Program-made: the position numbers and the translations under genes
Notes under the pieces: model-generated
Told to the model about the DNA's origin: nothing
Seen by the model: only the letters and a program-made list of their open reading frames with translations
Databases searched by the model: none
DNA from: a virus
Taxonomy: Duplodnaviria; Caudoviricetes
Virus record (IMG/VR): IMGVR_UViG_3300037483_000324
Span: 1 to 43,109 of that record
DNA: 43,109 nucleotides
Reading direction: 5' to 3' (one strand)
Shown: in pieces, positions 1 to 43,109 of the stretch
How positions within the stretch are numbered: the first letter of the stretch is position 1
Layout: the number at the start of each line of letters is the position of its first letter

Positions 1-698
1 TGGATGCCTGGATTCAGAAAGCAGCCCAGATCGGGGCGGAAACCTACATTCTTAACCTGCTTGAGTTTAACGGTGAACTCTATGGCGGTACCGCGCCTAA
101 TGGTCTGCTTGTAAAATGGAACGGCGTTGAAAAGCGATACATCGAGTTGTTGATGGATCGGATTGCCGATGAAACAACACACGATTATTTTTTCGTCGAT
201 TGCGGTTTGACTTATAGTGGGCCTGCAGCGACTATCATTTCCGGGCTTGATCACCTTGAATATAAAGAAGTGGCGGTCTTGGCCAACGGTTCGGTATTAC
301 CGCGTAAGACAGTGGTCGGTGGCCAGATCACATTAGATAGCCCTGCTACGCTAGTTCACGTTGGATTGTCTTACGTGTCAGACTTGAAAACGCTGGGTGT
401 CGAGTTTGTAGATGAAAAAGGGACCGCTCAAAGCCGTTTAAAACTAATACCAAGAGTCGTTGTAAAATTACGCGATTCAAGAAACGCTTGGATTGGCCCG
501 GACGAAAACAGACTTATCGAGCTACGGATGCGTGATCAACTTATGGGCGAAGAACCGATTCCGCTTTTCACTGGTGATAAGGTTCAGTCGTTCAATGCTG
601 GTTATGATCGCTCTGGTGAGATTCTGATACGGAACGTTGATCCGGTACCGCTAACCGTGTTGTCGATTATACCGGAAGTGGAGCTTAGCGATGAGTAG
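1..698 (+). CDS. C-terminal part of tail nozzle / tail tubular protein B (continues from 40259..43109)
   Basis: Frame is open from position 3 (DAWIQKAAQ...NGVEKRYIELLMD...) and in frame with the tracked 147..698 ORF. KRYIE, FFVDCGLTY, ISGLDHLE..EVAVLANG, VHVGLSY and PLTVLSI are typical of BPP-1/epsilon15-type nozzle C-termini. Confidence 0.88.
   Translation, partial: DAWIQKAAQIGAETYILNLLEFNGELYGGTAPNGLLVKWNGVEKRYIELLMDRIADETTHDYFFVDCGLTYSGPAATIISGLDHLEYKEVAVLANGSVLPRKTVVGGQITLDSPATLVHVGLSYVSDLKTLGVEFVDEKGTAQSRLKLIPRVVVKLRDSRNAWIGPDENRLIELRMRDQLMGEEPIPLFTGDKVQSFNAGYDRSGEILIRNVDPVPLTVLSIIPEVELSDE
9..128 (+). repeat. Last 126-bp unit of second nozzle repeat array
   Basis: Identical to unit 7 of the first array (41561..) through ...AACGGCGT. 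Confidence 0.95.
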
Positions 699-1149
699 TT
701 TTTGTGTTAAAGAAGGAAATGATCAGGATGTTTATTCGTTGGTCGGCAGGTTGAGACAAGCAGACAAAGACGAATTGTTCGCTACAAACGGGCAAGATCC
801 GGATAAGACATTAGTTGAGTCATGGCAAGCGTCTAAATATCGGCGGGTAATGATTTACGAAAAACAAGTCATCTGCGCAATGGGGATTGTCGAGTTTAAT
901 CAAGACATCGGAATACCGTGGTTGCTTGGATCGGATGAAATATCCAGCGCTAAGAGACAGTTTTTAAAAGGTGTCAAAGAAGGTATCGATTTCGCTTCCT
1001 CTAAGTATCGATACTTGATTAATTTTATCGATATTCGCCAAAGTTCGGCCATTCGTTATTTTACGTGGATGGGTTGTAAATTTGAAGAACCGAAACCGTT
1101 CGGTTTTGAGAATCGGCTTTTTACAATGTTTATAAAAACGAGGGATTGA
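691..1149 (+). CDS. T7 gp13-like / GNAT-fold virion assembly protein (DUF2833-like)
   Basis: LRQADKDEL, GIPWLLGSD, LINFIDIRQSSAIRYFTWMGCKF motifs; directly after the nozzle gene as in T7-like gene order. Confidence 0.75.
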   Translation: MSSFCVKEGNDQDVYSLVGRLRQADKDELFATNGQDPDKTLVESWQASKYRRVMIYEKQVICAMGIVEFNQDIGIPWLLGSDEISSAKRQFLKGVKEGIDFASSKYRYLINFIDIRQSSAIRYFTWMGCKFEEPKPFGFENRLFTMFIKTRD

Positions 1150-1150
1150 C

Positions 1151-1732
1151 ATGGCCGCTCCTGTCGCCGTTATAGCTTTAATCGCCGCTAGTACGGCTAT
1201 TAAGATGATCGGGAATAGCTTGGAAACGAGTGCCCGTGCCGATGATTACGAAAATAAGGCTAATCTGTACGATGACACGGCAAAAATCAAGTTGGAGCAG
1301 GCCCGCATCAAAGAAGAGGAAGCAAAGCTTTCCATAGCGCAAGCAACCGATGCAACTCGTAGGGGTCGGATTTCAGAAAAGCGCCATCGAACATCGGTTA
1401 GAGGTTTGATCGGAGCGCAACGGGCTGCTTACGGAGCATCGGGCGTGGATGTCGGTTCCGGAATTGCTTATGACGTTCAGTACGAAACCGGTCGAACCGG
1501 CGACGCGGACGCCTTGACTATTCGCTATAATGCGGCAAAAGAATCGTGGCATTACAGCGTGGAATCCTGGCAGCGCGGTAAAGACGCTGATGTGCTTCGT
1601 ATGGAAGCCGCACAGGCTGAAAAAGCAGCCGAACAGACACGTAAAGCAGCTAAAAAAACCAGAGAGGCCGGAATGTGGGGTTTAGCCGGAACGCTATTAG
1701 GTGGTATTGGTCAAGGAATGGGAGCTAGTTAA
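1151..1732 (+). CDS. Internal virion (ejection) protein, T7 gp14-like
   Basis: Hydrophobic N-terminus, Ala-rich helices, GAQRAAYGASGVDVGSG motif, Gly-rich hydrophobic C-terminus; synteny. Confidence 0.75.
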   Translation: MAAPVAVIALIAASTAIKMIGNSLETSARADDYENKANLYDDTAKIKLEQARIKEEEAKLSIAQATDATRRGRISEKRHRTSVRGLIGAQRAAYGASGVDVGSGIAYDVQYETGRTGDADALTIRYNAAKESWHYSVESWQRGKDADVLRMEAAQAEKAAEQTRKAAKKTREAGMWGLAGTLLGGIGQGMGAS

Positions 1733-1733
1733 C

Positions 1734-3509
1734 ATGCCAATTATAAAAAAATACACGGAACGGGTAGAAGAAAGACCACTTTCAGGTCCGAGCGTATCTC
1801 AAAGATCGCAACAGCTCGTACCGGATGCGTACGGTTCCCCTATGGCTGAAGCCGGGCAGTATTTCGGAAAACAAGTTGAACGGTTTGGTGCAGGAATAGG
1901 TGAGTTGGCGCTTGGTCTAAACAAGTACCAGAAAACGGAGGCTGAAAAGTATGATCGGTCTGTCATTCGTCAGCGTGAAAGCGAAGATCGTACGTGGGCA
2001 AGAGAGTTTTTGACAAGTCAGTATGAAAACTATAAAGGCGAAAACGCTATAAAGGCTGCAGATGACGGCCTGTCTGTCTATGAACGAACAAAGCAGACGG
2101 TTGAAAAACACAAAAGGGAACGGTTAAAAAATCTTGATAACGAACAACAACGCTCCTTTTATGGTGTTATTTTTAACGACATCGAGCAACGCATGTTGGC
2201 CGATTCGACCGCTTGGGTAAGAAATGCCAATACCGAATTGGAAAAGCAATCCTACTTGGCTTCCGCCGAAAGTAAGTACGAAGACATTATTGCTAATCGG
2301 GACGACGACAAAAGGATAGCGGCTGATCTTGATTTGGCCGAAAGAGACCTTAAAAACTATCTTACTGGCGCTCCGGCTGAGTTTGTGGCTGTTGAACTTC
2401 AGAACTACCGCGATAAAGTACACTACGGTATCGTTCAATCTTACGTAAAAGAGAAAAACCCAACAAAGGCCTGGGAATACTTTCAAAGCAACCAGAAAGA
2501 CATTTCAGCACCGGTCAAGGCAGAAGCGCAAGAGACGCTAAAAAATGCGTCACTTGAATATGTTACTCGCCTAAAAACCAGGGAACTGCAGATTGATCCT
2601 AAATTTAAAACATTTAAAGAGAAACTGGACGCCGTAAACACTCTTCAGGCTGAAAACGTTGACAGCCTGGAACTGCAAAAAAGAGTTAAGGAAAAGTTGT
2701 TGGCAGATTATAGCGTTGAGAAACAGCTTAAAATCGATCAAGAACACGCTGTTTTTGAAACCAGCGTCGAGGCAATTAATAACACCAGGACTTACGCTGA
2801 AGCGCTGGAAATCGCCAGAGCCGCAAAAGGTTCCGATGAGCTTAAACTGCGCAAAATCGCAAATGACGTGTTTGGTTCGGGTGGGATTCAAACGGATTGG
2901 ACTGAGTATCGTGACCTGCAACTCATGCCCTATTCTGAGTTTATCGCCGTCGATCTTTTAAAATTCAGGCACGTGTTGGCCGACACTGAGTTTAAAGAAC
3001 TGGTTAGGATTCAGGCTAAAGAAAAGAACGATCAGAAGCCGGTGCGCGTTCGTACAAATTTGGCAATGGCAAATGACGCTCTTGAATCTGTTGGATTGTA
3101 TGAAGATAAAAAAAGCAGATCCCGGTCAGAGCAACGGGTTTCTTTTTTTGCTGATTTCGAAAGTAGATTAGATGAAATTCAAGAAAAAACAGGCAAGGAA
3201 CCAACAACAACGGAAGCTAAAGAGGCTATCAACGATTTATTGCTTGAATTTTACGAAAAAAGCAGGATTCCGGCCTGGGTTCCGTTCGTCGGTAAAGATG
3301 AGAAACTAAAATTCGAGATTAACGCTCCAGAAGAGCGAGCCGATACCGAATATGTACCGGCAGAGCGACCAGCAGAGTTGCCAAAAAACGCTAAATGGAA
3401 TTGGGGTTTAAACGGCTGGATGTTTGATTATGAAGGCAAGAACTATGTGCTTAAAAACAAAAAAGTGTATTTGATTCCGGGGGATAAATGGAAGGTCTCG
3501 TCGAGGTAG
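1734..3509 (+). CDS. Internal virion (ejection) protein, gp15 position
   Basis: Long helical charged ORF between the gp14-like gene and the giant ejection protein. ATG 1734 follows GGAG and the previous stop, so it is preferred over GTG 1701. Confidence 0.65.
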   Translation: MPIIKKYTERVEERPLSGPSVSQRSQQLVPDAYGSPMAEAGQYFGKQVERFGAGIGELALGLNKYQKTEAEKYDRSVIRQRESEDRTWAREFLTSQYENYKGENAIKAADDGLSVYERTKQTVEKHKRERLKNLDNEQQRSFYGVIFNDIEQRMLADSTAWVRNANTELEKQSYLASAESKYEDIIANRDDDKRIAADLDLAERDLKNYLTGAPAEFVAVELQNYRDKVHYGIVQSYVKEKNPTKAWEYFQSNQKDISAPVKAEAQETLKNASLEYVTRLKTRELQIDPKFKTFKEKLDAVNTLQAENVDSLELQKRVKEKLLADYSVEKQLKIDQEHAVFETSVEAINNTRTYAEALEIARAAKGSDELKLRKIANDVFGSGGIQTDWTEYRDLQLMPYSEFIAVDLLKFRHVLADTEFKELVRIQAKEKNDQKPVRVRTNLAMANDALESVGLYEDKKSRSRSEQRVSFFADFESRLDEIQEKTGKEPTTTEAKEAINDLLLEFYEKSRIPAWVPFVGKDEKLKFEINAPEERADTEYVPAERPAELPKNAKWNWGLNGWMFDYEGKNYVLKNKKVYLIPGDKWKVSSR

Positions 3510-6500
3510 GAACGTTAAGCGATTTGGGAGCTACTGACGATCAAGGTTTGATTGAAATTAAAGATCCTGATTTTCTGAAAAACCTGACTCCGAACCGGGC
3601 ATACCAAAACCTGGAAGCGGTTAGGGATATGGACCCGGACGCTGAAGCCCGCCGCTTAAATCTGTCAAAAACTTCCGGATTGTCCTGGTCCACTGTCCGC
3701 GCAAAAGAGCAAGCCGTTCAGCAACAAGTTTATTTCCCTGATATGCATACAATGCAATGGCTTGCCCCAGGGACCGTTCGCTATTTTACGGATCTGGCTA
3801 ACGCTGCAGTAAGTAAAGATGACGCTGAGAACCTGGCCAAGGTAGAATCGACATGGAGTAAAGTAAAAAAATCCTGGCAGGTGGGAACCCAAAACGTTGA
3901 AGGGGGAAAGCTCTATACTGAAAAACTGGTTCATGCGTTGGCCGGTACCGATAACCCGGAACTGGATAAAAAGATAGCGGCCTATGAAGCGAGTAGAATT
4001 AAACCTCCAGAAGATGATAATTTCATAGAAACAGGTTTGACGGCAGCGGCTGAAATGCTGCCAATCTTGAAAGAAACTGTGCTTTCGGGGCAGGCAGAGG
4101 GCCTAGCTTATGCGACTGCTTTCGGCGTAGGAGCCTTGGCACTGGGTCAAATGGGTCCGCAAGTCGCTCTTCCGGAAGAAGTTATAACTGTACCCGGTGC
4201 TGTAGCAACCGGTTATTTTGCCGGCGTTAAAGTCGGTTCGGCTAAATCTATTTTTCAGATCGAAGCAGGTTTGGCTTATCAGGAAATGGGAGAGATTAAG
4301 GATGAAACCGGTCAACCGATCGATTCGCGCATTGCTGCCGTTGCGTCAATCGGTATCGGTGGTGTTAACGCAGGATTAGAGTTTACCGGGCTTAAAGCCA
4401 TTTCTAAACTTATTCCAGGTGGTCAATACCTGGTCGGTCGTTTTATAGCGGAACCAGTTAAAAAAGCATTACAAAATCCGTCTGTCAGAGACGCACTGTT
4501 GGGTGTGGCTATAAAATATGCCGGTGCCGTTGGCACAGAAACGTGGACGGAAATGGCCCAGGAAGTTGTGACTATTTTAGGGACTGAAGTAGCTAAGACT
4601 GTCACCGAAGAAACAAAAGGAGCGGAATTCGGAGAGTCCGAAACAAACAATCTATCTAGGATTCTGGAAGCCGGTAAACAAGCGTTTGCCGCTACAGTAA
4701 CTTTAGGAATACCGGGAGTAACCGTCAGTTCTGCACATAGAATAAATCAAATCCAGAAAACACAGCAGTTTCAAGACCGTTTTACTAAATTGGCTGAAGC
4801 GGTCGAAGTAACCAAGACCAAACAACGAGATCCGGAACGGCTTGAAACATTTATCAACTCGATTGGAGCCAGTGAACCTGCCTATTTATCTGCCGAAGGA
4901 ATTCAAACGCTGTTTCAATCTGATCCTGAAAACGCGCAAACTCTTCTAAATCAGATTGCTGAAAATCCGGAACTCGCTCAAAAGGCTGCCATTGACGGTC
5001 AGGACGTTAAAGTCGATACCGCCAAAATCATGGCATTCATGACTCCTGAACAGCAAGAAAGTATTAAAATTGATCTTAAACCAGCTCCCAGTGCCCTATC
5101 GCCAAGAGAAATTCAAGATATTGATTTTAACGAAGAGCTTAAAAACGTTGAAGATTACTACAAAGAGATAGTGGAGGCCGAATCCACATTTCGCGATGAA
5201 ATGAATCAGCTACGCAAACAAGTAACAGATACGGGCTATTCTCCCGAATATGCGGATAACTATCTGCAAATTGTTGAGCGCTTTGTTGATCGAATGAGTC
5301 TCGAAGGTTTGAACAAGCAGGAATTCGTTAAAAAAATATCCGTGCAGTATCAGGGAGAAGTTATTGATCCAAACGGCATTCAGTACAATCAAGAAGGGTC
5401 GATCTTAACAGAATCTGAAGCATTTAAAAACTGGTTTGGCGAGTCTAAAGTAGTTAATGAAATTGGGAAACCTGTCGTCGTGTATCGTGGTGACACCGAA
5501 CCTGTAGAAACGTACAAAGAATCTAAATTAGAACAAGGTACGCAGCTATTAGGAGGTGGGTTTTACTTCGTCGATAACAGGATTGACGCTCTTGAATACG
5601 GAGTTAAAAACCCAATTAAAGGTTTTTCTGGCAGTAACACAAACGCATTTTACTTGAGCTTAAAGAACCCATACGTTATCGATGTTGAAGGCCGCAACAT
5701 AAGAGCAGTACAACCTGAAACGTCTGACTACGCAAGAGATAATGGGTATGACGGAGTTATTCTTAAAAACGTAATCGACGGTCGCGGTTTTGTTGTAAGC
5801 GGCACAAATAAACCTAAAACAGAATATATTGTTTTCAAACCAACTCAGATTAAATCGGTATTCAACCAAGGCACCTTTAATCCCAAAGATCCAAATATCC
5901 TTAAGCAGACAAAAGAACCTTTTAAAGTTCGTCAACTTTTTCAAAACGTCATGGAGAAGCTTGGTTTCTACTCAGATGTATTGCGTTCTGTCGAAGCTAT
6001 GGACTTTAAACAGATTCCGGGCAAGGAACTAGTTGCGCGATTGAAAAAGCTTCCAAGGGTAAAAAAAGAAGAGTTGGATCATTTGGGAATCATCGAATGG
6101 TTGGACGGTATTGAAGGGAAAGTGAGTAAAGAAGACGTTATCCATTTCATAGAACAAGGTGGAGTGCAGTTAGAAGAAATAGTTAAAGGAGAAAGCGGCC
6201 TTACGAAAGTATTCAGTGTGGATTCGCCGGAAGATCAAGATTTTTATAGCGTTTACGATGTACAAAATAACGAGCTTTTTACCGGTACTGAAAGAGAAGC
6301 AGACGTGTTTATTAGCGAATGGGAAGTGGATACCGGGAAGTATAAAAATTACACACTGCCGGGTGGTAAAAACTATCGTGAAGTGCTGTTAACTCTTCCT
6401 GAAACTAAGAGTGATTTTTCTGAAATTAAACGGCGGTACGACGAATTGGATAGCGCCTACCATTCGAGAACGCTTTCCGTTTCTGAAGAGAACGAGCGAA

Positions 6501-9500
6501 CAAGATTGTATAACAAGCTCGCAATGGGTGAACGCCCGGACAGCTACAAATCATCGCACTGGGATGAGTCTAACGTGCTTGCCCATTTCCGTCTCGACGA
6601 CCGTATCGATTCCGAAGGTCGAAAAACCTTGTTTATCGAAGAGATTCAGAGTGATTGGCACCAGGAAGGAAGACGGAAAGGGTATATAGATTTATTAAAA
6701 GCGAAAAAGATTGAACAGGAGTTTAGCCAGTACTCGAAAAAACTTGCAGAAAAGTACAATCTTAACCCGGCTCAAAATCTTACGATGTACGCAAGACTCG
6801 TAAACATGACAAGCGCTGAAGTTATAGAGTACGAACGGTTGCAGCAGGCTTGGGTATCAACAAAAAAAAGTACGCCCGATGCGCCTTTTAAATCGTCCTG
6901 GCCGCTTCTCGCCTTTAAACGAATTCTCCGCATGGCAGCGGAAGAGAGTTACGATTCTGTAGCCTGGACACCAGGAAACATTCAGGCAGATCGATATGAT
7001 TTAAGTGAACAGGTTGAGGCAATAGGATACGAGAAACGGGGTAGTCTATATAATATTAGCGTTTGGGATAAAAAAGAAAAGCGGGTTTATTCCAACCAAA
7101 GCGTTACAATACAGGACGTTGAAAATGTTCTCGGTAAGGAGATAGCCGATAAGATTCAAAAAGGAGAAGGTGAACTGGACGGAACCTTAACCTATTTAAC
7201 GGGTTTAGATCTTAAGGTTGGTGGCGAAGGCATGAAAGCCTTCTACGATAAGATGCTACCGAGTATCGTACAAGGATACATAAAAAAGCTTGATAAAAAC
7301 GCTAAAGTTGAAACCAGCAAGATTGACACGGGTAAAGGTGATCTTCCGGATTTAGGATTGCCGTCAGAAAGAGAGTATTTAGCGAGTCGTTTGAACGAGA
7401 GTGAATCTGTTGTCGCTTACGTAAAGCGTAAAGAAACGGAAACAAGAAAAAAAACCGTCTGGTATCTTCATCTTACTGATCAACTAAAAGAAAAAGTCTT
7501 GGCCGGCCAGGCCCTATTTCAACCTGCTACCGATCAACCCCGTGGCGGTGTCAACATTACCGATGAAAAACACTTGGTAAATATCTTCAGGAATAAAGAT
7601 CTTTCGACTTTAATCCATGAAACCGGTCATATTTTTCTTAAGGAAATGCGACAATTGTACCGGGTAAAGGACGTGTCGGATCAATTCAAACAGGACTATG
7701 AATTGCTGTTAAAATGGTTAGATTTAAAAGCCATTGACTATGATCGCTACGTTGAAATGGCTGGTATCGGATTGCTTAATTTAACCGAATCCCAACAAGC
7801 CGAATGGCGGGTTTTGGATAAAGACGTCCGGGCCAAACTGGAAAAGTTCGCCAAAGGTTTTGAAGTCTATTTAATGGAAGGCAAGGCCCCGACCGCTGAT
7901 CTGATCCCCGTATTCCAGCGGTTTAAAAATTGGTTATTTTCTGTCTATAAATCGGCTCTTGGGCTTGATGTTGAGCTTAACGATGAAGTACGAAGTGTGT
8001 TTGACCACATGTTTACGATCCGTCAAGAGGTTTTTAACGCCGCCCAGGTTAATGACATTACCCTGCCAACCAAATCAGAATTAGACGCTTTAGGGGTGGT
8101 AGCAGATGATAGAGCGTACATGCAGCGTCTCTATAAAAAAGCGATAGCTGACGCCGAAGAAGCGCTTCACAGAGAAAGAAACGCCAATCGTAGAGGTTCG
8201 ATAAAGACTTGGCGCACAATGGCGGAAAAGCAATATGACGAAGACCCCACCAATCGTTTTATCAAGTTTTTGTCGGAAGGAGTTGGCCTTTCGAAAGCTG
8301 ATTTGCTTGAAACTTTCGGAGAAGACGCGGTCGATCTAATAACGAAAAAACGGGTTCCACCTGTCGTTACAGAGAAAGGCATGGGATTGCTTGAAGCCAG
8401 TGTGATCGGCGGCTATCAAAATTCAAACGAAATGGTCAAAGCGCTAATCAATGTTCAGAAAAAAGAAGATTTCGTTAAAGCCTGGATGGCGGAAGAGGAC
8501 AAACGCCATGATAGTCTCTACAAGGCTGAAGACTTTATTGCCGGAACGGAAGCGTTTTCTGATTTTCTGGAAATAAAAAATAAATACCTGAAGCGTTCCC
8601 AGGGAGTACCAACCGAAGCTACTCCCTGGCGAGCATTCCAGGCATACGCAAAACAGCGATTCGGGTCGATGAAAGTAAAAGACGCGATCGCACATCATAC
8701 TTATTTAGCGGCTTACGCCAAACACTCGAAACTTGAAAAATCGAAAATAGGTCAAGGCAAATTCGGTGAAGCTGCAAAAGCCAACGAGACTACCCGGTTA
8801 AATTACGAAATGGCCAAGCAAGCCATCGCCAATCGAAAGGCGGTTGAGAAGACTGAAAAAGCCGTTAAACGACTTTTAAAATCTAAGGCGGTTACTGCGG
8901 ATACTCGGTATCAGCTATTTGATCTGGCGGCACGATTTGGCCTTGTGACTCGTCAAACCAGCGAAGATCTAAACGCTGCTTTAGCCAGAGTAAGAGAAGC
9001 GGTTCCGAAAGAAGATCGGGCTTTATTGATCGACTGGATTGACGCGAAAGCAGAGCAAGGGTACGAGATACAGCTACCAAGATTCATCCTTGACGCTACC
9101 AAGGTTCAAAACTACAAAGACCTTCCGTTTTCTGAATTTGAAAAGCTGGCCGAATCGTTTGATGTCCTTAGAACCATTGATCGAGAAGAACGTTTTTATA
9201 CGGCACTGGGGAAAGCAATCGAACTGGAAAAAGTTGTGGACGGACTGGAAACTCAACTGTTTTCCGCTGTCGAGGTAAAAGCTTTGAAACGTTTGGATGA
9301 AAGTGCGTTAAAATTGTTTTTCTCCGGGATGAATGCCGTTCATACGAAAATGGAATTCTTGCTTCGAAAGCTTGACGGCGGAAAAGTGAACGGCATCTGG
9401 TGGAATTATTTTTTCAAGCCAATCGCTGACGCTGAGAGCAACCGGGATGATCGACTAAAAGTAATCCGGAAAAAGTTGAAAAGCAAAGATCTGTTTGGCC

Positions 9501-11260
9501 GGTTTTCCGGAAGCGATCTTGAAGGACTATTTCACAAGCGGGTATTCACAGATGGCATGCCGCTTTCCATGACGAAAAATCAAGTTTTATCGGTTGCGCT
9601 GAATGTCGGTACCATTGACAATAAAGCGAAGCTGCTTGACGGTTATGGCTGGACAGAAGGTCAACTGAACAACATTTTAGACAATTTAACCGAACAGGAT
9701 TGGCAATTCGCGCAAAATGTTTGGGACTATGTGGGTAGTTTCAAGACAGAATCGTTTGCTGTAGCCAAAGAAATGACCGGGAAACGTCCGGAAGAGGTCA
9801 AGGCAGAACCGGTGCAAACGAAGTTCGGGGAAATCCCTGGCGGCTACTATCCGTTAGTTTATGATTCAAGATTGTCTTTTACTTCGTTCATGCACCAACA
9901 GGCTAACGATTTGAAAGGACTGTTCCGTAAAGTACACGCCACAGCCAACACTAAGCCTGGATCTCATTTTGAACGGTTAGCATCAGCGGGTGGCCAAAAA
10001 GTAAAACTTGACCTTTCGGTTGTCTCGGATCACCTATTCGAAGTCGTACACGATATCACCCATCGTAAAGCCGTTATCAATGTCAGCAAATTGATTAGAG
10101 ATAAAAGGTTGCAAAAATCCCTGACGTCAACGATCGGGATCGATATGCAATCTCAATTGAGAGATTGGCTACAAGATGTCGCGCAAGAAAAATCTAATCC
10201 AAGCGATTCTTTTCATCGGCTATTACGTTGGGCCAGGGTGGGAACCACGGTGATGAACCTGGGATTGAAAGCAACAACCACAGTAACCCAGTTTGTCGGA
10301 TACACTCAAACAATTAATGCATTGGGGATTAAACAGGCCGCTAAAGGTTTAAACATGTTTTATGGTTACGGATCAGATTATACGGGCATCGGAACCAGAA
10401 TCGATTTTGTTTTGGAAAAATCCGGTTTTTTGCGTAATCGGTTGATGAGTCACGACCGGGACATTCGCGATGCCATAAAAAACCTATCTCCCGGTAAAAA
10501 GCTAAACGCAAACGTTAGGCGCTTTGCATTCCTTAGCATCGGATTAGCTCAGATGGGCGTTGACCTTCCGACATGGTACGCGGCCTACGATAAAGCGATT
10601 AATGATAGTATCGATTTAGATCCGATTGAAGCCGACAGGAAAGCTATTGATTACGCTGATTCCATCGTAAGACAAACTCAAGGAGCCGGGGGAACGAAAG
10701 ATTTAGCCAAGATTCAGCGCGGTGATGAAGCAATGCGAGTATTTACGATGTTCTATGGTTTTTTTAATACGCTTTACAATCTTGCCAGCGTAAGAATTTC
10801 CGCAGCTAAAAAAATAAGCGACATTCCGGCACTGGCAGCATCGGCACTATGGCTTTGGTTCGTACCGGCGTTATTGGCTGAAATGGTAGCAGGTAGAGGT
10901 CCAGAAGATGACGATGAATGGGGAGAATGGGCACTACCTTTGTTGGCCATGTACCCCTTTCAAACCGTCGTCGGTGTCCGGGATTTTTCCAACTATGCTT
11001 TCGGTAAGTACGGTTATCAGGCGACACCGGCTCAAGCGGCACCGAAAGAAATTGCCGATTTTTTTGGTCAAATCGATAAAGCGATTGAAGAAAAAGACGC
11101 AGAAAAAGCTCTTAAGCAAACCGCTGAAACGGTAGGATACATCATGAAATGGCCCATGAAACAGGTAATCATCACTGTTGGTAATGTCTATGACTATGTA
11201 ACCGGGGAAGATCCGGAATTCGAGATAAGAGACTTGTTTTTCACTAAGCAAAAAAAATAG
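3488..11260 (+). CDS. Giant (2590 aa) polyvalent internal virion/ejection protein: LPD22-like N-terminus, ART-PolyVal-like domain, EEIQSDW domain, HExxH zincin-like motif
   Basis: FKNWFGESKVV..GKPVVVYRG..GFYF..YLSLKNP..GYDGVI..EYIVFKPTQIKS (ART-like), LFIEEIQSDWHQ and LSTLIHETGH; gp16 position before the tail fibre. Confidence 0.8.
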   Translation: MEGLVEVGTLSDLGATDDQGLIEIKDPDFLKNLTPNRAYQNLEAVRDMDPDAEARRLNLSKTSGLSWSTVRAKEQAVQQQVYFPDMHTMQWLAPGTVRYFTDLANAAVSKDDAENLAKVESTWSKVKKSWQVGTQNVEGGKLYTEKLVHALAGTDNPELDKKIAAYEASRIKPPEDDNFIETGLTAAAEMLPILKETVLSGQAEGLAYATAFGVGALALGQMGPQVALPEEVITVPGAVATGYFAGVKVGSAKSIFQIEAGLAYQEMGEIKDETGQPIDSRIAAVASIGIGGVNAGLEFTGLKAISKLIPGGQYLVGRFIAEPVKKALQNPSVRDALLGVAIKYAGAVGTETWTEMAQEVVTILGTEVAKTVTEETKGAEFGESETNNLSRILEAGKQAFAATVTLGIPGVTVSSAHRINQIQKTQQFQDRFTKLAEAVEVTKTKQRDPERLETFINSIGASEPAYLSAEGIQTLFQSDPENAQTLLNQIAENPELAQKAAIDGQDVKVDTAKIMAFMTPEQQESIKIDLKPAPSALSPREIQDIDFNEELKNVEDYYKEIVEAESTFRDEMNQLRKQVTDTGYSPEYADNYLQIVERFVDRMSLEGLNKQEFVKKISVQYQGEVIDPNGIQYNQEGSILTESEAFKNWFGESKVVNEIGKPVVVYRGDTEPVETYKESKLEQGTQLLGGGFYFVDNRIDALEYGVKNPIKGFSGSNTNAFYLSLKNPYVIDVEGRNIRAVQPETSDYARDNGYDGVILKNVIDGRGFVVSGTNKPKTEYIVFKPTQIKSVFNQGTFNPKDPNILKQTKEPFKVRQLFQNVMEKLGFYSDVLRSVEAMDFKQIPGKELVARLKKLPRVKKEELDHLGIIEWLDGIEGKVSKEDVIHFIEQGGVQLEEIVKGESGLTKVFSVDSPEDQDFYSVYDVQNNELFTGTEREADVFISEWEVDTGKYKNYTLPGGKNYREVLLTLPETKSDFSEIKRRYDELDSAYHSRTLSVSEENERTRLYNKLAMGERPDSYKSSHWDESNVLAHFRLDDRIDSEGRKTLFIEEIQSDWHQEGRRKGYIDLLKAKKIEQEFSQYSKKLAEKYNLNPAQNLTMYARLVNMTSAEVIEYERLQQAWVSTKKSTPDAPFKSSWPLLAFKRILRMAAEESYDSVAWTPGNIQADRYDLSEQVEAIGYEKRGSLYNISVWDKKEKRVYSNQSVTIQDVENVLGKEIADKIQKGEGELDGTLTYLTGLDLKVGGEGMKAFYDKMLPSIVQGYIKKLDKNAKVETSKIDTGKGDLPDLGLPSEREYLASRLNESESVVAYVKRKETETRKKTVWYLHLTDQLKEKVLAGQALFQPATDQPRGGVNITDEKHLVNIFRNKDLSTLIHETGHIFLKEMRQLYRVKDVSDQFKQDYELLLKWLDLKAIDYDRYVEMAGIGLLNLTESQQAEWRVLDKDVRAKLEKFAKGFEVYLMEGKAPTADLIPVFQRFKNWLFSVYKSALGLDVELNDEVRSVFDHMFTIRQEVFNAAQVNDITLPTKSELDALGVVADDRAYMQRLYKKAIADAEEALHRERNANRRGSIKTWRTMAEKQYDEDPTNRFIKFLSEGVGLSKADLLETFGEDAVDLITKKRVPPVVTEKGMGLLEASVIGGYQNSNEMVKALINVQKKEDFVKAWMAEEDKRHDSLYKAEDFIAGTEAFSDFLEIKNKYLKRSQGVPTEATPWRAFQAYAKQRFGSMKVKDAIAHHTYLAAYAKHSKLEKSKIGQGKFGEAAKANETTRLNYEMAKQAIANRKAVEKTEKAVKRLLKSKAVTADTRYQLFDLAARFGLVTRQTSEDLNAALARVREAVPKEDRALLIDWIDAKAEQGYEIQLPRFILDATKVQNYKDLPFSEFEKLAESFDVLRTIDREERFYTALGKAIELEKVVDGLETQLFSAVEVKALKRLDESALKLFFSGMNAVHTKMEFLLRKLDGGKVNGIWWNYFFKPIADAESNRDDRLKVIRKKLKSKDLFGRFSGSDLEGLFHKRVFTDGMPLSMTKNQVLSVALNVGTIDNKAKLLDGYGWTEGQLNNILDNLTEQDWQFAQNVWDYVGSFKTESFAVAKEMTGKRPEEVKAEPVQTKFGEIPGGYYPLVYDSRLSFTSFMHQQANDLKGLFRKVHATANTKPGSHFERLASAGGQKVKLDLSVVSDHLFEVVHDITHRKAVINVSKLIRDKRLQKSLTSTIGIDMQSQLRDWLQDVAQEKSNPSDSFHRLLRWARVGTTVMNLGLKATTTVTQFVGYTQTINALGIKQAAKGLNMFYGYGSDYTGIGTRIDFVLEKSGFLRNRLMSHDRDIRDAIKNLSPGKKLNANVRRFAFLSIGLAQMGVDLPTWYAAYDKAINDSIDLDPIEADRKAIDYADSIVRQTQGAGGTKDLAKIQRGDEAMRVFTMFYGFFNTLYNLASVRISAAKKISDIPALAASALWLWFVPALLAEMVAGRGPEDDDEWGEWALPLLAMYPFQTVVGVRDFSNYAFGKYGYQATPAQAAPKEIADFFGQIDKAIEEKDAEKALKQTAETVGYIMKWPMKQVIITVGNVYDYVTGEDPEFEIRDLFFTKQKK

Positions 11261-11271
11261 GAGATAAACCA

Positions 11272-12825
11272 ATGACAATAGCTTCCAGTGTGTCTGTTTC
11301 CCCGCTTTATGTCGGGACCGGAAGCGTAAACACCTACGCTTACAACTTTTTAATTTATAGCGATGCCGATTTAATCGTCGTCATGCGAAATCTTGAAGAC
11401 ACCGAAACTAAATTGGTTTTAAATACCGATTACACTGTAACCGGTGTAGTAAACTCAAACGGCGGTAACATAGTCTTATCGGCAAATTTGACCTCAGGTT
11501 ACAAACTGAGAGCGTATCGCAAGACAGCCAGGACGCAAGAAATCGATCTAACTAATCAGCAAAGCTATTTCTTAGAAGGGCTGGAACGGGGTCTTGATAT
11601 GGCTACTATGCAGATTCAAGAGCTTCAGGCCGATAGCGACCGGAGCTTGAAAACAAGTGTTACTTCAGCCGCACCTACTTTTAATAATGTCGATACCGTA
11701 GTTACAGAAATAAACACTATTAAAGAAGCAGCAGAATTGGCTGAAACAAACGCAAAATTGGCTGAAACAAACGCAGAAACAGCTCAAGTGGCAGCAGAAT
11801 TGGCTGAAACAAACGCAGAAACAGCTCAAGTGGCAGCAGAATTGGCTGAAACAAACGCAGAAACAGCTCAAGTGGCAGCAGAATTGGCTGAAACAAACGC
11901 AGAAACAGCTCAAGTGGCAGCAGCAGCGGCGCTAAGTGACGTTGAAGTGGCAGCAGCAGCGGCGCTAAGTGACGTTGAAGTGGCAGCAGCAGCGGCGCTA
12001 AGTGACGTTGAAGTGGTACAAGCTGACATATATGCGTTTGTCCTTACTATACACAAAACAGGGTATGTTTTAAATGTAGCTAGGCATCTAAGAACGTTAA
12101 GTAATTCAGAATTTCCGTTCGGAATTACTTTTAGCGCTGACGGAACGAAAATGTATTTAACCGGTAACGTTCGAACTTATATCATGCAATACGCACTGTC
12201 AACAGCGTGGGACGTGAGTACCGCTACTATAGAAAAAACATTTAGCGTTGCGTCTCAAGGAACCCACCCATACGGCGTTAATTTTAGCATAGACGGATTA
12301 ACTCTTTTTGTTACTGATGGCGTAACTAAAGACATTAATCGTTATACCCTATCGACAGCTTGGGATATTGCCACGGCGACATACGCCAACGCTCTTAACA
12401 CAACGGCGTATGACACGCCACAGCTTATAGCTTTTAGCGTGGACGGGACGAAACTGTTTGTTATGGGCGTCGTCAACAAAAACGTGTATCAGTTCGCTTT
12501 ATCGACTGCTTGGAATGTCGGTACGGCTACGTATGTTCAATCGTTTGGCGTCTCAGCGGCGGGTACCCCGCGAGGCATTTCTTTTAGTGCCAACGGGATG
12601 AGCATGTTTATAGCTAGCTTTGATGCCAATGCTTACGTATACGAGTACTTACTATCGACAGCCTGGAATGTTGCAACCGCCGTATACCTCCAATCCTTTA
12701 ACGCCCTACCAGGCCAATATATTTATGGAATTGCTTGGAGTATTGACGGAACACGACTTTACGTGACAAGTAATACAGAATATATTCTTGAATTTTTAAC
12801 CGGATTCTACGAGCTAAACGATTAG
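11272..12825 (+). CDS. Tail fibre / receptor-binding protein: T7 gp17-like anchor, repeat coiled-coil stalk, C-terminal beta-propeller
   Basis: N-terminal YVGTGSVNTYAYNFLIY..DYTVTG..GGNIVL..YRKT..LERGLDMATMQIQEL; heptad/hendecad repeats; five ~50-aa G.xFS.DG.K.Y...Y.LSTAW repeats. Confidence 0.85.
   Translation: MTIASSVSVSPLYVGTGSVNTYAYNFLIYSDADLIVVMRNLEDTETKLVLNTDYTVTGVVNSNGGNIVLSANLTSGYKLRAYRKTARTQEIDLTNQQSYFLEGLERGLDMATMQIQELQADSDRSLKTSVTSAAPTFNNVDTVVTEINTIKEAAELAETNAKLAETNAETAQVAAELAETNAETAQVAAELAETNAETAQVAAELAETNAETAQVAAAAALSDVEVAAAAALSDVEVAAAAALSDVEVVQADIYAFVLTIHKTGYVLNVARHLRTLSNSEFPFGITFSADGTKMYLTGNVRTYIMQYALSTAWDVSTATIEKTFSVASQGTHPYGVNFSIDGLTLFVTDGVTKDINRYTLSTAWDIATATYANALNTTAYDTPQLIAFSVDGTKLFVMGVVNKNVYQFALSTAWNVGTATYVQSFGVSAAGTPRGISFSANGMSMFIASFDANAYVYEYLLSTAWNVATAVYLQSFNALPGQYIYGIAWSIDGTRLYVTSNTEYILEFLTGFYELND
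11758..11922 (+). repeat. Tandem 42-bp repeat x~4 (LAETNAETAQVAAE)
   Basis: Units start at 11758, 11800, 11842, 11884; partial copy upstream from 11728. Confidence 0.95.
11914..12015 (+). repeat. Tandem 33-bp repeat x3 (VAAAAALSDVE)
   Basis: Exact units start at 11914, 11947, 11980. Confidence 0.95.
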
Positions 12826-12838
12826 ACTGATTAATTTT

Positions 12839-13004
12839 TTTATCGGCTATTTAGTGGCTATTTAGTGGCTAAACTAAACCAGCCTTATTCAGTTTAGCCA
12901 TCTGAAATGTAACATATTTATTGGGGCCGACAGCCGGAGTCGAACCGGCCTAAATACCAATAGCCATATACCTGTGAGCAAGGCTAGTGGCTGTTTAGTG
13001 GCTA
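12839..13004. other. attP region with integrase arm-type sites
   Basis: 11-bp TTTAGTGGCTA-type direct repeats at 12839 (degenerate), 12850, 12861 and at 12983 (degenerate), 12994 flank a tRNA-like core, immediately 3' of the integrase. Confidence 0.85.
12922..12949 (-). other. att core: 3' fragment of a host tRNA gene (T-arm, acceptor strand, CCA); not a full tRNA
   Basis: Minus strand reads GCCGG-TTCGACT-CCGGC-TGTCGGC-C-CCA: 5-bp T-stem, TTCG loop, 7-nt acceptor strand, discriminator, CCA. Confidence 0.88.
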
Positions 13005-14072
13005 CAACTCTTTTCTGATCTTAACGATTTTTGCTCGACGATTTTCGAGCGCTTGGGTCATGACCGGATTGGATCTTTTTGCATACCGTTTGGTCATACT
13101 GGCATTTTTATGGCCGAGCTGCTGTTGAACGTGTCCGGTGTCATACCCTAAATCCAAAAGCTGACAGCCTAACGAGTGACGAAACGCGTTATACAGCTTG
13201 ATCTTAATCCCCGTTTCCTTACAAGCGGCCCGCCAAATCGAATTAAGATTTCGTTGGCTGTAAGGTTGCCCGTCTTCCCGCACAAAGACAAACTGTGATA
13301 GGTGTGGCTCTACCAGGCTTAGCGCTAATTTAGCATATTGCGTTAACTCGTACTGTCGCCATGTCTCGGTCTTGGTTTCCTTTAATTCGTATTCCGATAG
13401 TGATCGACGAATCGTTAGTTTGCCATCCGCGATCGCGTCTTTCATAATCGCCCGGACTTCACCCACGCGTAAACCGTATTCCATTCCGAACATAAAAATC
13501 GGTCTATGCCGCTCGGGAATAGCGCTCAGTAAAATGTTCTGTTGGTCTAATTCAATGTATTCAGGAATGGTTTCCGGGATTGAAAGCTTTGGGAAGGGCG
13601 GGATTCTGGCTATGTCTTCGTTTGCGTACGCGTCATGGTACAACGTTCGTAAGACGGAAATCGCGTTGTAAACACCTTTCGGCTGTAAAATGGTTCCTAT
13701 GTGCTTTTTAAAAAGCTTAAGGTCGTTGGCGTGAATTCGCCTAATGTCCTTATCCTTAAAGAAAGGAACGATGTGGAGATTGATAGATGCTTTATAGTTC
13801 TTTAGCGTTTTTTTGGTGACGTCTTTTGTTTCAAGCCAGGTTTGCGCATACACCGAAAGTAACATCGGGGATTCCGGAAGCCAATGCTTCGGATGGAATT
13901 CACCATCGTCTATTTCGGTTTGGATTCGGGAAAGCTGTTTCTCTGCAGATCGTTTGTCAAAAAACGGTTCTTGGCTAACTGGGTGCTTCCAAACACGAAC
14001 ACGTTCTCCGTTCCAGTAGACTTGTATGTAATACCGTTTTGCAGATTTTTGATAAAGCACAGACCCTTTCAT
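13002..14072 (-). CDS. int: Tyrosine integrase
   Basis: YGLRVGEV (R), KETKT (K), YNAFRHS, LGHKNASMTKRY (H,Y). ATG 14072 has an AGGGAG SD; the ORF track start is 14132. Confidence 0.95.
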   Translation of the reverse strand: MKGSVLYQKSAKRYYIQVYWNGERVRVWKHPVSQEPFFDKRSAEKQLSRIQTEIDDGEFHPKHWLPESPMLLSVYAQTWLETKDVTKKTLKNYKASINLHIVPFFKDKDIRRIHANDLKLFKKHIGTILQPKGVYNAISVLRTLYHDAYANEDIARIPPFPKLSIPETIPEYIELDQQNILLSAIPERHRPIFMFGMEYGLRVGEVRAIMKDAIADGKLTIRRSLSEYELKETKTETWRQYELTQYAKLALSLVEPHLSQFVFVREDGQPYSQRNLNSIWRAACKETGIKIKLYNAFRHSLGCQLLDLGYDTGHVQQQLGHKNASMTKRYAKRSNPVMTQALENRRAKIVKIRKEL

Positions 14073-14163
14073 ATACCCACTCCCTAAACAAGGTTGGCTA
14101 AGCGGGTTTATATTAAGAGGGTTGTGCTTCATTTGTCAATCTATAAGGATACCGCTAATCTTA

Positions 14164-14487
14164 TTAAGTTTGAAATATTCTTAATATTCGTAAATTCTTG
14201 TCGTGTCGATTTCGTTCAGCTTCAAGCAAATCGTACGTCACGTTTAACGCTTCAATCAATTCAGATTTAGACAGCTTTTCAATAGGTCTTCCCTTGTAGT
14301 GCAAGACGTTTTTCGGTTTTTTAAAGTATTTGCTGTTCGGTATTTCGTACCCGCCACATCTTTCTTTCCAGCCTTCAGCCCAAGGACCATCTTCAAAGCC
14401 CGGCCCGTCTTGTTCACAAAAACCGCAAGCACCGCACACTCCGTTTTCAAACGCTTTCTGTTGACATCTAGGACATTTAGTTTCCGT
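14164..14487 (-). CDS. Small Zn-ribbon protein (CxxC-x10-CxxC), probable ACG start
   Basis: The frame of the 14164..14439 ORF extends upstream as (ACG)ETKCPRCQQKAFENGVCGACGFCE, with AAGGA 5 nt before the ACG. Confidence 0.55.
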   Translation of the reverse strand, partial: TETKCPRCQQKAFENGVCGACGFCEQDGPGFEDGPWAEGWKERCGGYEIPNSKYFKKPKNVLHYKGRPIEKLSKSELIEALNVTYDLLEAERNRHDKNLRILRIFQT

Positions 14488-14502
14488 TGCTTTCCTTGTG
14501 GT

Positions 14503-15336
14503 TTAAACAACCATTGTTTTCGAATAAAATCCGGCAGCGCCTTTATGACCGCCACCACCATATTTTTTAGCTATTTCAGAAACGTCTACTTCCGGTTTGT
14601 CAGTAAAAAGCGTGTACTTTACTTCACCGGGTTTAACGCCAAATAAAACCATAATGTCGTGTTTTTCCGGCTTATAAACAGCATCGAATGCTTTGGAGTT
14701 GGCAAACGGCTTATTCATGACGACAGCTCTTAACCCTTCAAATTCTGCTTCGTAAGCCATGCCCTTTGCGTACATTTCATTCTGTTTATCCTGGTATCGA
14801 AGAATGATTTCACCGGTTTTAACGAGATTGCTTGTCATAGTCCCGGCTAGATCTTCTTCAAGCAAGCACTTCCAAATCGGGGCTTCCGGAAAGGTGTCAA
14901 TGCCTTCCCTCATACCATACTGAAACGGTAAAACGTCTTGAATTTGATGATCCCACACATCGTAGCGACCGATGTATCTTACCGCGCGCGGCATATCTCG
15001 TTCGGGAAAGAGATATTTCCAGGTTAACTCACATCTAGCCTTTTCTGTAGATTGCAAACCTCTTGAATTAATACCAACCCTATGCATTATTTCGATTGAA
15101 CTCTTGTGATGGTCAATCCAATAGAGCCGCGCATTACGATATAAATCTTCCATGTCAATTGCATCAAAGCAGAAATCGACAACAAAAATTTTTTCACCTC
15201 GTCGTATGCCTAAATCTAAATTAACCATAGTGTCTCTATAATCCACTCCAATCATTTCACATTCGGGGTACCGGTATTTAACGATTGCCCCGGCGCAATG
15301 ACCATCGAGATCCGACTTATGGTAAAAACATTTCAT
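14503..15336 (-). CDS. DHH/DHHA1 family phosphoesterase (NrnA/NrnB-like)
   Basis: H..DLDG, VVDF, WIDHHKS, GGGGHKGAAGF motifs; AGGAG SD. Confidence 0.92.
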   Translation of the reverse strand: MKCFYHKSDLDGHCAGAIVKYRYPECEMIGVDYRDTMVNLDLGIRRGEKIFVVDFCFDAIDMEDLYRNARLYWIDHHKSSIEIMHRVGINSRGLQSTEKARCELTWKYLFPERDMPRAVRYIGRYDVWDHQIQDVLPFQYGMREGIDTFPEAPIWKCLLEEDLAGTMTSNLVKTGEIILRYQDKQNEMYAKGMAYEAEFEGLRAVVMNKPFANSKAFDAVYKPEKHDIMVLFGVKPGEVKYTLFTDKPEVDVSEIAKKYGGGGHKGAAGFYSKTMVV

Positions 15337-15419
15337 TGGCGTTTCTCCTACTCAGAAAAATATGTTACGGCCCTGCATTCCCCTGACCACGAAAACGAAC
15401 CCGCTCATCAAACTATGGG

Positions 15420-15695
15420 CTAAAACAAACCCTCCCAGGCAGACTCAGCGCCTGGAAGATTTTTAAACTCTTCATTAAACCCGCTGATACAATCCGAACA
15501 GATGTAAATTAGCACTTCGTCCGGCAAACAAGTTTCCTCGACATTATGAACAAGGAAATTGTCGCAATTGTCGCAGCGACACGCCTTTTCGTCAGTAATT
15601 TCAACACCGCGTAGCTTATTATTACCGCACACGCTGCACTCGTTACCACCGACGTTGTTGGTGTGAATCTCTGTTTTTACCACGGTTTTACTCAA
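15420..15695 (-). CDS. Hypothetical Cys-rich (Zn-binding) protein
   Basis: Three CxxC pairs (CSVC, CDNC, CSDC); overlaps upstream gene as in an operon. Confidence 0.6.
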   Translation of the reverse strand: MSKTVVKTEIHTNNVGGNECSVCGNNKLRGVEITDEKACRCDNCDNFLVHNVEETCLPDEVLIYICSDCISGFNEEFKNLPGAESAWEGLF

Positions 15696-16197
15696 TATCC
15701 GAGATTATAGGTTTTCTATACCCTCGTCCCCATTGGTTAACGATTGCATCTGTTATATCGGTGAACACTGTCCCGCTTCTGGATTCGCAGTTTTCGGAAT
15801 AGCCAGATCCATTTACATTAACCAAGGTTTGACTCGTTTTCGTATCCACCAAATCAACGCTAAAATCGTAAAAGTAAAAGCCGCCAGCCGCACACCGGCT
15901 TCGTTCCCGGTAGGCGTTACCGATCACGACCACTATGTACCTGGCCTTGGCTTCGTCAAATTCCTTTGTTGTATCTTGATCCAACCGTTTTGTTACCTTT
16001 GCGGTTGATCCCCAGCGCAACACCTCAAACCCTTTTGCTTTTAAGCGCCTTTGAATCTCGTACACCCAAGGTTCATTGGGAGCGTCAAACGCGACAACTC
16101 TTTCGCCTTCGATTTTATCCATATTCAATCTAGTCATGAACGAATTAGACCCACAGCCAACCATAAACATCAGAAAAACAACTAAAAGCTTTTTCAT
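15688..16197 (-). CDS. Predicted lipoprotein
   Basis: MKKLLVVFLMFMVG-C signal with lipobox-like Cys; GAGG SD before ATG 16197. Confidence 0.7.
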   Translation of the reverse strand: MKKLLVVFLMFMVGCGSNSFMTRLNMDKIEGERVVAFDAPNEPWVYEIQRRLKAKGFEVLRWGSTAKVTKRLDQDTTKEFDEAKARYIVVVIGNAYRERSRCAAGGFYFYDFSVDLVDTKTSQTLVNVNGSGYSENCESRSGTVFTDITDAIVNQWGRGYRKPIISDIE

Positions 16198-16281
16198 AGA
16201 CACCTCAAAATCGGATTAGGAAAATTAATAAAACGCACTGGTTTTCCACTCCTGATAACAAGTTTCATTAAAAGTGTCTAA

Positions 16282-18420
16282 CTAACCTTTCTTATATCGT
16301 TTTCCTACAAATCCTTCGACTCCAACAGGGCATCCTATTGCCCAGTCCGGAACTCGGGCCATGATCTTTAAAAAGTCTTCCAGGTTAAAATTTTTAAAGC
16401 CTTCAGGTACCTCAACAACGTCTTCGTCGTGCACGTGAAAGATAACCGGATATCCGGCTTTTTCATGGTTGGTAATAGCGAACCGCAAAAAATCGTTTGC
16501 GACTGCTTGCGTTACATTTTCAGCTAATTTACCGCCATAGGTGTGGATTCTAGTAAACTGTTTCGTTATAGAATCTACTCCCATGTAGGTAACTTGCTTT
16601 TTTTTCCTTCGTTTACAAACCTCAACGGTCTTTCCGTCGATAACGGTTTCTTCGATAACAACATCATCAACATTAGCAATCCGAGGATCGTAGTAGTTTA
16701 GTGTTCTTCCGGAAGGTAGCCTAATGTGCATAAAACGATGGCCTTTAAACTCCCTTACTCCGAACCTTAAGTAACCAACCGTGATCGTTTTACCGGGCTT
16801 TCGGATACATTCAAATGCTGCATTCTGCAGATCCGCCCAAAACTGTATTGTTTTTGGCCGATTATCCCGCCAAGCCATAATGAATGGGGAAGACCATTTC
16901 TTAAACATGGCTTCCCGTATCGTAAGCCGTCGACCGTTAAAATCTTTCATGTCTTTCTTTTCAAGTGTGATCCCTGCCGGTGGTTCAACTTCGTAGATTT
17001 TCGCCATGGACATGAATGCCGACCAATGGCCCTGAAAACCACACGCCAATTCGATTACCTTGCCAATTTGTCGAAGCCCCTTATCAATTTGATCGTATGG
17101 TTTGCCAAAAGCCCCGGAAGCGGCAATCTTGTACAGATCCTTACCGCTCCGGTATGCCTCAAGAATAAATTCTTCGCCAGCCAACCAGGCTAGAATTCGT
17201 CCCTCGATCGCCTTATAGTCACCGGCCATTAAAACGTAACCGGGTGAGGCTGTAATTATGGAGCGTATCAGTTTAGAAGCCGTGACAATCAAATTATCAT
17301 AGAGCGCCGCTACCAACTCGTAGTCTCCGGATCTGATTGTTGCCAGACAGGCTTCAACGTCTTCGTAGAATGCCCGGATAATGTTTTGGAATTGAACTCG
17401 TTGTCCTGACCATCTCCCGGTACCGGCACCGTTAAACATATGACAGCCTCTTGCTCTTGAGTCTTGACTAATACTGTTAAGCATGGCGTTATATTTTTTA
17501 ACGCTACTCATACCGGCCTGTTGCCTAATTTCAAGCACCCGTTTTACTTGTTCCGGAAGGTGCTCCAATTTTAAAAGGTGAGAAACCGTGTCCTTCGTCA
17601 AATCTACCACCGTGACGCCTTGTGATTCAATCCATTTTCGTAGCTCTTCAACTTGAGTCGGGTTGACTCCCGTAAGTGCTCGACACTCTTCTGCCAATTG
17701 GGCTTGACTGGATTCAAACATGGTTATGATTTTATGCACCGATTCGGTATCGATAAGCACGCCACGAGCGTTAATCTTCTGATCCAGGAACCACATCTCT
17801 TGTTCTTGATCGCTTAAATCCCGTAGGTTTTCTGACACCTCGTATTCTGTTTCTACATCCTGTTCGCAGTAGTGAAACAGCTTTATCAGCTTTTCCGGGT
17901 CTTCATCCCAGGTACCCGGATCTGATTTAGATGGCTTTTTTGGTTTGGAAAGCCGAAGCATGATCTGGTGGCCTTTCTTGTCTTTTCGGTTTTTAAGATT
18001 CAAGGCTTCCGCTACTCCATCCAGTGGCCTCGGCAGTTGGTGGATAGCTGCTTTAGCAGCAGAACACCGCCATTGTCGTAGCGGTATTTCCGGCCAACCA
18101 TATTTTTTTGTCATGACGTGACGGAAGATGGCTCGTTCGAACCCGGCGTTATGTGCTTCGAAAATAGCCCCCTTCGCGATCATAACTTTTAAAAGCAGTT
18201 TTGGATCTAAAGGAAGGATATTAAACTCATCGGTAACGCCTTTTAAATATTCATAAACGATCACTTGAAAGTGGGGATTAATCCAGATACCAACCGGTTC
18301 GCTGTCTACCTTAAAAGCCCAGCAGAACACGTCTGTACTTTCATGTTCTGCGTAGGCCCAAGCGCCACAAACCTTAATGTCTTTTTCCGATCGTGTTTCA
18401 AAATCGTTTGTGATTTTCAC
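16282..18420 (-). CDS. Family A DNA polymerase with 3'-5' exonuclease (APSE/BPP-1-like)
   Basis: Exo motifs DFET, AHNAGFE, YCEQD; TGRWSG; motif A DYKAIEGR; motif B RQIGKVIELACGF; motif C HVHDE; YGGKLAENVTQA. Confidence 0.95.
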   Translation of the reverse strand: MKITNDFETRSEKDIKVCGAWAYAEHESTDVFCWAFKVDSEPVGIWINPHFQVIVYEYLKGVTDEFNILPLDPKLLLKVMIAKGAIFEAHNAGFERAIFRHVMTKKYGWPEIPLRQWRCSAAKAAIHQLPRPLDGVAEALNLKNRKDKKGHQIMLRLSKPKKPSKSDPGTWDEDPEKLIKLFHYCEQDVETEYEVSENLRDLSDQEQEMWFLDQKINARGVLIDTESVHKIITMFESSQAQLAEECRALTGVNPTQVEELRKWIESQGVTVVDLTKDTVSHLLKLEHLPEQVKRVLEIRQQAGMSSVKKYNAMLNSISQDSRARGCHMFNGAGTGRWSGQRVQFQNIIRAFYEDVEACLATIRSGDYELVAALYDNLIVTASKLIRSIITASPGYVLMAGDYKAIEGRILAWLAGEEFILEAYRSGKDLYKIAASGAFGKPYDQIDKGLRQIGKVIELACGFQGHWSAFMSMAKIYEVEPPAGITLEKKDMKDFNGRRLTIREAMFKKWSSPFIMAWRDNRPKTIQFWADLQNAAFECIRKPGKTITVGYLRFGVREFKGHRFMHIRLPSGRTLNYYDPRIANVDDVVIEETVIDGKTVEVCKRRKKKQVTYMGVDSITKQFTRIHTYGGKLAENVTQAVANDFLRFAITNHEKAGYPVIFHVHDEDVVEVPEGFKNFNLEDFLKIMARVPDWAIGCPVGVEGFVGKRYKKG

Positions 18421-19022
18421 GGTTTGAGCCTAGACAATTCACGTCGATAGCTAACGGCAAAATTCGAACAAACCTCTTTACCCTTTAATTCTGCTACCAG
18501 TTTTTTACGGTCGTCTGATAGGCGCGAATGATCACCGGACAAAAGGTGATACATCAATTGATCGAATATTCGTTCTCCCCAAATTACTTTTAAGCTGTCA
18601 CAGCGAAGCGGCCACGCCGAAAAATCAAAAATAGCGCCTGACAGATCCGCGCCTGACAGCTTCGCGCGTGACAGATCCGCGCCTGACAGATCCGCGCCTG
18701 ACAGATCCGCGCCTAACAGATCCGCGCCTGACAGCTTCGCGCCTGACAGATCCGCGCCTGACAGCTTCGCGCGTGACAGATCCGCGCCTGACAGATCCGC
18801 GCCTGACAGATCCGCGCCTAACAGATCCGCGCCTGACAGATCCGCGCCTGACAGCTTCGCGCGTGACAGATCCGCGCCTGACAGATCCGCGCCTGACAGA
18901 TCCGCGCCTGACAGATCCGCGCGGTAAAAACTCATTGCTTTGTCGTTTTCTAGGCATTCTTTTAGAGTGCCCGGAAATTCACATATAACACTTTTAGTGT
19001 CCCACCTTTTTATCGTCATCAA
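18417..19022 (-). CDS. Pentapeptide-repeat protein
   Basis: 19 A(D/K)L(S/L)(G/R) units flanked by short unique domains. Confidence 0.9.
   Translation of the reverse strand: MMTIKRWDTKSVICEFPGTLKECLENDKAMSFYRADLSGADLSGADLSGADLSRAKLSGADLSGADLLGADLSGADLSGADLSRAKLSGADLSGAKLSGADLLGADLSGADLSGADLSRAKLSGADLSGAIFDFSAWPLRCDSLKVIWGERIFDQLMYHLLSGDHSRLSDDRKKLVAELKGKEVCSNFAVSYRRELSRLKP
18636..18920 (-). repeat. Tandem 15-bp repeat x19
   Basis: Consensus GCGGATCTGTCAGGC on the minus strand with a few recurrent variants. Confidence 0.95.
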
Positions 19023-19048
19023 GAATCATCCTTAGGTTTTTTATCATC

Positions 19049-19633
19049 TTAACCAAACAGATCGTCATCGATAGTGGCGTATTCAACTTGATCAGACCCA
19101 GGAGAAGCGACCGGTTCGAAATCGTCTTCCGGATTACCCATCGCGTTACCCAGTGGCTCGCCATCACGTAGTTTTTGAACATTTCCTAGGAAAAAACTCA
19201 CTCCCGTGTTGCCGGTATTGTCGTAAATGAATGGCGTGATCATCGCCCTGGCGTAGCAACCTGAGTAAAAATCACTCGCAGAAACGAGTATCGTGTGTGC
19301 ATTAGCGGCCACAATTCCTGGTCGTTGTTTCGACCAAGCCCGAATCACCCAGTGTCCAGGATACCCATCATAGATATTTCCTTTGCTGTTTGGAACATCA
19401 CCGTCCTTTATCGGATTTTTTAACAAAGGCCGTTTTGCTTTATCCGGAAAGACAGATTCGACACATTTTCTCACGACATTTCTGATATTCGTAATGTCGA
19501 TCGTTTTTGGAATCAGCAGGGTTATTTCATATATGAGCTTACCCTGCTGGTTTTCAACGGGTTCAAAAGCATGAGCTAAAGAAACCCGGCCTTCAGGCGT
19601 TCGGATCTTTTCGCCAACTGTGTTCTTCTTCAT
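19049..19633 (-). CDS. ssDNA-binding protein (DUF2815 / T7 gp2.5-like)
   Basis: RVSLAHAFEP, PIKDGD, FYSGCYARA, GVSFFLGNVQKLRDGEPLG, acidic/aromatic C-tail DDDLFG. Confidence 0.9.
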   Translation of the reverse strand: MKKNTVGEKIRTPEGRVSLAHAFEPVENQQGKLIYEITLLIPKTIDITNIRNVVRKCVESVFPDKAKRPLLKNPIKDGDVPNSKGNIYDGYPGHWVIRAWSKQRPGIVAANAHTILVSASDFYSGCYARAMITPFIYDNTGNTGVSFFLGNVQKLRDGEPLGNAMGNPEDDFEPVASPGSDQVEYATIDDDLFG

Positions 19634-19644
19634 TTTTTTTATCC

Positions 19645-20871
19645 TTAAAACAAATCGTTTAAATCATCATTAACTGAATCAAAATCGTCCGAGATGGACG
19701 GAATAAGCGCTGGTTTTGAACTATGTTCCGGCGCTATCGAAACACTGGGCGGGTTTCTGATTATTAAATGATCGTACAAAACTTGCGGGTTGCGCTCTAC
19801 ACCACGCGTCTTATCGATCGCTTTGACTGTTTTATCCATCTGCGCCGGAGATAAAAGCGTTTGCGGAACGTAGATTTTATCTCCATAACCAACCAGTAGA
19901 TTGGCAACCAGCTTCTCATCTAACCACTTACGATTACCGGCTCTACCTTGTACTAATTTCCAGCCTGGAACAACAACGCCACGCTCCATTTCTGCTTTTG
20001 CGAAATCGGCCACTTTCGTAAAAAACGGGGCAATAACACTATTCGTAAATTCCCGTATTTTTAGCGTTTCAGCGATTTGTTCAATCGACATCTTTTCCGG
20101 AGCTTCAAGCACGGCGAAATCTCGCTGTGCCAACTCTTTCGCAGCGTCAAACAATGCCGGACAGGAAGCCTGCGCAGGGCAAAAATAGTCATTGCACCAA
20201 TAACCTGGCTTCAACCCGGCATCCGGTTTAATCGATTCCAGCGCTGCTGGCAATAGAGTGTTGTATGCCCAAGCCAATAACTCTTCCGGCGTTAATTGCC
20301 AGCGTCTAATCGGACCACCAGCATGGCTACAACGCGGCTGAACAACTACCAACTCGACTAAATCGTTGTCATCCTTTAAAGACAGATACGCCCCTAACGC
20401 ATAAAACATGAGCTGGTAGTTCCGTTCGACGCTAACGGGAACGCCCTGACCGTGCTTATAATCAAACACGGTCAATTTTCCTAAAACCTCACTGACACAG
20501 GCGTCATTAGTCCCAAACATTTCCAGACCTTTAAATTTAGGATCCAGTTTGGCGAGATCGAATTTTTGCTCAACGTACAGTTCACAGCCGGCCTTTTTCT
20601 CAAGTCGTACAGCGGTTACATAGTGCTGCACGGCTTCAATCATCTCATCCGTTACCTTCCAAGCCTTGCCATTCATTTCGTATTTTTGGCCAAGGTAGCT
20701 GGAAACGGCTTTCCACTCTTTAAGTGCCGTTGATCCCAGCAAATGAGCCGCCGTACCCTCATCCGCATAGTCACTCGTCGTTGGCGGGATGTCCTGACAC
20801 AGCCTAACGCTTCCAGGACAATTAACCCAGCGCGGACAACTGGATCCGCCAAGTTTAGCGTGTTCAGCCAT
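19645..20871 (-). CDS. DUF2800 PD-(D/E)XK (Cas4-like) exonuclease
   Basis: HAKLGGS..RWVNCPGS, EGTAAH, FGTND, DYKHGQG, QLMFYALGA, WC..FCPA...C, PGWKLVQGR. Confidence 0.9.
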   Translation of the reverse strand: MAEHAKLGGSSCPRWVNCPGSVRLCQDIPPTTSDYADEGTAAHLLGSTALKEWKAVSSYLGQKYEMNGKAWKVTDEMIEAVQHYVTAVRLEKKAGCELYVEQKFDLAKLDPKFKGLEMFGTNDACVSEVLGKLTVFDYKHGQGVPVSVERNYQLMFYALGAYLSLKDDNDLVELVVVQPRCSHAGGPIRRWQLTPEELLAWAYNTLLPAALESIKPDAGLKPGYWCNDYFCPAQASCPALFDAAKELAQRDFAVLEAPEKMSIEQIAETLKIREFTNSVIAPFFTKVADFAKAEMERGVVVPGWKLVQGRAGNRKWLDEKLVANLLVGYGDKIYVPQTLLSPAQMDKTVKAIDKTRGVERNPQVLYDHLIIRNPPSVSIAPEHSSKPALIPSISDDFDSVNDDLNDLF

Positions 20872-21688
20872 TTATTTTTTCCTCGCAAACGGCAGCAAAC
20901 GCACCTAATTTATCATCACCGATGCCTGCCAAATTCTTACAACCCGGACCACCAACCAAAACCAACAAAGCTGAACCTTCCGTTTCTCCCTTCACGTCAA
21001 TAAAATGTTTAAACGACACAGAAGCCCTGCAAGCGGAGGCCAGCAGTTTGTGCTTTAACGTGTCCATACCGGATAACGTTTTTGACCCACATCGGCTTTC
21101 CATCAGCGTTAACGTCTTTTCTTTTCCTATCGCATCAACGCAACCTTTAACCAGATTGCGAAGATCGACCATGTCAACCTTTCCGGGATCGCCTTTTAAT
21201 TGATCCGGAGTTTTTACCGGTTCTGCCTTGGCTGGTTCTGCCTTTGGGTCTGCAGCCGGTTCTAACCAATCAGTCTTCGTTGTTCCGTCTTGCTTTCCGG
21301 CTGTCGTTTCAATCGCTTTTTTCAAGGCTTTTGCCAGGTTGACAGTTGATGTTTTCGAGCTAATGTCTATGCCGTTTGCCGCACACCCCATTTCGATTGT
21401 CTTACGATCCTCCGGGGTAAACCGTTGTTTATCAAGGTTAACGTTGAAGTAATCGGCATTGCTGATAAGCGGCCCATTTGCCACAACGTCATTCGCAGGA
21501 ATTTTGCTCGGTGTTACAGTCGGCGCGTTAGCTGGTCTGTCAGGCAACACAATAACCGTTTTTGGTTTTTTTGCTTCTTTTTGCAAAATAGAATCACCGT
21601 AAAGCCCTTTTGTAAATACCTGAAGCGCCAGCATTGCATTCCTGGCGTCTTCCGGATTGTTTAAATTAAATTGTATTGACACTGTCAT
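20864..21688 (-). CDS. Hypothetical protein of replication operon
   Basis: 274-aa ORF with AGGAG SD and Pro/Ala/Lys linker; overlaps the next gene. Confidence 0.7.
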   Translation of the reverse strand: MTVSIQFNLNNPEDARNAMLALQVFTKGLYGDSILQKEAKKPKTVIVLPDRPANAPTVTPSKIPANDVVANGPLISNADYFNVNLDKQRFTPEDRKTIEMGCAANGIDISSKTSTVNLAKALKKAIETTAGKQDGTTKTDWLEPAADPKAEPAKAEPVKTPDQLKGDPGKVDMVDLRNLVKGCVDAIGKEKTLTLMESRCGSKTLSGMDTLKHKLLASACRASVSFKHFIDVKGETEGSALLVLVGGPGCKNLAGIGDDKLGAFAAVCEEKING

Positions 21689-21699
21689 TTTTTCGCTCC

Positions 21700-23247
21700 T
21701 TAATTTAAAATGTTATCTGCATCGATCTGTTTTTCCAACGATCGACCCAGTATTATTGCACCAATAGAACCCTCAACTACGAGATAATGAACGTTTATTT
21801 TATTTAATTGCCCGATTCGATGGGCTCTATCGATGCATTGTTCATTGTCGGATGGAACCCACGATGGCTCCACTAAAACAACCTCTGAAGCGGCAGTCAG
21901 ATTTAGACCGATTCCGCCAGCTTCCATGTTGGCTACATAAACGTGCGTGTTTTGGTCGTTCTGAAACGAACTAACCGCCGCTTCTCTCTTACGGTCTGAA
22001 TCGCCACCGCGAATCAAAACGTATCCGATTTGTAGTTTGCTAAATTGTTCAGAAACCATCGCCAAAACATCTCTGTGATAGCCAAACAAGAGAATCTTTT
22101 CGACTCCACCGTCCAGCATGTCAGCAACAAAACTGACTGTTTGAGGCACCATTTCACGACCTAATTCGTGCCGAATTTCCGGAATAGGAGAACCAACTGG
22201 GATTCCATTTTTATAAATTTCGTCCGGACTAAACGGTTTTTCTTTTTTTAGGATCGCTTTAATTTTCTTACTTTCCGCTGGAAACACTACCAGGTTGTAT
22301 TGCTTAGGCGGTAGCTCAGGCAAAACAGCCTCTTTCGTTCGCCTAACCATAAACCCGGATCGCAATCGATTGTTTAAATCTGTTTCGTTTTTAGTCCCGG
22401 TAATTTGAAGCCCGTACCCAGTCTCTTCAAAAGTGCACCAACGCTGCACGTAACCACGAAACGATTTGCCGTCTATCAATTCAGGTTTTAGCCTAACCAG
22501 TAGATAGTAAAAATCGTTCGCTCTATTTTTAATCGGCGTCCCGGAAAGAAAAATTCGTTTGCGGGCACGACTGATCAAACCGAGGTGTTCACCGTTGCCA
22601 AGGACGGTTTGAGTTCGATCAGCCGTGCCATTCTTTAAATACTGAATCTCGTCGCAGATAATGGCGTCAAACTGGATATTCATAAGTTGGTTAAGATAAT
22701 CGGTTGCCAGATTATATGAGATAACAACCGATAAATCGTTGTTCAGGATCTGACTACCGTGCTGCACTACCTGAAGCTGTTTTAAACCAACGCTCCACTT
22801 TTTATATTCCGTCACCCAGTTATGACGGAGCGCTGCAGGACAAATTATCAACGTTTTTAGAAGCCTTTCCAGATTAGCCAATCCCAGTGCCTGAACGGTT
22901 TTGCCTAAACCCATTTGGTCAGCGATTAAAACGTTGTCAAACTGGGAGCCGTACCAGATTCCCGCTTTTTGAAAATCCCGGTAAACACATCCGGACGGAG
23001 CTGGAACCTCAAAGTCAGTTGATATGAACCTGGAAGCATCAACCGTGTCTTCCAGAGGCAACAAAATCTTTAGTGCTTTTTCATCGGCATAATCGATTAG
23101 ATTCAATGCTGCATACTTTGATTCTGTCACCCAGGCACCACGCGGATGAAACCAGAAACCGGCTTCTTTCGCCAAAATCAATGCTTCAGGCGTGAAGCCC
23201 TTCCAGGCAAACAGTTTGTGTTTTTCGGAATAGGTCAATTGATTCAT
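21700..23247 (-). CDS. SNF2-like (SF2) helicase
   Basis: LIADQMGLGKT, IICDEIQ, LSGTP, RRTK..VLPELP, GLNLTAA, WVPSDNEQCIDRAHRIGQ. Confidence 0.92.
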   Translation of the reverse strand: MNQLTYSEKHKLFAWKGFTPEALILAKEAGFWFHPRGAWVTESKYAALNLIDYADEKALKILLPLEDTVDASRFISTDFEVPAPSGCVYRDFQKAGIWYGSQFDNVLIADQMGLGKTVQALGLANLERLLKTLIICPAALRHNWVTEYKKWSVGLKQLQVVQHGSQILNNDLSVVISYNLATDYLNQLMNIQFDAIICDEIQYLKNGTADRTQTVLGNGEHLGLISRARKRIFLSGTPIKNRANDFYYLLVRLKPELIDGKSFRGYVQRWCTFEETGYGLQITGTKNETDLNNRLRSGFMVRRTKEAVLPELPPKQYNLVVFPAESKKIKAILKKEKPFSPDEIYKNGIPVGSPIPEIRHELGREMVPQTVSFVADMLDGGVEKILLFGYHRDVLAMVSEQFSKLQIGYVLIRGGDSDRKREAAVSSFQNDQNTHVYVANMEAGGIGLNLTAASEVVLVEPSWVPSDNEQCIDRAHRIGQLNKINVHYLVVEGSIGAIILGRSLEKQIDADNILN

Positions 23248-23438
23248 TCGTTTAAAAACTCATCAACGCTTGATAGAGAAGCAAACGACGTGTTTTTTTT
23301 TATAAATGCATCATAGTTAGATTCAATTCGCCTGATCTTGCCGCCACGTGCTAGATACGCTTTCGTAGCGCTGTTAATCTCTTTATGACTTAACTTCTTG
23401 GCAGGCTTTTTAACGCTCCAATCTATCTTCCTTTCCAT
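23244..23438 (-). CDS. Small protein with SutA-like RNAP-binding motif
   Basis: EINSATKAYLARGGKIRRI resembles the SutA xFLxxGGxI motif. Confidence 0.5.
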   Translation of the reverse strand: MERKIDWSVKKPAKKLSHKEINSATKAYLARGGKIRRIESNYDAFIKKNTSFASLSSVDEFLNE

Positions 23439-23613
23439 GTGTCTTTCTCCTTACAGGACGGCTATCAGATGTAAACGTTAACGGTTTACTGATCGCCCTA
23501 TACCACGTATATAGGGCATCTTTGTTTAAAACGGTCCAACTACCATCCAGGCGCTGAAATTCATCACCAACCTGGATTTCTTCAGTAAGATTAAGTAGCC
23601 TGTAGTTTTCCAT
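23410..23613 (-). CDS. Hypothetical phage protein
   Basis: 67-aa ORF with GGAG SD, in operon. Confidence 0.6.
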   Translation of the reverse strand: MENYRLLNLTEEIQVGDEFQRLDGSWTVLNKDALYTWYRAISKPLTFTSDSRPVRRKTHGKEDRLER

Positions 23614-23622
23614 GCTAGTCTC

Positions 23623-24432
23623 CTAAAAATTAATCTCGGTTGGCTCTAGCGGGATTTTACCCGCGTACTTGGTGTCGTTAAAAAATTGAAGCGCACCCCG
23701 AAACGTTTTGTACTGTCTACGCTCGTTTTTCGTGACGGCTAAGAAGGTTTTATCTTCAAATTCTACAATCCCGACAAAACCAAATTCCCCGTTTTTAACG
23801 CGCCACTTCCTTAAAACGTGTTTCGCCGTCCGCTTGGGGTTTTTAGCACGATACATCGATCCTATTTTCCAAGCGCACGCTAAGGCTGAAATCTGGATTG
23901 CAATCCGGAGAAAAAACAACTGAGCGATTTCAAACGATGAAAGACTACTAACGGTTTGCACTGTTGGTTCTGACAGCAAACCTTTTAATTGTTGCGAAGA
24001 TTTCCGCCTTTCATTGACCGAAATGGCCGTGTTTGTTTTCTGGCCATCACCAACAAACAGATGACGATCGGTACGATTGTCAGCGATTTCCTGCTCAATA
24101 ATAGCCGTAAGCTTTGACTGCCGGTTTGCCTGCTCCTGTGCCATCTCTATCGGTTTCAAAACCCGATACCCAGCACCGGCAACTGTCAAACAGAATAGGA
24201 TTCCGGCTAATGCTCGAAACACCCACGTCAACCAGCCACGACTATCTGTAAGGATCATCATTAAATGTTGAAAAAGCTCAGCCAAAATCGCTGCAACCCA
24301 GGGAATAAGCACTACGGTCGCCGGATACAACATCCGGTAATAGCCTGCGCTTTCGTTAATCATAAAGGCGGCGGCCACGAGGTTAATCGACAGTAACGAA
24401 AACATGAAAACAACCTTGGCAATTGTATTCAT
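23623..24432 (-). CDS. Multi-pass membrane protein, unknown function
   Basis: Three N-terminal hydrophobic helices, coiled-coil, a fourth TM, soluble C-terminus. Confidence 0.7.
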   Translation of the reverse strand: MNTIAKVVFMFSLLSINLVAAAFMINESAGYYRMLYPATVVLIPWVAAILAELFQHLMMILTDSRGWLTWVFRALAGILFCLTVAGAGYRVLKPIEMAQEQANRQSKLTAIIEQEIADNRTDRHLFVGDGQKTNTAISVNERRKSSQQLKGLLSEPTVQTVSSLSSFEIAQLFFLRIAIQISALACAWKIGSMYRAKNPKRTAKHVLRKWRVKNGEFGFVGIVEFEDKTFLAVTKNERRQYKTFRGALQFFNDTKYAGKIPLEPTEINF

Positions 24433-24488
24433 TTTTTTACCTGTTTAAACGTTTAAAAATTTAATGGCCACGCGGTAGCTATGGTGTT

Positions 24489-25373
24489 CTACAAGCTTTG
24501 CCAATTCTCGGTGACGTTTTCCAAAATTTTCTTATATTCGTCTTCTTTCTTCAACGTCGCTTCCCAAATATCCCGGTCGGTATACTCAGCGACTTTATTG
24601 CGGATTAAATCCCTAATAACCCGTGGTTCGAGCGCGTCAAGCTCCCAACTACTCATTCCGTAGTTTTCAATGTATGAAGTAGCTCTTGTGTCGGTAAGCT
24701 TTGCCGGATTTGGCGGCGGTTGATAATCTTCAATCTGATCGTAGTTTAAGGCGATTCGTTTAACAGTCAATCCGCCCATGAAAGTTTTATACCGGTCTTT
24801 AATATCCCTAGTCATGTCAACACCGGACGGATCGTGATCACCTAAATGGATTATCACGGGAACCTGGTGATAATACTCTTTATACCCGGCCATCCTACGA
24901 GCTGCGTTCCACATTTCGGATTGGGATGTATATCCTTTGCAGGCGAAATATGGAACATCCAACTCTTGACAAATCCGAGAAATTACGCCGGCCAGCGCTT
25001 CCTTTTCAATCCACACTTCAACCCGATATGGTTGATCCTCCCAACGATCCAACATGAATTGTTCAAGAGCATCCTGAACGGCTTGTCCCGGATCGGTATT
25101 GTGGTAATTTCCTTTTAGGTTTCTGGTTCGATCCTCAATGGCGTACCAATCGATCAAACCGGCAAGCCTTGCATCGGAAACGATGTTACCCAGTCGCTTA
25201 TATTCCGATTGAACGTTCTGGATAAGATCGCGACTTACGAACTGATAGTAGAGCTGTCTTAACGTCAGGCTCAAACTATCGGCTTCGTAATCGTTAATAA
25301 TCTCATTGGCCTTTTCGATTAAGGCCAACGTTGACTTGTTAAAATTCTTTTCCACGTATTGTATTTTAGGCAT
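24489..25373 (-). CDS. Topoisomerase VI subunit A/Spo11-like (5Y-CAP + TOPRIM) protein, Mini-A-like
   Basis: TLRQLYY (RxxYY), EVWIEKEAL (TOPRIM E), KGYTS, LGDHDPSG (DxD), WELDAL. ATG 25373 has an AGGAG SD and follows the upstream stop. Confidence 0.78.
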   Translation of the reverse strand: MPKIQYVEKNFNKSTLALIEKANEIINDYEADSLSLTLRQLYYQFVSRDLIQNVQSEYKRLGNIVSDARLAGLIDWYAIEDRTRNLKGNYHNTDPGQAVQDALEQFMLDRWEDQPYRVEVWIEKEALAGVISRICQELDVPYFACKGYTSQSEMWNAARRMAGYKEYYHQVPVIIHLGDHDPSGVDMTRDIKDRYKTFMGGLTVKRIALNYDQIEDYQPPPNPAKLTDTRATSYIENYGMSSWELDALEPRVIRDLIRNKVAEYTDRDIWEATLKKEDEYKKILENVTENWQSL

Positions 25374-25374
25374 C

Positions 25375-25773
25375 TTACTCTCCTGAAATGTAATTCCCGT
25401 CTGAACAAATAAATCTGTGTGTTCCGCTTGAAAACGCTTTTTCTTTTCCGTCTGGTAATTGACATAGAACGCCATAAACATCATGGTCCGTTGGGCTATT
25501 AGCGGCCGAAATAAAAAAATCATTCAAAAAAATTACCGCTGTTTTATTGCCGGTTTTGCGGTCTTCAACGAGTCCGCGTTCTCCTTCTATTATCAACGAT
25601 GGCTTTAAATTTTCTCTAATGGTGTAATCGCTTGGATCGTTTAGTGGGGGCAATCTATGCAACCTTTCGAATTTTTTGATAACACGCTCCCTGCTTACAG
25701 ACTGTGAAAAAGTAACAACGTATTCCTTACCGGGGAACTCTTTGTGACTAATTATATATCTGACAATTTTCAC
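25375..25773 (-). CDS. Hypothetical protein
   Basis: 132-aa ORF, GTG start with AAGGAG SD. Confidence 0.65.
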   Translation of the reverse strand: MKIVRYIISHKEFPGKEYVVTFSQSVSRERVIKKFERLHRLPPLNDPSDYTIRENLKPSLIIEGERGLVEDRKTGNKTAVIFLNDFFISAANSPTDHDVYGVLCQLPDGKEKAFSSGTHRFICSDGNYISGE

Positions 25774-25785
25774 GGCTTTTCTCCT

Positions 25786-25808
25786 TTGCCGGGATTAACT
25801 CCCGGCAA
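25786..25808. other. Perfect 9-bp stem-loop between DUF932 gene and next RBS
   Basis: TTGCCGGGA-ttaac-TCCCGGCAA; no U-tract on the coding (-) strand. Confidence 0.55.
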
Positions 25809-25813
25809 GTAAT

Positions 25814-26650
25814 TTAAGCGGATTTTTTAACAGCTTCTGCCATCGTTTCGGCCATGATCCATAAAGCCCGGTTAAGCTTCACGTCTTTATCAATCGCTTT
25901 TATTTGGCGAGTTTTCATTCGTTTTCCCTCTGCATTTCTTCCCCGGATTCCACCTTTAATCAGGTTTTCTTGAACCACATTGTATGTGGTCCAAAGATCG
26001 CCTTTAGGACGATAATCAAAGCGGCTACCGGTTTTTGTGTCAACAAATCTGCGAGGTTTAAGCAGATCGTCGATTCTGATTGGAGCCGTTTCCGGTTCGT
26101 CGTAAACATAGCCGATGGCACCGGTGGCAAAAGCGTCCTGTTCAACAGGGCTTAGTTCGATTTCTTTAAATTGGCTGATTTTACCAGACAGCGTTCCGGC
26201 GACGCTGGCAAGCTGTTCGATCGCTTCGGAAACCTGATCGCCAATATTTCCAATATGCTTGATTTTGAAGGAACCGAAATCACTGGTTTGGGCGATTAAG
26301 CCATTACTGCAAACAAGCCGAAAAATCCCAGCCATAAAGGTGAATGCGGCGGCCCGATTGTGGCTGTTAACGCCAACTAACTCAATCCGCTCACCGTTAA
26401 CCCGGTAATCGTTATGTGCCCAACGCACGACGTGGCGCGTAAAGCCTCTGTTTGACGCGTCAATCGCTCTGGATTCACCCGCATAAACAGGTACCCAGCC
26501 GGATTCAAAAAGTTGATCGGAAATTTGTTCTGTATTCAGAAAAGCGTATCTGTCTGATACGCCTAGTTTCGGGTGGGTGGCATAGAAGGATGGGCAAACT
26601 TTCAACAAATCATCTCTTTCGAGTACTTCTAAACTACCGTAAGTTTTCAT
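25814..26650 (-). CDS. DUF932 domain protein
   Basis: PSFYA..SDRYAFLNT, NSH, AGIFRLVCSNGL, DLWTTYNVVQENLIKGG, LNRALW motifs; AAGGAG SD. Confidence 0.88.
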   Translation of the reverse strand: MKTYGSLEVLERDDLLKVCPSFYATHPKLGVSDRYAFLNTEQISDQLFESGWVPVYAGESRAIDASNRGFTRHVVRWAHNDYRVNGERIELVGVNSHNRAAAFTFMAGIFRLVCSNGLIAQTSDFGSFKIKHIGNIGDQVSEAIEQLASVAGTLSGKISQFKEIELSPVEQDAFATGAIGYVYDEPETAPIRIDDLLKPRRFVDTKTGSRFDYRPKGDLWTTYNVVQENLIKGGIRGRNAEGKRMKTRQIKAIDKDVKLNRALWIMAETMAEAVKKSA

Positions 26651-26697
26651 TTTTCTCCTTGGCGAGAATTGTTAACTATTACGTGACTGTTAGCTGT

Positions 26698-26726
26698 AAA
26701 GTAAACCGTTCAGATTACTTTGTCAA
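26698..26726 (-). promoter_or_regulatory. Leftward early promoter (PL-like), sigma70 type
   Basis: Minus strand TTGACA (26726-26721), 17 bp spacer, TACTTT (26703-26698), upstream of the DUF932 gene. Confidence 0.65.
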
Positions 26727-26976
26727 GCAAGTAAAATTATAAGCGCATAACAGGCAATATCGTCAGCAATATCATGGCTTACGAGACAAACGGCTATGGA
26801 GTTTTTTAGATTATTTTGAAAAAAAAAGGTATGTGTGTGTAATTATTGCAGAATTTTCTTGGTATGTTTAACCAAAGGATAAAGCTTTATGGCGTTCATG
26901 CGCTAACACCTATAGCACGTGAACGCCGTTTTACTGATAGCTGCTAAAGCGATAAGTGTTTCTGATTTAAAACTGT

Positions 26977-27546
26977 TTATCGTTTTTTATTCTTACCGGC
27001 TTTGAGGTAGTAATCTAACAAAGACTTAAAGACATCAGTAAGAATCGCGTAGTATTCCGCGTCACTTATTTTACCAGCTTCATAATGTTCTAACGAGGTG
27101 TCGAAGATAACTCCGTGGCAAAACAGCTTTAGTTTTTTAACGTCAAGGCGATATTCTTTGGCCATAAGCATGGTTAAAGTTTCCGCTCGGGCATGGTTTT
27201 CGGCGGAAATACTTGGCGCGTTTTGCATCTCTTCGCTGTACGGGAAATAGCATCCTGTTTTAAGGATATTATTTCCCATCAATATAAGGTCGTACACGCT
27301 TGTGTTTAGCGCCGTTGCTATTCTATCTTTTATGGCGTCAGGAATTTTTTTATCCTCTTGGTTTATTATCCCGTTTAGATATTGTTTAGATATTCCTATG
27401 CCTTCCGCCAATCTTGCTTTAGCGCCTCTAGGGCTTGTTATTTCTTTTAATGCAGTGGCAAAACACTGTGCCACTGGATAGTATCCGACAGCCTTCCATC
27501 TACCCTTTTCCAAATCATCTTCAAACGATTTTTTCTTTTTGGTCAT
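26977..27546 (-). CDS. XRE-family HTH repressor (CI-like), no S24 peptidase motif recognised
   Basis: KARLAEGIGISKQYLNGII...IATALNTSVYDLI; divergent from the cro-like gene. Confidence 0.75.
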   Translation of the reverse strand: MTKKKKSFEDDLEKGRWKAVGYYPVAQCFATALKEITSPRGAKARLAEGIGISKQYLNGIINQEDKKIPDAIKDRIATALNTSVYDLILMGNNILKTGCYFPYSEEMQNAPSISAENHARAETLTMLMAKEYRLDVKKLKLFCHGVIFDTSLEHYEAGKISDAEYYAILTDVFKSLLDYYLKAGKNKKR

Positions 27547-27628
27547 TGTTTATCCTTTTAAGTTTAATAAAATCAGCTTTTAAACAACAATAATACCCTA
27601 ATAGGTTGACAAATTGCAAGCATGTTCC

Positions 27629-27657
27629 TTGACATGTTATGTGTCAGTTTGTATTAT
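27629..27657 (+). promoter_or_regulatory. Rightward promoter (PR-like) with overlapping TGACA-N7-TGTCA candidate operator
   Basis: TTGACA 27629-34, 17 bp spacer, TATTAT 27652-57; inverted repeat 27630-27646. Confidence 0.75.
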
Positions 27658-27703
27658 CATCAGGGTACGAAACACGCAAAGTAAAACGATAATAGGATAA
27701 AAT

Positions 27704-27910
27704 ATGGAATGGAAACGAGGCGATAAATCAAAATTAGCAACACTCGCAGGCATATCTAAGCAATATCTAAACGCAATTTTAAAAAGGAAAAAGCGATGTA
27801 ATCCAAGCACCGCTTTAAAGCTCGAAAAAGCGGCAAAAGAGATGGATTTGGCCATAAGTGCAAACGATTTGGTGTTTAATAAGGAAACCAATAACTCACT
27901 ATTCGGCTAA
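27704..27910 (+). CDS. Cro-like HTH protein
   Basis: KSKLATLAGISKQYLNAILKRKKRCNPSTALKLEKA; first gene after the PR-like promoter. Confidence 0.8.
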   Translation: MEWKRGDKSKLATLAGISKQYLNAILKRKKRCNPSTALKLEKAAKEMDLAISANDLVFNKETNNSLFG

Positions 27911-27929
27911 TCTTCTTTTAAGGTCGCAC

Positions 27930-29921
27930 ATGAAAAGCACTTTAGGTTATGCTGAACGCGGTTGGTTCGTGTTTCCCGTCACAAAAGGAAAATCAAAACC
28001 ACCTTTGATTACAGGTTGGCAAGAAAAATCCAGTGCCGACCCGCATTGTATTAACCAGTGGAAAAAGCAGTTTCCAGGCTGCAATTGGGGCCTAGACTGT
28101 GAGAAATCAGGGCTTTGTGTCATTGACGTTGACAACAAAAACGGAAAACCGGGCGATGATTCCTTTCTCGATCTGGAATTGGATCACGGTTTGCCGCCTA
28201 CATTTACCGTCAAAACGCCCAACGGCGGGTTCCATCACTATTATTCCGGGCTAACGGCTTCCACAGCCGGAAAGCTTGGCCCTGGAATCGATACCAAATC
28301 AATTGGCGGTTACGTGGTCATCCCGGAATCGAAACGTTCAACCGGAATCTACGAGATAGTCCGACACTGTGATCAGATTCCACCGTTACCTACATCCCTA
28401 AAAAATCAAATCAGCCTACCGCTGCAAAAAGATCCGGAGCGTGACATTCCCGCCGTCGAGCTTGACCAACCGCACAACGTCATAAAAGCCACCCACTATC
28501 TGGTTAACAACGCCAAGCCTTCGCTGCAGGAATCGGGTGGAGACGATAACGCCTATAAAACAGCCTGTCATGTACGCGATCTTGGTGTATCGGAAGATGT
28601 GGCCATCGATCTATTGGATCGTTTTTGGAATCCCCGGTGCGAACCGCCTTGGTCTTATGAAGAGCTACAAGTTAAAATAAAAAATGCTTACCGTTACTCA
28701 CAGAACAAGGCAGGAGTCTCGACACCGGAAGCCGATTTCAAACCTATTGAGCAAAACGCGGAAAAAAATGCTCAATTTGAAACTTTCGCAGAAGCCGAAA
28801 ACCTACCTGGACCCAAAAAAATCAGCCTGTATACACAAAAACCGCCCGAACGGGTTTGGTTGATCGAGAATTGGATTCCGGAAGGCGAAATTTCAGCGTT
28901 GTACGGCGATGGTGGGATTGGAAAATCATTAATCGCTCTTCAATTAGCCGCGTCAGTCGCTTCCGGAGCACCGTTTTTAGGTCTTAACATTTCACGGTCT
29001 GTTCCAGTACTAGCAGTCATGGCCGAAGACAAAGACGACGAATTGCATCGTCGGATCTATTCTATTTGTTCGTCACCAGGATATGATTTTTCCGATGTCG
29101 AGCAGACTGAACTTTATTTATGGTCAGTAGCGGGACACTCTTCGGTATTGGCCCAGGTCGACCAGGGTACCGCCAAGAAAATGGCTTTCTACGATCAACT
29201 AGACAAAGAGTTAAGCAAGCTGCAGACAGGTCACAAGCTTTTAATTTTAGATACGCTATCAGACGTGTTTGCCGGCAATGAAAACGACCGGCAATCCGCT
29301 TCTCGTTTTATCAAAGTCGTCCTGCACTCCTTGATCACTAAACACAATCTGACTATTTTGTTACTCGCCCATCCTTCGCTTACCGGACAAAATACCGGCA
29401 CCTTTCTATCGGGTTCAACCGCCTGGAACAATTCTGTGCGTAATAGGCTTATCCTACGACCCCATAACGACGATACGCTTAAAGATAAATACCGGGTTTT
29501 GGAATGCGTAAAATCAAACTACGCTAAACCGGGCGAAGCGTTGATGATCTATTGGGAAAACGGAGTCTACAGATCAATAGAATCCGACGATCCCGTAATC
29601 GATGAGATTATAAACGTTAATAAAGATATAGTGTATCAAGCCATCGTGTCGTGGTCTAAACTCGGTAAACCGATTGGCCTAAGAAGTAACGCGGCTACTT
29701 TCATCGGAAAAATACCAATGTTTATGCATAACGGCCTATCGATGTCTACCGAAAAAAAGAAAGAGTGTGTGAATGAACTGATAGCCGAAGGCAGAGTTAA
29801 TGATGTTAAGGGCGAAAGAGCCGGTAAAAATGGATTGTACCCGAAACTAGACGAAAACGAAGAAAACGTTCAAAAAACAGATGAAAACGAGCAACAACAA
29901 GAAACAAATTGTACGGCGTAA
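27930..29921 (+). CDS. Bifunctional Prim-Pol fused to RecA-like (AAA_25/RepA) helicase
   Basis: GWFVFPV..KPP, VIDVD, TPNGGFHHYY, GIDTKSIGGYVV; Walker A GDGGIGKS, LLILDT, AHP, GSTAW, KSNY. ATG 27930 preferred over GTG 27858. Confidence 0.9.
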   Translation: MKSTLGYAERGWFVFPVTKGKSKPPLITGWQEKSSADPHCINQWKKQFPGCNWGLDCEKSGLCVIDVDNKNGKPGDDSFLDLELDHGLPPTFTVKTPNGGFHHYYSGLTASTAGKLGPGIDTKSIGGYVVIPESKRSTGIYEIVRHCDQIPPLPTSLKNQISLPLQKDPERDIPAVELDQPHNVIKATHYLVNNAKPSLQESGGDDNAYKTACHVRDLGVSEDVAIDLLDRFWNPRCEPPWSYEELQVKIKNAYRYSQNKAGVSTPEADFKPIEQNAEKNAQFETFAEAENLPGPKKISLYTQKPPERVWLIENWIPEGEISALYGDGGIGKSLIALQLAASVASGAPFLGLNISRSVPVLAVMAEDKDDELHRRIYSICSSPGYDFSDVEQTELYLWSVAGHSSVLAQVDQGTAKKMAFYDQLDKELSKLQTGHKLLILDTLSDVFAGNENDRQSASRFIKVVLHSLITKHNLTILLLAHPSLTGQNTGTFLSGSTAWNNSVRNRLILRPHNDDTLKDKYRVLECVKSNYAKPGEALMIYWENGVYRSIESDDPVIDEIINVNKDIVYQAIVSWSKLGKPIGLRSNAATFIGKIPMFMHNGLSMSTEKKKECVNELIAEGRVNDVKGERAGKNGLYPKLDENEENVQKTDENEQQQETNCTA

Positions 29922-30250
29922 CAGAGCGCAATAAGACTCTATAACAAGTGTGTTATAAAAAAAAACGAGCAAGCGTTCTGTAAAAAATAACAAAACAAAA
30001 AGTTAGTATGTGCGAAAACGTTTTAAGTCTAAAAATAGAAAACCTGTAACAGCAGCAAGGTCATTGGTACGCAACTAAAAGGCTAATAAAATTAGTGCGC
30101 GTGCAACTGTAATAATTTACGAATAGTGTTTTTTGTGTGTACTTTTAGTGTACGCGAACACTAGCGTATCGGTCAGTATAGCCGTATCGGCTACTATTTA
30201 AATAGATTAAAACATTAAAAAGTTTACAAACGGTGGAATCCGAACAACGC

Positions 30251-30492
30251 GTAAACGACATGTAAATGACAACCGCGCAAATGCTACTATATTGTTTACG
30301 CGGATACGTGTCATTTACATGTCATTTACAAAAAATTAGGCCTTGTCATTTAGCTGTCATTTAGTCATTTAGATTTTTAAATTGTTGTTATTAAAAGATA
30401 AAAACATGCTATTTATACTCGTCAGTCAGTTCGAGACAGGAACGGGGGTATATACACCCCCTTAAGGGGTGCATATACCCCCTGTGTCGAAC
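30251..30492. other. Putative replication origin: iterons, AT-rich tract, long palindrome
   Basis: (T)GTCATTTA at 30309, 30320, 30344, 30355, 30364 and inverted copies at 30252, 30263; AT-rich 30372-30416; palindrome 30429-30492; lies just downstream of the primase-helicase. Confidence 0.65.
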
Positions 30493-30547
30493 GGGTTTTT
30501 CAAAAACACAGGTGGCATTAAAAACTTTATAGAGATAGGAGGTATCG

Positions 30548-30994
30548 ATGGTTGCAAGTTATTTAGGCATAGATCCTGGTAAGAGCGGGGCCGTAGCGCT
30601 GTTACATTCAGATGGCGTTGAGATTCAAGATTGGGTGGATGGCCCGACAATGGACGGTGTGTTAAAAAATTGGCAGATGTTGTTTGGTATCACGATGGCG
30701 GCACTTGAACATGTAAGTGCTATGCCAAAACAGGGGGTAACAAGTATGTTTAGTTTTGGTACCAATTTCGGTTGGTGGCAGGGTTGGCTAGAGTGTGCTG
30801 GTATCTCTTACGTGTTGGTCAGGCCGCAAAATTGGCAAAAAGGAATGGTGCCTAAAAAAATGTCAAACACGGATAAACCAAGCTTGACGGTTGTTAGGCG
30901 TCTATTCCCCGACGTTGAGTTGCATTTGCAAAAGCATCATGGTCGGGCGGATGCTTTGCTGATTGCGGATTGGTTGAGAAGAGCGAGAAAATGA
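30548..30994 (+). CDS. RuvC-like Holliday junction resolvase
   Basis: GIDPGKSGAVA, ALEHV..MPKQGVTSMFSFG, HGRADALLIA; GGAGG SD. Confidence 0.88.
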   Translation: MVASYLGIDPGKSGAVALLHSDGVEIQDWVDGPTMDGVLKNWQMLFGITMAALEHVSAMPKQGVTSMFSFGTNFGWWQGWLECAGISYVLVRPQNWQKGMVPKKMSNTDKPSLTVVRRLFPDVELHLQKHHGRADALLIADWLRRARK

Positions 30995-31018
30995 AAAAAG
31001 GGTGTGGTTTTTAGAGGG

Positions 31019-31042
31019 TTTCCCCGGACCACTCCGGGGAAA
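31019..31042. other. 10-bp stem-loop after resolvase gene
   Basis: TTTCCCCGGA-ccac-TCCGGGGAAA; no convincing U-tract, so terminator role uncertain. Confidence 0.45.
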
Positions 31043-31363
31043 AGGTTATCTGAAAGTTTTTAGATCATCGTTCAAAAAGTCCATGTTAGCTCTGATTAAA
31101 AGTACATTAAAAATCATACCGGATATTAAAATTAAAAAAACGCGGTTGTTGACAAAGTAAACCAAATCTTTTTCACCTAAAGTTAATCTTCTTAGTGCTT
31201 CACGGCAATCGTAAACCAAAGTTTCCCCTCACGCATTGAATTCCTGTTTAACAGTCTGTTATATTGTGCATAAGCATACTTACGGCTCTGTTAATCCGTT
31301 AGCGCGATTTACTAAAATTAAGGGTACCCAAGTGTTTATCGACTTCTATAACAGGCAAATACT

Positions 31364-32245
31364 ATGAAACGGTTTTTATCGAAAGAAAAGAGTTTGCTGT
31401 TGGCGGCGGTAATGGCGATAGCCGTTATTGTTTTATTGCGATCGATCGGGTTTGGCACTTTAGCGACCACGTGGGCGCTAGAATTCTTTACACCACCTTG
31501 GGTGAAAGTTCTAGCCGGGAATTTGCTGTATGCCGTGTTCAACCTGGTAATGGCAGTGGTGACGTATCGGGTATTGGACCGGGTGTTGCTCGGGAAGTTA
31601 AGACTCGCAGACGAAATCAAAAAAGGCAACTGGACGGTAACGGTTTTTGTCACCGTGGTGATGGCTGCGGTTATCCTTTCAGGAAGGACGGCAATTGGAG
31701 TCGAGCAATCGCCTCTGATAGCTGCCAAACCCTATTTAACTACGATCGAAACAGCACATAACCGGTATTTTGGGAGGGGCTCTGAAGTACCCTATCGGTT
31801 GATTGTCTCTCAGTTCTATCAGGAAAGCAGGTTTGATGCTAACGCCGAATCTCCTGTTGGGGCAATAGGGATTGCTCAGATCATGCCAGGCACTAGATAC
31901 GATATTGAGCGGCAGATCGGGCCGTTTAATCCCTGGAATGCCAGGGATTCTATTTTTTCCGGAACTTACTACGTTGCTGATCGTTGGTTTGTATTCAAAT
32001 ACGGAAATAAGACAACGGCCAATAGGATGGCACTAGCTTTAGCTGCTTATAATAGCGGGTTGGGGTATGTGCTACAAGCACAAGCTTTGGCAACAGATTC
32101 CCAACACTGGTTGCCAGTGGCGGAAGCACTCTATAAAGTTCCGCGAGTGATAGCAGAGGAGCCGGTGACGTATGTGCGGTTAATATTCGAGCGGTATAAT
32201 AAGGTGTTCAGGCTTAGGAGTGATTTTAGGTTGGACGTAAGTTAG
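31364..32245 (+). CDS. Endolysin: SLT lytic transglycosylase fused to N-terminal 3-TM (DUF350-like) domain
   Basis: QESRF...SPVGAIGIAQIMPGT, ALAAYNSGLG, EPVTYV; three hydrophobic segments with LADEIKKGN. Confidence 0.85.
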   Translation: MKRFLSKEKSLLLAAVMAIAVIVLLRSIGFGTLATTWALEFFTPPWVKVLAGNLLYAVFNLVMAVVTYRVLDRVLLGKLRLADEIKKGNWTVTVFVTVVMAAVILSGRTAIGVEQSPLIAAKPYLTTIETAHNRYFGRGSEVPYRLIVSQFYQESRFDANAESPVGAIGIAQIMPGTRYDIERQIGPFNPWNARDSIFSGTYYVADRWFVFKYGNKTTANRMALALAAYNSGLGYVLQAQALATDSQHWLPVAEALYKVPRVIAEEPVTYVRLIFERYNKVFRLRSDFRLDVS

Positions 32246-32272
32246 CGTTTAGAACCTGGAAAGGGTAAGCCG

Positions 32273-32587
32273 ATGACTTCGGATGAAGCTGAAAAGATAA
32301 AGTCGTACATTACAGAAGCGGTCCAGGAAGCTTTTAAAGGTTGCAATGCCTGTCCGATTCCAGCAGAGGTGTCGAAAGAAATCGGGCATTTAAGTGATTC
32401 AATCAAGAGTGTCGGTGACGGTGACATGGCTCACGGCATAGAGCGAATAAGGGAAAATCATCGTTTTATCATGAAGTATCGAAAGCTATCAGAAAGGATA
32501 GGCAACATTGTTCTTGGAATTATCGTAATGGCGGTATTGACCGGTTTGGTAGCGTTGGCAAGCGCGAAGTTTTTAATGAGTAAATGA
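32273..32587 (+). CDS. Small protein with C-terminal TM helix (holin-like candidate)
   Basis: IGNIVLGIIVMAVLTGLVALASA; between endolysin and terminase. Confidence 0.5.
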   Translation: MTSDEAEKIKSYITEAVQEAFKGCNACPIPAEVSKEIGHLSDSIKSVGDGDMAHGIERIRENHRFIMKYRKLSERIGNIVLGIIVMAVLTGLVALASAKFLMSK

Positions 32588-33159
32588 TGATTAATGATAA
32601 TCCACATCGGCTTAATAGTCAGCAAATGCGGTTCTGCTATGAGTTTTTAGTAGATAATGAGCCGATAGAGGCCGCGAGACGTTCTGATTATAAAAGTCCT
32701 GGCAAAGCTGCCGCTAATCTAATCGCTAATCCGGATGTTGTTGACACGATAATCGGGCTGAGGGATGAGCGGACTAAACGCACGAATATCACAATCGACA
32801 AGGTTGTGCTAGAAGCTGGTTTGATCGCGTTTGCCAATATTGATGATTGTATTGGCGATATAAGCAACGTAATCGTCGACGAGAACGGTTTAAGGCGCAC
32901 ACGAATAACCTTTAAGGCGTTTAGAAAACTACCAAGAGGCGTAAAGGCCGCAATAGCAAGTGTTAAGGAAACGCGAGATGGTGTTGAAATCAAATGGTAC
33001 AGTAAATTAGACGCGCTCGATAAGCTAATGCGGCATTTGGGCGGATACAACGATAAGCTATCGTTGGAAGGTGGTATTAATCCAATCAAAATCAAAGGCG
33101 TGTTGACTGACGAGATACGAGAAAAACTCAGTGAAATTTACAACCAGGAAGGAAGCTAA
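32584..33159 (+). CDS. terS: Terminase small subunit
   Basis: LNSQQMRFCYEFLVD...AARRSDY, IAFANI, KLDALDKLMRHLG; upstream of the large subunit. Confidence 0.88.
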   Translation: MMINDNPHRLNSQQMRFCYEFLVDNEPIEAARRSDYKSPGKAAANLIANPDVVDTIIGLRDERTKRTNITIDKVVLEAGLIAFANIDDCIGDISNVIVDENGLRRTRITFKAFRKLPRGVKAAIASVKETRDGVEIKWYSKLDALDKLMRHLGGYNDKLSLEGGINPIKIKGVLTDEIREKLSEIYNQEGS

Positions 33160-34696
33160 TGAATTCTACGCTGATATTCTTTTTGATGCTGAGCTTAACG
33201 ACTGTGTACTTTCCGTTATGGCGGAGCTTGGTAAAAAAGATTTGTTCTTCCTTCTTACCCGGCTACTTAATCGACGTGATATTCAGCATGATTGGTTATT
33301 TGAGCGCTGCAAAGAAGTTCAGCAAGCGCCAAATAATCATCTTGATTTGTGGGCTAGGGAGCACAGGAAATCAACAATTATTACGTTTGCGCTGACGATT
33401 CAGGATTTGGTCATTGATCCAGAATTAACGTTCGGGATCTTTTCGATAACCAGGCCACTGGCTAAAGATTTTTTAGAGCAGATTAAGTTCGAATTTGAAG
33501 TAAATAGGTTGTTACAGCAATTGTATCCTGACGCCCTATTTAGTGAGCCACGTAAAGAGTCGCCCAAGTGGTCGCTAGATGACGGGATTGTGTTAAGACG
33601 AAAGGGTAATCCCAGGGAGGCCACGATTGAGGCGTTTGGGCTTGTTGAGGGTCTGCCGACCGGCAAGCATTTTAACATAAGGCTGTACGACGATATGATC
33701 GATGAAAAAAACGTAACCAACCTGGATATTATCAAAAAAGCGATTCAGCGCTGGGAATTGTCGCTCAATCTCGGTAGCGATCAAATCGTTAAGCGCTATG
33801 GGATTCCAAATATTACGCGGTATATCGGTACCCGGTATCGCTACAACGACGCTTACGCGCACTTGCTCGAAAAGAAGGCGGCTACGCCTAGGATACATCC
33901 CGGTACCGATACCGGTAAGGCGGATGGGAAACCGGTTTATTTTTCAGAAACGCTGATGGCTGAAAAACGGCGGGAAATGGGTTCGTACACCTTTGCGTGT
34001 CAAATTCTGTTAGATCCGAAAGCGGATGAGGTAGCGGGATTTAACGCGGATGATTTGCAATACTGGCACGTTGATACGGGCGCCAGCAGGATTATGAATC
34101 GTTATCTGCTAGTTGATCCGGCTTCTGCCAAGAAAAAAGATTCGGATTTCACGTCGATGTGGGTGATTGGGTTGGGTGAGGACTTGAATTATTACTTACT
34201 AGACGGGGTTAGGGATCGTCTCAATCTAACAGAACGGACCACTTGGTTGTCTCGGTTGCATCGTAAATGGCGACCACTTAAAACAGGCTACGAGCGTTAT
34301 GGACAACAAGCGGACATCGAACACATTCAGTTTGTTCAGAATCAGGAAAACTATCGATTTCCTATTATTCCTTTAGGTGGATCGATTCCAAAATCGGACC
34401 GGATACGCAAACTGATACCGGTGTTAGAGGCCCATCGTTATTATTTGCCAGTGCAATTGATATTTATTGATTATCAAAAAAAATCGCAGGATCTTACGCA
34501 GATTCACAGGCAGGAGCTAAAGGATTTTCCGGTTGGAATGTACGTAGACACTTTAGATTGCGCGGCACGAATACTTGATCCGGATTTGGGGGCTGTTTTT
34601 CCGGAAGCAAAAGTAAAATTGCCATTTAATTCTGAAGTTAATAAGGTCAAAACCGATTACGACTTATTTGGAGAAAGCTATGGGTGGCGGAGCTAA
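33131..34696 (+). CDS. terL: Terminase large subunit
   Basis: Walker A WAREHRKST, TGKHF, YDD, IGTRY, nuclease VDPAS..DFT, KSDRI, DTLDC. Confidence 0.9.
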   Translation: MKFTTRKEANEFYADILFDAELNDCVLSVMAELGKKDLFFLLTRLLNRRDIQHDWLFERCKEVQQAPNNHLDLWAREHRKSTIITFALTIQDLVIDPELTFGIFSITRPLAKDFLEQIKFEFEVNRLLQQLYPDALFSEPRKESPKWSLDDGIVLRRKGNPREATIEAFGLVEGLPTGKHFNIRLYDDMIDEKNVTNLDIIKKAIQRWELSLNLGSDQIVKRYGIPNITRYIGTRYRYNDAYAHLLEKKAATPRIHPGTDTGKADGKPVYFSETLMAEKRREMGSYTFACQILLDPKADEVAGFNADDLQYWHVDTGASRIMNRYLLVDPASAKKKDSDFTSMWVIGLGEDLNYYLLDGVRDRLNLTERTTWLSRLHRKWRPLKTGYERYGQQADIEHIQFVQNQENYRFPIIPLGGSIPKSDRIRKLIPVLEAHRYYLPVQLIFIDYQKKSQDLTQIHRQELKDFPVGMYVDTLDCAARILDPDLGAVFPEAKVKLPFNSEVNKVKTDYDLFGESYGWRS

Positions 34697-35102
34697 AACA
34701 ATTGAGCATACGATAAAGAAGATTGTGAGCGACGTGGCAGGTTTTGCGGAAGGAGCTACTAGAGCGACGGCAAAAGTAGTCATGGACACTGATCCAGTAA
34801 CAAACGCCGTTGTTGCGGCGGCACAGGATTACGCGGATAGTTTCGCAGGCGCCGCGAAGAAAAAAAGCGCTAAAGTAGCGGAAGCGGGAAAAGCTGCAGT
34901 ACAAGAAGGTTTGATGACGCCTGTAACTTCGCCAGCGGCAGCAGAAGACGATAGTGCTCCGGATGCTCCTGATCCTTATGCTTTGTTAGCGCTGAGACGA
35001 CAACATGGAGGTGGAAAAGGGATTAGGGCCAACATGCTGACGGGCGGTACCGGTGTTAGGGGTTCCGCGCCAACCAAAAAGCGCAATTTACTTGGGGTTT
35101 AA
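34680..35102 (+). CDS. Small virion-associated protein upstream of portal
   Basis: MGGG start with GGAG SD, Ala-rich, C-terminal LTGGTGV...KKRNLLG typical for this position. Confidence 0.65.
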   Translation: MGGGAKTIEHTIKKIVSDVAGFAEGATRATAKVVMDTDPVTNAVVAAAQDYADSFAGAAKKKSAKVAEAGKAAVQEGLMTPVTSPAAAEDDSAPDAPDPYALLALRRQHGGGKGIRANMLTGGTGVRGSAPTKKRNLLGV

Positions 35103-36773
35103 ATGGATGATCGAGAGAAGTTAAAAAAATATAATCGTCGTTTAAGCTCGCTAAAGGCTGAGTTTGACGGATCTTGGCGTGATCACTACAAAGAGATTGC
35201 CGAGTACATTACCACTCGTAAGGGTCGGTTTTTGGAATCGGACACCGAACCGAATAAAGGGTATAAGCGCACCGAAAAGATTATTAACAATACGGCGGAA
35301 CGAGCGTTAAGTATCCTGACTGCAGGAATGTATTCCGGTCTAACGCCATCTTCCCGGCCTTGGTTTCGGCTTTCGTTGGAGGATACCGACCTATTACAGT
35401 ATCAACCGGTTAAGCGGTGGCTATCTCAGGTTCGTGATTTAATGCTGGACGTCTTGCATAAATCAAATTTTTACACGGTTGTACCGTGCGTATACGAAGA
35501 GATGGGTTGTTTTGGTATCGGTGCCATGTCTTGTGAATCGGACGATAAAACGATTGTGCGTTTTTATCCGTTTACGGTCGGCGAGTATTTTATTGCTACG
35601 GATGCTTCACTGCGCGTTAATACGTTCTATCGAGTGTTTTGGATGACCGCCGTTAACATGGTTAAGCTGTTCGGTGAAGACAAAGTGTCTAATCAAATCA
35701 AGCTGGCGGTTAAGAACGATAAAACGGAAAGTTGGCATCAAGTAGTGCACATGGTTGAAGATAACGATGATCGGATTGAAGGTAGTGAAAAATCTTCTGA
35801 CAAGCTCTGGCGCTCTGTTTACTACCCCTATAAAAACTCTGAGAACATAATTCTTAAAGAATCCGGATACGATGAGTTTCCTGTGATGGCGCCAAGGTGG
35901 AGTGTCACCGGATCGGAAGTGTATGGTAGAGGTCCGGGAATGGAAACGCTGCCGGACGTAAAGATGCTACAAAAGATGGAGGTTAAAGGGCTAAAAGCGC
36001 TTGATAAAATAGTTGATCCGCCCATGAACGCGCCAACCGATTTGCAAAAAAGAGGCGCTTCGACTATTCCGGGAACTGTAAATTATTTGGATGTGGGTGC
36101 GGGGCAACAAACATTTTCCCCGGTCTATCAGATCAATCCTAATCTGCAGGCGTTACGGTATGCTACGCGAGAAGTGGAGGATCGTATCAAGGAAGGTTTT
36201 TACTCCGATTTGTTTAAATTGGTATCAAGCTCAAGCGATACGCCACAAAAAACGGCCTATGAGATGGCAAAACGGCATGAGGAGAAGCTGCAGTTACTAG
36301 GTCCGATGGTGGAGCGGGTACAGCCGGAAATGCATAATTCGATTATAGATCGGCTTTACGCCATCATGGAACGGAAAGGCATGCTGCCTCCCACACCGGA
36401 AGAGCTAAATGGATTGCCGCTTAAGGTGGAGTATACCAGCATCCTGGCCCAGGCGCAAAAAATGATTGGAACGACCGCAATCGAACAGGTAGTTGGGTTC
36501 GTTGGCAATCTTGCCTCAATCAACCAGGAAATCATTGATAAGCTTGATTGTGACGAAACTGTGGATCAATACGCCGACATGCTTGGTGTACCGCCCGGTA
36601 TCGTAAGAGCCAATGATGAGGTAGAGCAGATACGCAAGATAAGGATGCAACGGATTCAACAGGAACAGCAGGCAATAGCAGCACAACAGACTATCGAGGG
36701 CGCTAAATCGATGTCTGAGATTAAAACCGGCGAAAACAACGCATTGACTCAACTAATGGGATCGCAAGCATGA
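35103..36773 (+). CDS. Portal (head-tail connector, T7 gp8/Bbp21-like)
   Basis: GLTPSSRPWFRL, RWSVTGSEVYGRGPG, KTAYE, LGPMVER, VEYTSILAQAQ. Confidence 0.95.
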   Translation: MDDREKLKKYNRRLSSLKAEFDGSWRDHYKEIAEYITTRKGRFLESDTEPNKGYKRTEKIINNTAERALSILTAGMYSGLTPSSRPWFRLSLEDTDLLQYQPVKRWLSQVRDLMLDVLHKSNFYTVVPCVYEEMGCFGIGAMSCESDDKTIVRFYPFTVGEYFIATDASLRVNTFYRVFWMTAVNMVKLFGEDKVSNQIKLAVKNDKTESWHQVVHMVEDNDDRIEGSEKSSDKLWRSVYYPYKNSENIILKESGYDEFPVMAPRWSVTGSEVYGRGPGMETLPDVKMLQKMEVKGLKALDKIVDPPMNAPTDLQKRGASTIPGTVNYLDVGAGQQTFSPVYQINPNLQALRYATREVEDRIKEGFYSDLFKLVSSSSDTPQKTAYEMAKRHEEKLQLLGPMVERVQPEMHNSIIDRLYAIMERKGMLPPTPEELNGLPLKVEYTSILAQAQKMIGTTAIEQVVGFVGNLASINQEIIDKLDCDETVDQYADMLGVPPGIVRANDEVEQIRKIRMQRIQQEQQAIAAQQTIEGAKSMSEIKTGENNALTQLMGSQA

Positions 36774-37081
36774 GCGAAAACGATTCAAGATATAACTCTT
36801 CCAGCGTTGAAGACGTGGAAAATCATAGATCTAAGGAAGATACAGGTCATCGGCAAACAATAAAAGACATTCAGTCAATCTTGTCTTTACCGGCTGGTGT
36901 TCGGTTTTTCAAAGACATGTTTGAGACAGGACATATTGAGGGGTCAATTTTTACAGGTAATGCTAGCACTTATTACAATTTAGGATTACGTCAGGGCACG
37001 CTTAAATACTGGAAGTTAGTAAGAGAAGCGGACCCTGAAGCCTTCACCCGAATTCTTTTGGCGATAGACAAGGATTCGTAA
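36770..37081 (+). CDS. Bbp19-like protein
   Basis: ILSLPAGVRFF..TYYNLGLRQ; ATGA-coupled to the portal gene. Confidence 0.7.
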   Translation: MSENDSRYNSSSVEDVENHRSKEDTGHRQTIKDIQSILSLPAGVRFFKDMFETGHIEGSIFTGNASTYYNLGLRQGTLKYWKLVREADPEAFTRILLAIDKDS

Positions 37082-37106
37082 CCGTTAAACGAAAAAGGAG
37101 TTAATT

Positions 37107-37748
37107 ATGGCTGGCGAAACCACAACTTTGCTGTCACAGGATAACACCGACAACAGCGGGAATCAGGGATCGACAGAACAAGCAACAAAAGTTGTAACAA
37201 CCGATCAGCAAGCCAGTACCGATCAGCAGGCCGGTACCGATCAACAGGCTGGTGCGCCGGAAGCATATGCTGATTTTAAGCTTCCGGAAGGCGCGACAAT
37301 GGATAAAGAAGCGATTAGCGCTTTTATCCCTCTTGCTAAAGAATATGGGTTGACGCAAGAGAAAGCGCAAAAGCTTGTTGATTTTTATAATGCTCAGATA
37401 AACGGCGGTTTAGCGCAACAGGAAAAATTGCTAAACGACACTGAAGCTCAATGGATCGAAAAGGCCAAGAGCCATAAAGAGTATGGCGGGCCTAAATTTC
37501 AGGAGAGTGTCGGTGTATCCAGTGGATTCGCAAAGCAGTTTTTCAATGCAGACGCATTGCAGATTTTGAGCCTGTCTAGATTGGCAAATAATCCGGATGT
37601 ATGGTCCGGTTTTGTTGCGGCAGGGAAACATGTTCAAGCGTTAACAAACAAAATTAAAGAATTAACTGGTGAGGATACGCTCATTCCTGGTGGCCAGGTA
37701 AATGACAAAAAGACCGCCTTGGATATTCGGTATCCCACGATGAAATAA
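37107..37748 (+). CDS. Capsid scaffolding protein
   Basis: Low-complexity N-terminus, APEAYADFKLPEG, GLTQEKAQKLVD, C-terminal RYP; precedes the capsid gene. Confidence 0.8.
   Translation: MAGETTTLLSQDNTDNSGNQGSTEQATKVVTTDQQASTDQQAGTDQQAGAPEAYADFKLPEGATMDKEAISAFIPLAKEYGLTQEKAQKLVDFYNAQINGGLAQQEKLLNDTEAQWIEKAKSHKEYGGPKFQESVGVSSGFAKQFFNADALQILSLSRLANNPDVWSGFVAAGKHVQALTNKIKELTGEDTLIPGGQVNDKKTALDIRYPTMK
37200..37253 (+). repeat. Tandem 18-bp repeat x3 (TDQQA[S/G])
   Basis: Units at 37200, 37218, 37236. Confidence 0.85.
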
Positions 37749-37763
37749 CAAGGAGATTAATCA

Positions 37764-38774
37764 ATGACAACCGTAGGCGATCAGTATATGACTTTAACCG
37801 ATTACGCAAATCGGCTTGACCCGAACGGCGCAATCGCTGAAATTGCGGAAGTTTTGCAAGAAACAAACGAGATTCTAGACGACATGATCTGGAAGGAAGG
37901 AAACTTGACAACCGGCGAGAAACACACAATTCGGACCGGTCTTCCTTCCGTTACATGGCGCGAATTGTATGGAGGCATTCAACCATCAAAATCAACGACT
38001 CGACAAGTCGTTGATACGTGCGGTGCGATCGAAGCCTTGTCTAAAGTCGATGTCGGACTGATCGAGTTGAGCGCAAACGAGAAAGCCACACGGGCGACCG
38101 AAGATGACGCGTTTGTCGAATCGATGTCTCAGGAATTGGGAACGTCGTTGTTTTACTACTCAATAAAAACAGATCCGGAAAAAATTACTGGTTTTACACC
38201 GCGCTACAACCAATTGCCGACTCTCGCGAAACACGATGATTTCAGGGACAACGTGATTACCGGGGCCGGTTCCGGTTCGGTTAATACGTCAATTTGGTTG
38301 TTGTGCTGGGGTCCGCGGTCCGTGTTCGGTATTTTCCCCAAGAACACCAAAATCGGGTTGCAGCAGGAAGATTTAGGAAAACAGCTTGTTACCGCTGACG
38401 GCGGCGGCGAGTACCTGGCGTATGTCACCCATTTTAAATGGCTGGTTGGTTTGGCTATTAAAAACTGGAAGTACGTTGCCCGGATTTGCAATATCGACGT
38501 AACGACTTTGAAAGAAGATTTGTCTTCTGGCGCTGACATTATTAAGCTGATGATCAAGGCGTACTACAAGATTCCGCGGGCGAACCAGGGTAGTAAGATG
38601 GTGTTTTACGCTAATAACACGATCGCTGAGTTTCTGCATCAACAAGCGCGGAACAAGACCAACGTGAATTTGACGCTGGACACAGTTGACGGCAAACCCA
38701 TCACCAAATGTCTCGGTATCCCGATTAAGCGGTGTGATGCGCTCTTGAATACCGAATCGGCTGTTGCCGCGTAA
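37764..38774 (+). CDS. Major capsid protein (BPP-1 Bbp17 / epsilon15 gp7 family)
   Basis: L.ETNEILDD..EGN..TG..IRTGLP, SKSTT, NTSIWL, GLAIKNWKYVARICNID, GIPIKRCDALLNTE. Confidence 0.93.
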   Translation: MTTVGDQYMTLTDYANRLDPNGAIAEIAEVLQETNEILDDMIWKEGNLTTGEKHTIRTGLPSVTWRELYGGIQPSKSTTRQVVDTCGAIEALSKVDVGLIELSANEKATRATEDDAFVESMSQELGTSLFYYSIKTDPEKITGFTPRYNQLPTLAKHDDFRDNVITGAGSGSVNTSIWLLCWGPRSVFGIFPKNTKIGLQQEDLGKQLVTADGGGEYLAYVTHFKWLVGLAIKNWKYVARICNIDVTTLKEDLSSGADIIKLMIKAYYKIPRANQGSKMVFYANNTIAEFLHQQARNKTNVNLTLDTVDGKPITKCLGIPIKRCDALLNTESAVAA

Positions 38775-38828
38775 ACACATGATAATGAGTTGGTGATTTA
38801 AAAACGTTTAAAACGTGGAGAGAAAAGC

Positions 38829-39227
38829 ATGATTTTAAGTAAAGAAGATAAGTTTTCGGATGATCAGGCGGTTACCGTTACGGTGGCGTCCACCAATGTT
38901 ATTGATTTTGGTACGGCGGAATCCGGCGATGGTACCGTTAAAGAACTGGTCGTTCAGGTAACTGAGGATTTTACCGCTGCAGGAGCTGCAACGTTGGGCG
39001 TCAAGGTACAAACCTCGGTTGATGAAGTGTTTTCGTCACCGATTGACGTTGTCGATCTCGGTACCATTGCCAAGGAAACCTTGATTGCCGGGTATCGGTT
39101 TCCGATCAGAGCGTTGCCACACGGTATGAAGCGCTGGGGCCGGTTGTACTACACGGTAACAACCGGTCCGATGACTGCCGGTAAGATTAATGCCGGTATC
39201 GCGTTGGATGCTCAAACTAACGGCTAA
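38829..39227 (+). CDS. Capsid cement protein (Bbp16-like)
   Basis: MIL....FSDDQAVT...ASTNVID, RWGRLYYTVTTGPMTAGKINAGI. Confidence 0.85.
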   Translation: MILSKEDKFSDDQAVTVTVASTNVIDFGTAESGDGTVKELVVQVTEDFTAAGAATLGVKVQTSVDEVFSSPIDVVDLGTIAKETLIAGYRFPIRALPHGMKRWGRLYYTVTTGPMTAGKINAGIALDAQTNG

Positions 39228-39274
39228 ACGTCGTTTGCTTTTAACGTTAAACAAAGGAGGTAATTCTTGTGGCA

Positions 39275-39619
39275 ATGAAACGATTTAGGCCAAAAGTGGA
39301 GTGTTTTCACGATGGTCGGTATTGGACACCGTACCGAGATCAGGTGTTGGTGGCTGAAAAAGCGCCAGTCCATTTCGAAGAAATCGGAAAGGGAGTTGGT
39401 AAGAAAGATTTTAAAGAAAGGGCTGACACTATGTCCAAAGAAGAGCGATTGGCTGAGATTATGGTGGCGGTAGGAAAGCTCGATAAAAATAATAAAGAGC
39501 TTTGGACGGGTGACGGAAAATTGAAGGTGGAAGCTGTAGAACAGGCTGTTCGGTTTGTTACGACACGTAAAGAGGTCGAAGATGCTTTGCGGCTTCAATC
39601 GCAAACGGATTTATTATAA
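39275..39619 (+). CDS. Hypothetical head-associated protein
   Basis: AGGAGG SD (GTG 39269 or ATG 39275); C-terminal LD..NKELWTGDGKLKVEAV small helical domain. Confidence 0.65.
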   Translation: MKRFRPKVECFHDGRYWTPYRDQVLVAEKAPVHFEEIGKGVGKKDFKERADTMSKEERLAEIMVAVGKLDKNNKELWTGDGKLKVEAVEQAVRFVTTRKEVEDALRLQSQTDLL

Positions 39620-39630
39620 TCGTTAACCGT

Positions 39631-39659
39631 GAAAAGGGCTTCGGCCCTTTTCGCATTTA
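39631..39659 (+). terminator. Intrinsic terminator between head and tail genes
   Basis: GAAAAGGGC-TTCG-GCCCTTTTC stem with C(UUCG)G tetraloop, T-rich 3' side. Confidence 0.8.
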
Positions 39660-39671
39660 TTGGTTAAAGAA

Positions 39672-40262
39672 ATGGGTGTTTCAGTAGTTGGTATCTGTAA
39701 TCTAGCGTTGTCGCACCTTAGTGCAGATTTAATTAATTCGCTATCGGACGCAACGAAAGAAGCAAGACAGTGTAATTTACTTTACGAATCTGCTAGAGAT
39801 TTTGTTTTGCAAGACCATCCTTGGGGATTTTCAGAGCGACGAGTAGAACTATCGTTATTAAGTGAACAGCCGATTGGGTATTCCTATGCGTATCAGTACC
39901 CGACCGAGTGTTTACTTGCACGAAAGATTTATCAAGAAATCAAAACCGCAAAACCTATTAACTTTGAAGAGCAAATACAGGAAAACCTGACTAGCCGCAT
40001 GATTGTAACCGATCAAGCTGACGCGGTCTTGGTTTACACGGCTAAAATAACGGATACGAACGTTTTTTCCCCGGTATTTACGACAACGCTGTCCTGGAAA
40101 TTAGCCTCCGATTTGGCTAAACCGATAACAGGTAAGGCCAGTGTTAGCCTTGCCATGCTTCAAATCTACAACGCGTATCGAAACCGCGCTGTTATTGCCG
40201 ACGCTACCGAAAGCCGTAGTAGCGTTGAAACGGAAAACGATTTTATTAAGGCCCGATCATGA
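39672..40262 (+). CDS. Tail adaptor / tail tubular protein A
   Basis: SVVGICNLALSHL, YESARD..L..HPWGF, YAYQYPTECL, LASDLA.PITG. Confidence 0.88.
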   Translation: MGVSVVGICNLALSHLSADLINSLSDATKEARQCNLLYESARDFVLQDHPWGFSERRVELSLLSEQPIGYSYAYQYPTECLLARKIYQEIKTAKPINFEEQIQENLTSRMIVTDQADAVLVYTAKITDTNVFSPVFTTTLSWKLASDLAKPITGKASVSLAMLQIYNAYRNRAVIADATESRSSVETENDFIKARS

Positions 40263-43109
40263 CTTTTGTTAATCAAGCTGCTTTTACGAGCGGAGAATTA
40301 ACGCCGTCGTTACATGCGCGGGTTGATTTAGAAGGATATCATAGCGGCGCAAAACTGTTGAAAAACTTTATTGTTCATGCGCATGGAGGGGCTAGTAATC
40401 GGGCCGGAACTTATTTTGTCGGTGAAGTGTTCGATTCGACCCGTAGGTCATTGCTCGTACCGTTTCAGTTTTCTGTGATTCAGGCGTATGTACTGGAATT
40501 TAGTCACTACAAAATGCGTATTTTGAAAGACGGCGGTATTGTCGTAAACGCCGGTGTTCCGGTCGAGGTTATAACTCCTTGGGCTGAATCCGATTTAGAC
40601 GATTTGTATTTCGCGCAAAGTGCAGACGTCTTGTACGTTGTGCATCCTAATTTTCCAATCAGGAAAATATCTCGTACTTCTCACATTGATTGGAGTATCA
40701 GCGTTATTAATTTTGTAGACGGTCCCTACGCTTCCGTCAGCGCGTTTGTTTGGGACACTCAGGATGTCGTGTTTTCTCCGGATAGTTGTTACTCCGATGT
40801 TAATTGGATTCAGAAAGCAGCCCAGATCGGGGCGGAAACCGACATTCGTAGCCTGCTTGAGTTTAACGGTGAACTCTATGGCGGTATCGCGCCTAATGGT
40901 CTGCTTGTAAAATGGAACGGCGTGGATGCCTGGATTCAGAAAGCAGCCCAGATCGGGGCGGAAACCTACATTTTTAACCTGCTTGAATATAACGGTGAAC
41001 TCTATGGCGGTACCTATCCCAATGGTCTGCTTGTAAAATGGAACGGCGTGGATGCCTGGATTCAGAAAGCAGCTCAGATCGGGGCGGAAACCCACATTCT
41101 TAGCTTGCTTGAGTTTAACGGTGAACTCTATGGCGGTACCGCGCCTAATGGTCTGCTTGTAAAATGGAACGGCGTGGATGCCTGGATTCAGAAAGCAGCC
41201 CAGATCGGGGCGGAAACCGACATTCGTAGCCTGCTTGAGTTTAACGGTGAACTCTATGGCGGTACCGCGCCTAATGGTCTGCTTGTAAAATGGAACGGCG
41301 TGGATGCCTGGATTCAGAAAGCAGCCCAGATCGGGGCGGAAACCCACATTCTTAACCTGCTTGAATATAACGGTGAACTCTATGGCGGTACCTATCCCAA
41401 TGGTCTGCTTGTAAAATGGAACGGCGTGGATGCCTGGATTCAGAAAGCAGCCCAGATCGGGGCGGAAACCGACATTCGTAACCTGCTTGAATATAACGGT
41501 GAACTCTATGGCGGTACCGCGCCTAATGGTCTGCTTGTAAAATGGAACGGCGTGGATGCCTGGATTCAGAAAGCAGCCCAGATCGGGGCGGAAACCTACA
41601 TTCTTAACCTGCTTGAGTTTAACGGTGAACTCTATGGCGGTACCGCGCCTAATGGTCTGCTTGTAAAATGGAACGGCGTCTTGTTAAGTTCTCCAAATGA
41701 TGTTTTTAACGCTTCAATGGCCGGTCAAAGAGTCCGTCTAGGCTATTTCGATCCTGAAGACAGCGCCAACATGTCTTGGCGAATTGGTGAAATAGTCGCA
41801 TATAAAGACGCTAAGAACGTTCGCGTTGATTTTCAATCTTATCGGGAAGTGCTTGGACATTGTTTCGTTAAAAACCATCGGTTTTACGAAGGCTTGGCGG
41901 AATGGCAGGACTATTCAGCGGGGGGAACTGTTAAGTTTCAAACAGGCCTGTTCGTTAGGCTAACGCATGGTACTGGAAAAGCAGACATGCGACAGGAAGT
42001 GGCAGTCATGAAAAATAGTAGCGTGAGTCTGGTTTTCCATGTCGCTAACATTCCTGCTCCCGCAACGGTTAGGGTTCTTGTTGGTATAACAAGCGGTGGT
42101 GCTGAGTTAGTAACGGCCATAACGCGTACTACAGTTGGCGCTTCTATTGCGAGTTTCAATACCGGTGCCAACAATATGATTTACGTTACGGTCGACACAA
42201 CCGGGTCTGCTTCCGGAAACACAGCGGATATCGCAATGGTGGCGATTGTGTTGAATCAGAAGGAAACCAATCAATGGCGTGTTCCGGCTTGGACGAACGC
42301 AACCGGATACCCGCGCGTAGTTACGTTTTTCGAACAACGGTTGGTGTTTGGATCTTCGGTTGAAGAGCCGCAAACGTTTTGGCTTTCAAGAACGGGAGAT
42401 TACGAAAATTTTGGGTTTAATTCTCCGATACAAGATGACGATTCATTTCAGTTTGTTTTGGCGTCGCGGCAACTAAATGATATTAGATGGCTCGTTGCCT
42501 TTTCTGAGTTGGTAGCCGGTACTTCTGGTGCCGAATGGGCAATTTCAAGAAGTAAAGATGCGATAGCGCTGACGCCTACTTCAATTTACGCGAGATCACA
42601 GTCGTATCTAGGTTCTGCTGATTTAGCGCCTATCATCATAAACAGTTCGATCGTGTTTGTTCAGCGCGGCAGTAACGTCGTTCAGGATTTAACTTATTCG
42701 CTGGAAAAAGACGGCTACATTTCACAGAATCTTTCTATTACGTCCGAACACCTTTTTAAAGGTAAACAAATAGTTAGCTGGGACTATGCGCGTAATCCCG
42801 ATTCTATTGTATGGTGTGTATTAAACGATGGAACACTGGTCGGTATGACTTACGTTAAAGAGCAAAAGATTTGGGCTTGGCACCACCATGAGACGGACGG
42901 TCAGTTTGAAAGGGTGTGCGTTGTACCTGGCGAAGGGGCTTCAGACGACGTCTATTTCGTCGTAAAACGAATAGTTGGCGGCGTTGGTTCATGGATTCAG
43001 AAAGCAGCCCAGATCGGGGCGGAAACCGACATTCGTAGCCTGCTTGAGTTTAACGGTGAACTCTATGGCGGTATCGCGCCTAATGGTCTGCTTGTAAAAT
43101 GGAACGGCG
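40259..43109 (+). CDS. Tail nozzle / tail tubular protein B, N-terminal part (not in ORF track; continues into 1..698, 1182 aa as assembled)
   Basis: ATGA overlap with adaptor stop. MTFVNQAAFTSGELTPSLHARVDL..NFIVHAHGGASNRAGT, AQSADVLYVVHP, GYPRVVTFFEQRLVF, WLSRTGDYENF, AWHHHETDG; no stop found by manual translation. Confidence 0.92.
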   Translation, partial: MTFVNQAAFTSGELTPSLHARVDLEGYHSGAKLLKNFIVHAHGGASNRAGTYFVGEVFDSTRRSLLVPFQFSVIQAYVLEFSHYKMRILKDGGIVVNAGVPVEVITPWAESDLDDLYFAQSADVLYVVHPNFPIRKISRTSHIDWSISVINFVDGPYASVSAFVWDTQDVVFSPDSCYSDVNWIQKAAQIGAETDIRSLLEFNGELYGGIAPNGLLVKWNGVDAWIQKAAQIGAETYIFNLLEYNGELYGGTYPNGLLVKWNGVDAWIQKAAQIGAETHILSLLEFNGELYGGTAPNGLLVKWNGVDAWIQKAAQIGAETDIRSLLEFNGELYGGTAPNGLLVKWNGVDAWIQKAAQIGAETHILNLLEYNGELYGGTYPNGLLVKWNGVDAWIQKAAQIGAETDIRNLLEYNGELYGGTAPNGLLVKWNGVDAWIQKAAQIGAETYILNLLEFNGELYGGTAPNGLLVKWNGVLLSSPNDVFNASMAGQRVRLGYFDPEDSANMSWRIGEIVAYKDAKNVRVDFQSYREVLGHCFVKNHRFYEGLAEWQDYSAGGTVKFQTGLFVRLTHGTGKADMRQEVAVMKNSSVSLVFHVANIPAPATVRVLVGITSGGAELVTAITRTTVGASIASFNTGANNMIYVTVDTTGSASGNTADIAMVAIVLNQKETNQWRVPAWTNATGYPRVVTFFEQRLVFGSSVEEPQTFWLSRTGDYENFGFNSPIQDDDSFQFVLASRQLNDIRWLVAFSELVAGTSGAEWAISRSKDAIALTPTSIYARSQSYLGSADLAPIIINSSIVFVQRGSNVVQDLTYSLEKDGYISQNLSITSEHLFKGKQIVSWDYARNPDSIVWCVLNDGTLVGMTYVKEQKIWAWHHHETDGQFERVCVVPGEGASDDVYFVVKRIVGGVGSWIQKAAQIGAETDIRSLLEFNGELYGGIAPNGLLVKWNG
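40805..41680 (+). repeat. Tandem 126-bp (42-aa) repeat x7, predicted 7-bladed beta-propeller insert
   Basis: Units start 40805, 40931, 41057, 41183, 41309, 41435, 41561; consensus WIQKAAQIGAETxIxxLLExNGELYGGxxPNGLLVKWNGVDA. Confidence 0.95.
42992..43109 (+). repeat. First 126-bp unit of second nozzle repeat array (runs off the window end)
   Basis: Identical to unit 1 of the first array, including the ATC-GCG variant otherwise unique to it. Confidence 0.95.

Follow-up and report, generated by a model that had tools for sequence, protein, structure and literature searches.

The window, meaning the whole 43,109-nt stretch analysed here, is a 96% complete virus record, and the stretch is present in two sediment metagenome runs. 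Its genes include those for portal, capsid, adaptor, nozzle and internal virion proteins and for a tail fibre, besides an integrase and a PolA replication module; the genome is likely that of a temperate podophage. Other fresh repeats occur elsewhere in the same genome. The gene that runs off the end of the window matches the tail nozzle profile phrog_376 (Table 1). This profile spans the contig break, reaching position 523 of 712 at the contig end and resuming from 519 at the start. Matches to phrog_308 and phrog_418 lie downstream of the nozzle across the break, giving the podophage gene order of adaptor, nozzle and internal virion proteins. Scaffold homology and gene position both place the product among podophage nozzles of the phrog_376, Carin1 gp44-like type. 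By arithmetic, the whole nozzle would measure ~1,392 residues if its two repeat arrays are equal.

Table 1 Nozzle locus, repeat arrays and other genes discussed in the text
Feature	Position	Strand	Description
Tail adaptor gene	39660..40262	+	phrog_394, E 6e-55; upstream of nozzle
Tail nozzle gene, 5′ part	40259..43109	+	950 codons, open at contig end; phrog_376 tail protein, E 7e-154
Nozzle N-terminal block	40259..40804	+	44/546 nt differ from strain L001, 39 synonymous
Array 1	40805..41679	+	Seven 42-codon blades; predicted 7-bladed propeller, 1+3 closure; within first nozzle-tip domain
Hot codons in unit 1 of array 1	codon 13, 40841-40843; codon 15, 40847-40849; codon 29, 40889-40891	+	Equal offsets in each unit
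Nozzle tip and core separating the two arrays	41680..42991	+	
Array 2, first unit	42992..43109 (118 nt)	+	Exact copy of unit 1 including the Ile28 codon, 0 mismatches
Array 2, last unit	1..127	+	Matches the end of array 1 (end of unit 7) with 0 mismatches; middle of array 2 absent from contig
Nozzle gene, 3′ part, past contig break	1..698	+	phrog_376 positions 519-711
Tail-fibre gene, separate	11272-12825		
gp2.5-like ssDNA-binding/annealing protein and exonuclease	19049..20871	-	phrog_112, phrog_69
Holliday junction resolvase	30548..30994	+	phrog_1770

Array 1 consists of seven near-identical 126-bp units inside the nozzle gene, as a sequence-only reading of the window had proposed and as tandem-repeat detection and unit comparison bear out (TRF period 126, 6.9 copies, 93% matches, score 1554). 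The units start at 40805, 40931, 41057, 41183, 41309, 41435 and 41561, stay in frame with the open ORF, and have a mean nucleotide identity of 94.5%, which exceeds the 60% mark for a highly repetitive beta-propeller; unit 7 ends early, after codon 39-40. The earlier estimate of about 13 variable nucleotides proves to be exactly 13 (nine non-synonymous and four synonymous, the latter in codons 6, 17, 19 and 30), and the six-residue haplotypes listed at that time match ours. The description of synonymous sites as almost invariant holds per site (pS 0.077 vs pN 0.39 at codons 13, 15 and 29) but not by count, synonymous changes accounting for 4 of the 13. The Ile28 codon is a singleton, private to unit 1 within array 1.

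The sequence-only reading overlooked a second insertion in the same gene, located at the contig break 1.3 kb downstream of array 1. Copies of blade units at the end and the start of the contig, together with the continuity of phrog_376, indicate that the genome is likely circular and was broken within this second array. Array 2 is flanked by a 7-nt direct repeat, GGCGTTG, whose resemblance to the blade linker suggests insertion by microhomology.

The closest nozzle, P0001, is insert-free: it is 68% identical before array 1 and 72% identical after it, with nothing between, and matches the solved nozzle 8ck1_A (Carin1 gp44) with an E of 2e-139. Both inserts are absent from P0001 and from four further close nozzles, and the insertion into the nozzle thus appears recent. 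The best cultured matches are 37-47% identical, and a peptide-pattern search of viral contigs returned no close nozzle relative. Homology to 8ck1 and the domain order outlined in the available accounts of SU10 and A1002 would put site 1 within the tip domains, themselves inserted into the core of the nozzle, and site 2 in a hairpin loop close to the core's end. Among 162 other nozzles, 12 carry at least 60 extra residues near site 1, and a single one carries the blade, there degenerate and C-terminal. LamG, F5/8-C or CBM5/12 modules occur among 16 related nozzles picked for inspection, suggesting that this nozzle family often displays binding modules.

An alignment-based model of the array (73 aligned sequences) predicts one 7-bladed propeller with high confidence (pLDDT 97.6, pTM 0.94, 28 strands), in line with the fold anticipated from the repeat length; it was preferred to a helical single-sequence model (pLDDT 43), which was discarded. 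In the prediction, four-stranded blades close a toroid, with strands d, a, b and c at unit positions 1-5, 13-20, 23-29 and 34-37, respectively. The best structural match is the 7-bladed propeller 2z2n (Z 32.5, rmsd 2.5, 287 residues aligned), and many WD40 structures match at Z 26-29; Atlas matches all scored <0.9. No Pfam family covers the blade. The nearest relatives in profile searches are Kelch types (SAKe6 and KLHL20; E 9e-15 to 3e-5), although Pfam returns no Kelch match to the array, and neither Pfam nor the PDB profile search returns a WD40 match. Other Pfam and PHROG matches to the array (DHDPS, LPD13, DUF1138 and excisionase) were rejected as summed weak repeat matches that contain no passing stretch.

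In beta-propellers, the c-d turn and the d-a and b-c loops lie on opposite faces. The array chain opens with strand d and has strand c as its last strand, which brings its two termini together at one c-d turn, an arrangement predicted to suit the domain to insertion in a loop. For WD40 proteins, the available text of one account describes a bulky-R1-R2-bulky pattern and an R1-2/R1/D-1 rule for the top face (PMC3419727). Unit positions 14-17 fit this pattern, which equates 13, 15 and 29 with R1-2, R1 and D-1; by the strand pattern and the WD40 rule, these three residues are probably exposed on the top face. The proposal that the variable residues sit at the start of strand a and in the b-c turn is thus upheld for 13, 15 and 29, but not for position 20, which the model places at the opposite end of strand a.

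Searches with the nozzle and the array recover many 7-unit relatives (248 clusters when grouped at 50% identity, with an E of at most 1e-30), and 50 of 83 blade-bearing proteins have seven blades. Pfam was scanned with 32 blade-bearing proteins and PHROGs with 30; in several of these, blades are fused to baseplate DUF2612, Dit, P2 gpI-type, Mu gp48, YqbQ, P22 gp10-type and GTA-type tail domains, and many have no other match. Some carry LamG or T9SS domains, and as bacterial T9SS proteins and archaeal proteins contain the blade too, it is not phage-specific. The blade has no match in 50,697 GenBank phage records, and an 18-nt metagenome scan gave 75 loci, none of which encodes the 126-bp unit, as expected of chance matches. 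Across the 26 of 70 propellers whose blade identity exceeds 60%, within-propeller variability peaks at positions 13, 15 and 29 (0.85, 0.81 and 0.84), followed by position 30 (0.59); ten further homologous propellers repeat the three peaks (0.80, 0.81 and 0.77). These positions accept 14-18 residue types, with Tyr at 25-35%. Of the six variable residues originally singled out, 13, 15 and 29 are therefore hypervariable across the family, but 16, 20 and 28 are not hot spots (0.26, 0.14 and 0.07 in the 26 propellers).

The explanation we consider probable is that a propeller inserted in frame at two sites of the nozzle likely binds the host surface, that ordinary recombination reshuffles its blades, and that selection acts at three residues of its face. 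The 126-bp repeat domain interrupts the podophage nozzle gene in frame at both places, and its variable face would point away from the tail, where adhesion is the likely function. Ordinary recombination with short conversion tracts would keep the blades alike while reshuffling their alleles, and selection would favour change at residues 13, 15 and 29. A bolder version, which we put forward tentatively and consider doubtful, would make the domain a mobile propeller cassette for virion proteins and an enzyme-free counterpart of diversity-generating retroelements (DGRs). Very short conversion tracts would reshuffle three binding codons across the 14 blades of two copies kept in step, quickly enough for host range to shift within living populations.

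The comparison of amino-acid and silent changes per codon, suggested by the sequence-only reading, reveals an excess at codons 13, 15 and 29. Arrays were collected by a degenerate DNA pattern search (18 viral and 8 genome stretches) whose pattern itself set the motif surrounding codon 29 in one unit or more. The selection set comprises 13 arrays besides the window, with ungapped units and codons 1-37. We left out L001 (2 units), L091 (near-identical to L078), the diverged or gapped L084, L093 and L096, and L094 and L097-L100, which hold no array; the contig ends L080/L092 and L082/L085 were pooled, as was the pair of L086 arrays. Each change was counted once per array, a heuristic that ignores recombination and is applied here to recombining repeats. 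In the window, the hot codons show 6 amino-acid changes on 7.0 sites, compared with 3 on 78.5 sites outside them and 4 silent changes on 23.5 sites in the array, giving ratios of 5.1 at the hot codons vs 0.22 elsewhere (p 0.012). Pooling the 11 arrays that had no part in defining the hot sites gives 2.07 vs 0.33 (p 1e-8). Singly, 8 of the 14 arrays reach p<0.05, and the three oldest or most diverged have ratios of 0.7-1.4. By this heuristic allele count, the codons of the putative top face are likely under diversifying selection, as in the HNWD genes of Podospora.

These counts bear on an alternative that we regard as unlikely, in which one blade was recently amplified, constraint is relaxed at three tolerant surface positions, and repeat instability produces the mosaic incidentally, with no role in specificity. 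In the available text of one survey, young propellers arise continually and often show more non-synonymous than synonymous change (PMC9218822), and both the other fresh repeats in this genome and the ratios of the oldest arrays would fit relaxed constraint. Yet relaxation predicts a ratio of about 1, against 5.1 here and 2.1 in the pooled arrays. Whole codons are swapped between identical flanks, other exposed positions (40 and 41) vary less, and frame and seven-blade count are maintained across the family, all of which argues against this alternative.

What the propeller binds is a separate question, and here a second alternative, about as improbable as the first, holds that the target is not the entry receptor but, for instance, biofilm matrix, particles of sediment or a site of loose initial attachment, and that the selection comes from that target. 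A tail-fibre gene is present separately in the genome, close nozzles do without the domain, and in cellular proteins the blade adjoins LamG and T9SS domains. Diversifying selection, by contrast, fits a changing biological target, and site 1 falls, by homology, in the nozzle-tip insertion region; both points speak against this alternative.

Exchange between units, which the sequence-only reading had deduced from the combinations of residues, is borne out. In the four-gamete test on the window, 3 of 28 informative pairs fail (nt 44 vs 47, 57 and 59), and distant codons are incompatible more often than near ones (0.53 vs 0.39, p 0.023; 11 arrays, one site per codon). Once strain L001 is added, a two-base allele at codons 19-20 and a four-base allele at codons 29-30 occur in all four combinations, a pattern that recurrent mutation would hardly produce. 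Breakpoints inside single blades point to tracts of tens of bases. L001 is 98% identical overall and shares the site-1 insertion, but it has other blades, differing from the window by 8 nt in unit 1 and 4 nt in unit 2. Arrays are thus not invariant across related genomes; invariance would have spoken against diversification. The nozzle N-terminus of L001 is likewise diverged, in marked excess over the 8/2,991 nt that differ upstream (Table 1). Run X2 contains a minor variant that shares the L001 bases at 16/16 and 6/6 checked positions. Arrays that differ between strains while units are alike within a strain indicate concerted evolution with exchange between units, as in HNWD genes; the end units are identical in both arrays of the window.

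It is very improbable that assembly created the mosaic, or the second insertion, from an array that is in truth shorter or ordered otherwise. The available text of one study describes short-read assembly of arrays with 126-bp repeats as unreliable (PMC12222747). Here the contig breaks in an array, and blade order is unique only at k-mers of at least 119, with 4 orders fitting at k=99 and 48 at k=77; an assembly origin could still hold for blade order, and sediment metagenome run X1 may be the source sample. The within-unit haplotypes, however, span <60 nt and are identical in separately assembled contigs. In X1, a 1,372-nt Logan contig links the end of array 1 to the first unit of array 2, and a loose contig end connects the blade end to downstream nozzle sequence, so that both insertion junctions are bridged; the X1 contigs contain no joint bypassing an array and, among those listed, no allele beyond those of the window. 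L001, too, has the site-1 insertion. Two virus types with one insertion each are ruled out, since one contig bridges both arrays and no joint skips either.

Assuming two like arrays, depth per k-mer copy in X1 is 15.9-17.8 in five contigs and 24.2 in one; assuming a single array, it is 32-48, with flanks at 20-23. This estimate uses 6 of the 14 X1 array contigs, and depth is not copy number. The contig depths fit two like arrays, which they support rather than prove: one value (24.2) deviates, and ~17 per copy falls below the flanks. Each nozzle subunit would then carry two like propeller copies, and a hexameric nozzle would give each virion 12.

The label of an RT-independent diversification system is partly supported. 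RVT_1 has no match in any of 11 records (the window's own and 10 other array-bearing records, most of them incomplete), which agrees with RT independence. The word system is not borne out, as the record contains no separate template repeat, the array has no inverted repeat of at least 20 nt such as a shufflon or invertase would use, and the 27 ORFs scanned include a single site-specific recombinase, the integrase. The annealing protein, exonuclease and resolvase of this genome have general functions that could perform repeat recombination. With no dedicated enzyme, template or recombination site found, the array is most readily explained by passive recombination among its repeats combined with selection. 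That a DGR or other targeted trans-acting mutator rewrites the three codons is barely credible: variation is tightly focused and C or T ends 84% of hot codons (196/234), as AAY mutagenesis would give, but this bias follows from the Tyr, His, Phe and Asn residues, the third base varies in 32 of the 42 columns of hot codons, Glu, Gln, Met and Trp are among the residues, RT is missing from the 11 records and a template repeat from the window.

Ordinary recombination combined with selection at the propeller face would extend to a phage virion the receptor evolution of the HET-D/E type, in which repeats are homogenised while the face diversifies, here with codon-level support from 14 arrays. The 248 clusters amount to a large unannotated blade family distributed over many tail parts, and since blade arrays routinely break assemblies, the family is likely under-counted. 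A near-symmetric scaffold that has three variable residues per blade and tolerates loop insertion is also a natural starting point for binder work.

In DGRs, a stable scaffold within a tail protein carries a small number of variable residues, which adenine-specific mutagenesis of AAY codons diversifies. The array resembles them in its few variable residues, stable scaffold and tail location, and differs in lacking an RT or template repeat, in changes that extend beyond adenines and in the reassortment of existing alleles. Kelch propellers and the designed SAKe6 have a similar W..VAP start and GG in strand b, but the phage blade is shorter, at 42 residues, there are seven of them, and the structural neighbours are 7-bladed propellers. 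The nozzles Carin1 gp44 (8ck1), SU10 and A1002 have a homologous scaffold of platform, core propeller and tip domains between core blades, and their available descriptions mention no repeat propeller inserted in the nozzle. Carbohydrate-binding modules are inserted in phage structural proteins, as in evolved Dit (PMC6669499, PMC7533335, both as excerpted). The array is likewise a putative binding module grafted into a conserved virion protein; modules of the evolved-Dit type are single non-repetitive domains without internal shuffling, unlike the repeats described here.

The array is one of the highly repetitive propellers as these are delimited in the available text of PMC9218822. WRAP and HR-WD40 propellers arise by recent amplification of a single blade, have blade identities >60% and count 7 or 14 blades; members are reported in viruses, with diversity at predicted hot-spot sites (PMC9218822, PMC5587647), and variable hot spots are recorded in repetitive prokaryotic WD40s (PMC5587647). 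Within the portions available, these accounts describe neither virion display nor codon-level selection in phages. Searches of the open-access literature, main texts only, brought up no paper describing such an array in a phage nozzle or codon-level selection in virion propellers.

The closest parallel, already drawn by the sequence-only reading, is that to HET-D/HET-E of the Podospora anserina HNWD family. As far as the available texts go, these have 126-bp WD40 units under concerted evolution within and between arrays (PMC1805685, PMC2873952, PMC12222747), their selected codons map to the d-a loop and b-c turn of the top face, and rearrangements make new units (PMC1805685, PMC2873952). In HNWD arrays, such rearrangement of repeats alters recognition specificity. 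The phage array shares the 126-bp unit, the concerted evolution, the selected top-face codons and even the difficulty of assembly. The parallel thus stands for repeat unit, exchange and selected face, but not for blade type, as the phage blades lack a WD40 signature and are closest to Kelch types by sequence, with three hot codons (13, 15 and 29) in place of two pairs. HET-D/E are cytoplasmic NLRs with NACHT and HET domains, neither of which has a Pfam match in the nozzle protein, and the phage array sits in a virion protein. By analogy, the phage array would work like the HNWD arrays without being a member of that family.

The N-terminus of the tail-nozzle gene is ~8% diverged between the window and the close strain L001, with differences that are mostly silent, while outside this block the two strains are 99.7% alike. 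This pattern marks the segment as a recombination block.

The tail-fibre gene of the window contains fresh coiled-coil repeats of 42 nt (99%) and 33 nt (100%), and its C-terminus is a diverged propeller-like repeat region with a weak SGL match. In the gene of the pentapeptide-like repeat protein, a 15-nt unit occurs 19 times, and the copies are 90% identical. Intergenic inverted repeats flank the primase gene on both sides. In L090, a viral DNA stretch recovered with the blade pattern, the ORF list shows a gene-poor stretch with several long imperfect repeats.

The ART-PolyVal domain of the internal virion protein is an ADP-ribosyltransferase domain. The transglycosylase fusion is a possible lysis gene, which points to a bacterial host.

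Features and their coordinates
Feature	Sequence	Position	Content
Polyvalent internal virion protein	window	3488-11260	2,590 aa; LPD22, ART-PolyVal
Tail-fibre gene	window	11272-12825	
Coiled-coil repeats	window	11731-12016	
Pentapeptide-like repeat protein	window	18417-19022	
Inverted repeat	window	27362-27783	67 nt at 75%
Inverted repeat	window	30251-30329	21 nt at 95%
Candidate lysis gene	window	31364-32245	SLT transglycosylase joined to a DUF350-like membrane segment
Nozzle N-terminal block	window	40259-40804	
Nozzle N-terminal block	L001	3192-3737	
Stand-alone propeller	L078	142-1179	
Gene-poor stretch	L090	1547-2950	
Stand-alone propeller	L090	4913-5881	

Many viral contigs (L078-L082, L085, L086, L088, L091, L092) end inside blade arrays, which makes this family a probable and frequent cause of broken assemblies.

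Stand-alone versions of the propeller occur in related phages (L078 and L090). These are permuted differently, starting with strand b and ending after strand a, and their blades differ mainly at positions 13, 15 and 29. Representative proteins, among them P0003 and P0318, contain two to five propellers of nozzle-type blade each, with near-identical blades common to both propellers of P0003. The blade is also present in large archaeal proteins (L093, L095 and L096; Bathyarchaeia, ANME-2 and Thermoplasmatota records).
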